A stretch of 64,000 nucleotides of DNA, taken from an uncultured bacterium. GTDB lineage: Bacteria > Lernaellota > Lernaellaia > JACKCT01. A model generated the notes under the pieces. It made no database searches. It was not told the origin of the DNA and saw only the letters and a program-made list of their open reading frames with translations. A program made the translations under genes and the position numbers. Each line of letters starts with the position of its first letter. Position 1 is the first letter of the stretch. Positions 1-64,000 of this stretch are shown piece by piece. The stretch is taken from contig CAZPJD010000225.1 in the NCBI GenBank assembly GCA_964586775.1, forward strand, positions 464 through 64,463, given 5' to 3'.

Positions 1-16
1 CGGAAGGGATTTTACG

Positions 17-1492
17 TCAGGAGCGTGAACAAGATCTGGAGTCAGGTTTCTCCACCCGATACACCGCGAAGCGTCCGTCGCCCGAGCGGAAGACGCGCGT
101 GAACGCGAGGCCCAGTCGCTCGGCGGAGGGCGCGTCGGGCAGACCGAGCACCGGCGCAAAATCCACGGGGTTGTCGGGCTCGTAAGCGAGCCAGCGCGCG
201 CACGGATCGTCGAGCAGCTTTCGCAGGCCGGCCTCGTCGAACGCGCCGCCGGGCCCCGGCGCGGCCAGCACCGCGCGGCCATCGCGCAGATTCGCGTGAA
301 CGAGCAGCCACCCTTGCAGGCTCGTGCCGATCACCACGCGCTCGGGGGCTCGCGGCGTCTCGCGCAAGAACGCGGCCTGCTCCACCGCCCCGCCCGGCAC
401 GGCGAAGCGCGCGTTGTCGGCCAATGTGACGAGCGTCGAGAGCCCGATGAGGATCACCGACATCCCCGACGCGATGAACTTCTCGAACCACCGGCCGTCG
501 AGCCGCCTGGCGAGCTCCGCCGCCGCCTGCGGGATCATCATGACCACGAGCGGCATGACGTACTTGGTCTCGTTCGCGCCCATCGCGCCGCGCAGGGCCT
601 GCGTCTCGAAGACCGCGAAGGTCCACGCCGCGCTCGCCATCAGCGCCCACGCCCGGCGCGCGCGACGCAGCGTGATGAACGCGGCGAGGCCCAGCAACGC
701 CGTGGGCAGCGGCGCGTCATGCGCGAGCACCGCGGGCCACGCGATCGCCCGCTCAAAAAGCGATTTGTCCGCCATGTGGATCGCCGACACGCCCTGCGAG
801 ATGCGCAGGAAGTTCAGCGGATCGCCGGTCCGCGTCCATTGCCACGCGCACCACGTGGCGGGGAACGCCGCGCACGCGGCGACGAAGGCGAGCCCCTTGC
901 TGCGCCCGCGCCATAGCGCGAGCGCGCCGAGAATCGGCAGGGCGGCCCAGATCTCGAAGCGCGTGGCCGCCGCGACGGTGAACGCGAACCCGGCGATGGC
1001 CGCGGGCGCGACGCGCTCGGGATTCGTCCACCACGCGTCCCACGCCAAAAACGCGGCCATGACGATCGCGGCGTAGGGCATCATGTCGAGCCCGACGACC
1101 GAAAGGCGGATGCCGTGAGGGTGCGCCGTGAGCAGCACGAGGGCCAGCACGGCCTCGCGCACGCCGAAGATCCGCCGCGCGAGGAGGGCTACGATCCAAA
1201 ACAGCGCGAATGACGATATGAGCGAGAGCACGCGCGGAGCGAGGATTGGATCGGGAACGGCGGCCATGATCGCGGCGGTGAGGTAGTAGCCGACGGGGCC
1301 GTAGGCGGCGTCGGGCACCACCTCGAAATTCGCGAGCCAACGCTCGACGAAGAGGCCGCGGTCGTAAGCGTTGTGATGAAAGTCGATGCCGTTGTCCGAC
1401 GCGGCGAACACCGCGAGACGCACCGCAACGTAAACGGCGAAGACGACGAACGGCGCGACGCGCCAACCCCGCCAATTCTCGTCCGGCAGCAT
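17..1492 (-). CDS. Polytopic membrane protein, putative GT-C fold glycosyltransferase (PMT/ArnT-like, GT39/83-type) with C-terminal soluble domain
   Basis: 491 aa ORF with ~10 hydrophobic helices in the N-terminal two-thirds and a soluble C-terminal domain; 19 bp downstream of rmlD on the same strand; the function call rests on architecture only. Confidence 0.5.
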   Translation of the reverse strand: MLPDENWRGWRVAPFVVFAVYVAVRLAVFAASDNGIDFHHNAYDRGLFVERWLANFEVVPDAAYGPVGYYLTAAIMAAVPDPILAPRVLSLISSFALFWIVALLARRIFGVREAVLALVLLTAHPHGIRLSVVGLDMMPYAAIVMAAFLAWDAWWTNPERVAPAAIAGFAFTVAAATRFEIWAALPILGALALWRGRSKGLAFVAACAAFPATWCAWQWTRTGDPLNFLRISQGVSAIHMADKSLFERAIAWPAVLAHDAPLPTALLGLAAFITLRRARRAWALMASAAWTFAVFETQALRGAMGANETKYVMPLVVMMIPQAAAELARRLDGRWFEKFIASGMSVILIGLSTLVTLADNARFAVPGGAVEQAAFLRETPRAPERVVIGTSLQGWLLVHANLRDGRAVLAAPGPGGAFDEAGLRKLLDDPCARWLAYEPDNPVDFAPVLGLPDAPSAERLGLAFTRVFRSGDGRFAVYRVEKPDSRSCSRS

Positions 1493-1511
1493 TACGCCAT
1501 CCCGGCCCGGG

Positions 1512-2372
1512 TCATGCGGGCGATCCGGTGAGGTGATCGCGCAGCGCCTCGCGCCACGGGCGCATCGCGTATCCGGTCTCGCGCGTGAACCGCGAGCCGT
1601 CGAGCACCGAGTAGGCTGGGCGTTTCGCCTTGGTGGGATAGCGATCGCTCGAGCAGGCGACGACCTCGACGCCGTCGATGCCCGCGAATTCCACCACCGC
1701 GCACGCGAGGTCGTACCACGTCGCGAGCCCGGCGTTGACGATGTGGTAGATGCCCGACCCGTGGCCGTGCAGGACGCGCACGATCGCCTCGGCGAGATCC
1801 GCCGCGTAAGTGGGGCAGCCCGTTTGATCGTTCACCACCTCGAGCCGCGCCTGCTCGCGCGCCTTGCGCCGGATGGTGTCGACGAAGTTGCGTCCCAATC
1901 GCCCGTAGAGCCACGCCGTGCGGACGATGACCGCGTTTTGTGCGCCCGCGTCCATCACCGCGCGCTCGCCGTCGAGTTTCGATTGCGCGTAGATCGAAAT
2001 GGGATTCGGCAGGACGTCTTCCGTGATCGGCGCACTCGCCGTTCCGTCGAACACGTAGTCGGTGGAGATGTGCACCAAACGCCCGCTCTTTTTCGCGCAC
2101 GCGCGGGCGAGATGAGCCGGGATATCGACGTTGGCGCGCCTGGCGGCGTCGAGATTCGCCGGGTCTTCCGCGCCCTCGACGTCGGTGTATCCGGCGCAAT
2201 TGATGACCACGCCGGGCCGCAGGTCGTCCATCAACCAAGCGACGGTTTTCTCGTCGGCGAGGTCGCCGTCGGCGAGGTCCCATTCGACGGCGTTGTGACG
2301 ATAGTGTCGCAGCGCGAGAACCACCGCCCGCCCCAGCATGCCCCGCGATCCCGTGACCAGAACCCGCGTCAT
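1512..2372 (-). CDS. rmlD: dTDP-4-dehydrorhamnose reductase
   Basis: 286 aa; N-terminal Rossmann 'VLVTGSRGMLG'; 'STDYVFDG' and 'YAQSK' motifs typical of RmlD/RfbD. Confidence 0.85.
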   Translation of the reverse strand: MTRVLVTGSRGMLGRAVVLALRHYRHNAVEWDLADGDLADEKTVAWLMDDLRPGVVINCAGYTDVEGAEDPANLDAARRANVDIPAHLARACAKKSGRLVHISTDYVFDGTASAPITEDVLPNPISIYAQSKLDGERAVMDAGAQNAVIVRTAWLYGRLGRNFVDTIRRKAREQARLEVVNDQTGCPTYAADLAEAIVRVLHGHGSGIYHIVNAGLATWYDLACAVVEFAGIDGVEVVACSSDRYPTKAKRPAYSVLDGSRFTRETGYAMRPWREALRDHLTGSPA

Positions 2373-2660
2373 GACCTCACCGCATCCCGCGTCATGGCCT
2401 CACCGCGCCGCGCTTCATCGCGCCCCCGCGCCCGTTCGTGTTTCGAATGCCCGAAAGTCGTCGCGATTATAGTTCATCGCGTGGATTTTGCACGGTGGTT
2501 TCGCGACGATCGATCCGCGCTCCAGGTGATCGATGACTTCCCGCGGGTCCGGCACATCGCCCCTATCGCCACGTACGTCCGTTATGCTAGTTTTGAACGC
2601 CTGTTCGACGACGCGAGTGATGAACCGGGTCGTCCCCCTGCGCGGATGGAGGATGTTGTC

Positions 2661-4712
2661 ATGTCCCGCAAAGCGGCGGCGCTGGCCGTCATGTTGACCG
2701 TTCTGGCCGTGTGCGCGGCCGTTTTCCTGGCGTCGCCCCGGGACGACCTCGCGGCGGCGGACGTTTTCGCCAACGGCGCGATCGGCCCGCACGCGATGGA
2801 CCCCGTCCACCCGGTCGTGTTGCCCGCTCCCCAGTGGCCGCCGCGCGTCGTGAGCGCGTTTCCCAACACGTCGTACTTCTACGCCTTCGACAAGATCTAC
2901 CTGTTCGGCTACATCGATGGCACGACCTACACGCTCTACAACGCGGGCGGATCGCCGATCCAGAGCGGCACGCTCAACGACGGCGAGCACGTCGAGTTCG
3001 CCATCCTCACGGGTGTGTATCGCCTCGACGCCTCTGACCTGATCGCCGTGCTCGTGGGCAACGCCGACAACAACATCGTCGGTTACTACGCCGTCAACGA
3101 ACACTCGCTCGCCGTGGGCAACAAGTTCTACAGCTACCAGTACGCCAGCGGCCCCGACATGAAGCAGATCGCGTTCGCCTATCAGAACGGCACGACGATC
3201 CAGGCGTTCAACATGAACACCGGCGCTTCGCTCGGCACCACCACGATCAACGCGGGCGAGCACTGGGTGCTCAACACCGTTGCGAGCCGAAACAAGTACA
3301 TCAAGACGATCGCCGACAAGCCGATCTCGATCCTGAATTTCAGCGACATCGGTTACGCCGTGCCCGCGTCGACGGGCCTGTTCTCGGGCAAGCTCTTCCT
3401 GGGATACGCGGGATCGACGAGCGGCGACGGCGACGTGGTCGTGTCGAGCTTTACCGACGGCAACACCGTGACCGTGACGAACTCCACCACGAACGCCGTC
3501 ATCTTCACCGGCACGCTCGATCGCGGCGAGATGTGGCGGCAGACCTTTGCCGACATGTACTTCAAGGTCGAGTCGTCGGCCAACGTGTCGGTGAGCGTCG
3601 TGCCCTACATCGGCGCGGCGGGCGATTACCACTACATGTCCATCGCGTCGGACGACGTGGGCACGCGCATCGGCATCGATTTCTACTTCACCACCGTGAA
3701 CGGCCAGATCGACGTCTTCGCGTACGAGGACGCGACCAACGTCACCGTCACGGATACGCGCGGCACGGTGGACCCCGGCGACGACCTCGTGGCGTGGTCG
3801 GGCGCGCTCGATCAGGGCGGCCACCAGATGGTGACGTCGTACATGACGCAGTGGCACGTCGCGGCCGACAAAGGCGTGTCGGTGTTCACGAGCTTCGGAA
3901 CGCAGGCGGGTTCGGAGTTCATCCCGCTCTACGGCATCATCCTCGAGTGCGACAACGACGGCGACGGCCACGACGGGCCGCAGTGCGACGGCGACGATTG
4001 CAACGACTGGGACGACACGATCTATCCCGGCGCCGAGGAGATCAACTGCGATCGCATCGATCAGGACTGCGACGGAGAGGACCAGTGCCTGTGCGAAGGT
4101 CCCGAAGACTGCGACGACGGCATCTTCTGCAACGGCGCGGAAGAGTGCGACACGCAGACCGGGCTTTGCGGGCCGGGCGATTTCCCGTGTCCCGACGACG
4201 GCCTGTATTGCACCGGCCGCGAGCAGTGCAACGAAACGACGGACACGTGCGAGCAAAAGCAGGTGCCGAACTGCCCGGACGACGGCGCGTACTGCAACGG
4301 CGACGAGCTGTGTGACGAAGACCTCGACATGTGCGGTCACACCGGCAATCCGTGCCCCGACGACGGAGTGTTCTGCAACGGCTACGAGGAGTGCAACGAG
4401 CTGTCCGACCTGTGCGAGACGAACGTCGTGTGTGAAGACGACGGCGCGTTCTGCAACGGCGCGGAGACGTGCAACGAAGAGGCCCAGACCTGCGACCACG
4501 AGGGCAATCCCTGCCCCTCGGGCGAAATCTGTCTGGAAGACACGGACGAGTGCCTCGCCGGGGACGATGACGACATCGAGCCGCCGGCCGACGATGACGA
4601 AGAAGATCCCGGTCCGACGCCCGCCGGCGAAAAGGAAGAGGATGCGGGCTGGCCCGAGGGTCAGGTGACCGGCGGCTGCTGCGGTTGCGGAGACAACGGC
4701 ACGGACGACTGA
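2661..4712 (+). CDS. Secreted protein with beta-rich N-terminal region and C-terminal myxo-type cysteine-rich repeats plus PF11617-like metal-binding motif; acidic tail ending GGCCGCGDNGTDD
   Basis: GGAGGA RBS 8 nt upstream of ATG 2661; signal peptide MSRKAAALAVMLTVLAVCAAVFLASP; 'DCDGDDCNDWDDTIYPGAEEINCDRIDQDCDGED' then 7 x 'CPDDGxFCNGxEEC'-type repeats; the ORF-table start at 1533 is an antisense-of-rmlD extension. Confidence 0.75.
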   Translation: MSRKAAALAVMLTVLAVCAAVFLASPRDDLAAADVFANGAIGPHAMDPVHPVVLPAPQWPPRVVSAFPNTSYFYAFDKIYLFGYIDGTTYTLYNAGGSPIQSGTLNDGEHVEFAILTGVYRLDASDLIAVLVGNADNNIVGYYAVNEHSLAVGNKFYSYQYASGPDMKQIAFAYQNGTTIQAFNMNTGASLGTTTINAGEHWVLNTVASRNKYIKTIADKPISILNFSDIGYAVPASTGLFSGKLFLGYAGSTSGDGDVVVSSFTDGNTVTVTNSTTNAVIFTGTLDRGEMWRQTFADMYFKVESSANVSVSVVPYIGAAGDYHYMSIASDDVGTRIGIDFYFTTVNGQIDVFAYEDATNVTVTDTRGTVDPGDDLVAWSGALDQGGHQMVTSYMTQWHVAADKGVSVFTSFGTQAGSEFIPLYGIILECDNDGDGHDGPQCDGDDCNDWDDTIYPGAEEINCDRIDQDCDGEDQCLCEGPEDCDDGIFCNGAEECDTQTGLCGPGDFPCPDDGLYCTGREQCNETTDTCEQKQVPNCPDDGAYCNGDELCDEDLDMCGHTGNPCPDDGVFCNGYEECNELSDLCETNVVCEDDGAFCNGAETCNEEAQTCDHEGNPCPSGEICLEDTDECLAGDDDDIEPPADDDEEDPGPTPAGEKEEDAGWPEGQVTGGCCGCGDNGTDD

Positions 4713-4742
4713 ACGTCAGCCGAATTCGACTCGATCGAAGAG

Positions 4743-4774
4743 ACGGCGTCCCCTTGGGGCCGCCGTTTCCTTTG
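4743..4774. terminator. Hairpin (ACGGCG-TCCCC/GGGGC-CGCCGT) followed by TTTCCTTT between convergent genes
   Basis: GC-rich inverted repeat plus T-rich tract in the 72-bp gap between the ends of 2661..4712(+) and 4785..5771(-). Confidence 0.35.
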
Positions 4775-4784
4775 AGAGCGGCGA

Positions 4785-5771
4785 CTACAAATCCAGCACC
4801 GTCTTAAAGTGCTCGTAGATCTTGCGGTTCGCGTACGATGGAAATCCGATCGAGGTGTAGTGCGTGAGCGGCATGAAGTGGACCGTGGGCTTGCCGTAGG
4901 TGTCGCGCGTTTTCAGCACGAGCTCGCGCGGGATGATGTCGTCGATCGCGCCGTTCACCATCACGAGCCGCGCGGGGTCGATGCGGTCGGCGTAGCGCGC
5001 GGGGTCAACGGGGCCAAAGGCCGGCTCCACCGCGGCGCGAAGCTGCGCGGGCGTGATGTTCTCGCGCTCCATCACCGCGTCGCGCAGCTTGTACACGCGT
5101 GAAAACCCGCTCTCGGCCACGATGTCGGACAGGTGCGCGCCGGTGACCAGAAACCCCGCCGCCTCGACACGCCCGTCGGATTCCATCGTCAGCGCGCCGA
5201 TGATGCCGCCGAGCGAAATGCCCATCACGGCCGTCTTGTTCTTGTCCACGTATGGCAGCGTGTCGAGGTAATCGATCGCCCGGCGCGCGTCGATCACCGC
5301 CTGCCGAATCTGCATGGCGCTGTATTCGAGCGGCTTGTCAGGCTTAAAAAACGTTTCGCGCCGACGCAGCGCGATGACCGTGAAACCGCGTTCGGCGAAA
5401 TACTCGGCGTAGGGTTTGACGATATCATAGGGACCGCCCGTCGGCGGCAGCAGCACCAGCGCGGGAGTCTGCTTGTTCTCGTCCTTGGGCGAATAGAAAA
5501 ACGCCTTCGCGTTCTTCTCCTTCATCTTCTCCATGTCGCGCGCGCGCCATTTGAGGCCGCGTTCGACGTATTTGCCGTGGTCCTTCGTCTTGCCATCGAT
5601 GACGGGCGCAATCGGGTTCGCGCGGTCGTAGGCGAACTCGGGAATCTCCTCGCGCGCGAGCGCCGGCGGCGACGCGGCCATCGTCCCCTCGAAGCGGTAC
5701 GTGGCGCATCCCGACGCGAGCGCGGCAACGGCGAGCGCGAAGACGAACGAAACTCCCGCAAGACGGCGCAT
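4785..5771 (-). CDS. Lipoprotein, alpha/beta-hydrolase fold (dienelactone hydrolase/esterase-like)
   Basis: N-terminal 'FALAVAALASGC' lipobox-like signal; GxSxG nucleophile elbow 'GISLGG'; 328 aa. Confidence 0.7.
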   Translation of the reverse strand: MRRLAGVSFVFALAVAALASGCATYRFEGTMAASPPALAREEIPEFAYDRANPIAPVIDGKTKDHGKYVERGLKWRARDMEKMKEKNAKAFFYSPKDENKQTPALVLLPPTGGPYDIVKPYAEYFAERGFTVIALRRRETFFKPDKPLEYSAMQIRQAVIDARRAIDYLDTLPYVDKNKTAVMGISLGGIIGALTMESDGRVEAAGFLVTGAHLSDIVAESGFSRVYKLRDAVMERENITPAQLRAAVEPAFGPVDPARYADRIDPARLVMVNGAIDDIIPRELVLKTRDTYGKPTVHFMPLTHYTSIGFPSYANRKIYEHFKTVLDL

Positions 5772-5855
5772 GGGTGATCCCCCGAATGTGCGCGCACGTT
5801 AGCAAAGGAACGCGCCCGGCGACAACCGACGCGCGGTCCGCCGTGTCGATTCGCG

Positions 5856-5886
5856 TTGACACCGAAAAAACGCGCGTGATATGAAT
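5856..5886 (+). promoter_or_regulatory. Candidate sigma70-type promoter for parA (TTGACA-N18-TATGAAT)
   Basis: 'cgcgTTGACAccgaaaaaacgcgcgtgaTATGAATcg' about 35 bp upstream of the parA ATG in the divergent intergenic region. Confidence 0.3.
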
Positions 5887-5921
5887 CGCCGTCTTTCCTC
5901 TCCGGCGGGATTTTCCAGAGC

Positions 5922-6725
5922 ATGGCGGTCATCTCGATCACCAATCAAAAGGGCGGTGTCGGCAAAACGACCACGGCGATCAACCTGGGCGCCGGGCTCG
6001 CCCGCAAGGGCCTGCGCGTGCTGATCGTCGATCTCGACGCCCAGTGCAACGCCACGCAGTTCCTGTACCGCCGACTCGAGGATGACGAGCCGGGCGTGTG
6101 CGAGGCGCTGCTCGAGGAACGCCCCCTCGCAAAGATCGTCGTGAAGACCAATGTGGAGGGCCTCGATCTCGCCCCCGCCGGCGAAAGTCTCGCCAACGCC
6201 GATCTCAACCTCGCGAGCCTGATGGGGCGCGAGCGCTACCTGGCGAATCTGCTGGAAGACAAGACCCTGCGCGCGTACGACCACATCCTCATCGACACCG
6301 GCCCCTATCTGGGGCTGCTCACCATCAACGCCTTCGTCGCCTCCGACGCGCTGATCGTGCCGGTGAGCTGCGAATATCTGCCGCTCCTCGGGCTCAAGTT
6401 CCTGCTCGAAACCGTGGACAAGGTGAAACGCAAGCTGCACCCCGATCTCGAGATCCTGGGATTCCTGCTGACCATGGTGGACCGGCGCGAAAAAATCACG
6501 GGCGAGGTCGAGCAGGTGATGGCGAGCCGGTTCGGGGATCGGTTGTTTCAGACCCGGATTCGGATTAATACCAAGCACAAGAGCGCGCCGCACGCCCGGG
6601 AGACGATCTTCCAGTATGAGGGTTCAGCCTCGGGGAAAGGGACGCAGGATTTTGCGGCCCTGACCGAAGAGGTGCTCGCGCGTCTCGATGGAGGCAAGAC
6701 CCGTCATGGCCAAAAAGCCCGGTAG
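5922..6725 (+). CDS. parA: ParA/MinD-family P-loop ATPase (orphan ParA)
   Basis: Deviant Walker A 'NQKGGVGKTTTAINLG'; 267 aa; typical ParA length and motifs. Confidence 0.85.
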   Translation: MAVISITNQKGGVGKTTTAINLGAGLARKGLRVLIVDLDAQCNATQFLYRRLEDDEPGVCEALLEERPLAKIVVKTNVEGLDLAPAGESLANADLNLASLMGRERYLANLLEDKTLRAYDHILIDTGPYLGLLTINAFVASDALIVPVSCEYLPLLGLKFLLETVDKVKRKLHPDLEILGFLLTMVDRREKITGEVEQVMASRFGDRLFQTRIRINTKHKSAPHARETIFQYEGSASGKGTQDFAALTEEVLARLDGGKTRHGQKAR

Positions 6726-7374
6726 CAAAGGCTTCGATTCCATCTTCGACGCGACCGACGCCAAGTCGGCCAAGTCGGCGCGCGCGCGCCGGACGACCGC
6801 CAAGTCGACCCCGCCGGCCGCGTCCGCCGCGTCTGCCGCCCACGCGGCCGAGGCCAAGCCCGCGAACGGCAACGGCAACGGCAACGGATTCGAGCCCTAC
6901 GAACTCGATCGCTTCTCGGTGGTGAAAACCCTGCTCAAGACGCACGAAGACGAGGTGATCTACCGCAAGACCAAGGAAGACCGCCTGCTCATCACGGGCA
7001 TCTCCCTCGTCGCGGGCGTCGCCATCGGCGCGTTCCTCATCCGCGCTTTGTGCGGTGGCTGCGCGGGAAGCTGGATCTATTCGTTCCTCTTCCGCGTCTT
7101 TTTCTCGCTCATGGTCGGCCTCACGGGCTTCACCATCGCGGCCATGATGGAACTCAACCGCACGCGCTTGCAGGACCTGCTCGCGATCGTCGTGAAGATC
7201 CACGAACAGTTCCGGCTCTTCGACGACGGCGTGTACGACAAGTCCGGCTCGGCGTTTCTGCCCAGCACCTACAAGTTCGTCGGCAGCATCAACGACGACG
7301 AGACCAACTACGCACTTCTCGTTTTGAAGGTCGCCTCGGTCATCACGGCCGTTTTCGTCCTCTTGTTCGTCTGA
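6706..7374 (+). CDS. Membrane protein with Lys/Arg/Ala-rich disordered N-terminal tail, translationally coupled to parA
   Basis: ATG lies inside the parA 3' end (20-nt overlap); 'MAKKPGSKGFDS...AKSAKSARARRTTAKS...NGNGNGNG' followed by 3-4 TM helices. Confidence 0.55.
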   Translation: MAKKPGSKGFDSIFDATDAKSAKSARARRTTAKSTPPAASAASAAHAAEAKPANGNGNGNGFEPYELDRFSVVKTLLKTHEDEVIYRKTKEDRLLITGISLVAGVAIGAFLIRALCGGCAGSWIYSFLFRVFFSLMVGLTGFTIAAMMELNRTRLQDLLAIVVKIHEQFRLFDDGVYDKSGSAFLPSTYKFVGSINDDETNYALLVLKVASVITAVFVLLFV

Positions 7375-7438
7375 TCGCAGCGCCGCCGCCAAGGACCGCC
7401 GGGCTCGATCGGGCACCGGCGGTTTTCATTGGGACGCC

Positions 7439-9781
7439 ATGACGGATCGCGAAGCGCATTCCGATTCCCCGGCCCGTCGCGCCCCGCGCGCGTTCGGGGT
7501 GTGGTGCGTCGCGACGGGCGTCCTCACCGCGGTACAGCTCGCGCTGCCACTCGTCGGCGTGCCCGGTTACGAGGCCGCCCAAATCCAGACGATCTGGTTC
7601 GCCGTCGCCGCGGGTCACATCGCCATCGCGTGGGCAAGGCATCGCTCGAACACGCCCCTGCTCGCGACCGCCGCGACCGCCGCGCTGGCGACCGCGCTCG
7701 TCTGGCTGGCGTGCGTCGCGGCGCTGTTCGGCGCGGGATTCGCGCGCGGCGCATGCGACGCATCGCGCGACGTGTGGTGGTTTCTCATTCTGCCCGGCCC
7801 GGCCATTGCGCTGGGCGCGGCGTGGGGCGCGTTTCTGGCATCGCTCGGGCTTTCCGGTCGCCGAACGCACCTCGCTTATGTCGCCGTCGTCGCCGTCCAT
7901 CTCGCGTGGGAGCTCGCCGGCATCCGCACGCAGCCGATGACCTTTTCCTACAACGCGCTCCTCGGCTACTTCCCGGGACCGGTGTACGACCGCGCGGTGC
8001 GCATCGGCGCGACGCTTGCCGCCTCACGCGCGCTCGGCCTTTCCGAGGCGACGGCGCTCTTCGCACTGGCGGCCCTCGTCGAAGGAAAGCGCGGGCGAAA
8101 AGCCCTCGCCGCCGCGCCGGTTGCGTCGTTCGCGGCAGGTTTCGTCGCGGCGGTCGCGCTCGCGATCGTCGGACCGACCCTCGACGCCTCGACCGATCGC
8201 GCGAAGATCGACGCCACCCTCGGCGCGATTGCCCGCGGGCCGAACGTGACGATGCACTTCCCCGAGGATACGCCGCCGGACGAGGCGCGGCTGTTGCTCA
8301 TCGACCTCGAGCACCGGTTTACGCGCCAGGCGCGGTGGCTCGGCCTCGCCGAGCCCGAGCCCGTCGATGCGTACTACTACCGCTCGGCCCGCGAAAAGAA
8401 GCGGCTGACCGGCGCGGGCGACACGCAGTGGGCGAGTTGCTGGAACCGCGAGATGCACATGACGATCGAGCGGCCGCCGCACTCGGTTCTCAAGCACGAG
8501 GTCGTGCACGTGCTGGCCGAGCCGTGGGGAATTCCGGGGCTGGGGTTCTCGCGCGTGCTCGGCCTCACCGAAGGGCTCGCCGTCGCGTCCGAGGTCTGGC
8601 GCGAGGACTGGACGATCCCGTATTGGGCCGCCGCGATGAAATCCGTCGGCCGTCTGCCCGATCTCGCCGACATCTCGGGGCCCACGGGCTTCTGGCGACT
8701 TTCCGGCACACGCAGCTACCTCGCGTGGGGCGGGTTCCTCACGTGGCTGCGCGAGCGTCATTCGAACGACGCCATTGCGCGCGTGTATCGCACGGGCGAC
8801 TTTCGCGAGGCGTTCGGCAAGAGCCTTCGCGAGCTGGTGGACGAGTGGGAATCGTCGCTCGATGCGATTCGGGTCCCGCCCGATCTCCTCCGCGTCGCGG
8901 CGTATCGATTCTTCCGACCGTCTCTCTTCGAGGGCCGCTGCGCGCGAACCGTCGGCACGCTGGAAGAAGACGGCGCACGGGCGCTCGACGCGGGGCGCGC
9001 GCAAAAGTCGGTGCGTCTTTTCGCCGATGCGCTCGAACTTTCCGGCGGCGATTCGCGCAACCGGCGCGACTTCATGGCGGCCCTCGTGTCGGCGCGGAGA
9101 CTCGACCAGGCCGAGCGCGAGGCCGCAGAAATCTTCGCCGCGGAGGGCGCGGAGTTTTTCGCGACGCCCGAGCCTGGCAAGCCCGTTCACGGCAATCTGC
9201 TCGCGGCGACGCAGGCCCGGCTCACGCAGGCCGCCCTCGCGTGGCGTCGCGGAGATCGCGAATCCGCGCGGCGGTTTTACGAAGACGTGCGCGCATTCGG
9301 TGTGGGCGACGCGAATCGACGCGAGGCAATCGTGGCGCTTGACGCGCTCGGTTCCGCCGCGATCGAGCCGATGATTCGCCGCTATCTGGTGGAGCCCGAT
9401 GCCGAGGGCGCGCGTTGGCACGATCTGCACGCGGCGCTGGATGCCCGGCCCGATGACGCGGTGGCGCGTTACCTGCTCGGGCGCAGGCTCTACGGCGCGC
9501 GACGGTTTGACGACGCGGTGACGCACCTCGATGCCGCGCTCACGCTCGGTTTGCCGGACGACGCGCTGACGCGCGAGGCGTGGCGCACGCTGGGCCGCGC
9601 ACACTACGAGGCCGGGCGATTCGAGGACGCGGCGGTGGTGTTCACCGAGCGCCGACCCGCGAGTCTGTCGGAGGGTGCGCGCAAAGACGCCGACGAGTGG
9701 ATCGACCGCTGCCTGTTCGCCGCGACGTTCCCCGAAACCGTTTCGATCGAAAACGTCGGTGGAATGGGCGACGACGACTGA
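7439..9781 (+). CDS. Polytopic membrane protein with HExxH zincin-like motif and C-terminal TPR-like helical repeats
   Basis: ~6 N-terminal TM helices; 'VLKHEVVHVLAEPWG' (HExxH); C-terminal Ala/Arg/Leu-rich repeat region consistent with TPR; 780 aa. Confidence 0.6.
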   Translation: MTDREAHSDSPARRAPRAFGVWCVATGVLTAVQLALPLVGVPGYEAAQIQTIWFAVAAGHIAIAWARHRSNTPLLATAATAALATALVWLACVAALFGAGFARGACDASRDVWWFLILPGPAIALGAAWGAFLASLGLSGRRTHLAYVAVVAVHLAWELAGIRTQPMTFSYNALLGYFPGPVYDRAVRIGATLAASRALGLSEATALFALAALVEGKRGRKALAAAPVASFAAGFVAAVALAIVGPTLDASTDRAKIDATLGAIARGPNVTMHFPEDTPPDEARLLLIDLEHRFTRQARWLGLAEPEPVDAYYYRSAREKKRLTGAGDTQWASCWNREMHMTIERPPHSVLKHEVVHVLAEPWGIPGLGFSRVLGLTEGLAVASEVWREDWTIPYWAAAMKSVGRLPDLADISGPTGFWRLSGTRSYLAWGGFLTWLRERHSNDAIARVYRTGDFREAFGKSLRELVDEWESSLDAIRVPPDLLRVAAYRFFRPSLFEGRCARTVGTLEEDGARALDAGRAQKSVRLFADALELSGGDSRNRRDFMAALVSARRLDQAEREAAEIFAAEGAEFFATPEPGKPVHGNLLAATQARLTQAALAWRRGDRESARRFYEDVRAFGVGDANRREAIVALDALGSAAIEPMIRRYLVEPDAEGARWHDLHAALDARPDDAVARYLLGRRLYGARRFDDAVTHLDAALTLGLPDDALTREAWRTLGRAHYEAGRFEDAAVVFTERRPASLSEGARKDADEWIDRCLFAATFPETVSIENVGGMGDDD

Positions 9782-9830
9782 CGGTTCGCCCCTTGCCGCC
9801 GCGCGGCCCGTTCGATAACGTCCGAGACGC

Positions 9831-11189
9831 ATGACGACCGAACTGTCGATCGCCCGCGCGCGTGCCCGCGCCATCTGGCTCATCGCGGCGAGCCTCGCGT
9901 TCTTCGCTTGGATCTCGCCCGCGTTCGCGTTGCTGTTCGCCTTTACGACGCTCGTCGATCGCGCCCTCGCCCGCGCCGCCGCGCGCGAACATTCGCGGTG
10001 GATCGCCGCGGGCGCGAGCGCCCTCATGAACCTCGGCGCGATCCTCGCCTTGCACAACCTGCACCGATTCGCCGACGCCCTCGCGGCATGGCCCTCGCTG
10101 ATGGGCTCGGCGCTCAATGAGGGCGGCACCATCGCGGTGCTGCCGATCGGCTGGTCGCTGCTCTTCGCGCAAAACCTCGCCCATGTTCTGGATGTGGCGC
10201 GCGGGCGCGGGCAACCGACCGAGTGCATCCTCGAGCACGCGCTCGCCGCCGTGTTCTTCCCGCGCATGTGGGCGGGGCCGATGGTCGAACCCGTCGCGTT
10301 TGCCGCGCGAATTCGTCGGCCCGAGCGCCTCACCGGCGAACGCCTCGGCCGCGCGATCTGGCACGGCGCGCTGGGCGCGATCAAGATCGTCGCCGTCGCC
10401 GACTACCTCGCGCTCAACATGGTGGACAAGGTCTTCGATCTGCCCACGCTTTTCTCCACAACCGAGGTGGTTTTCGCGCTGGTCGCGAACGCGCTCGTCA
10501 TCGCCGCGATGTGGTCGGGCGCGTGCGACATCGCCGTCGCCGCCGGACTCGTGCTCGGCTTCGACCTGCCGCAAAGTTTCGCGTCGCCCGCCACGGCGAC
10601 GGGTCCGCGCGACCACTGGCGTCGGTTCCTCGCGCCGCTCACGGCCGCGCTTCGCGAGCACGTTTTCCGCCCGCTCGCGGGCGGGCCGAATGCTTCGCGC
10701 CTGCGCCGTGCACTCGCCGCGTTTGCGCCGCCGCTGCTGGTCGGCTGCGTCGTGGGGCCGAGCGAAACCACGCTCGCCTTCGGCGCGTTTGTCGGCGCGA
10801 CGCTGTTCGTCGCGACGCTCTTCGGACGCAAGACCTCGAACGACAAGCCGGGCATCGGCGCGCGCGCGTTCGGATGGGTTCTCACTTTCCTCGCCATGAC
10901 GGTCGCGTGGACGCTCTGGCGTGCGCACGACCTGCAAACCGTTTCCGATCTCGCGTCGATCCTGCCGCTCGGCATCTACGAAACGCCGAACCTGACCGCA
11001 ACCGTGATCGGCGTTTTTTTCGCGTCCCAGGTGGTCGCGTTCGTGCCCGCGCCATGGGTCGCGAAAACCCGCGATGCATTCGCACGTGCGCCCTGGCCCG
11101 TACAGGTCGCGGCGGGGCTCGCGGTGGCGTGGGCGCTTTGGCGCGTGAACGCGGTGTCGGAAGTGCCCTTCGTCTACGAGCGGATGTGA
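9831..11189 (+). CDS. MBOAT-family membrane-bound O-acyltransferase (AlgI/DltB/PatA-like)
   Basis: Multi-TM 452 aa; conserved MBOAT block 'PRDHWRRFLAPLTAALREHVFRPLAGG' with the catalytic His. Confidence 0.8.
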   Translation: MTTELSIARARARAIWLIAASLAFFAWISPAFALLFAFTTLVDRALARAAAREHSRWIAAGASALMNLGAILALHNLHRFADALAAWPSLMGSALNEGGTIAVLPIGWSLLFAQNLAHVLDVARGRGQPTECILEHALAAVFFPRMWAGPMVEPVAFAARIRRPERLTGERLGRAIWHGALGAIKIVAVADYLALNMVDKVFDLPTLFSTTEVVFALVANALVIAAMWSGACDIAVAAGLVLGFDLPQSFASPATATGPRDHWRRFLAPLTAALREHVFRPLAGGPNASRLRRALAAFAPPLLVGCVVGPSETTLAFGAFVGATLFVATLFGRKTSNDKPGIGARAFGWVLTFLAMTVAWTLWRAHDLQTVSDLASILPLGIYETPNLTATVIGVFFASQVVAFVPAPWVAKTRDAFARAPWPVQVAAGLAVAWALWRVNAVSEVPFVYERM

Positions 11190-11195
11190 GGATCG

Positions 11196-11696
11196 ATGCC
11201 GTCGTTTTTCGCCGATCACACCGACCTGGGCATCGGACATGCGCTCGTGACGATGGGCGATGACGACGTGGCCGCCGTCGCCGACATCATGATGGCCTCG
11301 GAGCCCTGGGCAAACTACGGCTACGAACGACGAACCATCGAGGACTTTCTGCACGGCACGATCGAGGCGGGCATGGCGCGCGTGGTGACGCCGTCGGGCG
11401 GCGCGCGCGAGGTCGTCGGCGTGGCGACGGTGCAGCCGGGTTTTTTAGGCGGGCGCTATCTGGAGCTGCTCGCGCTGCGCGCCGACCGGCGCGGGCGCGG
11501 CCTTGGGCGGCGCGTGATCGAGGCGATCTGCTACGAAATGCCCGTCCACATGCGCGACCTGTTTGTGCTCGTCGCCGATTCCAACGCGAAGGCCGTCGCG
11601 TTCTATCGTCACCTGGGATTTCGCGACGTGGGCGAGCTTCCCGGCCTCATCCGCCTCGGAAAAACCGAGCGCCTGATCTGGCTGCGGTTTCGATGA
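11196..11696 (+). CDS. GNAT-family N-acetyltransferase
   Basis: 166 aa; acetyl-CoA binding 'RRGRGLGRRVIEAI' (Q/RxxGxG/A) motif; 7 bp downstream of the MBOAT gene. Confidence 0.7.
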   Translation: MPSFFADHTDLGIGHALVTMGDDDVAAVADIMMASEPWANYGYERRTIEDFLHGTIEAGMARVVTPSGGAREVVGVATVQPGFLGGRYLELLALRADRRGRGLGRRVIEAICYEMPVHMRDLFVLVADSNAKAVAFYRHLGFRDVGELPGLIRLGKTERLIWLRFR

Positions 11697-11826
11697 CGAT
11701 GCGAATCGCATCGCCATTGGTGCCCGAACTCACCGGATCGTGCTTTCGCGGGCGGTATTTTGACATGCGTCAAGGCGGCGCCCGGAGGGGAGCGGTACCG
11801 TGCGGGCGTGTTCAGGGAGTCCGGCG

Positions 11827-12225
11827 ATGAGCCACGCACAGCACGCACCCACAGATTCCGCAGCGAATTCTCCGAAGTCGCCCATCCTTGTTTCCTACCG
11901 AAAGACGCCGCTCACCGCCCGTGACGAACAAAAGCTCGCGACCGACATCGGTATTCTCAGGGCATTCACGCATGTGTATTGCCAAAAGCTCCACGGCGCG
12001 AAAAAGGACGACCTGTGCCCCGACTGCGCGGCGCTGCTCGAGTACTCGATCGAGCGGCGCACGCGCTGTCCTCTCGACCCCAAGCCCAAGTGCAAGGAAT
12101 GCCCGGTCCACTGCTACAAACCGGCGCTGCGCAAAAAGATGCAGGACGTTATGCGCGTCGCCGGGATGCACTTCGTCTTTCGCGGACGCGTGGACTGGCT
12201 CGTGAAGTACTTCCTCGCCTCGTAA
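11827..12225 (+). CDS. Nitrous oxide-stimulated promoter family protein (YgbA-like, Cys-rich)
   Basis: 'HVYCQKLHG...LCPDCAALLEYSIERRTRCPLDPKPKCKECPVHCYKPALRKKMQDVMRVAG' matches the YgbA-family Cys pattern; start chosen at the second Met (ORF begins 11800). Confidence 0.55.
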   Translation: MSHAQHAPTDSAANSPKSPILVSYRKTPLTARDEQKLATDIGILRAFTHVYCQKLHGAKKDDLCPDCAALLEYSIERRTRCPLDPKPKCKECPVHCYKPALRKKMQDVMRVAGMHFVFRGRVDWLVKYFLAS

Positions 12226-12273
12226 TCCCCGTCGCATCCCGCCTCCACGCCCCGCCGGTCCTTCTCCCGCCGA

Positions 12274-12303
12274 TTGACGAACGCGGGAGGGGTCATCTAA
12301 TGT
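12274..12303 (+). promoter_or_regulatory. Candidate promoter for brnTA (TTGACG-N18-TAATGT)
   Basis: 'cgaTTGACGaacgcgggaggggtcatcTAATGTgtt' 20 bp upstream of the brnT ATG. Confidence 0.25.
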
Positions 12304-12323
12304 GTTACCTATCGGGGGGCGCA

Positions 12324-12599
12324 ATGCGGATCCGGGACTTCGAATGGGACGAAGGCAACGAACTGCATCTCGCTCTCGGGCACGGCATCGAGCCGGAGGA
12401 AGCCGAGGAGGTTCTCGCGTGCTCGCCGCTCGTCCGAAAAACGAAAAGGGGTCACTACGCCGCCTTCGGACGCACCGCCGCCGGTCGCCTGCTGGTGATC
12501 GTGTTCGAATTGCGTGATCGCGGCATCGCGCGGGTCATCACCGGCTGGGATATGACCCGGGCGGAACGACGCTGGTACCAAACCCGCGGAAAGGGCTGA
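12324..12599 (+). CDS. brnT: BrnT-family toxin (DUF497 ribonuclease toxin)
   Basis: 91 aa; 'MRIRDFEWDEGNELHLALGHGIEPEEAEEVL' BrnT signature; GGGGGG RBS 4 nt upstream. Confidence 0.75.
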   Translation: MRIRDFEWDEGNELHLALGHGIEPEEAEEVLACSPLVRKTKRGHYAAFGRTAAGRLLVIVFELRDRGIARVITGWDMTRAERRWYQTRGKG

Positions 12600-12602
12600 G
12601 CG

Positions 12603-12905
12603 ATGAAGAAATCGACGTCGACGCGCGTCGCCCAGGACGATGCCGCGGCCTACTACGACCGTCACGGCGTGCTCGGCGACGTGATCGATCGTCCCGTGGA
12701 ATTTGCGCTCGATGAGGAACTGCGGGACCAGATTCTCAAAGGCGAACGAAAGCGCCGCTTGAAGAACGTGTCGGTGAAACTCGATGAGGCCCAAATCGTC
12801 GCGCTGCGGAAAATCGCCACGCTCAAGTCGATTCCCTATCAGACGCTGATCCGACTGTGGCTGGCCGAAGGAATCGCGCGCGAACTGCGCATCTCGAGGA
12901 CGTAG
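12603..12905 (+). CDS. brnA: BrnA-family antitoxin (ribbon-helix-helix/CopG-like)
   Basis: 100 aa; starts 3 bp after the brnT stop; C-terminal 'KNVSVKLDEAQIVALRKIATLKSIPYQTLIRLWLAEGI' typical of BrnA. Confidence 0.75.
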   Translation: MKKSTSTRVAQDDAAAYYDRHGVLGDVIDRPVEFALDEELRDQILKGERKRRLKNVSVKLDEAQIVALRKIATLKSIPYQTLIRLWLAEGIARELRISRT

Positions 12906-12930
12906 ATCGAAAAGGCGTCGCCCGACCGCC

Positions 12931-14274
12931 CTACGCCGTCAACTCGGCTTTGCGCGCGAAGCGACGCAGCGCCCGGCGGACGAGTTTGTCGATCGAATAC
13001 GCGACGAAGAGCAGCGAATCGCGCAGATCGAAGACGGGATTCGGCAGTTTGAAATAGAACGGCAGCGTGAACATGAGCTGCTTCGCACCGATAGGGCAGC
13101 CGCCGACGCGCCGGATTTTTTTTGCGCGGATGGTCCCCTCGACGCGCGTGCACGTCCCGATCAGAAACGCCACGCCATCGCCCGCGTCCACGTCGCCCTT
13201 GAATACGCCGGTGACGATCGCGCCCTCGCGCGCCTTGGCCACCGAACCGGGTCGCCGCTTGTCGATGGTGCCCAGGCACCCCTTCACCGCGCCCAAACAC
13301 CCGCCGTGGCACAGCCGCCCGCGCACGGGATCGACGCCGGAGTAAAACCGGATCGGCGTGCGCAGCTTCTGGATGTCCTGATACTCGCTCTCGTGCCCGG
13401 CGGTCGCCGCGCGCAGCTCGTCGATCTCCACATCGCCCTCGACGCGAACATCCTCGATCTGCCGCGGCCCGTAGCCGCGCTCCATGGCCTGCATGAGATG
13501 AACGACTTGATGCGGCTCGCGATGCAACAGACGGCAGGCCACCAGATCCATCGCCACGGGATCGTCGGCCACGAGGATCGCGCCCATGGGAATCGGTCGC
13601 GGCGCGGACTCGAACCCCGTGCCGATCGTCACCGCGTCGACGATGATCGCGTCGGGGTAGCCCATCTCCAGCACGTCCACGACTTTTTCGTCCACGCGGT
13701 CGTCGTGATAGAGCATGCGCTCGTCGTGCGTGAGAATCCCGATGTTGAGTTTGAGCGAGCAGGTGACCTGGCAGAAGATGTGGTACTTCAGCTTCGGCAT
13801 CCAGATCATCGTGTCGGCCTCGGCCAATGAGCGCGCGACCTTCATCGACTTGTGATGCATCGCGCGGCGCAGCGGCACGGTGACGGTGGGCTCGGTGTTG
13901 AAGTCCACCACGCGCGCGCCGGCACGCGCGAGTTCGAAGTACCCCGCTTCGGCAAGAAAGAGCCGCGACGGCACTCCGAAACCGCTGGACTCGCCGACGG
14001 TCACGTCGTCCGCGCCGCCCGCGCGCGCCCAGCGAATCGCCTCGGCGACGATTTTGGGATCGGTGAACGAATCGTGGATGTACTTGCGATTCGCGGTGAC
14101 GACGTTGGGTTTGATGAGCACGCGCCCGCGCGGCCGGATGCCCAGATCCGCGAGGCTTTCGTTCACGATGGCGCGCACGCGGTCCGGCTCGGCGGTTTTG
14201 CAACGCCGCACGAGAACGCGGTAGGAGCGCGGTCGCGCCAGCCGTTCGTCGATCTTCGCGCGCAGATCGCTCAA
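12931..14274 (-). CDS. DUF362 domain protein
   Basis: 447 aa; 'RVLIKPNVV' DUF362 hallmark; C-terminal Cys cluster 'CHGGCLGAVKGC...CTRVEG...GGCPIG'. Confidence 0.65.
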   Translation of the reverse strand: MSDLRAKIDERLARPRSYRVLVRRCKTAEPDRVRAIVNESLADLGIRPRGRVLIKPNVVTANRKYIHDSFTDPKIVAEAIRWARAGGADDVTVGESSGFGVPSRLFLAEAGYFELARAGARVVDFNTEPTVTVPLRRAMHHKSMKVARSLAEADTMIWMPKLKYHIFCQVTCSLKLNIGILTHDERMLYHDDRVDEKVVDVLEMGYPDAIIVDAVTIGTGFESAPRPIPMGAILVADDPVAMDLVACRLLHREPHQVVHLMQAMERGYGPRQIEDVRVEGDVEIDELRAATAGHESEYQDIQKLRTPIRFYSGVDPVRGRLCHGGCLGAVKGCLGTIDKRRPGSVAKAREGAIVTGVFKGDVDAGDGVAFLIGTCTRVEGTIRAKKIRRVGGCPIGAKQLMFTLPFYFKLPNPVFDLRDSLLFVAYSIDKLVRRALRRFARKAELTA

Positions 14275-14359
14275 TCCCGACTCCGATGAACGCGATCAGG
14301 ATGCGCCGCCCGCCGCCGCGCGGTCAAGTCGCACGTTTCACAAGGGCGGCGAATGGGCG

Positions 14360-15538
14360 TCACAAATCCTCCGGCGCGGTGCACAGCGAGACGACCCCCG
14401 ATTCGGTGACGAGGCAGGTGTTCTCGATTCCCGCCGGGCCGATCGTGGGCGAGAGCGCCTTGGGCTCGATCGCGATCACCATCCCCGGTTCCACCACGCC
14501 GTCAAAGCCCGGCGCGATGACCGGCCATTCGTCGAGTTCCAGTCCCACGCCGTGGCCGAAGAAACGCACCCGGTTTTCGCCGAAGCCCATGAAGCCCTCG
14601 GGCTCGCCGCGTTCGGCGAAGATGCGCGCGCACGTATCGTAAATGTCGCGAAACGCCGCGCCGGGGACGAGTCGCGACGAGAGCTCGCGCATCGCCGCGC
14701 GGCACCACTCGTGCGCCATGCGAACCTGCGCGCCCGGTTCGCCGACAGCGAAGACGCGGGCGTCGTCGGCGTGATAGCCCAAGTGATTCGTCACCATATC
14801 GACCATCACCGTCTCGCCCTCGCGCAGCGCGCGCCGCCCCGCGCCCGAGGACCACGCGTGCAGCCCCGCCGAGCCCACGGGCCCGTCGAAGCTTGACGGC
14901 GTCGCGGCGGACTCGGCCGCGCTGACGTAAAGGATGTGCAGCCACGATCCCGGTTTGCGCAGTCGCACGTGGCCGTCATGACCAAGACGGCGCACGAGCG
15001 ACTCGACCTCGACCGAGAGGTCGATCTCCGTCACCCCCGGCGCGATCATTTCACGCACGTGCGCAAACGCCGCGTCGGCCTGCGCGGCGGCGGCGCGCAC
15101 GCACGCGATTTCCCATTCGCTTTTCACCGCGCGAAGCCGCTTCGCATCCGCCGAGATGTCGCCTGCCACCGATCCCGCGGGCAGCGCGTCCAGCACGCGC
15201 CGATACATCGCGGCGGGCCACACGTCGAGGCACGCGCCCACGCGCACCGCGCGCCCCGTGGGCGCGACGATCGCGACGATGTCGCGAATCGAGCGCAGCT
15301 CGCGCACGTCGGCGACGGGCGATTCGGCGCGCGCGCGCGAAAACGACTTGCGCGCGAGCAGCACGGCATCGCCCGAGGCGCGCACCACCAGTGTCGCGTC
15401 CTGCGTCGTGCCCGCGAAATATTGCAGGTCGGTCGGGTGCGAGATCAGCGCGGCGTCGAGCCGGCCGTCGATGCGCGCGGCCAGCGCGCGGATGCGCGAT
15501 GCGATCTCGCCGGGCGGCGGCGCGTTCGGAAAGTCCAT
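14360..15538 (-). CDS. M24-family metallopeptidase (Xaa-Pro dipeptidase/aminopeptidase-like)
   Basis: 392 aa; pita-bread fold motifs 'HGVGLELDEWP' and 'VIAIEP'; upstream of and co-oriented with the DUF362 gene. Confidence 0.8.
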   Translation of the reverse strand: MDFPNAPPPGEIASRIRALAARIDGRLDAALISHPTDLQYFAGTTQDATLVVRASGDAVLLARKSFSRARAESPVADVRELRSIRDIVAIVAPTGRAVRVGACLDVWPAAMYRRVLDALPAGSVAGDISADAKRLRAVKSEWEIACVRAAAAQADAAFAHVREMIAPGVTEIDLSVEVESLVRRLGHDGHVRLRKPGSWLHILYVSAAESAATPSSFDGPVGSAGLHAWSSGAGRRALREGETVMVDMVTNHLGYHADDARVFAVGEPGAQVRMAHEWCRAAMRELSSRLVPGAAFRDIYDTCARIFAERGEPEGFMGFGENRVRFFGHGVGLELDEWPVIAPGFDGVVEPGMVIAIEPKALSPTIGPAGIENTCLVTESGVVSLCTAPEDL

Positions 15539-15632
15539 GCTCGGCCCCGTTTCTGAATGGCGATTCAGCGACGCCTTGATCGGCGGCGCGCGCGGTGCTA
15601 TTCGAGGTTGTTATTTCGTGTTTGGGACATTC

Positions 15633-15662
15633 GATTCCTGACGGGATCACCTGATTCCTGAC
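15633..15662. promoter_or_regulatory. 10-bp direct repeat GATTCCTGAC x2 (centres 20 bp apart) in divergent promoter region upstream of the thiolase/fadJ genes
   Basis: 'tcGATTCCTGACgggatcacctGATTCCTGACaatg' about 65 bp upstream of the thiolase ATG. Confidence 0.3.
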
Positions 15663-15727
15663 AATGCGTCCGTGGCGTTTGGGGAGCAAGGCCCCCGCGC
15701 GGCGGCATGCGTCGAGGAGGCACCATC

Positions 15728-17032
15728 ATGGCGAAAAAATCCGCTCCCGCGAACGGTCGGCGCGTCGCGGTCATCGACGGCGTACGCACGCCGTTTCTGC
15801 GCGCGGGCACCGAGTTCAACGACCTCATGGCCTACGATCTGGGCCGCTACGCGGTCTCGGGGCTGCTGGGCAAGAGCGGCCTCGACCCGAACACCGTCGA
15901 CATGGTGATGATGGGGTGCGTGATCGCCGATCCCGCGACGTCGAACGTCGCGCGCGAGATCGTGCTCGCCACCGATCTGCCCGACCGCGTGCCGGCGTAC
16001 ACGATCAGCGAGGCGTGCATCTCGGCGAATCAGGCGATCTGCAACGCGGTGGATCAGATCGCGCGCGGCTACGGCGACGTGGCGATCGCGGGCGGCACCG
16101 ACATCACGTCGGACGTGCCGATCCGCTACCAAAAGCGCATGCGCCAAAAATTCCTGCGCACGCAAAAGGCCAAGGGCCTGAAGGACTACTACGAGATCTT
16201 CCACGACGTGAAGCCCGCGGATCTCGTGCCCGACCCTCCGGGCATCGCGGACTTTTTCACGGGGCTGTCGATGGGCGGCGCGTGCGACCGCATCTGCGCG
16301 CGGCTCGGCGTCACCCGCGAGGAGCAGGACCAGTTCGCGGCGCGCTCGCACCAGCTCGCGCATCAGGCGGCGGAGTCGGGCCTCTTCGACGACGAGGTCC
16401 TGACCGTCGCGCCGCCGCCGCATTTCAAGCCGGTGACGCGCGACAACGGCGTGCGCGGCGACACCACCTACGAAAAGATGGCGAAGCTGCGGCCCGCCTT
16501 CGACAAGAACTACGGCACGGTGACCGCGGGCAACGCGTCGTTTCTGACCGACGGCGCGGCGGCGGTGCTGCTGATGAGCGAGGAGAAGGCGAAGGACCTG
16601 GGCTACAGGCCCAAGGCGTACATCATCGGCCACGCGTTTCGCGGCACCGATCCGCTCGAGGAGATGCTGCTCGGCCAGACCTACGCCACGCCCATGGCGC
16701 TCGAGCGCGCGGGGATCTCGTTCGAGGATCTGGGCGTGCTCGAGATCCACGAGGCATTCGCCGGGCAGATGGTGGCGACGGTCAAGCTGCTCGAGTCGAA
16801 AGAATTCGGCGAGAGCCTCGGCATGGGCCGCGCGATCGCGAAGAAGGTGAATCCGGACATCCTCAACATCCACGGCGGATCGCTGTCGATCGGGCATCCC
16901 TTCGGCGCGACGGGCGCGCGGCTGATCCACACGTGCGCGAACCGGCTGCAACGCGAAAACAAACGCTACGGGCTCGTGGCCGCGTGCGCCCTGTCGGGCC
17001 TCGGCAACGCCACCGTGCTCGAACGGGCCTGA
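15728..17032 (+). CDS. fadI: Acetyl-CoA C-acyltransferase (3-ketoacyl-CoA thiolase, FadI/FadA-like)
   Basis: GAGGAGG RBS; thiolase N-terminal 'VAVIDGVRTPF', active-site Cys region 'TISEACISANQAI', C-terminal 'NIHGGSLSIGHPFGATGARL'. Confidence 0.85.
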   Translation: MAKKSAPANGRRVAVIDGVRTPFLRAGTEFNDLMAYDLGRYAVSGLLGKSGLDPNTVDMVMMGCVIADPATSNVAREIVLATDLPDRVPAYTISEACISANQAICNAVDQIARGYGDVAIAGGTDITSDVPIRYQKRMRQKFLRTQKAKGLKDYYEIFHDVKPADLVPDPPGIADFFTGLSMGGACDRICARLGVTREEQDQFAARSHQLAHQAAESGLFDDEVLTVAPPPHFKPVTRDNGVRGDTTYEKMAKLRPAFDKNYGTVTAGNASFLTDGAAAVLLMSEEKAKDLGYRPKAYIIGHAFRGTDPLEEMLLGQTYATPMALERAGISFEDLGVLEIHEAFAGQMVATVKLLESKEFGESLGMGRAIAKKVNPDILNIHGGSLSIGHPFGATGARLIHTCANRLQRENKRYGLVAACALSGLGNATVLERA

Positions 17033-17044
17033 GGGGGGACGACC

Positions 17045-19249
17045 ATGGTGTCGAAAAACGCGGTCGCTTCGGCGAAAAACGTGCTGAAGAACGTGCTCAC
17101 GATCGAGCGACGCGACGGCGGCGTCGCCCTCGTCTGGTTCGACGATCCCGACGACGTCGTCAACAAGCTCTCGACCAGGGTGCTTGGTGAGTTCAACGCC
17201 GTGATGGACGAGCTGGAGGCCGACGTGGCCGTCAAGGCCGTGGTGTGGATCTCGCGCAAACCCGACTGCTTCATCGCGGGGGCCGACATCGCGGAGATCC
17301 AGACGTTTTCCACCGCGGCCGACGCCGAGCGCATCAGCCGCACCGGCCATGCTGGTTTTGCGCGTATCGAAAAGAGCAAGAAGATTCACATCGCGTGCGT
17401 GTGCGGCGCGGCGCTGGGCGGCGGCACCGAGTTCGCCCTCGCCTGCCACTACCGCATCGCCGCCGATGCGCCGAAGACGATGTTCGGCCTGCCCGAGGTC
17501 AAGCTCGGTCTGTTGCCCGGCGGCGGCCGCACGCAGCGCCTTCCCCACGTGGTTGGCCTCGAGGCCGCGCTCGACCTGATGCTCACCGGCAAAAACGTCT
17601 TCGCGAAAAAGGCGCTCAAGATGCGCCTGGTGCACGAGGTCGTCTCGCCGTGGGGCCTGCCCGAGACGGCGGTCAAGGCTGCGGCGCGCCTCATCAAGGA
17701 CGGCATCCCGACGGGCAAGACCGACCCCGACTGGAAAGAGAAGATCAAGCAGGACGTCGGCCCCGCGCGCAACCTGATCCTCAAGACCGCGCTCGAAATG
17801 GTCGAACGAAAGACGTACGGCAACTACCCCGCGCCGGGGCACATCATCCGCGCGGTGCGCGCCGGGCTCGAAACGCCGGGCGAAAAGGGCTACGCGGCGG
17901 AGGCGAAGCTCTTTTCCGAGCTCGTCGTCACGCCGCAGTCCCGCCAGCTCGTGAACCTGTTCTTCGCGATGACCTCGAAAAAGAAGAGCGCGCTCGCGGC
18001 CAAGGCCGCGCCGGTGCGTCATCTGGGCGTGCTCGGCGCGGGGCTCATGGGCTCGGGCATCGCGCTCGTGTCGTCGGAGCAGGCCGAGACGCCGGTGTGC
18101 GTGAAGGACATCAGCCCCGACGCGCTCGCGGCAAGCCAGAAGTACGTGTTCCGCGCGATGGACGAAAAATTCCGCAAGCGCGCGATCAACCGCCGCGTGC
18201 GCGACCGGGTGGTCGCGCGGGTACACGGCGTGCTCGATTACGACGCCCTCGGCCGCTGCGATCTCGTCGTCGAAGCCGTCTTCGAGGACATCAAGATCAA
18301 GCACCAGGTGCTGCGCGAGGTCGAGGCCGTCACGCGCCGCGACTGCGTCTTCGCGTCGAACACGTCGGCGCTGCCCATCACGCAGATCGCCGCGGCCTCG
18401 AAGCGGCCCGAAAACGTGCTGGGCATGCACTACTTCTCGCCGGTCGAGAAGATGCCGCTGCTCGAGGTGATCCGCACCGAAAGAACGAGCGAGAGGGCGC
18501 TCGCCACCGCCGTCGCCTTCGGCATGAAACAGGGCAAGACGGTGATCGTCGTTCAGGACGGCCCGGGCTTTTACACCACACGCATCCTCGCGCCTTACAT
18601 GAACGAAACGTGCCTGCTGCTCGCCGAGGGCGCGACGATCCCCGATCTCGACCGCGCCATGCTCGCGTGGGGATTCCCCGTCGGGCCCGCGGCGCTCTTC
18701 GACGAGGTGGGCATCGACGTGGCGGCGCACGTGGCGGGGTTTTTGGGCGAGGCGCTGGCCAAAATCCACGGTCCCACGCCGACCAGCGACGGCATGATCA
18801 AGCTCGCCGCCGCCGGATACAAAGGACGCAAGAACAAGAAGGGCTTCTACCGCTACGACGCCGCGCCCGCGTCGCGCCTGCCGCTGGGGCTGGGCAAAAA
18901 GAAGGGCAAGCTGCCGAACGAGGCCGTGTACGCATTCTTCGGCGATCGGCCGCGCAAGACCGTGAGCGCCGCCGAGATTTCGGACCGGCTCGGCCTGGTG
19001 ATGGTGAACGAGGCGGCGTCGTGCCTGCAGGAAAAGGTGATCGAGACGCCGCAGGACGGCGACCTCGGCGCGATCCTGGGCCTCGGGTTCCCGCCGTTTC
19101 GCGGCGGGCCGTTCCGTTATGTTGACGAGCTCGGCGTGGCGAAGGTGGTGGAAAAACTCGAGCGCCTCGCCGACGCGCACGGTGCGCAGTTCGCGCCCGC
19201 GAAGATTCTGGTCGAATACGCCAAGAAGGGGCGGACGTTTTACAAATAA
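17045..19249 (+). CDS. fadJ: Fatty-acid oxidation complex alpha subunit (enoyl-CoA hydratase / 3-hydroxyacyl-CoA dehydrogenase, FadJ/FadB-like)
   Basis: 734 aa; N-terminal crotonase domain and C-terminal NAD-binding 'LGVLGAGLMGSGIA' 3-HCDH domain; 12 bp after the thiolase gene. Confidence 0.85.
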   Translation: MVSKNAVASAKNVLKNVLTIERRDGGVALVWFDDPDDVVNKLSTRVLGEFNAVMDELEADVAVKAVVWISRKPDCFIAGADIAEIQTFSTAADAERISRTGHAGFARIEKSKKIHIACVCGAALGGGTEFALACHYRIAADAPKTMFGLPEVKLGLLPGGGRTQRLPHVVGLEAALDLMLTGKNVFAKKALKMRLVHEVVSPWGLPETAVKAAARLIKDGIPTGKTDPDWKEKIKQDVGPARNLILKTALEMVERKTYGNYPAPGHIIRAVRAGLETPGEKGYAAEAKLFSELVVTPQSRQLVNLFFAMTSKKKSALAAKAAPVRHLGVLGAGLMGSGIALVSSEQAETPVCVKDISPDALAASQKYVFRAMDEKFRKRAINRRVRDRVVARVHGVLDYDALGRCDLVVEAVFEDIKIKHQVLREVEAVTRRDCVFASNTSALPITQIAAASKRPENVLGMHYFSPVEKMPLLEVIRTERTSERALATAVAFGMKQGKTVIVVQDGPGFYTTRILAPYMNETCLLLAEGATIPDLDRAMLAWGFPVGPAALFDEVGIDVAAHVAGFLGEALAKIHGPTPTSDGMIKLAAAGYKGRKNKKGFYRYDAAPASRLPLGLGKKKGKLPNEAVYAFFGDRPRKTVSAAEISDRLGLVMVNEAASCLQEKVIETPQDGDLGAILGLGFPPFRGGPFRYVDELGVAKVVEKLERLADAHGAQFAPAKILVEYAKKGRTFYK

Positions 19250-19400
19250 CGCGAACGCACCAGCAAACGCGCTTGCCAACGCGTCCCCGCGTGCGCACCA
19301 TCGGCCCGACGGGAAGCGGGAGCCGGGACTCCCCGCGGGCTGCAAACTCGCCGGGAACGCCGGGCAGGCGTTCCGTTCGGTTCGACTCCGAATCCCGTCT

Positions 19401-19570
19401 GTGCGGAACCCTCGCAGGTCATGTGGCACAGCCGCCCCCGGCGGTGCGGAACCTTTGCGGGTCATGTGGCACAGCCGCCCCCGCGGTGCGGAACCTTTGC
19501 GGGTCATGTGGCACAGCTGCCCCCCGGCTGTGCGGAACTCTTGCGGGTCATTTGGCACAGCCGCCCCCGG
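19401..19570 (+). repeat. Four tandem REP-like repeats (~43 bp unit: GTGCGGAACCTTTGCGGGTCATGTGGCACAGCCGCCCCCG)
   Basis: Near-identical units with 1-3 substitutions, contiguous and head-to-tail, immediately upstream of the RAYT gene; no unique spacers, so not CRISPR. Confidence 0.7.
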
Positions 19571-19588
19571 CTGTGTAAAACTCCGTTC

Positions 19589-20089
19589 ATGTCGCAACGT
19601 GAACCCAAAGCCCGATACCGGAGAAACCTTCCGCACATACAGGCTGCCGGAAAGACATTCTTCATCACGTTTCGAACGCGCCGGGATGTCGAATTGCCCG
19701 GGGACGCTCGCTCGCTGGTGCTTCAGCATTGTCTGTACGATCACGGGCGGCGCTACGAACTGATCGCCGCCGTGGTGATGCCGGATCACGTGCATCTCCT
19801 GCTCACGCCGAGACTCGAAGACGCGCTCGCCCCGTTCAGACTCGCCGCCCTCATGTCGGGAATCAAAGGATCGTCGGCACATTCCGTGAACAAAGCCATG
19901 GGACGACGCGGCCCATTGTGGCAGGACGAATCATTCGACCATGTCCTGCGTTCTGACGAAGATGCGCGTCAGGTCGGGGAATACATTTCGCTCAACCCGG
20001 TGCGCAAGGGGCTCGCCGAAACGCCCGAAGGGTATCCATGGCTTTGGCGGCGGTGGGTGGAGGGAGAAAGAGTCCAGCAGGGGCCATGA
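19589..20089 (+). CDS. REP-associated tyrosine transposase (RAYT, IS200/IS605 TnpA-like)
   Basis: 166 aa; 'YRRNLPH', HUH motif 'PDHVHLLLTP', C-terminal Tyr region 'GYPWLWRRW'; flanked by REPs. Confidence 0.8.
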   Translation: MSQREPKARYRRNLPHIQAAGKTFFITFRTRRDVELPGDARSLVLQHCLYDHGRRYELIAAVVMPDHVHLLLTPRLEDALAPFRLAALMSGIKGSSAHSVNKAMGRRGPLWQDESFDHVLRSDEDARQVGEYISLNPVRKGLAETPEGYPWLWRRWVEGERVQQGP

Positions 20090-20097
20090 GGCAAGAG

Positions 20098-20210
20098 CAC
20101 AGCCGGGGGCGGCTGTGCCACATGTCCCGCTAGGGTCCTTGCCTTTGAATGTGGAACAGGCGCCCTCGCCTGTTCGGCACTCGCACAGCCGGGGGCGACT
20201 GTGCCACATG
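20098..20210 (-). repeat. Two inverted copies of the REP core (CACAGCCGGGGGCGGCTGTGCCACATG) downstream of RAYT
   Basis: Reverse complement of the upstream REP core 'CATGTGGCACAGCCGCCCCCGGCTG' at ~20098-20124 and ~20183-20210. Confidence 0.65.
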
Positions 20211-20220
20211 ATCTTGTTCC

Positions 20221-22560
20221 TCAGATCTCGTACCAGCAGCCGTCGGCGGCGGTCATGAAGGCGTCGTCGTCGCTGTCGAGCTCGCCGGACTGATCGAGGT
20301 CCGCGCCATCGCACCAGCTATTGCCGGCGTCGCACGACGCACCCTCACCGAAGTTCGTCCACGCCGTGTCGAAGTCGGCCTGATCGTCGGCGTCCACATC
20401 GCCGTCGCCGTCGAGGTCGGGCCGCTCGCAACCCAGAACCGCCCACGAGCAGTCGAGCACGGTGGGTTCCATCGCGCAGTTGGGGATCTCGTTCAGATAG
20501 ATCGCCCCGCCGAAGCCCTGGTGCGTGATGTTGGGAATCTCCTCCCAGTCGCCGTCGACGTTGACGACCTCGTAATGATCGCCGTTGCGCTTGATCGGCT
20601 TGTCGGCCTCGGTGGGGAAGCGGTCCCAATAGCGGTCGTAGGTTTCCGGCCGATCGGCGTAGCCGTTCACCTCGGCGAGGATCTGGCTCCACAAATCCGC
20701 GTCGCTCCACAGCGCGCGCGGCGTGCTGTCGCCGCGATTCAGCACGTCCTCGAACACATCCTGATAGCGCTCGGCGCGCACCCAGCCCTGCGGGTCGTAA
20801 TCGGCGTTGCCCACGCCCGCGATGTGCGCGTACTGGGCGACCTTCTGGAGTTCCTCGATCGCCTCGTTCACGTAATTCGATGGCGGCACGGGCTGCGCCT
20901 GCGCCCAGTCGAGCGTGAGCTGCGCGCTGATGCGGTGCAGCTCGGTGATGTGGAAGAGCGCCTCGCGCGCCTCCTGCAGCAGATCGCCCTTGTTGGCGAG
21001 CTGCGCGTAATACACCAGCGCGAAGGCGGCCATCTCGGGCTGGTCGGTCGCGTCGGCGATCTGCATCAGGATGTCGGCCACGCTCGACCCGCCCAGGTTG
21101 ACGGCGATGCGCATGAGGTCTTCGAGCGACTGGCCGAGGATGTTGAGGTTGTAAATGTCGCCCCAGCCGAGGCCGATGTAGGCGTCATCCATGTTTTCGC
21201 AGGTCTTCGTCAGGTTGCCGGGAACCGGGATGCCCAGCGCCTCGAGCAGCATCTTGATCGCGATGATCTCATACGACCCCGGCGTCTCGACGGGCTCCGT
21301 GGGCGAGGTCAGGCCGTCCGCCGACATCGCCTTGGCCATGTACGACATCTGGCAGGAATTCATCGAGCCGAGCCACTCGGGGCCCTCATCCGCGCCGTCG
21401 GGGCGGATTTCGCCGGCGACGATCAGGTGGTCCTCGTCATAGGGCTCGAACTCGCCCACCGTCATCAGGTTGTAGCCCTCGCCGATGGTGCGATCGCCGA
21501 TGCGCTGCCCGGCGGCCCACGCGCGCTCGGCCGAGGCGCGCACGTCGGCGTCGGCGCCGGCGTCGTTCATCGCCTCGAGCGCGGCGAAGTAGCCCACGCC
21601 GAAATCGGGGAAGTTGTCGCGGCTGTTGTGATTGCCCCAGAAGTAGCCCTCGAAGGGCCCGAGCTGGCTGATCATGTACGACGAGCAGCAGTTCGAGATG
21701 CGCAGGTAGTAGGGCATCTCCTCGAAGACGAATGTCACGGCGTAGTCGCCGGGGCGCAGGATCGACTCGATGCGGAAGTAGTGGTCCGTCGGTTCGCCGT
21801 TGATGGCATACACACCATCGGAGAAGAACGCGTTGATGATCTCTTCTTCGAGCGTGGGCGAGTAGTCCTCGGCGGGGTCGATGGGCGCGCCGTCCAGCGT
21901 GCGCGTCACGGTGCCGCCGGGGCCGTCGATGGTGACGGTAAATCCGGTCTGCCACTCGCGGCAGGTGAGACCGTCGATGCCCTGGATTTCCTCGGCGTAG
22001 GCGAGGCCCTCGAACTGGCGGATCGCGGTGAGGGCCAGTTCGCGCGTGCGGAAGATCTTGTAGGCCTGATACGCGTTGAAGGCTGAGAAGCCGATCCAGT
22101 TGTTGTCCACCGGGTGGAGCTGGACTTCGTAGTCGCTGCCGTCCTTGGCGATGTTCGTGTGGCCCAGCGTGTGCGCGGGCACCACGTCGCCGACGAGCAT
22201 GAAGCGGTTGTACGCCTTGAGCGTGCGGCCGATGCGCTCCTTGTAATAGAGCTTGAAGGCGTCGGCCTTCGTGGTCGGATTCACCCACGGATCGAAGGGG
22301 ATGTCGTCGTCGGCGTCGTCGTCCGTCGTATCGTCGTCGGTCGTGTCGTCATCCGAGGTGTCGTCGTCGCCGGTGTCGTCATCCGGCAGCGGGGGGAACG
22401 TGTCGTCGTCGCCCGTGTCGTCGTCCGCGGCGTCGTCATCCGCCGCGTCGTCGTCCGGGGTGATCGTCGTCGGCCCGGAATCGTCGTCGTCATCGCCGCC
22501 GCACCCCGCGACAAACGCCAGAGCCATCACCACCGCCACCGCCCAACCCCACCTGTTCAT
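20221..22560 (-). CDS. Lipoprotein with N-terminal (DDDx)n acidic repeat tether and C-terminal dockerin/EF-hand-like double Ca-binding motif
   Basis: GGGAGA RBS; 'MNRWGWAVAVVMALAFVAGC' lipobox then 'GGDDDDDSGPTTITPDDDAADDDAADDDTGDDD...DDDTTDDDADDD'; C-terminus 'DLDGDGDVDADDQADF...DLDQSGELDSDDDAF'. Confidence 0.7.
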   Translation of the reverse strand: MNRWGWAVAVVMALAFVAGCGGDDDDDSGPTTITPDDDAADDDAADDDTGDDDTFPPLPDDDTGDDDTSDDDTTDDDTTDDDADDDIPFDPWVNPTTKADAFKLYYKERIGRTLKAYNRFMLVGDVVPAHTLGHTNIAKDGSDYEVQLHPVDNNWIGFSAFNAYQAYKIFRTRELALTAIRQFEGLAYAEEIQGIDGLTCREWQTGFTVTIDGPGGTVTRTLDGAPIDPAEDYSPTLEEEIINAFFSDGVYAINGEPTDHYFRIESILRPGDYAVTFVFEEMPYYLRISNCCSSYMISQLGPFEGYFWGNHNSRDNFPDFGVGYFAALEAMNDAGADADVRASAERAWAAGQRIGDRTIGEGYNLMTVGEFEPYDEDHLIVAGEIRPDGADEGPEWLGSMNSCQMSYMAKAMSADGLTSPTEPVETPGSYEIIAIKMLLEALGIPVPGNLTKTCENMDDAYIGLGWGDIYNLNILGQSLEDLMRIAVNLGGSSVADILMQIADATDQPEMAAFALVYYAQLANKGDLLQEAREALFHITELHRISAQLTLDWAQAQPVPPSNYVNEAIEELQKVAQYAHIAGVGNADYDPQGWVRAERYQDVFEDVLNRGDSTPRALWSDADLWSQILAEVNGYADRPETYDRYWDRFPTEADKPIKRNGDHYEVVNVDGDWEEIPNITHQGFGGAIYLNEIPNCAMEPTVLDCSWAVLGCERPDLDGDGDVDADDQADFDTAWTNFGEGASCDAGNSWCDGADLDQSGELDSDDDAFMTAADGCWYEI

Positions 22561-22755
22561 CGCATGTCTCCCGGTACCGAGTCCTTGAGGGATCGACATG
22601 CTACCAGAGTCGCGTCCCGCGCCCAAGGGTCGGTCGGCACACGCCCCAATCCGCTCCTAATGTCCCGCACGCCACGAACAAACCGATCGGTTCTGGATAT
22701 TCTTGTCCGGATAGGGCTCAATGACATCCCTTAGTGATTTTCATTACACGTCGAT

Positions 22756-22769
22756 TTGACCTCGGTCAA
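22756..22769. promoter_or_regulatory. Fnr/Crp-family box TTGACC-TC-GGTCAA upstream of nrfH
   Basis: Perfect 6-bp inverted repeat (TTGAC-N4-GTCAA class) about 75 bp upstream of the nrfH start, in an AT-enriched 280-bp divergent intergenic region. Confidence 0.4.
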
Positions 22770-22839
22770 AGACGGATGAACCGCGATTCAGTGATAAGAG
22801 GCCGAACGCCGGGCGAACCGGCGCGCGACGGGGGACGCA

Positions 22840-23343
22840 ATGACGCAAGGCGCGGGCACGGCGGACTCGGGAACGGCAAGAGCGGGACGGGTCACTCCGC
22901 TGATGATCGCCGCGATCGCCGCGGCGCTGACCGTGGGCATGGCGGCGGGGCTCGGCGCGTACACGTTTGTTTATGCCAAGGGCTATTCTTACATGGGCAA
23001 TGATCCGGCGTCGTGCGTGAACTGCCACATCATGAAAGACCAGTACGAGGCATGGGCGCGCAGCAGCCATCACGCGGTCGCGACCTGCAACGATTGCCAC
23101 GCGCCGCACGACCTCGTCGGCAAGTATCGTGTCAAGGCGACGAACGGCTATCACCACTCGCTCGCGTTCACGACCGGCGAATTCGCCGATCCGATCCACA
23201 TCAAGCCCGGCAACCGCGCCGTCACCGAGGCGCAGTGCCGTCACTGCCACGCCGACATCGTCCACGGCATCGACACCACGCCCGAGCCCGGCGAGGAGAT
23301 GTCGTGCGTGCGGTGCCACGCGTCGGTGGGGCATCTGCATTAG
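22840..23343 (+). CDS. nrfH: Cytochrome c nitrite reductase small subunit NrfH (NapC/NirT-family tetraheme quinol dehydrogenase)
   Basis: 167 aa; N-terminal TM helix; four CxxCH motifs (CVNCH, CNDCH, CRHCH, CVRCH). Confidence 0.85.
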   Translation: MTQGAGTADSGTARAGRVTPLMIAAIAAALTVGMAAGLGAYTFVYAKGYSYMGNDPASCVNCHIMKDQYEAWARSSHHAVATCNDCHAPHDLVGKYRVKATNGYHHSLAFTTGEFADPIHIKPGNRAVTEAQCRHCHADIVHGIDTTPEPGEEMSCVRCHASVGHLH

Positions 23344-23425
23344 GAATTTCGCGCGGCCGTCGTGCGGTCGCGCCGGGTCTTTCGAGATTGGGTCCTGTAC
23401 GGCTAACCGTCCCGGGGAGGTCCTC

Positions 23426-24940
23426 ATGAGTCCGGAAACCACGAAGAGACGCTGGCTCTCGCTGTTCCTGATGTTCGCCGTCGTCGCGGCGGTCGCCGCT
23501 GGCCTGTCGGCTTACGTGCTCACGAGCGTGATGGAGCACAAGCAGGAGGCGAAAAATCCGTTCTTCCGCGTCGTCGAGATCACCGACGACACGGGAGATC
23601 CGGCGATCTGGGGAAAGAACTTCCCGCTGCACTACGATCGCTATCTGCGCACGGCGGACATGGTGCGTACGCGTCGGGGAGGCAGCGAGGCGTTGCCGCA
23701 CACGCCGACCGACGCCGACCCGCGCAGCGTCGTGACGGTGTCGAAGATCGAGGATGACACGCGCCTGAAGCGGATGTGGGCGGGCTACGCGTTTTCCAAG
23801 GACTTTCGCGAAGAGCGCGGCCACGCCTACATGCTCGAAGACCAGATCTACACCGAGCGCCAGAAAGTCGGCCAGCCGGGCACGTGTCTGAACTGCCACG
23901 CGTCGACGTACCTGATCTACAAAGAGCTGGGCAACGGCGACATCATGGCCGGCTTCGACAAGATGAACTCGATGAAATACGACGAGGCCAAGACCTACGC
24001 CAAGCACCCGGTGGCGTGCATCGATTGCCACGACGCGCAGACCATGCAGCTTCGCATCACGCGCCCGGCGTTTATCGAGGGTATCAAGGCGCTCAAGGCG
24101 TCGCAGGGCGTGGCCGACTACGACGTGAACAAGATGGCGACGCGCCAGGAGATGCGGTCGTTCGTGTGCGGCCAGTGCCACGTCGAGTATTACTTCAAGG
24201 GCACCGAGAAGCGCCTGACCTTCCCGTGGCACGAGGGCGTGGGCGGCGAGGACATCCTCGACTACTACAACGAGCAGGGCTTCAAGGACTGGGTGCATGC
24301 CGACACGGGTGCGCCGATGCTCAAGGCGCAGCACCCCGAGTTCGAGATGTGGAACAAGGGCATTCACTCCAAGGCGGGAGTCACGTGCGCCGACTGCCAC
24401 ATGCCCTACATGCGTGAAGGCGCGATGAAGATCAGTGACCACCACGTGCGCAGCCCGCTGCTCAACATCAACAAGTCGTGCGGCACCTGCCACCGCGCCT
24501 CGGAAGAGGAACTCAAGGCGCGCGCCGAGAACATCCAGGAGACATTCTTTGGCCTGCGCAATCAGGCGATGGACGCGCTGATGGATCTGATCGACGACCT
24601 GAAGGCCGCGAAGGACGCGGGGCGGCCCGACGCCGAACTCGCCGCCGCGCGCGAATTGCAGCGCCGCGCGAGCTTCCTGATCGACTTCTGCGAGGCCGAG
24701 AACTCGACGGGCTTCCACGCGCCGCAGGAATCGACGCGCCTGCTCGGCGTGGCGATCAACTACGCCCGCGACGGCCAGCTCTCCGTGCGCGACCCGAATT
24801 ACAAGCCGAAGACCATCGCGGCGCACGAGGCCGCGATGGCGGCGAAGGCCGCGGCGACGCCCGCCGCCGCTCCAGCCGAGAAAAAGGCCGAGGGCCAGAC
24901 GGCCGCCAACGAGAAATCCCCCGGCGCAAGCGCGCTGTAA
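23426..24940 (+). CDS. nrfA: Cytochrome c552 nitrite reductase catalytic subunit NrfA (pentaheme; heme-1 motif CxxCH rather than CxxCK)
   Basis: GGGGAGG RBS; signal/TM N-terminus; five CxxCH (CLNCH, CIDCH, CGQCH, CADCH, CGTCH); active-site 'REERGHAY' region; 82 bp after nrfH. Confidence 0.85.
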   Translation: MSPETTKRRWLSLFLMFAVVAAVAAGLSAYVLTSVMEHKQEAKNPFFRVVEITDDTGDPAIWGKNFPLHYDRYLRTADMVRTRRGGSEALPHTPTDADPRSVVTVSKIEDDTRLKRMWAGYAFSKDFREERGHAYMLEDQIYTERQKVGQPGTCLNCHASTYLIYKELGNGDIMAGFDKMNSMKYDEAKTYAKHPVACIDCHDAQTMQLRITRPAFIEGIKALKASQGVADYDVNKMATRQEMRSFVCGQCHVEYYFKGTEKRLTFPWHEGVGGEDILDYYNEQGFKDWVHADTGAPMLKAQHPEFEMWNKGIHSKAGVTCADCHMPYMREGAMKISDHHVRSPLLNINKSCGTCHRASEEELKARAENIQETFFGLRNQAMDALMDLIDDLKAAKDAGRPDAELAAARELQRRASFLIDFCEAENSTGFHAPQESTRLLGVAINYARDGQLSVRDPNYKPKTIAAHEAAMAAKAAATPAAAPAEKKAEGQTAANEKSPGASAL

Positions 24941-24963
24941 CGAAAGGGACCTCTCCACTGCTG

Positions 24964-25000
24964 CGCGGCGATCGGGAACCCGGTCGCCGCGATTTTTTTT
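24964..25000 (+). terminator. Rho-independent terminator of nrfHA (GCGCGGCGATCGGG-AA-CCCGGTCGCCGCG + T8)
   Basis: 13-bp GC-rich stem followed by 'GATTTTTTTT' 24 bp after the nrfA stop. Confidence 0.6.
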
Positions 25001-25012
25001 ATGGGCGGGGAC

Positions 25013-27874
25013 TCAACAGCCGCAGCCGTCGTCGTCGTCATCGCCGCCGCCGTCCGCCGCCGACGCGTCGTCGTCCGACGTATCGTCGTCCATCGAATCG
25101 TCGTCGGTGATGTCGTCGTCCGCCGTGTCATCGTCGACCGTGTCGTCGTCGTCGGTGTCGTCGTCCAACGTATCGTCATCCGTCGTGTCGTCATCGACGG
25201 TGTCGTCGTCGACGTCGTCATCCGCGTCGTCGTCGGTATCGTCGTCGCCGGGGATCGTGGTCGTCGTGGTCGATGTCGTGGACGTGGTGGTTGCAGTCGT
25301 GGACGTGGTGGTCGTTGTCGGCGTGCCGGTGCTCGGCCATCCCACGACCTCGATGTTGTCGAGGCCCCAGTACTGCGCGTCGAGCCCCGCGTTCTTGTAA
25401 TAGAAACGCACGAAGACCTGCGGATACAGATCGGCTTCGGGCAGGTCGAAGGTCACCGCGCCCTCCTGATCCGCACCCCAGTTCACCAGATTCGTCCACG
25501 TCACCCCGTCGTAGGACCACGCCACCTGCGCGCGGTCGAGCAGGCCGTGCCGATACTCGTGCCGGAAACGCAGTTCGATGCCCTCGTGGTGCGAGCAGTC
25601 GAGCGCGGGCGTGATGAGCTGTTCGTCGAGACGCTGGAACTCGCCCGTCGTCTCCTTATCCGCGGCGACGAAGCGGTCCATCCAATGCGGCGAGCTGCGC
25701 GATCCCGCGTTGTCGCTGTTCCACGTCACGGTGTTCGATCCGCCGTCCACGATCTGCCAGGGACGCGGCTCGAGATCGAAGTTGTCGAAGAAGATGCGGT
25801 CGGGCCCGGTGGGCGACGCGGTCACCTCCACCGTGTTGCCGTCGCAGTTGCCGAAGGGATCGCACGCGCGCACCACGTAGTACCAATCCGCGCCGTTGGG
25901 CGCCCATTGATCGAGCCAGGGCGACTCGGTCGCGGTGTCGATGGGGTCGTCGAAATCCTGAGCCCCGGACGCGTCCGCGCGGTAGATGCTGTAGACCACC
26001 ACGCCCGTGTCGGCCGCGGGATCCCACGTGATCTCGGCCTCGTTGTCGAGGCCCGTCGCGCCGGTCGCGCCCGCGAATGTCGGCGCGGCGCAGTCGGCGC
26101 TTGCGATTTTCGTCTCGACGACGTTGATGCCGCCCTCGCCGTCGTTGGCGTCGGTGTAGGTGACCGTGATCGTGTCGCCGTTCGCGAGTTGCAGCACGCC
26201 GTCGGCCGCGGGCGCGCCGGTCGCGGTGGCGATCTGGCCGCGGAAGAGGCCGTCCACTTCCGCGTCCTCGGTCAGGGCGAGCGTCTCGCCGCCAGGCTCG
26301 GTCGTGCTCTTCACGTTCACGTTCAGCGTGCCCGACAGATCGCCCTCGGTCACGGTGACGCGCACGACGTCGTCGCACGAGTACAGCGCACGGTCGATGG
26401 AGAGCGTCGCGTTCGACGTGACCATCTCGGCGAGCAGCCACCAGTACGCCTCGACCACGTCGATGCGCCCGCGCCCGTAGACGTTGTCCTCGCCGGCCGC
26501 GCCCAGATCGACGGCGGTCTCGTAGAGCGCCATCTTCACCTGCTCCACCGTCGCCTCGGGAAAAGCGCCGCGCAGCAGGATCGCCGCGCCGGTCACCGCG
26601 GGCGTGGCCATCGAGGTGCCGCTCATGGTGCTGTAGTTGTTGCCCGGCACCGACGACATGACGTTGTCGCCGATCGCCGAAACCTCGGGCTTGAGCGTCA
26701 GATTGTCGCAGCGCGACGGCCCGCGCGACGAAAAACTCGTGATCGTCGTGTTGTCCTGCTTGAGCGCGCCCACCGCAAAGGTGTTGAGCGACGTCGTGAT
26801 GCGATTCCCCGGCGAACGCAGCGATTTCGCCGTGGGTCCCTCGTTGCCCGCCGCGAAGAGCACCACCACGCCCGCGGCCTCGGCCGCGTCGATCGCCGCG
26901 TAAAAGTCGTTCGCGCACGACGGATTCGGGATGCCCCACGAGTTGTTCACCGCGTCGGGCACGTCGTCCACCGTGCCGGGGTTGCCGTCGGGATCCGCCA
27001 TCCACTCGAACGCGCCGATCGCGTCGCTGTAGATGTTGCCGCCGGGTACGTCGATCGTCTTCGCGCCGATCCACTTCGCGCCCGGGGCCATGCCGATCTG
27101 GTGCCCCGCGCCGTCGTCGCCCAGGATCGTGCCGAGGGTGTGCGTGCCGTGCGAGCCGGAGTCCGTCGGGAAGGTCTCGCTGCCGACGGGATCGAACCAC
27201 GCGTGCTCGGGCAGCACGCCGCCGTCGAGCCCGCGCCACCGATCGGCGAACGCGGGGTGCGTGGCATCCGCGCCCGTGTCCTGATCGCAGGCCAGCGCGC
27301 CCGTGCCGTCGTAGCCCATCGCCCACAGCTCCGGCGCGCGCGACGCCGTGATGCTGCCCAATATGCCCGTGGCCACGTCATCGGCGGCGATCGCGTCGCC
27401 CACGGCGACCGGTTCGATCAGCTCCAGCGGCGGATCGAGATAGACATTCGCGATGTCGCGCCGCGCGCGCAGCGTTTCGATGTACGCCGCGTCGGCCTCG
27501 ATCGCGACCGCGTTGGCGATCCAGAATGGACGCACCCGGCGCACCGCCGCCCCCGCGCCCGCGAGCGTGCCCAACAGCGCGCCCTGCGTGGACGCGGCCA
27601 TGTCCTGCAATTCCTCGATGACGAGCGCGTGGCGCTGCGCCCGGGTCAGGCGCGCGTCGTCCATGAACGCGGTGAGCGCGGCCAGATCCACCGATTCGGC
27701 CATCGTGAGGTAGATGTTCAGCGTTTCGCCGGGCGCGGCGGCGGCCAGCACGTCCTCGAGCGCGTCGTCGAAACGCGCGGCGTTCGCGACGGAGGGCGAA
27801 ATCGCGAGAAGAATCAGCAGAGCGACAAAGGAAACATGGCGGGAAAAACGCAACGTGGACATGGCAACTCCCAT
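25013..27874 (-). CDS. Secreted subtilisin-like serine protease (S8) with propeptide, FN3 and jelly-roll C-terminal domains, poly-Thr linker and (DDDx)n-GCGC C-terminal tail
   Basis: Signal peptide; catalytic triad blocks 'DTGADATHPAF', 'SHGTHTLGTI', 'GTSMATPAVTG'; C-terminus 'TTTTTSTTATTTSTTSTTTTTIPGDDDTDDDADDDVDDD...DDDDDGCGC*'. Confidence 0.85.
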   Translation of the reverse strand: MGVAMSTLRFSRHVSFVALLILLAISPSVANAARFDDALEDVLAAAAPGETLNIYLTMAESVDLAALTAFMDDARLTRAQRHALVIEELQDMAASTQGALLGTLAGAGAAVRRVRPFWIANAVAIEADAAYIETLRARRDIANVYLDPPLELIEPVAVGDAIAADDVATGILGSITASRAPELWAMGYDGTGALACDQDTGADATHPAFADRWRGLDGGVLPEHAWFDPVGSETFPTDSGSHGTHTLGTILGDDGAGHQIGMAPGAKWIGAKTIDVPGGNIYSDAIGAFEWMADPDGNPGTVDDVPDAVNNSWGIPNPSCANDFYAAIDAAEAAGVVVLFAAGNEGPTAKSLRSPGNRITTSLNTFAVGALKQDNTTITSFSSRGPSRCDNLTLKPEVSAIGDNVMSSVPGNNYSTMSGTSMATPAVTGAAILLRGAFPEATVEQVKMALYETAVDLGAAGEDNVYGRGRIDVVEAYWWLLAEMVTSNATLSIDRALYSCDDVVRVTVTEGDLSGTLNVNVKSTTEPGGETLALTEDAEVDGLFRGQIATATGAPAADGVLQLANGDTITVTYTDANDGEGGINVVETKIASADCAAPTFAGATGATGLDNEAEITWDPAADTGVVVYSIYRADASGAQDFDDPIDTATESPWLDQWAPNGADWYYVVRACDPFGNCDGNTVEVTASPTGPDRIFFDNFDLEPRPWQIVDGGSNTVTWNSDNAGSRSSPHWMDRFVAADKETTGEFQRLDEQLITPALDCSHHEGIELRFRHEYRHGLLDRAQVAWSYDGVTWTNLVNWGADQEGAVTFDLPEADLYPQVFVRFYYKNAGLDAQYWGLDNIEVVGWPSTGTPTTTTTSTTATTTSTTSTTTTTIPGDDDTDDDADDDVDDDTVDDDTTDDDTLDDDTDDDDTVDDDTADDDITDDDSMDDDTSDDDASAADGGGDDDDDGCGC

Positions 27875-27967
27875 CGGGACCGGACCCGGCGGGATTCTAG
27901 CGCAATTCGCGGCGGAATTGCAGGGAGGTTGAGGGCGATTTGGTAGCGTGTCAGCGCAGTTCGACGC

Positions 27968-28231
27968 TCACGCGCTTGTCCGCGGCCGTAGCGGAATGAA
28001 GACGACCTCGGACTGCGCGCCGACTTCGGGCTTTTTGGAATGCGGAGGCGGAGCGAGCCCGCGCTCAAACTCGACGATCAGGGTCTCGTTGAGCGCGTCT
28101 TCGGCCATCTCCACGGCGTGCTCGCGCGTTTCGCCGAACGTGTTGATGTGCGGATGGTCGGGAAAAGAGACGATCACCGTTCCGCTTCGCCGGTCTTTCT
28201 TCAGGATCGCGAAGTATCCATCGTTGTCCAT
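27968..28231 (-). CDS. HicB-family (UPF0150) antitoxin-like protein, no adjacent HicA
   Basis: 87 aa 'YFAILKKDRRSGTVIVSFPDHPHINTFGETREHAVEMAEDALNETL'; 13 bp downstream of argS. Confidence 0.55.
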   Translation of the reverse strand: MDNDGYFAILKKDRRSGTVIVSFPDHPHINTFGETREHAVEMAEDALNETLIVEFERGLAPPPHSKKPEVGAQSEVVFIPLRPRTSA

Positions 28232-28244
28232 CGCTCACTGATTC

Positions 28245-29897
28245 CTACATCGCCTCGGGCGCGGCGATGCCGAGAATGGCGAGCGCGTTCGCCGTCGCCT
28301 GTTTCACCGCGGCGCATAGCGCCAGGCGCGCGGCGGTGAGGGCCGCGTCGTCGGTCAGGATGCGGTGCTGGAAGTAGTAGGGGTGGAAGAGCCCGGCGAG
28401 CTCGGACAGGTAAACGGTGAGCCGGTGCGGCTCGCGCCCCTGCGCCGACTGCGTGACGATGTTCGGCAGCTCGGCGAGGCGCTGCGCGATCTCGAGTTCC
28501 TGGGGCGCGGCGAGTTTCGCGAAGTCCACGTCCGCCGCGCGGGGAATCGCCACGCCGGCCTCGGCGGCCTTGGCGAAGATGGAGCAGATGCGCGCATGCA
28601 TATACTGCACGTAAAAGACCGGGTTCTTGTTCGACTGTTCCTTGGCGAGATCGACATCGAAGTCGAGCTGCGCGTCGTAGCGGCGCATGAGGAAGAACCA
28701 GCGCGTGGCGTCGCGGCCGACCTCTTCGCGCAATTCCTGCAACGTGTAGAACTCGCCCGCCCGGGTGGACATGCTCACGCGCTCGCCGCCGCGCATCAGG
28801 CTCACCATCTGGATCAGCAGCACCGACAGCGCGTTCGGATCGAGGCCGAGCGACGCGATCGCCGCCTTCATCCGCGCCACGTAGCCGTGGTGATCGGCGC
28901 CCCAGATGTCGATCAGCTCGTCGAAGCCGCGCGCGATCTTGTCGGCGTGATACGCCACGTCGCCCGCGAGATAGGTCTTTTCGCCGTTGCTCTTGACGAG
29001 CACGCGGTTTTTCTCGTCGCCGAAACGCATGGTGTCGAGCCATAGCGCGCCGTCGTCGTCGAACGCGAATCCGCCCTCGCGCAGCGTGCGCAGCGTGGCA
29101 TCCACCGTGCCCGCGTCGTAGAGCGTCTTCTCCGAAAAACAGCGGTCGAAACGCACCCCGAGGGCTTCGAGGTCGTCGAGAATTTCGCGCAGGATGCGCC
29201 CGCCGGTCCACAGCGAGATCTCGGGGATGTCGGCCTCGGTCACGCCGTCGCCGCGCTCGGCGCGCAGGGCGCGGGCGTGGTCGATCATGTAATCGCCCTG
29301 ATAGAGCCCCTGCTCCAGCGGCCCGGTCTTTCCCTCGATGAGCTGCCGGTAACGCAGAACCGTCGAACGCCCGAGGGTCTGGATCTGCAGGCCAGCGTCG
29401 TTGACGTAGTACTCGCGTTCGACCGCGAATCCCGCCGCGGCGATCAGGTTGGCGAGCGCGTCGCCCACCACCGCCCCGCGCCCGTGGCCGATGTGCAGAG
29501 GGCCCGTGGGATTGGCCGAGACGAACTCCACCAGCACGCGCTTCCCCGCGCCCGCCGTCGTGCGGCCGAAGTTCGCGCCCTCGGCCTCGATGCGACGCAC
29601 CACCTCGAAGACGCTCGCGGTGTTGACGAAGAGATTGATGAAGCCCGGCCCGGCGATCTCGCAGCGGCGCACCAGCCCGTCGGCGTCGCCGAGTTCTTCG
29701 ACGAGGGCGGTCGCGATTTCGCGGGGATTTTTCCCGACGGCTTTGGCGAACATCATCGCCACGTTGGTGGCATAGTCGCCGTGGTCGGCGTGCTTGGGGA
29801 TGGTGAGCTGCACGTCGGGGACGCGCGCGTCCGTGCCCCACTTCGTCGCCGCGCGCCCGAGCGCCTCGCCGATCCTCGCCGCCAGTTGCTCCTTCAT
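28245..29897 (-). CDS. argS: Arginine--tRNA ligase
   Basis: Class I 'HIGHGRGAVVGDALANL' motif, anticodon-binding C-terminal domain ending '...GIAAPEAM'; start chosen at MKEQLAARIG (the ORF extends 6 codons further to 29915). Confidence 0.9.
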   Translation of the reverse strand: MKEQLAARIGEALGRAATKWGTDARVPDVQLTIPKHADHGDYATNVAMMFAKAVGKNPREIATALVEELGDADGLVRRCEIAGPGFINLFVNTASVFEVVRRIEAEGANFGRTTAGAGKRVLVEFVSANPTGPLHIGHGRGAVVGDALANLIAAAGFAVEREYYVNDAGLQIQTLGRSTVLRYRQLIEGKTGPLEQGLYQGDYMIDHARALRAERGDGVTEADIPEISLWTGGRILREILDDLEALGVRFDRCFSEKTLYDAGTVDATLRTLREGGFAFDDDGALWLDTMRFGDEKNRVLVKSNGEKTYLAGDVAYHADKIARGFDELIDIWGADHHGYVARMKAAIASLGLDPNALSVLLIQMVSLMRGGERVSMSTRAGEFYTLQELREEVGRDATRWFFLMRRYDAQLDFDVDLAKEQSNKNPVFYVQYMHARICSIFAKAAEAGVAIPRAADVDFAKLAAPQELEIAQRLAELPNIVTQSAQGREPHRLTVYLSELAGLFHPYYFQHRILTDDAALTAARLALCAAVKQATANALAILGIAAPEAM

Positions 29898-29978
29898 CGT
29901 TCGTTCTCGCTCCAAATATTGTTTCTCGACCGCGCGATCGTCGCGGCCCTCATAACACGGTGTTCGAGACCAGACCCG

Positions 29979-31547
29979 CTAGCACCCGCATCCGTCGTCG
30001 TCGTCATCGTCGTCGTCGTCGCCGTACGCGGGGATGTCGGTGGACGTGTCGTCGTCACCGGAATCGTCATCCGCCGTATCGTCATCCGCGGTGTCGTCGT
30101 CGGAATCGTCGTCCGCCGTATCGTCGTCGCTATCGTCGTCGCTGTCGTCATCGGTGTCGTCATCGTCGGGTTCGATCAGATCGTCGTCGCCGAAGGGTCC
30201 GCCGCCGGGCAGGATGCCGTAGTACACGCCCATCCAGTAGCCGACGAGGTAGTCCATACCCGGGCCCACATAGCGCTGGTCCTCGCCGTGGTTGCAGCCC
30301 GTCTCGAAGGGCGTCGACTGCCAATACATGTCGGTCCAGTGCCGGTCGTCCAGCTCGCGCGCCTCGGCGGTGATCGGGTCGATGTTGATGAGATCGTTCA
30401 GCCACGGGTACTGGTTGCCCAGCTCGTCGAGCAGCACCGACAGCGGATCGAGCGGCATGTCCGAGCACGTGCGCGCGCGGCGGTAGCTCGGCGCGTCCCA
30501 ATATCGGCCCAACGTGTTGAAGTGGTCGTCCTCGATCCAGTCGTAATCGTCTTCCACGCAATTGCCGAGACGCAGGCAGCCGGTCACGTGCGTCGAATCG
30601 AACCAGGGGTTGTGCGTTCGTTCCACATAGGGGCGGTTGTAGGTCATCCACAGATCGTAGAGTTCCTCGAGCCGCTCGCGATCCGGCCACAGGCGAAACA
30701 CCGCCTGAAAATCCAAATGACGCAGGTTGTTGCCGTAGTACTCGGTGTACTTGTTGTATCCGGCCCAGATGTCCACCGCGAGCACGGGCCGCCACAGGTT
30801 GTACTGCTGGTCGAGCAGTTCCCAAATCTCGGGTGTGTCGATCACGTACGCGGCCTGCACGAGCCACGCGATGCGCTTCATCGGGCCGATCCACGCCGCG
30901 CCGTTGCCCGTGTATTCGCCGTTCTGGTCGGTGATGTTCCAGTCGTTCGTCGTGAGCATCTCGATCACGTCGATGATGTCGTCGCGGATGCCCGCGCGCA
31001 CGTCCTCGTGCTCGGCGAGTCCTTCGAGCGCCTGATACGAGAGCACCATGCCCCACCACCAGCCGCTGTATTGGTCGCGGCTCGTGTGATCGACCCAGTA
31101 GAGCCCCGCGAACTCGCCCTCGCCGTGATTTTTCCAGTCGTTGTCATCGCCCTGGCCGCAGTTCCACGGGGCGATGTCCTCGCCCGCGAAGCGAGCGATG
31201 TAGCCCAGCGTCTGCGTGATCGCCATGGCGGTGCGCATGTATTCGACCACGCGCAGCACCTCGTCGAGCGCGCCCTCGTCGCCCGTGGCCATGTAGCGCA
31301 GCGCCTCGGCGCCCAGGTACATGCCCGTCCAGATCATGCTGTCGCCCTGATGGTGCAGGCAGCCGATCTCGGTACGCGTCTCGTCGGTGAACTCGACCGC
31401 GCCGGTGAGCGCACCGAGGCTTCCGTTGTGCCAGGTCTCGATCCACTCCTGATACGCCTCGGCTTTGGCGTGCAGATCGGGATCGAAATCGGCCCACGCG
31501 GGGGAAACCGCGAGACAAATCGTCAGAATCAACAGCGCGCGTCGCAT
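29979..31547 (-). CDS. Secreted protein of unknown function with C-terminal (DDDx)n acidic repeat ending -DDDDDDDDDGCGC
   Basis: Signal peptide 'MRRALLILTICLAVSPAWA'; Trp/Tyr-rich globular body; tail 'DDDDTDDDSDDDSDDDTADDDSDDDTADDDTADDDSGDDDTSTDIPAYGDDDDDDDDDGCGC*'. Confidence 0.7.
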   Translation of the reverse strand: MRRALLILTICLAVSPAWADFDPDLHAKAEAYQEWIETWHNGSLGALTGAVEFTDETRTEIGCLHHQGDSMIWTGMYLGAEALRYMATGDEGALDEVLRVVEYMRTAMAITQTLGYIARFAGEDIAPWNCGQGDDNDWKNHGEGEFAGLYWVDHTSRDQYSGWWWGMVLSYQALEGLAEHEDVRAGIRDDIIDVIEMLTTNDWNITDQNGEYTGNGAAWIGPMKRIAWLVQAAYVIDTPEIWELLDQQYNLWRPVLAVDIWAGYNKYTEYYGNNLRHLDFQAVFRLWPDRERLEELYDLWMTYNRPYVERTHNPWFDSTHVTGCLRLGNCVEDDYDWIEDDHFNTLGRYWDAPSYRRARTCSDMPLDPLSVLLDELGNQYPWLNDLINIDPITAEARELDDRHWTDMYWQSTPFETGCNHGEDQRYVGPGMDYLVGYWMGVYYGILPGGGPFGDDDLIEPDDDDTDDDSDDDSDDDTADDDSDDDTADDDTADDDSGDDDTSTDIPAYGDDDDDDDDDGCGC

Positions 31548-31578
31548 CGTTCACCTCGCGAAAAGGGGTCTCGCCATG

Positions 31579-31917
31579 TCACGGCAGGCCCGGAAAGTTC
31601 TCGACGAACTGGATCTTGAGATCGGGGAAGGAATCGACGTACTGCACCTTCAGGTCCGGGAAGTTTTCGACGAACTGCCACTTGCCGCACGCATCGGGGA
31701 AGTGCTCGACGTGCTTGACCTTCAGGTCGGGGAACGACTGCACCGTCTGGATCTTGATGTCGGGGAAATTCGAGACGATCTTGACCTTGCCGTAGAGCTT
31801 GAAGCCCTTGAACGTGCAGTCGGGTCCGACCTTCTTGTCCGACGAACCCGCCGACGACGCGACCAGCGACAGCGCAATCGCGACGATCACCAGACGAACG
31901 AAAGACGGGGTGCGCAT
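31579..31917 (-). CDS. Small secreted tandem-repeat protein (~12-aa 'FPDLKVxxVExx' repeats x5-6)
   Basis: GGGAGGGAGGAG RBS; signal peptide 'MRTPSFVRLVIVAIALSLVASSAG'; DNA-level 33-36 nt tandem repeats; 31 bp upstream of the poly-D secreted protein gene on the same strand; hidden inside larger spurious ORFs in the table. Confidence 0.5.
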   Translation of the reverse strand: MRTPSFVRLVIVAIALSLVASSAGSSDKKVGPDCTFKGFKLYGKVKIVSNFPDIKIQTVQSFPDLKVKHVEHFPDACGKWQFVENFPDLKVQYVDSFPDLKIQFVENFPGLP

Positions 31918-32006
31918 GCTCCTCCCTCCCAAGGCGAGCGGGAGTTTTCCAGAACGCGAAGCGAATGTCCATGCAAAGCGCGTGAAAAGAGCGAAGGAAG
32001 AGGGAA

Positions 32007-33020
32007 TCAGATCTCGCCGCGGCCCTTCGCCGAATCGGTCAGATCGATCAACTCCGCGGGATACGGACGCAGCAGGCTCTGGCGGCGCAGGTAGTCGTAG
32101 CCTTCGCGCTCGGACCACGACGCCAGCAGGGCGATCGGCGCGGCGAGCGGCGCGCGGCGTTCGCGGTATCGCCGCACGAGCTGAAGGTAGTGGCTCTTCT
32201 CGGCGTGCGATAGCGACTTCTTGAAAAACCCGAACGCGTGCTCCAGCGCGTTGATGACCGCGCCGCGCCGCCACGGCGCGTCGAAGACCCCGGCCAGCGT
32301 TTCGGCGTAGGCGGCGAACACGTCGTCGGGCGCAAGGGCGTCGCGATTCGCCACGACGTTGCCAAGCGCTCGCATCGCCGATTCGCGTGCGGCCATGAGC
32401 AGGAACTTGTGGCGGGCGTGAAAGTCGACGAGCGCGCTGATGCGGCCGGTCGCCCTTGCGGCGCGCAGCTCGGCAAACGTGAAGATGCGAATCAGAAAGC
32501 GCTCGCGGATCACGAAGTTCGACAACCGCCCTTCGTCCTCGACCGCGCCCTCGCCGAACCGTTGCAGCACCTCGGCGGCGAACAGCCCCGCGCCCTTGCC
32601 CGACGCCATCGCATCGGCGCCGGCGTGCGCGTAGTGCTTCACGTCGCGCGGGCCGCACGAGGGCGAGCGCGACTTGAGGAGAAAGCCGTCGATCGGCCCG
32701 AGTGCGTCAAGCGTCGTCCTCGTCCACGCGCGCATGTCGTCGGTGACGTCGCGGCCCGATTCGGGCTGCACCAGTCGCGGCTCGTCGCCGCGCAGGGTGA
32801 TGCGCACCGGCGGGCGTGGCGTGCCCAGACCGATCTCGGCTTCGGGGCAGTGCGTCACGAGGTCCGCGTGCGCCGCGAGTCGCTCGACAAAGTCGTCGCG
32901 CAGAATCGCCCCGTCCCAACGGCACGCCTCGAAACCCAAACACCGGCTGACAAAGACACGGGGCCGCGCGAATGTGAGTTCGTCGGGATCGACGGTGGTG
33001 GTGCGAGGGGTCATGCGCAC
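32007..33020 (-). CDS. DUF523 (Cys-rich, TudS-like) + DUF1722 domain protein (YbgA-like)
   Basis: N-terminal 'RCLGFEACRWDG' Cys motif; C-terminal 'FHARHKFLLMA...HYLQLVRRYRE' DUF1722-like region. Confidence 0.7.
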   Translation of the reverse strand: MRMTPRTTTVDPDELTFARPRVFVSRCLGFEACRWDGAILRDDFVERLAAHADLVTHCPEAEIGLGTPRPPVRITLRGDEPRLVQPESGRDVTDDMRAWTRTTLDALGPIDGFLLKSRSPSCGPRDVKHYAHAGADAMASGKGAGLFAAEVLQRFGEGAVEDEGRLSNFVIRERFLIRIFTFAELRAARATGRISALVDFHARHKFLLMAARESAMRALGNVVANRDALAPDDVFAAYAETLAGVFDAPWRRGAVINALEHAFGFFKKSLSHAEKSHYLQLVRRYRERRAPLAAPIALLASWSEREGYDYLRRQSLLRPYPAELIDLTDSAKGRGEI

Positions 33021-33103
33021 GTTTTAGCGCGAACGCGATGCGGTGACCAGAAAGAGGGTTGGAGTATCAGGATCAGACCTCGGCGCCCGACAGCACACGA
33101 AGC

Positions 33104-33319
33104 CTAGCCAACGGCGATCTCGAGCTGCGTGACGAAGACATCGCGGCGAAGTCGTCGGCTCACCTCTTCCGCGGGCGCCGCCTCGAAAAACAACTCCAAC
33201 GCTTCGCGAAGGTTGTCGCGCGCTTCCTCGATCGTGTCGCCCTGACTGGCGATGTCCAATTCCGGACACAACGCGACGTATCCCTCTTCGTCCTGCTCGA
33301 TCACCGCGGTCATGCGCAT
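33104..33319 (-). CDS. HicB-family (UPF0150) antitoxin-like small protein, orphan
   Basis: 71 aa 'EEGYVALCPELDIASQGDTIEEARDNLREALELFFE'. Confidence 0.5.
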   Translation of the reverse strand: MRMTAVIEQDEEGYVALCPELDIASQGDTIEEARDNLREALELFFEAAPAEEVSRRLRRDVFVTQLEIAVG

Positions 33320-33471
33320 GGCGGACTCTCCTTGGATCTGTTGAATAGACTCCGGCGCTCGCGCGGCGTTGTCAATTGTTCGGGCTCGCCGTCGTCTTCG
33401 TGTTCCCCGTCTTCATTGACAGTGCCCCGCGCGCCGCTAACATCGGCGCCACGGGGAGGGCGCGCTCGCCC

Positions 33472-33894
33472 ATGTTCGACGTCGGCGGCTCCGAAATCCT
33501 GCTCATTCTCTTCCTCACGCTGCTCGTGATGGGGCCGAAGAATATCCCCAAGATCGCGCGCACGCTGGGCAAGACCATGCAGCAGGTCCGGCGCATCACC
33601 AACGAATTCAAGCATGCGATGGAAGACGAGATCCGAGTGCTGGAACTCGAGGAACTCAAGACGGAGCGCGCCAAAACTTCGGCAAATCGCCCCGCCGAGC
33701 CCGTCGCCGCGCGGTCGAATTCCGCCGATGCCGAGGGTCCCGCCACACCCGCCACGCCGGCGGGGGAGCCGGTCGTCGAGACCGTCAATCCGGCGGCGGA
33801 GATCCCGGTCGAGCGCGAGCGAACGGGAGCGCATCCCACCACGCCGTCCACCGAGACGGCGGCGCGTGGCGCGAACGACGGGGGCGCGGCGTGA
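33472..33894 (+). CDS. tatB: Sec-independent translocase TatA/TatB-family protein (TatB-like length)
   Basis: 'MFDVGGSEILLILFLTLLVMGPKNIPKIARTLGKTMQQVRRI' TM + amphipathic helix, then a long acidic/Pro-rich tail; immediately upstream of tatC. Confidence 0.75.
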   Translation: MFDVGGSEILLILFLTLLVMGPKNIPKIARTLGKTMQQVRRITNEFKHAMEDEIRVLELEELKTERAKTSANRPAEPVAARSNSADAEGPATPATPAGEPVVETVNPAAEIPVERERTGAHPTTPSTETAARGANDGGAA

Positions 33895-34673
33895 AGGAGC
33901 GCGACGCCGAGCTCGCCGGCCACATGACGCTGACGGAGCACCTGACCGAGCTGCGCAAGCGGCTGCTGTGGTGCGTGGGCGCGATCGGCGTGTGCTTTTT
34001 CGCCGCGTGGAATTTTGCGCCGCGCATCTTCGCCCTGTTCATGGAGCCGCTCACGCGCGTGCTGGGCGAGGGCCGGCAGGTGGTGTTCACGTCGCCCGCC
34101 GAGGCGTTCATCACCTACATGAAGGTCGCCGTGACGGTGGGCGTATTCGCGTCGGCGCCGGTGATCTTCTGGCAGATTTGGCGCTTCGTCGCGCCGGGGC
34201 TGTACCGCCGCGAGCGCGCGTATTTCGGCGCGGTGGTGATCGTCGGATCGTTCTTCTTCGTGGGCGGCGCGCTCTTCGGCTACTTCAGCGTCTTCCCCAT
34301 CGGATTCGCCTACTTCATCAAGACCTTCGAGACCGAAACCATCCGCGCGATGATCAGCGTGAAAGAATACTGGAGTTTCGCGCTCACGATGCTCGTGTGC
34401 TTCGGCGTCGCGTTCGAGCTTCCCGTCTTCGTGTTCTTTCTCGCGAGGGTCGGTATCGTCACGCCGCAGTGGCTCTGGAAAAACTTCCGCTACGCCGTGC
34501 TCGTCATCTTCATCGCGGCGGCGATCTTTACGCCGCCCGACATCATCTCGCAGATCACCCTCGGCGTGCCGCTCGTCATCCTCTACCTGCTCGCCACCGG
34601 CGCGGCGTATCTGTTCGGCTCGAGAAAAAAGCCGGTCGAATCCGCGGCCGACGCCGCATCCGCCGACGAGTAG
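33891..34673 (+). CDS. tatC: Twin-arginine translocase subunit TatC
   Basis: 260 aa, 6 TM; 'LTEHLTELRKRLL' N-terminus; 4-nt ATGA overlap with the upstream tat gene. Confidence 0.9.
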   Translation: MKERDAELAGHMTLTEHLTELRKRLLWCVGAIGVCFFAAWNFAPRIFALFMEPLTRVLGEGRQVVFTSPAEAFITYMKVAVTVGVFASAPVIFWQIWRFVAPGLYRRERAYFGAVVIVGSFFFVGGALFGYFSVFPIGFAYFIKTFETETIRAMISVKEYWSFALTMLVCFGVAFELPVFVFFLARVGIVTPQWLWKNFRYAVLVIFIAAAIFTPPDIISQITLGVPLVILYLLATGAAYLFGSRKKPVESAADAASADE

Positions 34674-34680
34674 GCCCCCT

Positions 34681-35325
34681 TCACCGCTTTCGCACGCGGC
34701 CCGTGCTCACGGCCCACCAGCCGTAGGCGAATCCGCCGATGTGCGCCCACCACGCCACACCCGGCGCGCCGGGGTCGCTCATGATCGATCCGAGGATTTG
34801 CATGCCGAGCCAAAGACCGATGAAGATGCGCGCACGCCAGATGAAAAAGATCGGGTAGATGACAATGAGAAAAAATCCCTTGATGCGCGCGGCGGGAAAC
34901 AGATGCAGGTATGCGCCCAGCACCGCCGCCACCGCGCCCGACGCCCCGACCATCGGCACGCGCGATCCCCGCTGCACCACCGCGTGCGCGAGGCACGCGA
35001 CCATCGCGGCGACGAGATAGAAACGCACGAACGCGCCGCGCCCCAGCCGGTCCTCGACGTTGTCGCCGAAGACCCACAGGAACAGCATGTTTCCCGCCAG
35101 ATGCGCGATGCCGCCATGCAGGAACGCGCTGGTGATCGCCGTGACCGGTGTGAGGACCGAATCCCATGCCCACGGATGCAGCAGCTGATAGGGCACCGCC
35201 GCGAAACGCAACCCCGCATCCCGCGCGCCGAGCTGCCACACGAATGCGGCGACATTCGCCGCGATGAGCAGCGTCGTCATCACCGGCGCGCGGCGCGTGG
35301 GGTTGAGGTCGCGATAGGGAATCAT
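34681..35325 (-). CDS. Rhomboid-family intramembrane serine protease
   Basis: 6-7 TM; 'GASGAV' GxSG catalytic Ser and 'AHIGGF' His helix; convergent with tatC (7 bp apart). Confidence 0.75.
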   Translation of the reverse strand: MIPYRDLNPTRRAPVMTTLLIAANVAAFVWQLGARDAGLRFAAVPYQLLHPWAWDSVLTPVTAITSAFLHGGIAHLAGNMLFLWVFGDNVEDRLGRGAFVRFYLVAAMVACLAHAVVQRGSRVPMVGASGAVAAVLGAYLHLFPAARIKGFFLIVIYPIFFIWRARIFIGLWLGMQILGSIMSDPGAPGVAWWAHIGGFAYGWWAVSTGRVRKR

Positions 35326-35432
35326 GCCCGGGCAGGAATAGCACAACGGTCGCGCGGGCGCGACGTGTCGCGCCGATCTTGTTGACGCCGACGCGGCGCG
35401 CGAGAATGATGTGGCGCGACTTTGGGGGTCGA

Positions 35433-36485
35433 ATGTCCATCGCCGCGACGACCGTGACCGAGATGTACGAACGCATGCGCGAGCGCTTGGCGCGCCTCGT
35501 GCCCGAGGCCGAGCTGCGCCTGAAGGCCGAGATCGCGTTCGAGGTCAATCGCCTCAAGGCCGAGCGCGGCGCGATCGTCCTCGGCCACAACTACATGGAG
35601 CCCGCGCTCTTCCACTCGGTCTGCGACGTGGTGGGCGATTCGCTGGAACTCTCGCGGCGCGCCGCGGCGGCGAGCGCGGACCCGATTGTGTTTTGCGGCG
35701 TGCGTTTCATGGCCGAAACGGCGAAGATCCTGAATCCCGAACGCACCGTTTTGCTGCCCGCGAAAAAAGCGGGGTGTTCGCTCGCCGACGGCATCACCGC
35801 CGAAGACGTGCGCCGACTGCGCGAGGCGTATCCCGGCGTGCCGATCGTCACCTACATCAACACCTACGCCGACGTGAAGGCCGAGGTGGACGTGGTGTGC
35901 ACGTCGGGCAACGCGGTGCGCGTGGTGAGGGCGCTCGATTCCGACCTCGTGATTTTCCTGCCCGACGAATACCTGGCGCGCAACGTCGCCGCCGAGACGG
36001 GCAAGACGATTCTCGTGCCGACGGGCGATCTGGATTCGCTCGGGGACGTGCGCGCGCGCGGCATCGGCATGATCGGCTGGCGCGCCCGCTGCGAGGTCCA
36101 CGAAAAATACACGGTGGACGACATCGCGAATGTGCGGCGGCAGTTCCCCGACGTGTACGTGCTCGCGCATCCCGAGTGCCGCCCCGAGGTCGTCGAGGCC
36201 GCGGACTATTCCGGCAGCACGACGCAGATGGTACACCAGGTGAAACAGCACGACGCGGCGCACTATCTGCTGCTCACCGAATGCAGCATGGGCGACAACA
36301 TCATCGCCGAGAACCCCGAGCGCGACATTTTGCGGATGTGCTCGGTGCGCTGCCCGCACATGAACGAGATCACGCTCGAAAACGTGCTCGATTCGCTGCG
36401 CCACGACGCGGAGACGATCGAGGTCGAGGAATCGGTGCGTGTGCGCGCGCGCAAATCGCTCGACCGGATGCTGGCGATCGGGTGA
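35433..36485 (+). CDS. nadA: Quinolinate synthase
   Basis: 'IVLGHNYM', 'VVCTSGNAV', 'HPECRPEV' NadA blocks; ~350 aa. Confidence 0.85.
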   Translation: MSIAATTVTEMYERMRERLARLVPEAELRLKAEIAFEVNRLKAERGAIVLGHNYMEPALFHSVCDVVGDSLELSRRAAAASADPIVFCGVRFMAETAKILNPERTVLLPAKKAGCSLADGITAEDVRRLREAYPGVPIVTYINTYADVKAEVDVVCTSGNAVRVVRALDSDLVIFLPDEYLARNVAAETGKTILVPTGDLDSLGDVRARGIGMIGWRARCEVHEKYTVDDIANVRRQFPDVYVLAHPECRPEVVEAADYSGSTTQMVHQVKQHDAAHYLLLTECSMGDNIIAENPERDILRMCSVRCPHMNEITLENVLDSLRHDAETIEVEESVRVRARKSLDRMLAIG

Positions 36486-36507
36486 GGGCCGAAGGAGAAT
36501 CACGAAG

Positions 36508-37902
36508 ATGCGGACCTACTGCCGGAAGGTTTTGTTCCTTCCCCTCTTGGCCGTATTGCTTCTCACCGGCTGCACAGGAGACGACGATTCGCCTTCGTCG
36601 GACTCCGGCGTAACAAGCGATGACGACTCGGCGTCGGACGACGACACGACCGCCGATGACGACGCGGCGGACGACGATCTCGCGGACGATGACGACGACG
36701 GGCCGAGTTATCGCCCGATCCTGTTCGTGCATGGATTCCTCGAAGACGGCGACGCCTTTCACGCGCAGTCGCAGCGCTTCGCCACGAACGACTACGACCT
36801 CGATCGCGTCTTCGCCGTCGATTACAACACGCTCTGGGCGACGCCGGACGCCGTCGATCTGATCGGCGGGGCGATCGACGAGATCCGCGCGCTCACCGGC
36901 GCCGACGACGTCGACCTGATCGGCCACTCGATGGGCGGGTCGATGGGCGCGGATTATCTGCAGGGCGCCCCCGCGCCGAACCACGTCGCCCACTACGCCC
37001 ACGTGGCGTCCTTCGATTTCGAAACGGCGGGCATCGACGCGCCGATCCTCAATCTGTCGTCCGAGGCCGATGCGGTGGTCGGTGCGCGAGAGATCGACGG
37101 CGCGACCAACGTGGTGCTGCCCGGCCTCGACCACCTGCAACTCGCGACGTCGCCCGAGACCTTCGAGCAGCTCTTCACCTTCTTCAACGGCGAGCCGCCC
37201 GCGACGCTCGAGGTCGAGCCCGCCTCGCCCATCACGCTCTCGGGACGCACACTCGTCTTCGGCACGAACGAGCCCGCGCCCGCGCAGATCGTGCGCATCT
37301 TCGCGGTCGATCCCGCGACGGGGGAGCGCGACGCCGCCGAGCCCGACGCGGTTTTCACGTCCGACGCGACCGGCGCGTGGGGCCCATTCGATGCTGAGCC
37401 GGACACGCACTACGAGTTCGAGATCCGCGACGAGGCCGGGCGCTGGCCGGCGGTGCGTTATTACCGCGAGCCGTTTATGCGTTCGAGCCGCCTCGTGCAC
37501 TTTCGCGTGTTGCCCGATTTCGATTCGGCGTTCGCGGTGCCGTTCAAGCTGCTACCGCTGCTGGGTGATCGCGTCGCCTTTGCCTCGCTCAACCTCAACC
37601 GCGCGGCGATCGCCGGGCGCGACACCTTCACCGTGGACGGAATCGACCTGGCGACCGAAGACGTTACGCCCGCCGACCAGAGCGTTCTCGCGGCGGTGTT
37701 CGCCGATCTCAACTTCAACGGCGCCACCGACGGACCGATCCTGCCCGGCATCGTCGGCCTCTTTCCGTTCTTCACGATCTACGATCTTTTCGCCGATCCC
37801 GGCGTCGGCGATCCCATCCCGATCGAATTCAACGGACGCACTCTGACGATCCGAGGGGACGAGGGCCCCGCCGAGTCGCTCTCCATCGCTCAATTCGACT
37901 GA
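36508..37902 (+). CDS. Lipoprotein lipase/esterase (alpha/beta-hydrolase) with N-terminal poly-Asp tether
   Basis: 'MRTYCRKVLFLPLLAVLLLTGC' lipobox followed by 'TGDDDSPSSDSGVTSDDDSASDDDTTADDDAADDDLADDDDDG'; 'ILFVHGF' and 'GHSMGGS' (GxSxG). Confidence 0.7.
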   Translation: MRTYCRKVLFLPLLAVLLLTGCTGDDDSPSSDSGVTSDDDSASDDDTTADDDAADDDLADDDDDGPSYRPILFVHGFLEDGDAFHAQSQRFATNDYDLDRVFAVDYNTLWATPDAVDLIGGAIDEIRALTGADDVDLIGHSMGGSMGADYLQGAPAPNHVAHYAHVASFDFETAGIDAPILNLSSEADAVVGAREIDGATNVVLPGLDHLQLATSPETFEQLFTFFNGEPPATLEVEPASPITLSGRTLVFGTNEPAPAQIVRIFAVDPATGERDAAEPDAVFTSDATGAWGPFDAEPDTHYEFEIRDEAGRWPAVRYYREPFMRSSRLVHFRVLPDFDSAFAVPFKLLPLLGDRVAFASLNLNRAAIAGRDTFTVDGIDLATEDVTPADQSVLAAVFADLNFNGATDGPILPGIVGLFPFFTIYDLFADPGVGDPIPIEFNGRTLTIRGDEGPAESLSIAQFD

Positions 37903-37962
37903 GCGCCGCGTCGCGCGATCCACGCGGTTGCGCGCCGTGCGCGGTTTCCCGATCATGACGCG

Positions 37963-39978
37963 GTGGGCAAGATGAACATCACGGAGCGCCGCGCGTGGAC
38001 GATCTACGGTGCGGCGTGGTGCGTCTGGCATCTGCTCGTTTTTCTCTCGACGCCCGACACCGGCCTGCACATCGGGAATCACGAAGAGGCGATGAGCGGC
38101 AACCTCGCGCGGGCGCTCGTCGAGGGCCTCGCCCTGCCCGCGTGGCATTATCAATACGCCCATCACACGCACGGCACGTTCCTTTACGGCCTGCTGCTCG
38201 CGCCGATCTACGCGATTGGCGGATCATCGATTCTGTGGGTCAAGGCGCTGGGGCTCGCGTTCGCCGCGGCAGGAACGGCGCTGTGGATCGCCCTGGTGCG
38301 CCGCGCCTTCGGGCCGCGAACGGCGGCGATCTTCGCGGCGTGGTGGCTCGTCGCCCCGCCCGCGCTGATGCGGATGCAGCACCTCGCGTGGGCGAATCAC
38401 ATGGAGAGCATCGCGTGGATCGGTGCGATGCTGCTCGTCTTCGCGGGTGCGGACGACTCCGAACCTTCTCCGAAACGCTTCGCGTGGCTCGGCGCGCTCG
38501 CGGGATTCGCGAGTTTCTTCTGCCTGCAGAGCCTGCTCGTCGCCGTGCCGCTCGCGGTCCTGACACTCTGGCGTTGGCGTCGCGCGGCAATTCGGCCCCT
38601 CGCCGCCGCCGTGCCCGCGTTCGTCGCCGCCTACAGCCCCCACTGGCTTTACCAACACGCGATGTATCGCTCCCTCAACCTCGAAGCGAAGCACCCCGAT
38701 CTCGTCGCCCGCGCACGCGCATTCGCCGAGGTCGTCCCCGAGGCGCTCGCCTACGCGTGGCCGATCGTGACATGGCTCGCGGTCGCCGCGGTCGCGGTCG
38801 CGCTCATCTTCGCCATTCGCGAATTCGCGCGCCCGGCTCGCCGCTACACCGATCGCTCCGGGCCGTGGGTGCTGCGCGCGCTCGTGCTCCACATCGCCGC
38901 GTTTTTTGCCGCCAATGTGCTGTCGACCTTTGCCGTCGAGCCCTACGCGCTCGACGTCTATCGATTCCGGTACGTCACGCCGCTCTTTCCCACGGCCATG
39001 GCGATCGCCGCGTGGGCGCTCGCGGCGTGGCCGCGATTCGCCGCCATCGTACTCGCGCCGCTGATCGTCGCCGGTGCGTTCGACGCCCGCGTGCCGCAGA
39101 CGATCGCGTCGGTGGCGGCGCAGGCGCGCGACGGGATTCCCGGCGCGTGGATGTGGGAACTGCGCGGCGACAACCTGCGCCCGATCGTCGAGCAGAACGC
39201 GCCGTTTGCGTGGGGCAACGCGCTGGAGATTCGCGGCGACCGCGACGAGACGTGGCGCGAGATCGCCGACCAGATCGGTCGTTTGCCGACCGAGTGGCGC
39301 GCGCTCGCCTGCGAGACCCTCGCGCTCGATCGCGGCGAGACCGCGCCCGATTTCGTGCGCGCGTCGTGCGGGCCGACCGCCGACGCCTCGTGGCGGCGCG
39401 GACTCGGCCGCCGACAATTACGAATCGTGTTCAACGGCATGTTCCAGGACCCGAGCCCCGAAGCCATCGGCCGCGCGTTTGGGGGCGTTTGCGCGAAGGC
39501 CGACGCCGATCTCGCGCGCGGATTCGCCTACGAATTTCTCGCGCAATACGAGGTGCGCACACACGCGCGTTTTCGCATCGAGGACGCCGCGCAGACGCGC
39601 GCGGCGGTCTCGTCGGTGCTCGCGAGCACGGACGCCGAGGCGTGCGCGGGCGCGGCGATCGCGAACGGGATGGGGCGCTTCGTCGCCGAGCTGGAGATCG
39701 ACCGCGCGCCGTTCACGACACTGTCGCGCTTCACGCCGCTCGATCCCACGCCGGAACGAATGGCGGAGTTCGAGAGCGGTTACGCCTCGGGCATGGCTCT
39801 CGCGTTCATCGCGAAGTGGCGCTGCGCGCCCGGCGATCTGCCACTGCTGCGCACGCCGCAACTCGCCCCGCGCCTTGCCGACATGAGCCTTCGTCTCGAA
39901 GCGCGCGGCGAACGCATGTGCCTCGCGCGGATGCCGGCCGACTGGACAGCGCCGGGCGCGGCCCCGACAATGCCGTGA
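37963..39978 (+). CDS. Polytopic membrane protein, putative GT-C-type glycosyltransferase (resembles 17..1492 in architecture)
   Basis: ~11 TM helices in the first ~370 aa then a soluble C-terminal domain; 671 aa. Confidence 0.55.
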   Translation: MGKMNITERRAWTIYGAAWCVWHLLVFLSTPDTGLHIGNHEEAMSGNLARALVEGLALPAWHYQYAHHTHGTFLYGLLLAPIYAIGGSSILWVKALGLAFAAAGTALWIALVRRAFGPRTAAIFAAWWLVAPPALMRMQHLAWANHMESIAWIGAMLLVFAGADDSEPSPKRFAWLGALAGFASFFCLQSLLVAVPLAVLTLWRWRRAAIRPLAAAVPAFVAAYSPHWLYQHAMYRSLNLEAKHPDLVARARAFAEVVPEALAYAWPIVTWLAVAAVAVALIFAIREFARPARRYTDRSGPWVLRALVLHIAAFFAANVLSTFAVEPYALDVYRFRYVTPLFPTAMAIAAWALAAWPRFAAIVLAPLIVAGAFDARVPQTIASVAAQARDGIPGAWMWELRGDNLRPIVEQNAPFAWGNALEIRGDRDETWREIADQIGRLPTEWRALACETLALDRGETAPDFVRASCGPTADASWRRGLGRRQLRIVFNGMFQDPSPEAIGRAFGGVCAKADADLARGFAYEFLAQYEVRTHARFRIEDAAQTRAAVSSVLASTDAEACAGAAIANGMGRFVAELEIDRAPFTTLSRFTPLDPTPERMAEFESGYASGMALAFIAKWRCAPGDLPLLRTPQLAPRLADMSLRLEARGERMCLARMPADWTAPGAAPTMP

Positions 39979-40967
39979 TGTCATTAGTCGATCCATTGAG
40001 CGATTCGGTTTCGCGCGCTCTCTCGGACGCGTTCGCGGGCGTATCGGGCCCGTTCTTTTTCGTGGGGTCCGGCAAGAACGCGGGCAAGACGACCGCGATG
40101 AACGCGGCGAACCGCGTGTTGGCGACGCGCGGCGCCGACGTGGGCGTGACGACGATCGGCCACGACGGCGAGGGGCGCGACGCGATCCTGGGCACCGAAA
40201 AGCCGCCGGTCGAGGTCTTCGCCGGCAACCTCGTGTGCCTCACGCGCCGGATGATGGACGACGCGGGCGACGCGCTCGCCCCCGTGGCGTCCACCGGATT
40301 TGTCACGCCGATGGGCGCGCTCGAGATCGCCCGCGCGCTTTACCCGGCGAACGTCGAGATCCTCGGACCCGAGACCAACGCGCGCTGTGCGGCGGTGTGC
40401 GACCAGATGCGGAGGCTGGGCGCGCGCATCGTGCTGGTCGACGGTGCGTTTTCGCGGCGCACGCAGATCGCGATGCACGACGAATCGCCGCTCGCCCTGA
40501 TTGCGTCGGGCGATTTGGGGGCGACGACCGGCGAGGTGAGGGCGACGATCCGCTATTGGGTGGAGTTGCTCGATCTGCCGCGCGCGGGCGAACCCGACGA
40601 CGAAGCGGCGGGTATCGAAACGCCGGGGGGCGTAACGGGGGCGTCGATCCTGTTCACTGACGCATGCGTGCGCGTGCGCGGTCCGCTGCTGGGCGAGACG
40701 GCGGCGAAGCTCGCGCGAATGGCGCGCAGGCGGCGGGTCGTGCTCGACGATGCCACCAAGGTGTTTTGCGAGGAGCGCGAATGGCGGGCGCTTCGCGACG
40801 CGTGCGCGTCGGTCAATGTCGTCCGCTCGTTCGATTTGCGGTTCGTCGCCGCGAACCCGACCGCGCGTTTCAAGGGGGCGTTCGACGCGGATGAGTTCGC
40901 ACGCGCGCTCAAAGACGCCGCGCCGAACAAGCCGGTGATCGATGTCGTTGCCCGAATCGTTCTTTGA
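39978..40967 (+). CDS. P-loop NTPase of unknown function
   Basis: ATG overlaps the upstream stop (TGATG); Walker A 'GSGKNAGKTT' near the N-terminus; 329 aa. Confidence 0.55.
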   Translation: MSLVDPLSDSVSRALSDAFAGVSGPFFFVGSGKNAGKTTAMNAANRVLATRGADVGVTTIGHDGEGRDAILGTEKPPVEVFAGNLVCLTRRMMDDAGDALAPVASTGFVTPMGALEIARALYPANVEILGPETNARCAAVCDQMRRLGARIVLVDGAFSRRTQIAMHDESPLALIASGDLGATTGEVRATIRYWVELLDLPRAGEPDDEAAGIETPGGVTGASILFTDACVRVRGPLLGETAAKLARMARRRRVVLDDATKVFCEEREWRALRDACASVNVVRSFDLRFVAANPTARFKGAFDADEFARALKDAAPNKPVIDVVARIVL

Positions 40968-40985
40968 CGCGTCGACGATTCCCGC

Positions 40986-41996
40986 TTACGGGAACAGCGG
41001 ATACGGCTTGCCGAGCTTGTAGCTGAGATTCGCGAAGAATCGCGTTTCGTCGTCCATATCCCGCGCCTCGAGGTAGACCTGCTCCGCGCCCGCGGTCACG
41101 TTGATGTGGTGCGTCGTGAAACGCAGCGCACCGACGATGCCGTTGCGATCTTCCTCGTTCGTGGTGCCGCGCATGAGCACGCCGTCGTATTCGACGATGA
41201 GCGTGACGAAGTTGCGCGGGTGCAGCGGGAACACCATGCCCAGATGCACCTCGCCGCTCTTTTCCTCGTAATCGCGCCCGCTCACGCCCAGGTCGCGCAG
41301 CACGAGCTGGCCGTCGGCCATGATGGCGAACGCGTACTCGGTGAAAAACAGGTCGTTGATCTCGACGCCGGTGGCGACCAGCAGCCGCGCGCCCCACGAT
41401 TTCACGTCGGATACGCCGTCCTCGTATTCGATGCCGGGCGCGATGCCGCCGAGCCCGATGGCGAGCGGCGGGAGAAAGAGCGAGGGGTGCGCATAGCCCC
41501 ACTTGAACATGCCCTCGACGCTGCCGATGCCCGCGTGGCTGGTCTGGCCGAACACGCGCTCGCGACGACCGAACTCGTCGATGCGCTCGCCGACGGCCAG
41601 GTCGGATTCGACGTAGGGGATGTGAAGTCCGAACTCGAATCCGGCGGGAATCCCCACGCCCGCATTGAAGACGTATTCGGTGCGCGTGTAATCGGGGTCG
41701 GGGTTCGTCTGCTGCAGATACGCGGTGCCGACCTCCACGGTGCCGGGATCCAGCGTGCGCGACGACGTGGTGAAGAACAGGCCCGACATGCCTTTGTAGT
41801 TTTGCGGCAGGTTGTTGACCTTGGGCTTCGCGTCCTGCACCTGCGGGCCCGACGGCGCGGCGGGTTCGACATCGGTCGTCGCCGGAGCCGCACCCTCGTC
41901 CTCATCCTCGTCCTGCGCCCACGCCGGCGCGGCGATCGTCATGATCGCGAATACGGCGACCGCGCCCCACGCCCCCATGCGCATTCCCGATTTCAT
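40986..41996 (-). CDS. Outer-membrane beta-barrel protein (signal peptide, acidic linker)
   Basis: 'MKSGMRMGAWGAVAVFAIMTIAAPAWAQDEDEDEG'; alternating hydrophobic beta-strand pattern; C-terminal '...YPLFP'; ATGA overlap with the CapD-like gene; merged into a spurious 915-aa ORF in the table. Confidence 0.6.
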   Translation of the reverse strand: MKSGMRMGAWGAVAVFAIMTIAAPAWAQDEDEDEGAAPATTDVEPAAPSGPQVQDAKPKVNNLPQNYKGMSGLFFTTSSRTLDPGTVEVGTAYLQQTNPDPDYTRTEYVFNAGVGIPAGFEFGLHIPYVESDLAVGERIDEFGRRERVFGQTSHAGIGSVEGMFKWGYAHPSLFLPPLAIGLGGIAPGIEYEDGVSDVKSWGARLLVATGVEINDLFFTEYAFAIMADGQLVLRDLGVSGRDYEEKSGEVHLGMVFPLHPRNFVTLIVEYDGVLMRGTTNEEDRNGIVGALRFTTHHINVTAGAEQVYLEARDMDDETRFFANLSYKLGKPYPLFP

Positions 41997-43930
41997 CCAT
42001 CTCTCCGCGGCGTATGCAGAACCGCCGGGGGATGCTCGTCCGTCGCCGTTTCGGCCATCCCCTGGCGCGTCAATTCTCGCATCAAAACAACCGTCTCGTC
42101 CACGCGTTCCTCGCCGGACAGCTCGATCAGCCGCCGGACCCGCTGGTCGAAATCGCGCGTGACGCCGAGCTGCGCCGCGGGTTCGGCGTAGATCTTGTCG
42201 TGCGCCGTGCGCTCCATCTTCTCCTTGCCCGTGAACAGCTCTTCGGAGAGCTTTTCGCCGGGGCGAAGGCCCACGAACTTGATCTCGATATCCTTGTCGG
42301 CGTCGAGCCCGGACAGGCGGATCAAATTGCGCGCGAGTTCCAGAATGTTGATCTGCTCGCCCATCTCCAGCACGAAGATCTCGCCACCCTGGCCCATCGC
42401 CGCCGCTTGCATCACGAGCTGCGTCGCCTCGGTGACGGTCATGAAGTAGCGCTGCGCCTTGGGGTGCGTCACCGTCACCGGCCCGCCCTCGGAAATCTGC
42501 CGGTGGAAGAGCGGAATCACCGAGCCCGACGAGCCCATCACGTTGCCGAAACGCACCGCGATGAATTTCGTCTTCGGCTGCTTTTGAGCGAGCGATTGCA
42601 GGATCATCTCGCCGATGCGCTTGGTCATGCCCATGACGTTGGTCGGGCGCACGGCCTTGTCGGTGGAGATGAAGACGAAGCGTTCGACATCGCGCTCGAT
42701 CGCGGCCATCGCCACGTTGAGCGTTCCCTCGACGTTGTTGCGCAGCGCCTCGATGGGGTGCAGCTCCATCATGGGCACATGCTTGTATGCGGCGGCGTGA
42801 AAGACCACCTGCGGCTTGTGCTCCGCCATCACCGCCAGCAGCTTCTGGCGGTCGAGAATGTCGCCGATGATGGGCAGCGTGCGGACGTGCGGGAAGTGTT
42901 GAACGAGTTCCCACTGGATCATGAACAGCGCGTTTTCGTTGCGCTCGAACAGCACGATCGTGTCGGGGTCGACGGCCGCGATCTGGCGGCACAGCTCGCT
43001 GCCGATCGAACCGCCCGCGCCGGTGATCAGAATCGTGCGTCCTTCGAGCTGCGAGCGGATCAGATCCTGATCGAGGCGCACGGTTTTGCGCCCCAGCAGG
43101 TCCTCGACCGACACCTCGCGAAGCTGCTTGACCGATACGCGCTCGTTGAGGATGTCCGCCATCGGCGGCACGATCTTGAAGCGCACGTTCGTTTCGCGGA
43201 AGCGGCTGATGAGGTCCTTGAGTTCCTTGGGCTTGAGCGACGGCGACGTGATGATGATCTCGTCGACCTTGTGGCGTTCCAGAATGCGCGGGATCTCTTC
43301 GCGACCGCCGAGGATCGACACACCGTGGATCTTGAAGCCCTTCTTCGGCGCGAAGTCGTCGATGAAACCGATCACGTTCAGGCGCAGCGCCTCGTTGTTG
43401 CGGATCTCCTTGAGCAGCTCCACGCCGATCTGACGGCTGCCGTAGATCAGCACGTTCGACCCGGCGGGGGTGCGTTCGTTGAGGAGCTTTTCGCGAAACG
43501 CGCGAAGCGAGAAACGGATGCCGCCGATGAACGTGATCGTGATGAACCAGTCGATCATGAAGATCGAGCGGGGGAAGCCCGGGAAGAAGAAGACCGCGAC
43601 GACGATGAAGGCGAGCGTCGAAACCGTGCTGGCGCGGATGATGTCCGACAGGTCGTCCATGCCGACGTACCGCCACCAGCCGCGGTACAGATCGAAGTAG
43701 TAGAACACCGCGATCTTGATCAGGATGATCCACGGTGCACTGCGCCAGAACAGACGGCCCGCCCAGCCGGAGAGATCCGAATCGAAACGCAGTGAAAACG
43801 CGAGAAAATAGCCGAAAACGATCAGGACGATCTGGCTGGAGACGATAAACACGCGCCGAAATCGCAGCACGCTGTGCCCGAACGGCGTATCCAGAAAATT
43901 TCGTCCGCGTAAATCTTCGCGAAGACCCAT
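41993..43930 (-). CDS. Polysaccharide biosynthesis protein CapD/WbpM/PglF-like (membrane-anchored UDP-sugar 4,6-dehydratase)
   Basis: 4 N-terminal TM helices, two Rossmann folds 'ILITGAGGSIGSEL', 'YKHVPMME' catalytic region; 645 aa. Confidence 0.85.
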   Translation of the reverse strand: MGLREDLRGRNFLDTPFGHSVLRFRRVFIVSSQIVLIVFGYFLAFSLRFDSDLSGWAGRLFWRSAPWIILIKIAVFYYFDLYRGWWRYVGMDDLSDIIRASTVSTLAFIVVAVFFFPGFPRSIFMIDWFITITFIGGIRFSLRAFREKLLNERTPAGSNVLIYGSRQIGVELLKEIRNNEALRLNVIGFIDDFAPKKGFKIHGVSILGGREEIPRILERHKVDEIIITSPSLKPKELKDLISRFRETNVRFKIVPPMADILNERVSVKQLREVSVEDLLGRKTVRLDQDLIRSQLEGRTILITGAGGSIGSELCRQIAAVDPDTIVLFERNENALFMIQWELVQHFPHVRTLPIIGDILDRQKLLAVMAEHKPQVVFHAAAYKHVPMMELHPIEALRNNVEGTLNVAMAAIERDVERFVFISTDKAVRPTNVMGMTKRIGEMILQSLAQKQPKTKFIAVRFGNVMGSSGSVIPLFHRQISEGGPVTVTHPKAQRYFMTVTEATQLVMQAAAMGQGGEIFVLEMGEQINILELARNLIRLSGLDADKDIEIKFVGLRPGEKLSEELFTGKEKMERTAHDKIYAEPAAQLGVTRDFDQRVRRLIELSGEERVDETVVLMRELTRQGMAETATDEHPPAVLHTPRRDG

Positions 43931-44066
43931 GGCGGGTGGTCGTCCCTTTCCGGCCCCGATCCCATCACATATCGAATCAAAATCGAGGGAAGTTTAGCGG
44001 GAGCCGCACGGAAGGGCAACACCCGAGCCAAGAAAAGTGACCGACTGGACGAATCGGTCAGACCGT

Positions 44067-44804
44067 TCAGCCCATCTTTTCGATCAGGTCCTCGGACTCG
44101 ACGACCCGGCTCACCGGCGATGGATCGATCGCGATGCGCAGAAGCGCCAGGCCGAGCTGCGCTCCAGTGATCGTCCGCCAGCGGCGACCGAAGCGCGCGA
44201 GCCCCACCGCGCCCGCCGCGCCCGAGAACGCGTCGAAAAACGTTGCGGCCGCGCGCTCGGCGGGCCGGGCGTCGTCGCGATCCGCGCCGCTGATGAACGC
44301 GGGGCGCACGATGGAGTACGGCAACCCCGAGCCGCGCACGGCCTCTTCGGCCATCCAGCGTGCCCGGCCATAGGGCGAGGTCGAGCTGGCGTTCGTGCCA
44401 ATCGCCGAGAGATACACGATGCGCGGCGAGAGTCCCGACGCCTTCGCCGCGTCGACGGTCATTTTCGTCAGCCCGAAATCCACCGCCATGTAGCTCTGCG
44501 CGCTCGCGTCGCCCCCCGCGCGGGCCACGTGCTTCGCCCGGTCGCGCGTGGTGCCGATGGCGATGACGATCGCGGCGGGTCGCTCCCGGCGAAACGTCGC
44601 CGCCAGCGATTCGGTTTCCCAAGGGGTCGCATCGACCCGAGCGCCGATGCCCTCGAACCGGCTCGACCACTCGCCGAGGCGCGGCGAATCGGGGCGAACG
44701 TGCGCGATCGTGTCGATTTCGGCGTCGCGCGCCGCGCGCACCACCTCGCGCCCGGTGTAGCCGGTCGCCCCAAGAACGAAGAGGGCGTTCGAAAAATTGG
44801 TCAT
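44067..44804 (-). CDS. NAD(P)-binding NmrA/SDR-like oxidoreductase
   Basis: 'ALFVLGATGYTGREVV' Rossmann motif; 245 aa. Confidence 0.7.
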   Translation of the reverse strand: MTNFSNALFVLGATGYTGREVVRAARDAEIDTIAHVRPDSPRLGEWSSRFEGIGARVDATPWETESLAATFRRERPAAIVIAIGTTRDRAKHVARAGGDASAQSYMAVDFGLTKMTVDAAKASGLSPRIVYLSAIGTNASSTSPYGRARWMAEEAVRGSGLPYSIVRPAFISGADRDDARPAERAAATFFDAFSGAAGAVGLARFGRRWRTITGAQLGLALLRIAIDPSPVSRVVESEDLIEKMG

Positions 44805-45080
44805 GATCTCGCGAGTTTACCACGCGTTTCGGCCCGATGTCGTGGTTATTTGGCCGTTTGCGGAATTTTCGGGCGAATCTACGGATAGAGCTTATAGAAC
44901 TTTTCATTCAGGACTTCGCGGGCGCTTCCGACAACCCAAGGGAGCAAACGTCCCGATCGAAAAACTTCGAGCCCGCCAAAACGAGACCACACGCGCTGCG
45001 CGTGGTCCGTTTATCGATTCCGAGGGTTGTCTTTGTGCGTTTTTCGGTCGGCTCAGGGATTGAGCCGTGAGGGAGGTATC

Positions 45081-47390
45081 ATGTCCCGTCTGCGTTTCCG
45101 GTCCATCAGGTCCAAGCTGCTCGCCATGGGCGTCGCGCTCGTCGCCATGCCGGTCTTCGCCCTCACCGCGATCGCCCTTTACCTGGGCGGCGGCATGCAG
45201 GGAGAGGTCGGCGAACAGATGAGTGGCATGACGAACGCGAGCCTCGGCGCGGTGCTGCAGGGCGTCAATCACATGATCGACGCGCATGTGGCGACCGTGA
45301 AACAAGAGCTGCTGTCCGGATTCAACGTCGCCAAGCGCGTGCTGGCCGATGGCGGCGGCGCCGGTCTTTCCGCCGACCAGGTCGTCGAATGGCATGCCGA
45401 GAACCAGTTCACCAAACAGGCGCAGGCGCTGAAACTGCCCCGACTGACGCTCGGGGCCGCGGCGGTCGAGCCGCTCGCGGATTTCGCGAAACGCGCGCCC
45501 GTGGTGGACGACGTGCGCGACCTGATCGGCGCGTCTTGCACCATCTTCCAGAAGATGAACGACCAGGGCGATCTTCTGCGCGTGGCGACGAACGTGAAAA
45601 AGGCCGACGGCAAACGCGCGGTGGGCACTTACATCCCCGCCGTGAACCCCGACGGCAAGCCGAACCCCGTCGCGGCGGCGATCGCGCGCGGCGAGCGCTA
45701 CGAGGGCCGTGCGAAGGTCGTCGACACGTGGATGTCCACGGTGTACGAACCGCTCAAGGACGGCGCGGGCAAGACGATCGGCGCGCTCTTCATCGGCGTA
45801 CCCATCGAGGGAAGCGGCGCGCTGCGCAAGGCGATCTACGAAACGGTTGTGGGCAAGTCGGGCTACGTGTTCGTGATCGGCGGCTCGGGCGACGAGATGG
45901 GCCACTACGTCGTCTCGAAAAACGGCGAGCGCGACGGCGAGAACATCTGGGACGCGAAGGACGCCGACGGCAAGACGTTCATTCAGGAGATGGTGAACGA
46001 AGGCAAGAAGAAAAAGCCGGGCGAGTTCGGCATCATCCGCTACGCGTGGAAGAACAAAGACGAAACCAAGGCGCGCATGAAGATCAGCGCTTACACCTAC
46101 TACGAGCCGTGGGACTGGGTCATCGGCGCCGGCGCGTATGAGGACGACTTCCACGACGTGAACCAGCGCCTCGCGGCGGGCTTCGGGCGCATGCGCAACG
46201 GCTTCATCGTCGCGGGCGTGCTGACGACGCTGCTGGGCGTGGTGTTCACCCTGATCGTCGGCAACGCCATCGCCAAGCCGGTTCGCGTGACGAACACGGT
46301 GCTCAAAGACATCGCCGAGGGCGAGGGCGATCTGACGCGCCGCCTCGACGTGACGACCGCGGACGAAGTGGGCGAGCTCGCGCGCAATTTCAATGTCTTC
46401 GCCGAAAAACTCCAGAAGTCGGTGCGCAGCGTGCTCGAAAACACCGGCGCGCTTCGCCAAACGGTGTCGAAGCTCTCCACGGTGTCGTCGGGCCTCGCGA
46501 GCGGCGCGGAAGAAACCAACACGCAGACCAACGCGGTGGCCGCGGCGACCGAGCAGATCACGGCCAACGTTTCGCACGTCAACGGCGTCACGCAGAACAT
46601 GACGACGGGCGTGAACACCATCGCATCGTCGTCGGAAGAGGTGGCGTCGAGCGTCAACTCGGTGGTGGCGTCGATCGAGGAAATGTCGGGGAGCCTGAAC
46701 GAGGTCGCGCGCAACTGCGCGAACGCGTCGACGATCGCGGGCAAGGCGGCGACCATCGCGCGGGACGCGACGGACGTGATCCAGCGCCTGGCCGAAGCCT
46801 CGAAGCGCATCGACGTTGTGGTGGAGACGATCAGCGATATCGCGGACCAGACGAACCTGCTGGCGCTCAACGCGACGATCGAGGCGGCGAGCGCGGGCGA
46901 CGCGGGCAAGGGTTTCGCGGTGGTGGCCAACGAGGTGAAGGAACTGGCGAAACAGACCGCGACGGCGACGGGCGAGATCGCGGAGCAGATCCGCGAGATG
47001 CAGGAACGCACGGGCAAGGCGGTCGAGAGCATCACGGCGGTGGTCGGCGTGGTCGGCGAGATCGACGAGATCACGCACACGATCGCCGCGACGGTGGAGG
47101 AGCAGACCGCGGCGACGAACGAGATCGCGCGGGCGATGTCGTCGGCAGCGGGCGGCGTGGCGGGCATGTCGCGCAGCGTGCAGGAACTGCGCGATCACAT
47201 CCGCAACGACGTGGCGCGGGGCATCGAGGACGTGGCGACGACTGTGACCAGCGTGTCGCGCAACATTCAGAACGTGCACCTCGCGGCGCAGGAAACGGCG
47301 CGCGGCGCGGCGGTGACGAACGAGGTTTCGGAACAGATGACCATGCTCGCCGACGAGCTCGGCCGCGTCGTCGATCAGTTCCGCGTTTAG
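45081..47390 (+). CDS. Methyl-accepting chemotaxis protein with large periplasmic Cache-like sensor, HAMP and MA domains
   Basis: GGGAGG RBS; TM1, ~330-aa periplasmic region, TM2, HAMP, and the highly conserved MCP signalling block '[39 protein letters not shown]'. Confidence 0.85.
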
Positions 47391-47412
47391 GCTTCCGATA
47401 GATTCGCGATTC

Positions 47413-47434
47413 GGGGACGGGCTCGCCCGTCCCC
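47413..47434. terminator. Perfect 9-bp hairpin GGGGACGGG-CTCG-CCCGTCCCC between the convergent MCP and DUF1015 genes
   Basis: Located in the 48-bp convergent gap; no strong T-tract, so terminator function is tentative. Confidence 0.35.
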
Positions 47435-47438
47435 ATCT

Positions 47439-48674
47439 TCATTGGCGCGCGATGCGGCGCACCACGAGCCCCGAACGCAATTTGGGCTCGAACCACGTGG
47501 ACTTGGGCGGCATGACCTCGCCCGCGTCGGCGACGGCGAGCAGGTCGTCCATCGAGGTGGCGAAACACGCGATCGCGAGGCCCGACGGCGACGCGGCGAC
47601 GCGCTGTTCCAGCTCGGCGAGCGGCCGTGCGCCGCCGACGAACTCGATGCGCGGATTCGTGCGTGGGTTGTCGATGCCCAGGATCGGCCCGAGCAACTCG
47701 TCCTGCAAAACGGCCACGTCGAGCCGCGACGCGACGGACGTGCCGTTCGGTTTTTTCTTGGGCGCGATGCGAACCCACGAACCGTCGATGAAAAGGCCGA
47801 ATTCGCCCGGGCGCTCCGGCGCGGGCGTCGCCGCGCGTTTCACGTCGAACACCCATTCGACGCGCGCCATGACGTCGGCGACCGTTCGCGACTCGAGATC
47901 CGTGACGACCCGGTGATACGGTAGGATGCGAAGCTGGTTGTGCGGAAAGATCGTGGCCATCACGCGGGCGGCGGGCGATTCGGGTGAACCGTCGCCGACG
48001 CGCCCCTCGCGCCACACACGGGTCGAAGCGGCGATGCGGTGGTGGCCGTCGGCCACATAGAGCGATTCCACGTCGGCGAAGGCCGCGAGCAGGTTCTTCA
48101 CGTCGTCGTCGCGATCCACCACCCACAGCCGGTGGCGCACGCCGTCGGCCGCGCGAAACGCGATCGTGGGTTCGGTGCGCGCATGGCCGAGGATCGCGGC
48201 ATCCACGGAAGGGTCGGAGCGGTACGCCAGATAGACCTGCCCGGTATTGGCACCCGTCGTCGCGATGTGCCGCGTGCGGTCGAGCTCCTTGTCGGGGCGC
48301 GTGAATTCGTGGCGCTTGATGACGCCCGCCTCGTATTCGGCGAGGCTCACCTCGGCGATGAGGCCGGTCTGCGTGCGCCCCTCGCGTTCGAGCTCGTACA
48401 CGTAAAACTCGGGGCGCTCGCTTTCGCGAAGAGTTCCCGCCGAGACGAGGCGGTCGAGTTCGGCGCGTGCGCGCGCGTACACGGCGTCGCCGTAGGGGTC
48501 CTCGCTCTCGGCCATGGCGGCCTCGGAACGGACCACGCGCATGAAGCTGTCGGGGTGCGTCGCCGCGATTTGCCGCGCCTCGGCGGCGTTCACGACGTCA
48601 TAGGGCGGGCACGACACATTGGCCGCGCAATCGGCCCGAACCACATCGCCTCGAAAAGGCGCGACGAACACCAT
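47439..48674 (-). CDS. DUF1015 domain protein
   Basis: Start chosen at 'MVFVAPFRGDVV' (family-typical N-terminus); 'VADGHHRIAAS' conserved motif. Confidence 0.7.
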   Translation of the reverse strand: MVFVAPFRGDVVRADCAANVSCPPYDVVNAAEARQIAATHPDSFMRVVRSEAAMAESEDPYGDAVYARARAELDRLVSAGTLRESERPEFYVYELEREGRTQTGLIAEVSLAEYEAGVIKRHEFTRPDKELDRTRHIATTGANTGQVYLAYRSDPSVDAAILGHARTEPTIAFRAADGVRHRLWVVDRDDDVKNLLAAFADVESLYVADGHHRIAASTRVWREGRVGDGSPESPAARVMATIFPHNQLRILPYHRVVTDLESRTVADVMARVEWVFDVKRAATPAPERPGEFGLFIDGSWVRIAPKKKPNGTSVASRLDVAVLQDELLGPILGIDNPRTNPRIEFVGGARPLAELEQRVAASPSGLAIACFATSMDDLLAVADAGEVMPPKSTWFEPKLRSGLVVRRIARQ

Positions 48675-48788
48675 GACGACTCCGGCGGCAAAACACCCAG
48701 GAACGGGGACGAGAAAGGGGCGAAAAAGCCGCCGGATTATAAGGAGCAAGGCCCGCGGCGCAAGGGCGCGGCAACGCCATGCCCGGAA

Positions 48789-50033
48789 TCAGGCGCAGCC
48801 GCCTCCGCCGTCCGACCCGCCGCCGTCGTCGTCGCCGCCCCCGTTTCCGCCGCCGACGCCTCCGAGACCCGTGTCGCTGTCGTCGTCATCATCGTCGTCG
48901 TCACCGGGGAACCAGCCGTCGTCGTCATCGTCGTCGGACGGCTGCGTGGTGGTGGTGGTCGAGGTCGGGATCGAGGTTGTCGTCGGGCTCGTCGTCGTGG
49001 TCGTGCCCGGGTTCGTCGTGGTCGTCGTCGCGTGCGTGGTTGTCGTCGTGTGCGTCGTGGTGGTCACGTGCGTCGTGGTGGTGGTCGTCGTCGTGGTGAC
49101 GACAACCGTGTACTTCTCCATCACATCCGACGGAAAACCCAGAGGGCCGATCGGATCGCCGCCTGCCACCCACAGTGCGTTCTGCGACACCGCCCAGCCC
49201 ACGCGGTAGCGGTTTTGCACGACGTTCGTCGTCTGCGTCCACGATCCCCCGGGGGTCGCGGTGTAACCCTTGTTCACCCAACCGCCGCTGCCGTTTTCGC
49301 CGTGCGAAAAGATCAGCTTGCCGTTCGCCGTTCCCGACGCGCCGCCCCACCAGATCGTCGGCAGGTTCGGGCACGTGTCCCACGAGTCCGTCCCCGGCGT
49401 GTACACGTCGCAGGTGTTGAGCTCCGTGTCCGTCTCATCGACGCCGCCGAACACATAGAGCTTGCCGCCCGCGACGCCGCTTCCGTGGAACCGCCGCGAG
49501 GTGGGCATGGGCGTGAGCGCTAGCCATTCGTCGTTGTCGGGATCGTAGGACCAGCACTCGGGGTGCGACAAATCATTCTGATCGCCACCGCCGCACAGGT
49601 AGAGCAATGTGCCGATCTTGTCGAAGGTGTAGGCGTAGCGCGGCCCCGGCACCGTCGCCGTCATCGTCTCGAAAAGATTCCACGTGGTCTGGTATCGATA
49701 CACCGTGCCGACCACGTTCGTGCCATCGAAACCGCCCGGGATGTAGATCCAGCCGCCCAGCTCCGTGCCGTGGCCGAGCGCCAGGGCCGCCGGAAGGTTC
49801 GCCGCGTTCGACCATGTCAGTGTCGAGATCTTGTATTTATCCGACGAACGCAGGTAGCTGCCCAGCCAGTCCATTCCGCCGAACACATAGATGTTCTGGG
49901 CATCCGCAGCCATGATCGGATCAAAGCGCTGGGTGTCCATGCCCGACATCTGCGTCCATTGGGCAGCCGCGGGCGATGCCGCGACGATTGCGAACGCGAA
50001 CGCAACAAACCACAGAAAAGCGCGAGAGCGCAT
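48789..50033 (-). CDS. Secreted Kelch-repeat beta-propeller protein with poly-Thr linker and poly-Asp/Gly C-terminal tail ending -GGGGCA
   Basis: Signal peptide 'MRSRAFLWFVAFAFAIVAASPAAAQ'; Kelch blades 'IYVFGG', 'WIYIPGG', 'LYLCGG', 'LYVFGG', 'LWVAGG'; tail 'TTTTTTTTTHVTTTTH...PSDDDDDDGWFPGDDDDDDDDSDTGLGGVGGGNGGGDDDGGGSDGGGGCA*'. Confidence 0.7.
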   Translation of the reverse strand: MRSRAFLWFVAFAFAIVAASPAAAQWTQMSGMDTQRFDPIMAADAQNIYVFGGMDWLGSYLRSSDKYKISTLTWSNAANLPAALALGHGTELGGWIYIPGGFDGTNVVGTVYRYQTTWNLFETMTATVPGPRYAYTFDKIGTLLYLCGGGDQNDLSHPECWSYDPDNDEWLALTPMPTSRRFHGSGVAGGKLYVFGGVDETDTELNTCDVYTPGTDSWDTCPNLPTIWWGGASGTANGKLIFSHGENGSGGWVNKGYTATPGGSWTQTTNVVQNRYRVGWAVSQNALWVAGGDPIGPLGFPSDVMEKYTVVVTTTTTTTTTHVTTTTHTTTTTHATTTTTNPGTTTTTSPTTTSIPTSTTTTTQPSDDDDDDGWFPGDDDDDDDDSDTGLGGVGGGNGGGDDDGGGSDGGGGCA

Positions 50034-50280
50034 TGTTCCGTCTCCCCAAAGCGGAATCACGCGTTGCCGACCACGGCCTGTGTAACACAACTGACCGGCG
50101 GTTCTCAACGGGGACGCGTGGGGGCCGCCTCCTCGCCGCCCACGGTCTGGGCAGGTGTGGGTCGTGAAGAATTCCGCCACTTGGCTTGATATCGATGTCA
50201 TCTATACTGAGTGCGATCATTGTCCATTTTCCGGGCGAGCCCCTACGCGTCCGCGCCGGCTCGTCCACGGAAGGGACCCC

Positions 50281-51987
50281 ATGACCGACGAACAAGAAGC
50301 TTTGGTCGAATCGATCGCGAAATCCACGAAGCGAACCATATCGCTCCTCTACGTTCAGCTCAGTCTGTGCCTTTATGTGTGCGTGATGCTCGCGGGCAAC
50401 GGGGCGCGAGGATATCTCGGCGCGGGCAAGGAAGTGCGGCTGCCCATTATCGATTTTCCAATCCATTATCGGGCGTTTTCCGTCATCGGGCCGTGGATGG
50501 TCGTCTCGACCTCGATGTGCCTGTATTTCGAACTGCGTCGACTGTATCGCTGGTATCAAGAACTTGCGGCGACGCGGTGCGACACCCCTCGCGATTGGAG
50601 CATCGTCGTCGAGCCGTCGATATTCGGGTCGCTGGTCCTCGATCGAGGAATGAAGAGCACCGACCGGCTGGTGCTGTCGGTGCTAGTGGGCGCGGCGATG
50701 TGGCTCGTCCCGGTCTTCACGGTATGGCTCTTCGCATGGGAGTTTTCAGCGCTCCACGGTTTCTGGTCGTCGACCTACCACGCACTGGTCGTGTTGGTGA
50801 TGACCGGGGCCGCCTTCGTCTCGGGTTTGCGTTGCGACGTTTGGGTCGATACGCAGAAGCGACGAACGCGGGCTCTCGTTTACGCCCTCCGGATCGTGCT
50901 CGCGTTCGTGCCGGTCGGCCTTGCGGCAAACTACGCGGTTGCCGCCGCGCGGGGCGAGTTCCCTCCGTTCGCCGAAGGTCGGTTCGAGTCGTTCGTTGCG
51001 CGGGCAAGCTTGCCGCTGAATCTGTCGGCGGAGCGCGCGGCGTTCGAAACCCTCGATCGCGCCGCGGAGCGACCGTCCCCCTCCGCCGAAAGGGAAATGG
51101 GCTTCGCGGAAGGGGAACGCGACGCGGGGGCCGGTGCGCCGCAATTCATCGGGGTCGAGTTGTCAGCGATGCCACTGCAATCCGCGGATCTGCGCGGGGC
51201 GGATCTGCGCGGTGTGGACTTCCGGGGTTCGGATCTCAGCGGAGCGATGCTCGAGGGTGCCGATCTGCGCGATGCGAACTTCACGAGGAGGCGCGTGGAA
51301 TATTCGGGCGATCCGCTTTCGCGGCTCGGCGTCTGGATGAGTCCCGCACATCGGCACATGGAAAAGCGGTCGGCCGCCATTGCCACCCGATGCGCTGATG
51401 AGGATGCAGACGAAGCGACCGAACCGGACGTTTGGGTCCGCTCGATCCGGGTGCCCGCGACACTGGAGCATGCACGAATGGAGAATGTGTTGGCGTCGAA
51501 CGCCCGCTTCGGTTGCGCACAGATGTCCCAAGCCCGAATGCGTCGCATCGACCTGACCCGCGCGAGCCTCAACCGCGCGGATCTGACCGGAGTGAAATTG
51601 AATGAAGCCATGATGCGAAACTCCAACCTTCGCCGGGTCGATTTGACCTGCGCGGCGCTCGACAACGCCGATCTCGGCGGCGCGGACATTTTCGGCGCCC
51701 GTCTCGATCGAACATCCCTGTGCAATGCCATCCTCGCCGTACGCGTGGTAGAGTCCGTGCAATCCGACTGCACCCCCGCATTTTCTTCCGAAGCGGACGC
51801 GGCCTTGACGCGGACACTTGGTCGGGCAGGCGTCGTACGCGATGCCCTCGTCGACGACCGGGCGATCGCGAGCATCACGAAGTCGTGGAATGCGTTGGCC
51901 AACCGCAAATGGCGCGTCACAAGGTCGAATGGATGCTGGACCGCGCGGCAGGTTCGGCCCGACGATCCCGATCCCTGCGCCGACTAA
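50281..51987 (+). CDS. Membrane protein with C-terminal pentapeptide-repeat domain
   Basis: Start chosen at MTDEQEALV; ~6 TM helices, then 'ADLRGADLRGVDFRGSDLSGAMLEGADLRDANF' and 'ADLTGVKLNEAMMRNSNLRRVDLTCAALDNADLGGADIFGARLDRTSL' pentapeptide runs. Confidence 0.6.
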   Translation: MTDEQEALVESIAKSTKRTISLLYVQLSLCLYVCVMLAGNGARGYLGAGKEVRLPIIDFPIHYRAFSVIGPWMVVSTSMCLYFELRRLYRWYQELAATRCDTPRDWSIVVEPSIFGSLVLDRGMKSTDRLVLSVLVGAAMWLVPVFTVWLFAWEFSALHGFWSSTYHALVVLVMTGAAFVSGLRCDVWVDTQKRRTRALVYALRIVLAFVPVGLAANYAVAAARGEFPPFAEGRFESFVARASLPLNLSAERAAFETLDRAAERPSPSAEREMGFAEGERDAGAGAPQFIGVELSAMPLQSADLRGADLRGVDFRGSDLSGAMLEGADLRDANFTRRRVEYSGDPLSRLGVWMSPAHRHMEKRSAAIATRCADEDADEATEPDVWVRSIRVPATLEHARMENVLASNARFGCAQMSQARMRRIDLTRASLNRADLTGVKLNEAMMRNSNLRRVDLTCAALDNADLGGADIFGARLDRTSLCNAILAVRVVESVQSDCTPAFSSEADAALTRTLGRAGVVRDALVDDRAIASITKSWNALANRKWRVTRSNGCWTARQVRPDDPDPCAD

Positions 51988-52053
51988 GGAGGCGGGACGA
52001 ATCCCTGGTCGCGCGGAAATCGCGCCGCTGCGCGCGAGCCCCGAACCACATCG

Positions 52054-52728
52054 ATGTCCGACCCGTTTGACAACGTCTCCCGGCGGCGCAATCTTTTTGC
52101 GACAGGATCGCCAATGGACGAAAGCCCGCACGACATCCTGCGCTTTCGGCACGCCATCGACCGCATCGACGCGGCGAACGACGACGATCCGCGTCGCGTG
52201 CACGACGAACGCACCGGGCGACCGATCGCCCGCGAGCGGCTGTATTCGCGGCGCATGACCGAAGCCTTGGGACGCCTCGATCGCGATGCGTCGGTCGCGC
52301 AACGGCTCGCGGTGCGCGCGCAGCACATCCGGCGCTGGATGATCGGACGCGACGAATACCCCTTGGACCGCTCCGGGTATCTGCGCTGGCGCGAAGCCCT
52401 CAAGCGTTTCCACGCTGAAACAGTGGCGGCGATCCTGCGCGATGTGGGCTATGACGAAGCGACGATCGCGCGCGTTTCGTCGCTGCTCAAAAAGGAGCGC
52501 CTTCGCACCGATCCCGAGACGCAGACCCTCGAAGACGCGGCGTGCCTCGTTTTTCTGGAGTACGAGTTTGCCGAATTCGCGCCGCGCCACGACGATGCGA
52601 AGATCGTCGAGATCGTGCGCAAGACCTGGGGCAAGATGAGTGAACGAGGCCGCGCCGCCGCGCATCAGATTGTGCCGCGGCTCGACGACTCCCTGCGATT
52701 TCTCGTCGAACGCGCGCTCGCCGAATAG
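52054..52728 (+). CDS. DUF4202-like protein
   Basis: 'LYSRRMTEALGRL...LAVRAQHIRRW...YLRWREALKRFHAETVAAILRDVGYDEATIARVSSLLKKERLRTDPETQTLEDAACLVFLE' resembles DUF4202 family members. Confidence 0.55.
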   Translation: MSDPFDNVSRRRNLFATGSPMDESPHDILRFRHAIDRIDAANDDDPRRVHDERTGRPIARERLYSRRMTEALGRLDRDASVAQRLAVRAQHIRRWMIGRDEYPLDRSGYLRWREALKRFHAETVAAILRDVGYDEATIARVSSLLKKERLRTDPETQTLEDAACLVFLEYEFAEFAPRHDDAKIVEIVRKTWGKMSERGRAAAHQIVPRLDDSLRFLVERALAE

Positions 52729-52731
52729 ATC

Positions 52732-54009
52732 TTACTTCCCGATCGCCGCCGTCAGCACGCGCGGGCCATCCGCCGTGACGAGGATGTCGTCCTCGATGCG
52801 CACACCGCCCACATCACGCCACGCGCCCAGGGCGTCCCAATTCACGCGGTCGCGGTGCGTTTCGCGGCGAACCGGGTCGTCCAGAATCGCGGGCACGAAA
52901 TAGATCCCCGGTTCGACGGTCATCAGAAAGTTCTCGGCAAGCGGCAGATCGACGCGCACGCGCGCGCCGCAGCACATTCGCCCCTCGGGCCGGCCCGACG
53001 CGCGGCCGCCCACGTCGCGCACGCTGAGGCCCACCATGTGGCCGACGCCGTGCGGGAAAAACAGCGCGATCGCACCCGACTCGAGCAGCTCGTCGTCGCC
53101 ACCGCGCACGAGGCCCGCGTCGCGCAGCCCCGTCGCCATCACGCGCGCGGCGGCGCGGTGCACGTCGTGCCATTCGACGCCGACGCGGCAGCCCTCGATG
53201 GCCGCGAGCTGCGCCGCAAGCACGATGTCGAAGATCGCCTGTTGTCGCCCGTTGAACGCGCCGGCGGCCGCGAATGTGCGCGTCACGTCGGCGGTGTAGC
53301 CGTCGATCTCGCCGCCCGCGTCCACGAGCACCACGTCGTTCTCGCCGATGACGCGCGCGCCGGGCTCGAAGTGCAGCACCGCCGCGTTCGAACCCGCGCC
53401 GACGATCGTGCCGTAGCCAACGCCGGTCGCGCCGCTGCGAAAGAACTCGGCCTCGATCTCGATCGCGACCTCGCGTTCCGTGCGCCCCGGGCGAATCATT
53501 TCGCGCGCTTTCGCGTAACCCGCCGCGGTCGCGGCGACGGCGCGTTCGACGAGCGCGATCTCGGCCGCGTCCTTGGGCCGGCGTGCCGCATCGAATCGAT
53601 CCTGAACGCTCGCCGAGATTTCGGCCTCGAACGCGATGCCGGGTACGGGCGCGCCGAGCGACGCGATGCGCCGTCCCGCCCGCGCACGCAGCCACGCGTC
53701 GAGGTGGGCGATGTCCTCACCCGGGGGCACGTCGGGCTCGCCCTCCCACAGACGTTCGTCGGCCGACGCGGGGCGTACGAAGTGCGTCCATCCGCCCATC
53801 GCGTCCCACGCCATCACGCCGCCGGGCCGACGCGAACCCGTGAGCCAGTAGTATTCGGGGTACGGGATGAAGGGATAGGTTTGATCGAGCCCACCGGGCT
53901 TGCCGATCGGCTCGCCCGCGCCGACGCACACCACGTCCGCCGCGCCGCCCATCGCGTCCGCAGCGCGCCGTTTTCTCGCTTTCAGAACGTCATCCGAAAA
54001 AACTGCCAT
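52732..54009 (-). CDS. pepP: Xaa-Pro aminopeptidase (M24B)
   Basis: N-terminal AMP_N-like domain plus pita-bread domain with 'HGVGHMVGLSVRD' and 'MTVEPGIY' motifs. Confidence 0.85.
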   Translation of the reverse strand: MAVFSDDVLKARKRRAADAMGGAADVVCVGAGEPIGKPGGLDQTYPFIPYPEYYWLTGSRRPGGVMAWDAMGGWTHFVRPASADERLWEGEPDVPPGEDIAHLDAWLRARAGRRIASLGAPVPGIAFEAEISASVQDRFDAARRPKDAAEIALVERAVAATAAGYAKAREMIRPGRTEREVAIEIEAEFFRSGATGVGYGTIVGAGSNAAVLHFEPGARVIGENDVVLVDAGGEIDGYTADVTRTFAAAGAFNGRQQAIFDIVLAAQLAAIEGCRVGVEWHDVHRAAARVMATGLRDAGLVRGGDDELLESGAIALFFPHGVGHMVGLSVRDVGGRASGRPEGRMCCGARVRVDLPLAENFLMTVEPGIYFVPAILDDPVRRETHRDRVNWDALGAWRDVGGVRIEDDILVTADGPRVLTAAIGK

Positions 54010-54128
54010 GTGGCCTCCCGTGCGCGCGCATCATACGCCGAACGACGCGAGGTGCGAACATCGAGACGGGTTCGCGGTGGCATCATCGACGCAAATGGGT
54101 GGGAGCGGTTGCGGAAAGCGCCACGGCG

Positions 54129-55397
54129 CTAGGAGAGTATCCTTTTCGGGCGCGGGCGACTTTTGGCGGTCGCGACACCTCGCCGCTCGATCAACGCGCG
54201 CGTACGCTCCACTTCCGCGGCCAGTAACTTTTCGTCGGGCAGCGCGAGACGGTACTGCGCGGCCACGACCTTGTTCGGCAAGCCCTCGAGGGCATAGCGA
54301 GCGAGCGCCGCACCCCTGCTCGTACATAGGATCAGGCCCACGGGCGGGTTCTCGTCGTCGGCCATCCAATGCTCCCGCGCGTAGTTCAGATACATATGCA
54401 TCTGCCCGGCGTCGGCGTGCGTGAACTTGCCGACCTTGAGATCGATCACGACCAGACAGCGCAGGCGGCGGTGGAAGAACAACAGATCGACGCGATACCA
54501 CTCGTCGTCGATGCGCAGACGGCGCTGGCGGCCGACGAACGCGAAGTCGCCGCCCAGTTCGAGCAGGAAGCGCTCGAGTTGTTCGATGAGCGCGCCTTCG
54601 AGTTCGCTCTCGGAATATTCGTCGCGCAGCCCCAGGAATTCGAGCACCAGCGGGTCCTTGATCTCCTCCTCGGGCGTGACGGCATCGCCGGGTCTCGGCT
54701 TCGCCCCCTTGCGGAGCATCGCCGCCTTGTTGCGCGACATCAGGGTGCGTTCGTAGAACAGGCTCGAGATCTGGCGGTCGAGCTGGCGCACGGTCCATCC
54801 GCCGCGCAGCGCCTCGGTCTCGTAGAAACGGCGCGCGTCTTCGGACACGACGGAGAGCAGGCGAACGTAGTGCGACCAAGGGAGCGGGAACGCTTGCGCC
54901 AATTCGTGTAGGCCAAGTTTCCGCGAGGAGGTCACAGGCCCAAAGGTCGAGCGGTCGCTCGCGGCGGATTTTCCAGACAGTGTCTGGCGATTCGAGGTCC
55001 CCACGCTTTTCGAAGATTTGCCAGACAGTGTCTGGCAAATGTTCTCCGGCGGATACGACTCGAAAAATGACCTCATGTTCTGAAGATTCTGACGCGAGAA
55101 TCCCCGACCGATTTTTTTCGTCAAATCACCGGCAAGCATTTCCAGCAGCCGCTTGCCGTAAGTCGCCCTCGTCTCGCCGCCCTGCTCGGTCTCGACGATC
55201 CTCCGCCCGATTTCCCAGTAGGTCGCGGTCATGACCGCATTGACGGCTCTGGCCGACGCACGCCGGGCGGACTCCAGCAGCGCCACGACATCGGAGAGGA
55301 CGCGGTCGTAGCCGCCGACCGGATTGCCGCTCGACGCGCCCGGCACCGCCGCCCGTTTTCGCGCGGGCGGAGTCCGCTTTCGCTCAGTAGCTGCCAT
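54129..55397 (-). CDS. DUF1016 / YhcG-family PDDEXK nuclease-fold protein
   Basis: N-terminal 'GYDRVLSDVVALLESAR...TYWEIGRRIVE' DUF1016_N; C-terminal 'VVIDLKVGKFTHADAGQMHMYLNYA' PDDEXK core; low-complexity Ser/Lys insert in the middle. Confidence 0.75.
   Translation of the reverse strand: MAATERKRTPPARKRAAVPGASSGNPVGGYDRVLSDVVALLESARRASARAVNAVMTATYWEIGRRIVETEQGGETRATYGKRLLEMLAGDLTKKIGRGFSRQNLQNMRSFFESYPPENICQTLSGKSSKSVGTSNRQTLSGKSAASDRSTFGPVTSSRKLGLHELAQAFPLPWSHYVRLLSVVSEDARRFYETEALRGGWTVRQLDRQISSLFYERTLMSRNKAAMLRKGAKPRPGDAVTPEEEIKDPLVLEFLGLRDEYSESELEGALIEQLERFLLELGGDFAFVGRQRRLRIDDEWYRVDLLFFHRRLRCLVVIDLKVGKFTHADAGQMHMYLNYAREHWMADDENPPVGLILCTSRGAALARYALEGLPNKVVAAQYRLALPDEKLLAAEVERTRALIERRGVATAKSRPRPKRILS
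54973..55035. repeat. Two identical 15-bp perfect palindromes CCAGACAGTGTCTGG, 48 bp apart, inside the DUF1016 CDS
   Basis: Seen directly at 54973-54987 and 55021-55035; they encode the duplicated 'QTLSGK' peptide in the low-complexity insert. Confidence 0.5.
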
Positions 55398-57606
55398 ACG
55401 CCGCGTTGAGTTCGCCGAAGTCGTAGAACAGGTCCCCGACGCCGTCGGGCGTCCACAGACTCCAGGCGAGTTCCTCGGTCGCGGGCAGCCACAGCCAGTT
55501 CGGATCGGCGAAGTCGTCGCTCGTGCCCGGCGTCGGTTTGCCGATGAAGCCCGAGCCGCCGAAGTCGCTCGCGTTCTTCATCCACATGAAGCTCTGGCTC
55601 ACGTTGTCGCCGCCGGGGCCGCCCACGTAGGACGCGATGCCCGCCGCCGAGAATTCCGTGAACGTCGAAAACGCGTAGACGTAGTTGAGGATCGCCGAGC
55701 CGTTGGCAAGCCACGCGCACCAGGTGATGCCGTCGTCTTTGGGAATCAGGCCGTAGACGCTCGGCGGCTCGGGCGGATTCTCGCCCGGCGCGGGCGCGGC
55801 GAGGCGCGAGCCGTTCTGCATCGACGCGATCATGTCGGCCCACACGAAGACGTGCGTGCCCGGCATCTGCGAACGCACCCGGCGCACGACCTCGCTCACC
55901 GAATAGCCGAACAGCTCGGCGGGGGATTTTGCCGCCGACGCGCAGACGGGGTTTTCGTTGAAGCGCGCGATGTCGGTGTGGCCGATGTGGATCGCAGTGG
56001 GTGCGAGCACATCGCGGATGTTCGCGAGCATCGGCTCTAAAATGTCCGTGTACATTCCTTCGACGAGCGGGCAGGTGTCGTCGCTATCGCCTTCGGCGCA
56101 GTCGTATCCGCGCAGCGCGCACTCGGCGATCACGCGATCGGCGTGGCCGTACCACGAAAATGCGGGCACGGGTTCCATGCCGTGGGCGCGCACGAATTCG
56201 AACAGTTCGGAGCCGTCCTCGCGCACGAACTCGTTATCGAGATCGAAGTACCAGTCGCCGGGGATGACGAGGTGCGTGAGCTTGAGCTCGCCGAGGTAGC
56301 GGATGCGGCGCTTGGCCTCGTCGGTGAGCGGCAACAGGTTTTCAACGACCGTGCCGCGGATCGGGAAATCGGGCCGATCGGCGACGGTGATCGCGGGGAT
56401 CGCTTCGGCGCTTTCGTGCTGGTTGACGACGCGCAACAGGCTGCCCGTGCCGTAGATGGCGCCGGCGAAATCCGCGCCCGCCACGGCGATGCCGCTCGCC
56501 GAGACCTCGAGCAAGTACGAACCGGGCACGGTGCCCGCGGGCAGAAAGCGCGCGTCGTTCATGGCGCGCAGCACGCCGTTGTCGTCGAGGGTGCCGATGG
56601 CGATGACGTTATCCGCGCCGGTCACATCGACCGATGGCGCGAGCGCGGGCCGCGAGCCGGTCATGCGCTCGATGGCGTCCTGCAGAAACGACGCGACATC
56701 GGCGTAGCGCGACATCTGGTCGGGCGGCAGGGCGATCACGGTTTCGGCGTTCGGGGTAAAGCCCGCCTCGGGGCGGAAGCCCGCGGGGTGCGGCTCGGGC
56801 ACGATCGCCAGCTTGTAGGGACTTTGCACATCGGCGCGGAAGCCGCGGTCGTAAATTTCGGCCTCGCTCATCGCGCGATTCCACACACGCAGGTCGTCGA
56901 CCAGCGCGTCGGGCGCGGAGCCGGTTTGCAGGCCGCCCAACAGGATCGGCACGTCGGCGTCGAAGCCGGAGACGGGGCCGCGCATCTCGGCGACGAGCGA
57001 TCCGTCGAGATACAGGCGACGCACGGCGTCGTGATCGCGGTCGCCCACGCCCTTCCACGTGACGGCGAAGTGCGTCCATCCGCTGCGCCAGATCCACGGC
57101 TTGCGGATCGAGAAGCCATAGTAGTCGAGCACGGGGCGGTCGTCGGTGGGCGTCACGCCCGCGCCGCCGATGGCGAAGACGGGCTTGTTCTTCAGGCCGT
57201 CCTTGAACATCGAAAAATTCGTCTCGTCGCCGATGGCGAGCAGGTGGCGCTTGATGCCGTCGTGCCAGACGGTCTTGGGCAGCACCCACATCTCGAGCGT
57301 GCCGTCGGTCGAGGGCACGCGGCCGATGGCCGGGGCGACGAGCTGCACGCCCTCGCCCAGCGCGATCGCGTTGCCGGTCAAACCCGGCACAAACGCCGCG
57401 TCGGCGTCGCCCGCGACCAGCGTCGCGCCCTTGGCGGCCAAGTCGTCGGCGCTCTCGAAGTCGAGCGACCACACGAGCTCGCCGCCATCGTCGTCATCGT
57501 CGTCGTCATCGCCGCCGGAGCAAGCCGACGCAATCAGCGCGACGCACGCCGCCACGCACCAAATCCCCAGCGCGCCGAATCGCGCGTCGCGAAGTTTTCG
57601 CGTCAT
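55384..57606 (-). CDS. Lipoprotein with poly-Asp tether, LamG/concanavalin-like domain and GH20-like (beta-hexosaminidase-related) domain
   Basis: 'MTRKLRDARFGALGIWCVAACVALIASAC' + 'SGGDDDDDDDDGG'; LamG-like 'LYLDGSLVAEMRG...LRVWNRAMSEAEIYDRGF'; GH20 domain-2-like 'ITVADRPDFPIRGTVVENL' and 'AIHIGHTDIA' in place of the canonical HIGGDE. Confidence 0.6.
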   Translation of the reverse strand: MTRKLRDARFGALGIWCVAACVALIASACSGGDDDDDDDDGGELVWSLDFESADDLAAKGATLVAGDADAAFVPGLTGNAIALGEGVQLVAPAIGRVPSTDGTLEMWVLPKTVWHDGIKRHLLAIGDETNFSMFKDGLKNKPVFAIGGAGVTPTDDRPVLDYYGFSIRKPWIWRSGWTHFAVTWKGVGDRDHDAVRRLYLDGSLVAEMRGPVSGFDADVPILLGGLQTGSAPDALVDDLRVWNRAMSEAEIYDRGFRADVQSPYKLAIVPEPHPAGFRPEAGFTPNAETVIALPPDQMSRYADVASFLQDAIERMTGSRPALAPSVDVTGADNVIAIGTLDDNGVLRAMNDARFLPAGTVPGSYLLEVSASGIAVAGADFAGAIYGTGSLLRVVNQHESAEAIPAITVADRPDFPIRGTVVENLLPLTDEAKRRIRYLGELKLTHLVIPGDWYFDLDNEFVREDGSELFEFVRAHGMEPVPAFSWYGHADRVIAECALRGYDCAEGDSDDTCPLVEGMYTDILEPMLANIRDVLAPTAIHIGHTDIARFNENPVCASAAKSPAELFGYSVSEVVRRVRSQMPGTHVFVWADMIASMQNGSRLAAPAPGENPPEPPSVYGLIPKDDGITWCAWLANGSAILNYVYAFSTFTEFSAAGIASYVGGPGGDNVSQSFMWMKNASDFGGSGFIGKPTPGTSDDFADPNWLWLPATEELAWSLWTPDGVGDLFYDFGELNAAYGSY

Positions 57607-57610
57607 GGAT

Positions 57611-60400
57611 CTACTCCTCCAACACGTCTGGATCGAGCGGGTCGGCCAGCCATTCGGGATCGACCAGCATGTAGAGGTTGTCCTCAATGATCTGGCCTTG
57701 GCTCTTGAGGAACAACGCGGCCTGACGGCGCGCGGCGATGGAATACATGATGGAGTAGGGGTCGAAGCGCGGGGCGAGCATGTACTCGTGGTTGTATCCC
57801 GGGTGCACGCGCCACGCCTGATGCGCCACGCTCTGCAACGGCAGGTTGCCGTTGGCGAACGACACGCGGATCTCGTTGAGCGCGCCGCGGTCGAGCAGAT
57901 TGTCCATGTGCCAATCGTCGATGACGCCCGCCGCGCGGATGATCGCCGTGCCCGCCTGCAGAGGAATCGCCGAGTCGGGCGAGCACACCTGCATGATGAA
58001 GTTCTTCGGGCCCGCCTCGGTCACCGGATCGAGGAACAGGTGCGGCGCGAAGCTGATGGGGTCGGACAGGCCGACGGCCCACTGCGCGTTGTCGATGAAC
58101 GAGCGCGCCTCGGGCGTGTTGCGATCGACGCCCAGGCCCCGGTACTCGGTGGCGAACTCGAACTTGCCGATGGGCTTCTCGGTCGCCGGATCGGTCACCG
58201 TCAGCCGCAGCCAGTCGCCCTTGTCCGCGCCCACCGCGATGGCGAAATTCCCCGTCGCGTCCACCGTCTTGTGCTTGATGACGCCGGTCTTGGTGTTTTC
58301 CATGCTGATGCGCTTGCCCGCCGCGAGGGGCACGTCGCCGATGAAGGTGTTGAACACCTCGCTGCCGAATTCGAGATCGAGCGCCTCGGCGTGATAGTTG
58401 AGGTGCGTCACGCCCTTGGCCGCGTCGGGCGTGCCGATGATCATGGGACCGAGCAGGTCGGCGCGCACGCCGTAGTTGACGTTGGGGATCGTCGTGCGCT
58501 GCAAAATGTCGGTGAGACCGCCGCCGGGCACGTTGAACACGGCGGACTTGATCTCGGGCTCCAGCGACACGAAGGGAATGCCGATCAGCGAGCCGAGGCT
58601 CATGCCGACGAACGAGATTTCACCGTCCGGCCCGGCCACGTCGAGCACGCCGTCGAGGTTGAAATCGCCCTCCTCCAGATCCAGCTTGCCGTTGCCGTTC
58701 CAATCCGTGCCCATGTTGCGCAGCACGCGCACGGCCTGGAAAAGATCGAACACGGTTTGGTGCGAGATCGCCACCGTGCGGAAGATGTCGGCCGAATAAA
58801 AGCTCTGGCCCGAGATGATGAGCCCGTCGCCGTCGAAGTCCGGCGTGCGCCCGTGCAGCATCGCGCCCAGGAACGTCTTGTCCTTCAGCACCTGCACCAG
58901 CTCTTTCGAATCGAGGCCGCTGATGTCGATGTTGGGGTAGAAGATCCCCATGATGATCTTGACAAGCAGGCTCGCCGGCACGTCGCCCAGCGGGCCGATC
59001 TCAAGGTCGTTGAAGCTGTCGAGCGCGTAGTAGATGGCGCTCACGTAAGTCTCGGGGCCGTGCTCCGCCGCGTCGATACCGATCGTCGCGATGCCCTGCT
59101 CGGCCATGTGGTTCGCCAGCGCCAGCATGTCGAGCCGGTTGCGGATGTTGGCGTGCTGGTGGAACGTGATCGGGTACGGCGGCTGCGCATAGTTGTTCTT
59201 GGCGCACGGCTTGGGCACCGCGATGTAGAACGGCACCTCCTCGGGCGCCCACTCGGCCTCGCCGGTTTCGTAGTTCACGTGAAAGACGCGGTCGTGCGTT
59301 TCGAGGAAGCTCGCGGTCGTGAACGATCCCGAGACGATGTAGTCCACGCTGTCGGTGCCGAACATGACGTCGAGCGGCACGTTCTGGCCGCCCTCGATGA
59401 ATCCGCCGATCAGATCCATGAAGCTGCCGAAGGCCCGCGCGTCCATGACGTAGTCGTTGCCGTCGGTCTCGGTGCCCATCGAGAACGGATCGAGCTGCGT
59501 GATCTTGGGGACGAGATCGTCGGCGAGGTAGTCGAATGGGCCCTCGCCGTGAAGTCCGCGCCGCAGCTCCTGCAAATGATCGGTGATCGTCGCCGTCGTG
59601 AATTCCCAACCAAACGCGATGTCCTCGGGATTCACGCCTTTTTTCGTCGCCAGAATCTCGGCGGCGTCGGTGAGCGAATCGAACTGCTCGGGGAACGTGA
59701 CCTTTTCAAAATAATCCGGCGGGCGCACCGGGAAACCGTTCTCGCCCTTCAGGCCGGTCGTCAGCACCACGGCGTATTTGCTGGCCTGCTTGAGCGGCAC
59801 GAGCGGGCGGATCAGCAGCGTGTTCGTCGCGTCCTCATACCACTCCACGCGGTTGTCCGCGGCGAAGATGACCGTGGGGTTGTCGGCGTTTTCGTCGTTC
59901 GGGAAAAACGCCTCGGGGTCCACCATGTTCTTGGGGTAGTAGCCCTTGCCCAGGTCGAGCTCGACGATGTCGCCGTAGTACTTGGAGTCGCGCTGCACGT
60001 TGACGAGGTAGATGTTCTCGTCGCGGATCGTGAACAGGTTGATCGGCATCGAGAACGACACGGCGACGTGCGAGAAGTTCGCGAAACCGTCGAGCTGACG
60101 AAGCCTCGAGCGCAGGTCGCGCCCGAGCTGCGTCTCGGCCTCCTGCGGAATGTTGACGCGAAGGCCGGTGCGCGTCGTCGGGTCGTCTTTGGCGAGGATG
60201 TTGTTGGGCTGCGGGATCAGCGAAATCGGTTTCGCGCCCGGCTCGAAGAGCACCTCGGGGCCGTCGCCGCCGGGGTTCTCGAAGTCGTAGCCCTCGGGCC
60301 GCTCATCGTCCGATTCGCCGCGGGTGCATCCCCCCGCCGTCACGAGCGCGAGCGCCAGCACCGCCAAACCTACCCACGACCAATTCGCTTTCACCACCAT
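57611..60400 (-). CDS. Large secreted (lipo)protein of unknown function with possible alpha/beta-hydrolase nucleophile elbow
   Basis: Start chosen at 'MVVKANWSWVGLAVLALALVTAGGC' (ORF extends to 60685 through an Arg-rich, unlikely segment); 'FVGMSLGSLIG' GxSxG-like; 4-bp gap to the downstream lipoprotein gene. Confidence 0.55.
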   Translation of the reverse strand: MVVKANWSWVGLAVLALALVTAGGCTRGESDDERPEGYDFENPGGDGPEVLFEPGAKPISLIPQPNNILAKDDPTTRTGLRVNIPQEAETQLGRDLRSRLRQLDGFANFSHVAVSFSMPINLFTIRDENIYLVNVQRDSKYYGDIVELDLGKGYYPKNMVDPEAFFPNDENADNPTVIFAADNRVEWYEDATNTLLIRPLVPLKQASKYAVVLTTGLKGENGFPVRPPDYFEKVTFPEQFDSLTDAAEILATKKGVNPEDIAFGWEFTTATITDHLQELRRGLHGEGPFDYLADDLVPKITQLDPFSMGTETDGNDYVMDARAFGSFMDLIGGFIEGGQNVPLDVMFGTDSVDYIVSGSFTTASFLETHDRVFHVNYETGEAEWAPEEVPFYIAVPKPCAKNNYAQPPYPITFHQHANIRNRLDMLALANHMAEQGIATIGIDAAEHGPETYVSAIYYALDSFNDLEIGPLGDVPASLLVKIIMGIFYPNIDISGLDSKELVQVLKDKTFLGAMLHGRTPDFDGDGLIISGQSFYSADIFRTVAISHQTVFDLFQAVRVLRNMGTDWNGNGKLDLEEGDFNLDGVLDVAGPDGEISFVGMSLGSLIGIPFVSLEPEIKSAVFNVPGGGLTDILQRTTIPNVNYGVRADLLGPMIIGTPDAAKGVTHLNYHAEALDLEFGSEVFNTFIGDVPLAAGKRISMENTKTGVIKHKTVDATGNFAIAVGADKGDWLRLTVTDPATEKPIGKFEFATEYRGLGVDRNTPEARSFIDNAQWAVGLSDPISFAPHLFLDPVTEAGPKNFIMQVCSPDSAIPLQAGTAIIRAAGVIDDWHMDNLLDRGALNEIRVSFANGNLPLQSVAHQAWRVHPGYNHEYMLAPRFDPYSIMYSIAARRQAALFLKSQGQIIEDNLYMLVDPEWLADPLDPDVLEE

Positions 60401-60627
60401 CCCCCAAGCCGAAGCGCGCCCCACGCACGCGCGCATCGCGACCGATGCCCTTCGCGCGGGGGTCGTCACAGGGGCGAAAGTGTACCGCTCGCGCCAAGTG
60501 CTCGCAAGCCGTTTTGAAAGGTTATTCAAATGGACGGTGTGGCGCGGCCGAGCTCGGGGACATGCAGCGCGAAGCGATGCGTGTCCCCGACCGATCAAGC
60601 CAAGCGAAGCGAGACGGGGCGCGGGCC

Positions 60628-61368
60628 TCAGCCCGGCGTGCCCCCGTTCACGATCACGGGCAGCTTCGATTTCCAGTTGTTCCAAACATCATCGTTTGTG
60701 GCGAGATCGCACATGAAGTGCGCCACATTCGCCATGTTGGTGCTGCCGGGCGCGAAGAGGCTGTTCACGAGGCCCTCGTGCGTCGCGTAGGGCGTCACGT
60801 CGCCATCCAGCAGCGAGTCGGGCCGGAGGGCCACCCACTCGACGCACGGGTTCGCCTCGCCGATGCGCTGTATCAAGAAATCCGCCGCGCGCTGGTTGTC
60901 CTTTGCCGGCGGAACCAAGGCTCGGATCAGGCCGACCACCGCCCTCTCGAACGCGCCCCGGCGCGTGTCGAGCCCGCCCGGGCGATTGACCGAGACGCTG
61001 CTCATCAGGATGAACCGCACGGGCCGCGCGGGACGCGTCGCCTCGATCGCGCGGCACAGGCGCTCGGTCGCCCGCGCCACCAGATCGCGCGGCGGGCCGA
61101 AGACGCCCCTGAAGCTGAGGACGTGGCCGAGGCACGAGATCACCGCGACGCACCCGCTCGTGTGGCGCGAAAGCTCGTCGTCCGAAAGCGAGAGCAAATC
61201 GGCGACGATCACGTCGAGGTCGGCGTGCCCCGCCACGCCCGGCGGGAGCCGATCGGCGGAACGCACGATGGCGCGCACGCGAACGCCCCGGGCGAGGAGC
61301 TGCGTCAACACGCGCCCGCCCGTGCGCCCGGTGCCGCCGACGAGAAGAACGGGTTGTGGTGTGGTCAT
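60628..61368 (-). CDS. NAD(P)H-binding SDR-family oxidoreductase (NmrA/BVR-B-like)
   Basis: 'VLLVGGTGRTGGRVLTQLLARG' Rossmann motif; 246 aa. Confidence 0.7.
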   Translation of the reverse strand: MTTPQPVLLVGGTGRTGGRVLTQLLARGVRVRAIVRSADRLPPGVAGHADLDVIVADLLSLSDDELSRHTSGCVAVISCLGHVLSFRGVFGPPRDLVARATERLCRAIEATRPARPVRFILMSSVSVNRPGGLDTRRGAFERAVVGLIRALVPPAKDNQRAADFLIQRIGEANPCVEWVALRPDSLLDGDVTPYATHEGLVNSLFAPGSTNMANVAHFMCDLATNDDVWNNWKSKLPVIVNGGTPG

Positions 61369-61530
61369 TTATCGAACCCCTCCGACCGTCTTGTAAGGCT
61401 CAATACACAAGTGCCGCAAGAGGTGGACCGGGGCGAGGCGCACGGATCACGCGCGATGTCGGCCTGACGCAACGTTTTTCGCGCGAATACCGCGGCGAAC
61501 CGGCTCGCGCTGGACGCCCCTCGTCGGCCT

Positions 61531-63096
61531 TCAGCGCGCGGAGGCCGGCGCCGGCGTTTTGGCCGGCGGCGCGTCGGCGCGTTCGCGCAGCCGCTCGAAC
61601 GCGCGTTCCACCTGCACCTGAACGTCGCGATACGACGCGAGGGGGTGGAAACCGACGGAAATGCGCGAGCCCTTTTCCACGATGGCGCTTTCGGCGCGGC
61701 GGGCCAGCTTGATCGCCTGAAGGTAGTAGCGGTTTTCGCGCAGCCAATTTCGGCCCACGCGCTTGGCATAGGATTGAATCGCCGCGCGGTAGAAGTCCAG
61801 CCGGAAGACCGACTTGATGCGTTCGCGCCACGAATAGTAGCAGCGGTGCGCGCGGATCTGGCTCCACTGCAATTCGGTCGGGCTGAGGCGTTGCGGCCGG
61901 AACACGACATGATGCCCGTCGTAAAAACTCCAGTCGCGCACGACGAGTCGATCCTCGCGCTCCAACTCGCGAAAGGTCTCGGTGCCGGGCATCGGCGTGA
62001 GGATCATGAACTGCGCGGTACGCAGCCGCTGTTTCATGGCGTATCGCCACGTGCGCCTCAGATCCGCTCCCGTGTCGGTGTCGAAGCCGAACACGAACAT
62101 GCCGTGGATGCCGATTTTGTGGCGGTGAATCGCCGCGATCGCGTTCGTGGCCTGCTCGCTCGTCTGGGCTTTTTTCATCAGGCCGAGCGTTTCGTCGGAA
62201 ATCGATTCGAACCCGATGTAGACGTGACGGCACCCGGCGGCGCTCATCAGGCGAAGGAATTCCTCGTCGCGGGCGAAGTCGATGCGCACCTGCGCGGACC
62301 ATCGCAGACCGGGGCACCGCTCGATCATCCCTTCCAGAATCCGCCGGGTACGCGGGATGTTCACGCAGAAGTTGTCGTCATAAAAGAACGCGAAATCGCG
62401 CTTGGGATCGCATTGCGCGACCTCGTTCAGCACGTCGTCGACGTCGCGATAGCGCATGCCGCGGCCGAACATGCGCGTGACGGAACAGAACGAACACGCG
62501 AACGGACAGCCGCGCGACGTCTGGATCGGTACGATACGCCAGCGCGTAACGCCGCGGCGCGCCTGGTAACCCTCAACGAGACCCATGTCGGGGATCGGAT
62601 TCGCGCGAAGGTCCACCGGCGTGAAATCCAGCGGGTTGTGGACGACTTCGCCGTCGCGCCGATATGAAAGCCCGGGCACGCCGTCGAACGGGCCGCCCGC
62701 TTCCCACGCGGTCATGAACGCCAACATCGAGCGTTCGGCTTCGCCCCGCAGGACGAAGTCGCAGTGCCGCAGAGCTTCCTCGGGCAGAAAAGTGACATGC
62801 GGCCCGCCCATGATGACGGGCACTCCGCGGGCGCGGATCTGCCGCGCCATTTCATAACCGCGCGGCGCGGTGGGGGTCAGGACCGAGATGGCCGCGAGAT
62901 CGGCGGACAGCACGGACTCGAAATCGATGTCGAGAATGTCCTCGACGTAAACGCGCGTGCGATGGCCGTGCCCGCGCAGGATCGTCGCCAACAGCACGGG
63001 ACCCAGGCGCGGAATCCCGAAGCCGGAGAAGATGTGCGAGTTCGGTGACCGGGGCTCGAGAAAAACGACGTTCGCCATGCGGGTACTTCCTGACAT
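61531..63096 (-). CDS. B12-binding domain-containing radical SAM protein
   Basis: N-terminal cobalamin-binding-like domain; 'SRGCPFACSFCS' CxxxCxxC radical SAM cluster motif; 521 aa. Confidence 0.85.
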   Translation of the reverse strand: MSGSTRMANVVFLEPRSPNSHIFSGFGIPRLGPVLLATILRGHGHRTRVYVEDILDIDFESVLSADLAAISVLTPTAPRGYEMARQIRARGVPVIMGGPHVTFLPEEALRHCDFVLRGEAERSMLAFMTAWEAGGPFDGVPGLSYRRDGEVVHNPLDFTPVDLRANPIPDMGLVEGYQARRGVTRWRIVPIQTSRGCPFACSFCSVTRMFGRGMRYRDVDDVLNEVAQCDPKRDFAFFYDDNFCVNIPRTRRILEGMIERCPGLRWSAQVRIDFARDEEFLRLMSAAGCRHVYIGFESISDETLGLMKKAQTSEQATNAIAAIHRHKIGIHGMFVFGFDTDTGADLRRTWRYAMKQRLRTAQFMILTPMPGTETFRELEREDRLVVRDWSFYDGHHVVFRPQRLSPTELQWSQIRAHRCYYSWRERIKSVFRLDFYRAAIQSYAKRVGRNWLRENRYYLQAIKLARRAESAIVEKGSRISVGFHPLASYRDVQVQVERAFERLRERADAPPAKTPAPASAR

Positions 63097-63246
63097 CGAC
63101 GGCGCCAGCGGGCCGGATATGCCGCCAGGTGGAAAACGCCCGTGGCATGCGGCCCGCTCAAGATGACGCGTTCTCCGATCGCCACCATTGTACGCGCATT
63201 TCGCCTCTTCGGCGCAAGTCTTGTTGCCCCGAGACCGCGCGCCCCG

Positions 63247-64000
63247 TTATCTCGACGGCGACCGACGCCGTTCGAATCGCTTGGGCGCGCCGGAGAAGCG
63301 CGACGGCGCGGACGGGCGGCGCGATTTGAGCGACACGTCCGGTTCGCCGCCGATCGCGCGGGTCTGCGCCACAGCCAGCGCCACGGCGTCCGGCTCGGGC
63401 GGGGCCATGCGCGCCTGGGGCAGATGCGCCGCGTTTTCGAGCGGCAGGCGCTTTTGAATCAGCTTCTCGATGGAGCGCAGCGTGGTGCGTTCGTCGGAGC
63501 CGCAAAACGACAGCGCAATGCCCGACGCCCCCGCGCGCGCGGTGCGCCCGATGCGGTGCACGTAGGATTCGGCGTCCATGGGCAGGTCATAGTTGACGAC
63601 GTGGCTGACCTCGTCGATGTCGAGGCCCCGGGCGGCGATGTCGGTGGCCACGAGCACGCGGGCCGCGCCGCTCTTGAAGGCGCGCAGGGCGTTTTCGCGC
63701 TGGCTCTGCGACTTGTTGCCGTGAATCGCGCCCGCGGCGATGGCGTAGCGCGACAGGTGCTTCACCACCTTGTCGGCGCCGTGCTTGGTCTTGGTGAAGA
63801 CGAGCGCCCGCGTCACGTCCTTCGTGTCCAGCACGCGCAGCAGCAGGCGGATCTTTTCGGGTTTTTCCACCAGATAGACCGACTGGCGAATGCGCTCGAC
63901 CGTCGTGGCCGGGGGTGTGACGGCGACGCACTCGGGCCGGTCGAGCAGGGTGTTCGCCAGCTCGCGGATGGCCGGCGGCATGGTGGCCGAAAACATCAAC
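63247..64000 (-). CDS. DEAD-box ATP-dependent RNA helicase (C-terminal part; N-terminus beyond window end)
   Basis: Helicase motifs 'MMFSATMPP' (SAT), 'ALVFTKTKHG', 'ATDIAARGLDI', 'HRIGRTARAG' with Arg-rich C-terminal tail; the ORF runs off the window. Confidence 0.85.
   Translation of the reverse strand, partial: LMFSATMPPAIRELANTLLDRPECVAVTPPATTVERIRQSVYLVEKPEKIRLLLRVLDTKDVTRALVFTKTKHGADKVVKHLSRYAIAAGAIHGNKSQSQRENALRAFKSGAARVLVATDIAARGLDIDEVSHVVNYDLPMDAESYVHRIGRTARAGASGIALSFCGSDERTTLRSIEKLIQKRLPLENAAHLPQARMAPPEPDAVALAVAQTRAIGGEPDVSLKSRRPSAPSRFSGAPKRFERRRSPSR

Follow-up and report, generated by a model that had tools for sequence, protein, structure and literature searches.

A lineage-specific poly-aspartate tether on lipoproteins, with related C-terminal tails, in a bacterium most likely of the Lernaellota

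Predicted lipoproteins encoded in a 64,000-nucleotide stretch of DNA from an uncultured bacterium (the window) carry a poly-Asp segment that lies exactly between the lipobox cysteine and the point where the conserved fold starts. Its general anatomy consists of the cysteine, one to three small residues (G/A/S) and a run of four to eight aspartates beginning at +3 to +6, and this head usually leads through a short S/P/T/G stretch into a (DDDx1-2)n body. We consider it probable that the segment is a lineage-specific tether on ordinary Sec/signal-peptidase-II lipoproteins, in which an anchor is combined in modular fashion with a polyanionic, disordered spacer. The tether would then be an intrinsically disordered and strongly anionic element (net charge about -20 to -50) that keeps an enzyme facing its substrate at a fixed distance from the membrane holding the anchor, does not adhere to anionic surfaces and presents few protease sites. 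The spacer is a module that these genomes reuse: it also connects enzymes with an SPI-type signal to a D(n)-G-C-G-C end at the C-terminus, an arrangement that takes the place of the N-terminal lipobox. Disordered linkers behind a lipidated cysteine and short acidic export motifs have already been described. New here are a phylum-wide, near-pure poly-Asp linker of conserved length and up to 120 residues, and the service of the same spacer to a second, C-terminal module that ends in cysteine and replaces the lipobox. No description of a poly-Asp tether was found in the literature on Lernaellota/FEN-1099 or on Asp-rich lipoprotein linkers.

Anatomy and composition of the tether

The lipase lipoprotein (gene 36508-37902, + strand) begins MRTYCRKVLFLPLLAVLLLTG-C22-TGDDDSPSSDSGVTSDDDSASDDDTTADDDAADDDLADDDDDG-PSYRP, and its tether of 43 aa (net charge about -20) runs from a D3 head at +4 through an S/P/G/T stretch and DDDx(x) repeats to a final D5. 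Pfam assigns Lipase_C (6e-20), Lipase_2 and Abhydrolase_1 to the protein, for which 68 homologues were found. The AF2 model has a helix in the signal region (residues 2-19) and gives residues 21-38 and 48-64 a pLDDT below 50 with no secondary structure; residues 21-64 are predicted coil (pLDDT <50) and give the protein, directly behind the cysteine, a predicted disordered stretch that exceeds 22 residues. A sub-cutoff Pfam match to DUF7537 (E 0.006) at the N-terminus probably reflects a similar signal-plus-acidic-linker region, and the DNA under the tether contains imperfect 18/33-nt repeats. Rhomboid and TatC genes adjoin the lipase gene; they were considered as candidates for its processing and set aside, as no evidence ties either to the lipase.

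The protein of gene 20221-22560 (- strand), which has 130 homologues, nearly all of them lipoproteins, begins ...MALAFVAG-C20-GGDDDDDSGPTTITP(DDDxx)n...DDDADDD-IPFDPW. Its low-complexity tether of 66 aa (net charge about -36) consists of a GG-D5 head, SGPTTITP, and (DDDxx)n broken by TFPPLP. In both proteins the n-region, the h-region and the lipobox are canonical, and the anchor cysteine, which is presumably lipidated, is nearly invariant in the lipase family and the 20221 family. In the third lipoprotein (gene 55384-57606, - strand) the acidic segment after C29 is 13 aa long, too short to count as a disordered linker, for which more than 22 residues are required, and lacks a DDDx body; a 12-nt repeat lies at 57488-57511. 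The lipoboxes LLTG-C, FVAG-C, IASA-C and TAGG-C fit the pattern [LVI][ASTVI][GAS]-C. The coordinates of these features are given in Table 1.

The original prediction described the three proteins as lipoprotein hydrolases with a lipobox cysteine followed by poly-Asp, in four-residue DDDx repeats extending over 40-90 residues. This description holds for the lipase and the 20221 protein, which have D3-5 followed by repeats and tethers within that length range, but the 55384 protein has D8 alone. Period 4 does occur, but the main period is 5 (DDDxx), and the hydrolase assignment is clear for the lipase while the 55384 protein has only LamG_3 and a GH20b accessory domain. The lipoprotein of gene 57611-60400 (- strand), proposed as a weaker member, falls outside the class, its lipobox TAGG-C being followed by TRGESDDERPEG, a segment of mixed charge.

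Table 1. Positions of tether, tail and contrast features in the window
Feature	Position	Strand	Basis
Signal peptide and lipobox LLTG-C22, lipase	36508..36573	+	Translation: basic n-region, hydrophobic h-region, L-T-G-C
Poly-Asp tether of lipase, residues 23-65	36574..36702	+	Translation, repeat analysis, AF2
Lipase catalytic domain and Lipase_C domain, including stop codon	36703..37902	+	Pfam
Signal peptide and lipobox FVAG-C20, uncharacterised 779-aa lipoprotein	22501..22560	-	Translation
Poly-Asp tether, residues 21-86 of 779-aa lipoprotein	22303..22500	-	Translation, repeats
Conserved domain of uncharacterised family with C-terminal DxDxDG-type acidic/Cys region, including stop codon	20221..22302	-	
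Signal peptide, lipobox IASA-C29 and head-only acidic segment SGG-D8-GG, gene 55384-57606	57481..57606	-	Translation
Contrast: VolA/Pla-1-like lipoprotein, mixed-charge post-Cys segment, not poly-D	57611..60400	-	Translation
Contrast: DLH/abhydrolase lipoprotein without acidic tether, C-ATYRFEGT	4785..5771	-	Translation, domains
Tail of S8 protease: poly-Thr, (DDDxx)n, D5-GCGC-stop; gene 25013-27862, SPI-type signal	25013..25261	-	
Tail of uncharacterised secreted protein: (DDDx)n ...TDIPAYG-D9-GCGC-stop; gene 29979-31547, SPI-type signal	29979..30194	-	

Tethers consist of 51% D, 2% E and less than 1% K+R, which gives a D:E ratio of 24:1, and in the window D makes up 45-58% of the acidic segments as against ~6% of ordinary proteins. 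Among 62 non-redundant tethers the first run of at least three aspartates begins at +3 to +6 in 43; the window proteins start C-TG-DDD, C-GG-D5 and C-SGG-D8. Position +2 is G in 50% of the 62 tethers and D in just 6 (in the window it is occupied by T, G and S), +3 is G/D/S, and +4 is D/G. The run nearest the cysteine exceeds later runs in length (median 5 vs 3, p=2e-6, a value made optimistic by the relatedness of the sequences). A mirror symmetry with long D-runs at both Cys ends was considered and rejected, since this difference at the N-termini has no match in the C-terminal tails of the 29982 family (p=0.16). GAC/GAT usage in tethers is the same as in the remaining gene sequence.

Tether lengths vary continuously between 8 and 120 aa, and lipoproteins with the head alone include, besides the 55384 protein, L058 894 (D7) and L057 2-586. 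Within families the length is conserved: the lipase-family linker measures 45.4±4.1 aa across 14 orthologues at 40-88% identity, and a strain variant of the 20221 protein (>=90% identity) keeps all D triplets and the length, with the x residues alone varying. Selection appears to act on tether length and composition, not on sequence. The position of the segment between cysteine and fold, its predicted disorder, and a length conserved without conserved sequence bear out the proposal of a lipid anchor joined to a flexible acidic spacer.

Lineage restriction

The source bacterium most likely belongs to FEN-1099/Lernaellota, judging from the names of related MAGs. The earlier description of the genome as probably myxobacterial is wrong; Myxococcota and Bradymonadia orthologues have GSG- or G/A-rich linkers. 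D-rich segments number 24 in 135 kb of FEN-type DNA and 3 in 660 kb of other phyla, a density ~40x higher in the related genomes, which together with the enrichment in D rules out chance. In the lipase family the linker from Cys to fold is poly-D in FEN-1099-type genomes only; it is (GSG)n in Bradymonadia and short and CKKDD-like in Bacteroidota, and Planctomycetota orthologues are SPI-secreted without a linker. Overall, orthologues in other lineages retain the lipobox and carry a GS-rich or short linker, or none. The linker of the 20221 family ranges from 10-18 aa without a D-run up to 120 aa of poly-D, and always extends from Cys to IPFDPW.

Loss of the tether in close orthologues had been named as an outcome that would speak against a sorting-related feature. 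Orthologues at 82-88% identity carry it, whereas those at 58-62% identity, in genomes wholly without poly-D, do not; in one MAG neither orthologue (L004, L052) has poly-D. This split indicates that the tether is a genome-level trait and not an enzyme requirement. A contig of 53% GC (L055) encodes 5 poly-D lipoproteins within 22 kb. A phmmer search with a 67-aa tether against 1.84 billion cluster representatives gave 0 matches, a count uninformative on spread because the HMMER composition filter strips poly-D; the motif explains why composition-filtered homology searches overlook or mis-rank tethered proteins.

Tethered and untethered proteins

Across ~240 kb, 23 segments lie N-terminally by a lipobox, 7 lie C-terminally by a terminal Cys, and a few are interdomain. 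Poly-D is thus also found between domains, as well as after SPI cleavage sites, and it is specific neither to hydrolases nor to lipoproteins. Carriers include GH1, GH31, GH67-like, pectin acetylesterase, BNR sialidase-like and N-glycanase proteins, and others are a PETase-like esterase, the lipase, an FGE-sulfatase and many unknown proteins. A D-run is absent from the periplasmic housekeeping lipoproteins BamD/YfiO, SppA, the periplasmic binding protein Peripla_BP_2 and CapA, and from a TPR protein; topology in this division between CAZymes and esterases on one side and BamD, SppA, the binding protein and CapA on the other is taken from annotation only. The tethered enzymes probably face outward, and the poly-Asp tether may be a label for enzymes bound for the cell surface. 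The motif flags the likely exo-enzymes of an uncultured polymer-degrading group. Hydrolase lipoproteins without a tether (sulfatases, a trypsin-like protease and abhydrolases) show that a need of exo-enzymes for the tether is not a strict rule.

Possible roles of the tether

It is possible, although we would not call it probable, that the information resides in the Cys-adjacent D-run itself, which with G/A/S at +2 would be a sorting signal read by a route that flips or secretes lipoproteins to the surface, the DDDx body being secondary. Such a signal is compatible with the spacer model, and a pure spacer leaves unexplained the head-only cases, the longer Cys-proximal run and the near-total exclusion of Glu. 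The position of the first D-run, its length relative to later runs, the frequency of G at +2 and the head-only lipoproteins all point toward sorting, as do the periplasm-facing proteins without a D-run and the glycosidases, esterases, lipase and N-glycanase that have one, and acidic or Asp-containing surface motifs are precedents (PMC6222051; PMC12802150). On the other hand, poly-D is not confined to lipobox cysteines but is present too at C-termini, in interdomain stretches and behind SPI sites, places in which a lipoprotein signal would be senseless; the LES of Bacteroidota accepts E, whereas the tethers nearly exclude it; there are hydrolase lipoproteins that have no tether; tether lengths vary continuously; and the window contains no T2SS, GspN or Slam genes. 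Acidic residues near the cysteine might instead retain the lipoprotein in the inner membrane through avoidance of Lol, with the long spacer spanning the periplasm. In E. coli, Asp at +2 retains lipoproteins in the inner membrane, and PulA-type T2SS lipoproteins use Asp+2. The BamD gene on a poly-D-type contig shows that the organisms are diderm, and a Lol-type decision must therefore exist. Retention is nevertheless quite improbable given the scarcity of Asp at +2 in the tethers and its absence there in the window proteins, and given that long disordered linkers in E. coli favor outer-membrane targeting, not retention, and that the substrates of these enzymes are polymers unlikely to enter the periplasm.

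Poly-Asp could also chelate Ca2+/Mg2+ or metals, or bind or inhibit mineral surfaces, and it is well established that poly-Asp binds Ca2+ and calcium minerals. The preference for Asp over Glu, the absence of basic residues, the regular D3 periodicity and the DxDxDG-type Ca-binding-like repeats of the host proteins are in keeping with such a role, and a cation bridge to LPS phosphates or exopolymers would also retain lipid-less C-tail proteins on the cell. We regard this as unlikely, as chelation alone does not predict placement next to the anchor or conservation of length within each family, and orthologues function with GS-rich linkers or none. Neutral expansion of GAC-rich low-complexity repeats by replication slippage, merely joining two parts, would account for strain variants that differ by whole DDDxx units (520-528 aa), for the tandem periods of 15/30/45 nt found by TRF, and for a trait that is genome-wide and protein-unspecific. 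It is very improbable, however, given that orthologue linkers keep their length (45±4 aa), D triplets persist while x residues drift, the DNA repeats are imperfect (62-82% matches), and the segments strictly adjoin anchor cysteines. Carrier contigs and genomes moreover range from 49-70% GC, and high GC as the cause is rejected because Asp and Glu codons are equal in GC content and yet E is excluded. A recent slippage artefact or an assembly error was likewise dismissed, since the repeats are imperfect and many independent assemblies contain the feature. The anchor with its polyanionic spacer remains our preferred reading, and an LES-like sorting role of the Cys-adjacent run is plausible alongside it.

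Relation to known linkers and export motifs

In E. coli roughly one outer-membrane lipoprotein in two carries, behind the cysteine, a disordered linker longer than 22 aa, and what counts in it is length and disorder, not sequence (El Rayes et al., bioRxiv 10.1101/2021.01.05.425367). The poly-Asp tether is likewise predicted to be unstructured, longer than 22 aa, placed directly after the lipobox Cys and conserved in length and disorder but not in sequence; it differs in its near-pure Asp, DDDx(x) periodicity, extent of up to 120 aa, confinement to one lineage and C-terminal reuse. The Bacteroidota lipoprotein export signal (LES), CS(D/E)2-3 or K-(D/E)2 (PMC6222051), also places acidic residues from one to three positions past the Cys, at about +3 to +5, and the D-run of most tethers starts at +3 to +6. 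Occurrence on glycan- and protein-degrading lipoproteins and absence from periplasm-facing ones, with topology again by annotation and with some hydrolases lacking the tether, may be a further parallel. Unlike LES, the tether belongs to a different phylum, is almost exclusively D and is continued by a long repeat, and Bacteroidota orthologues of the lipase carry their own short CKKDD-type motif. In Acinetobacter baumannii, lipoproteins surface-exposed in a T2SS/GspN-dependent manner have GGG or ND(N/D) at P2'-P8' (PMC12802150). The tethers share Gly-rich and/or Asp/Asn-rich post-Cys residues, and C-GG-DDDDD combines both; the Acinetobacter motif spans only ~7 residues, however, and with the tether preferences at +2 to +4 this is a resemblance and not an identity. 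If the Cys-proximal run does sort, it would be a third independent acidic post-Cys surface mark, after Bacteroidota and Acinetobacter, and would point to a general physical rule.

The tethers may also be set beside the linkers of carbohydrate-active enzymes. Secreted enzymes of this kind have low-complexity interdomain linkers that are Pro/Thr-rich or Gly/Ser-rich. As in those linkers, a flexible spacer connects an anchor or binding module to a catalytic domain and is conserved in composition but not in sequence, and poly-Thr runs adjoin poly-D in the window; unlike them, the tether is polyanionic and neither neutral nor glycosylated.

C-terminal poly-Asp tails

The S8 protease in the window has a spacer like the N-terminal tether at the opposite end of the protein. 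Lipobox and tail are alternatives: members of the 29982 family, that of the uncharacterised secreted protein of gene 29979-31547, comprise 34 with the tail only, 24 with the lipobox only and 4 with apparently both (Fisher p=1e-6), the last being explained by a Cys inside SPI h-regions. In 978 kb of metagenome contigs, a lipobox was found in 1 of 128 proteins with a D4GCGC tail, and a tail in 1 of 50 D-lipoproteins. This exclusivity upholds the suggestion that N-terminal tethers and C-terminal poly-D/GCGC tails belong to one shared code. Within the 29982 family a Cys lies among the last 5 residues in 38 of 41 poly-D-tailed proteins, and tail endings, which include GCGC, ACGC, GCCG and GGCG, display an invariant-Cys signature. 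The stop codon directly follows GCGC, with no transmembrane helix or Arg-rich cluster after it.

Tripartite C-terminal sorting signals containing Cys, namely MYXO-CTERM, JDVT-, Synerg- and CGP-CTERM, are known (PMC11980579; bioRxiv 10.1101/2023.06.07.544157). The tails resemble them in that the C-terminus carries an invariant Cys within a G-C context and in occurring on dozens of secreted proteins per genome, and a ...GC end would resemble the product of their cleavage; they differ in having no TM helix, no Arg cluster and no NCBIfam match. An NCBIfam scan of tethers and tails (E<=10) placed no sorting-domain model on the tails. Its only lead was a sub-threshold match (E 0.019, 15 bits vs a cutoff of 37) to NF058595, 'lipo-invert putative C-terminal anchoring domain', which falls on the N-terminal signal/lipobox region of the 20221 protein and does not amount to membership; the term 'lipo-invert' was not found in the literature searched. 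One member of the 29982 family, P0225, ends in a TM helix and RRRR, not in poly-D-GCGC, and likewise has no NCBIfam match.

The GCGC tail is a more novel lead than the N-terminal tether. Three propositions, taken jointly, would give Lernaellota a two-ended, Cys-based surface anchoring around one poly-Asp spacer, a combination that we put forward tentatively and consider rather doubtful: D(n)-G-C-G-C-COOH would act as a hitherto undescribed signal for anchoring or lipidation, operating without a TM helix or protease; the GCGC end and the N-terminal lipobox could stand in for each other functionally; and the anchor-adjacent Asp run would be read by a dedicated surface export route. On these terms the GCGC end would correspond, in bacteria, to the Rab CXC motif of eukaryotes, unlike CaaX and MYXO-CTERM. 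If it does anchor, it would represent a new class of C-terminal sorting signal.

Poly-aspartate tethers in the lipoproteins of the window

The open reading frames and translations of the window genes agree with the original prediction, which had described three lipoprotein hydrolases whose lipobox Cys is followed by poly-Asp. This arrangement was recovered for the genes at 36508-37902 and 20221-22560 and more weakly for that at 55384-57606, which has only the D-run nearest the Cys (the head of the tether); a further, weaker case proposed at 57611-60400 does not hold. We use tether for the segment between the lipobox Cys and the folded domain, and body for the DDDx or DDDxx repeats beyond the head. 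The product of 36508-37902 is an alpha/beta-hydrolase lipase (Pfam Lipase_C, 6e-20; Lipase_2; Abhydrolase_1). Just upstream of the lipase gene, and separated from it by NadA, are genes for TatC, 33441-34670(+), and a rhomboid-family protease, 34684-35544(-); no tie of these neighbors to lipoprotein processing was found.

Secreted proteins of the window and their terminal segments
Protein	Position	Strand	Segment
Lipase lipoprotein	36508-37902	+	MRTYCRKVLFLPLLAVLLLTG-C22, then TGDDDSPSSDSGVTSDDDSASDDDTTADDDAADDDLADDDDDG, then PSYRPILFVHG (translation)
Lipoprotein with no match in Pfam or NCBIfam	20221-22560	-	...MALAFVAG-C20, GG-D5-SGPTTITP-(DDDxx)n spanning 66 residues, then IPFDPW
LamG_3 + GH20b protein	55384-57606	-	C29-SGG-D8-GG only
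Weakly VolA/Pla-1-like lipoprotein	57611-60400	-	mixed-charge segment; outside the poly-D class
Fifth lipoprotein, DLH/abhydrolase-like	4785-5771	-	no acidic tether
S8 protease	gene 25013-27862, tail 25013-25261	-	poly-Thr, (DDDxx)n, D5-GCGC-stop
Uncharacterised secreted protein	gene 29979-31547, tail 29979-30194	-	...TDIPAYG-D9-GCGC-stop
Cys-rich repeat protein, secreted, 683 aa	2661-4712	+	tandem acidic CNGxEEC...C repeats; end ...GGCCGCGDNGTDD
Kelch protein	48789-50033	-	poly-T, poly-D, GGGGCA

The window has a GC content of 65-69%. The closest homologues of three of its proteins come from NCBI 'Deltaproteobacteria bacterium' MAGs (IT350, KJ042, H6684, M5R36), Candidatus Lernaella stagnicola, Candidatus Alcyoniella australis, 'fen_1099' and 'FR-FEN-1099-1'. 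Since these are Lernaellota/FEN-1099-type MAGs, the myxobacterial origin first suggested for this DNA is unlikely. Secreted enzymes that degrade proteins and polysaccharides are reported to be abundant in the phylum Lernaellota (PMC9324843).

Composition and structure of the tethers

The repeat unit of the window tethers is mostly 5 residues long (DDDxx), with some units of 4; each body run is exactly D3, longer runs adjoin the Cys, and the net charge is about -20 for 36508-37902 and -36 for 20221-22560. Across a survey set of 62 non-redundant tethers, residues are 51% D, 2% E and less than 1% K plus R, and the first run of at least three D begins at +3 to +6 in 43. The first D-run exceeds later ones (median 5 versus 3; Wilcoxon p=2e-6, n=46), with a p-value that is optimistic given the relatedness of the sequences. 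Head-only lipoproteins carry D8 (55384), D7 (the N-glycanase of Ca. Lernaella) or GGGGG-D5 (comparison locus L057). In the AlphaFold2 model of the full-length lipase the signal peptide is helical, residues 21-64 are coil with pLDDT below 50, and a confidently predicted fold follows. When the 67-aa tether was searched with phmmer against 1.84 billion cluster representatives, there were 0 matches; the HMMER composition filter discards such matches, so poly-D segments are invisible to standard searches.

Distribution among relatives and protein classes

Lipase orthologues from 50 GTDB species were compared by reading the segment from the lipobox Cys to the conserved PIVFVHG strand. This segment is (DDDx)n in FEN-1099-type MAGs, (GSG)n in Bradymonadia and related 'delta' MAGs, G/A/D-rich in Myxococcales and short and CKKDD-like in Bacteroidota, while the Planctomycetota form has no lipobox and is secreted by a signal peptidase I-type (SPI) signal. 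Among 14 protein-database homologues the poly-D linkers measure 45.4±4.1 aa (range 36-55 aa) and cannot be aligned, with catalytic-domain identity of only 40-88%. The 130 homologues of the 20221-22560 protein are almost all lipoproteins, and the spacing between their Cys and the IPFDPW...AFxLYYKER block varies from 10-18 aa without a D-run up to 120 aa of poly-D; short forms (C-GPGD-IPFDPW) retain 58-62% identity to the window protein. MAG CAZFWM01 lacks poly-D in both of its orthologues (L004, L052), and locus L055 (GC 53%) holds five poly-D lipoproteins within 22 kb. Counting D-rich stretches of 16 aa or longer gives 24 across 135 kb of FEN-type DNA, against 3 across 660 kb belonging to other phyla. 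Read from these sequences, the presence or absence of poly-D is a genome-level property.

The 20221 family and the 84 homologues of 29979-31547(-) (the 29982 family) have no Pfam or NCBIfam model and occur largely in Lernaellota-type MAGs. A local GxxWxxHxSRD motif is common to the window proteins 20221-22302(-) and 29979-31547(-) (BLASTP E 6e-5), and the AlphaFold2 model of the 20221 protein (pLDDT 95) bears a weak similarity to (alpha/alpha)6 toroids.

The survey of carriers covered Lernaellota-type loci (about 240 kb) and metagenome contigs (978 kb), with roles taken from annotation alone. D-runs occur in the lipase, the GH20b/LamG protein, GH1, GH31, GH67C-like, pectin acetylesterase and two BNR_4 proteins, a chlorophyllase/PETase-like esterase, FGE-sulfatase, N-glycanase_C, DUF4185, DUF5005, Lcl_C and many lipoproteins without a Pfam match. 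Lipoproteins without a D-run include BamD/YfiO, SppA (S49), a Peripla_BP_2 binding protein, CapA (PGA_cap), a TPR protein, a cupin, DUF3124, two sulfatases, a trypsin-like protease and abhydrolases. The BamD gene indicates that carriers are diderm. Poly-D also serves as an interdomain linker and, in small proteins of very acidic composition, directly follows the SPI site. One SPI family of about 220 aa has poly-D right after the predicted cleavage (..AFA-QDDD..) as well as a poly-D-GCGC tail (L073 3555-4181, L097 2527-3201, L101 1085-1753 and 2014-2715, L141 2992-3657), so poly-D at the N-terminus does not always accompany a lipobox.

C-terminal poly-D tails

Four other secreted window proteins have D-rich C-terminal regions ending in Cys-containing motifs, and their N-termini are SPI-type, not lipobox. 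Searching the JGI metagenome collection for exact matches to D4-G-C-G-C-stop yielded 119 stretches, where a rough estimate expects fewer than one by chance; many fall on few long contigs of one assembly, so that dozens occur within single genomes. Strain variants of the 29982-type tail vary in their number of complete DDDxx units (giving 520-528 aa) and keep the frame GDDDLIEPDDDDT...STDIPA[YF]G-D8-9-GCGC. In the Cys-containing C-terminal sorting signals described so far, MYXO-CTERM and its relatives, the motif is always followed by a TM helix and an Arg cluster (PMC11980579; bioRxiv 10.1101/2023.06.07.544157). Poly-D-GCGC tails have neither, and they match no sorting-domain model in NCBIfam or Pfam.

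Lipobox and tail tend to exclude each other. Of 75 scored members of the 29982 family, 34 combine an SPI signal with a poly-D tail and Cys-motif end (GCGC in 18; otherwise GCCG, ACCG, ACGC, GGCG or GCGG), 24 have a lipobox without a tail (11 of them with N-terminal poly-D), 13 have neither, and 4 show an apparent lipobox plus tail in which the Cys lies inside the SPI h-region (Fisher p=1e-6 for lipobox versus tail). The 978 kb of contigs from the tail scan hold 128 tail proteins (103 SPI-type, 18 truncated, 6 unclear, 1 lipobox) and 50 D-tethered lipoproteins, a single one with a tail. In genomes without poly-D, S8 proteases adjoining 20221-family orthologues end in CFI-box-CTERM (L054 6947-9805(+); NF041770, E 7e-27) or in a Cys motif, TM helix and RR (L052 17754-20711(-)), which suggests that anchor type was swapped between lineages. 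The tail behaves as a lipobox alternative, fits no known sorting-signal family and may represent a new kind of C-terminal anchoring signal; we regard it as the strongest lead here for something new.

The sole protein found with both end modules is a 104-aa ORF (L076 453-764(+)): signal peptide, lipobox Cys, almost pure poly-Asp and GCGC-stop. Other SPI proteins ending in (DDDx)n plus GCGC-stop or CGSC/GCCG variants lie at L005 3793-6099(-), L005 1909-3750(-) and L046 11232-13184(-). Poly-Thr (TTTTTSTTATTTSTTSTTTTT) immediately precedes the Asp tail at window 25255-25320(-) and 48945-49097(-) and in L046 11232-13184(-), a two-part linker shared by the S8 protease, the Kelch protein and a relative. 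A repeat in L052 like that of 2661-4712(+) matches the NCBIfam 'acidic double-disulfide repeat' with a score under the curated cutoff (E 2e-4; 21 bits versus 41).

A spacer or a sorting signal

The poly-D feature is real and non-random: the lipoprotein architecture is ordinary, and the unusual part is the phylum-specific poly-Asp tether, of which a literature search found no description. Best supported is a lineage-specific, intrinsically disordered, polyanionic spacer, because poly-D is exactly placed, is conserved in length while free in sequence and is predicted to be disordered, because other low-complexity linkers replace it in other phyla, and because the two ends are exclusive. The spacer fits a general pattern in which a disordered linker of given length is often required by outer-membrane lipoproteins (bioRxiv 10.1101/2021.01.05.425367). 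Spacer and terminal Cys anchor would form one module, the Cys being that of the N-terminal lipobox or the C-terminal GCGC. Charge may extend the tether electrostatically and repel it from anionic envelopes, the weaker tendency of Asp than of Glu to form helices may be a further property, and few protease sites would be expected since the linker lacks K, R and large hydrophobic residues.

The original prediction read the Asp runs after the Cys as a possible surface-sorting signal, which is plausible. The longer Cys-proximal run, the head-only variants and the BamD-type lipoproteins without a D-run are features that such a signal would show, and it has two precedents, the Bacteroidota lipoprotein export signal (LES; PMC6222051) and the Acinetobacter T2SS/GspN lipoprotein motif (PMC12802150). 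The split between carriers and non-carriers is like that first used to define LES in Bacteroides, although here it is annotation-based and has exceptions. Because poly-D also lies at other positions, the repeat body itself is not a lipoprotein signal. Avoidance of Lol through acidic post-Cys residues is less likely; position +2 is G in 50% of the 62 tethers and otherwise A, S or D (10%). Neutral slippage is also a less likely origin: tether DNA repeats are imperfect (62-82% matches, periods 15/30/45 nt), GAC makes up 78% of linker Asp codons, similar to 72% in the remainder of the genes, and a strain variant of the 20221 protein with at least 90% identity keeps all D triplets and total length, x residues alone varying (A/T/S/G). 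Binding of cations or minerals by poly-D is less likely as well.

Elsewhere in the window, a 43-bp unit is repeated in tandem at 19394-19575 (4.2 copies, 89% matches); the array extends over the beginning of ORF 19421-20089(+) and encodes the repeated peptide RCGTFAGHVAQPPP upstream of a seemingly transposase-like domain.
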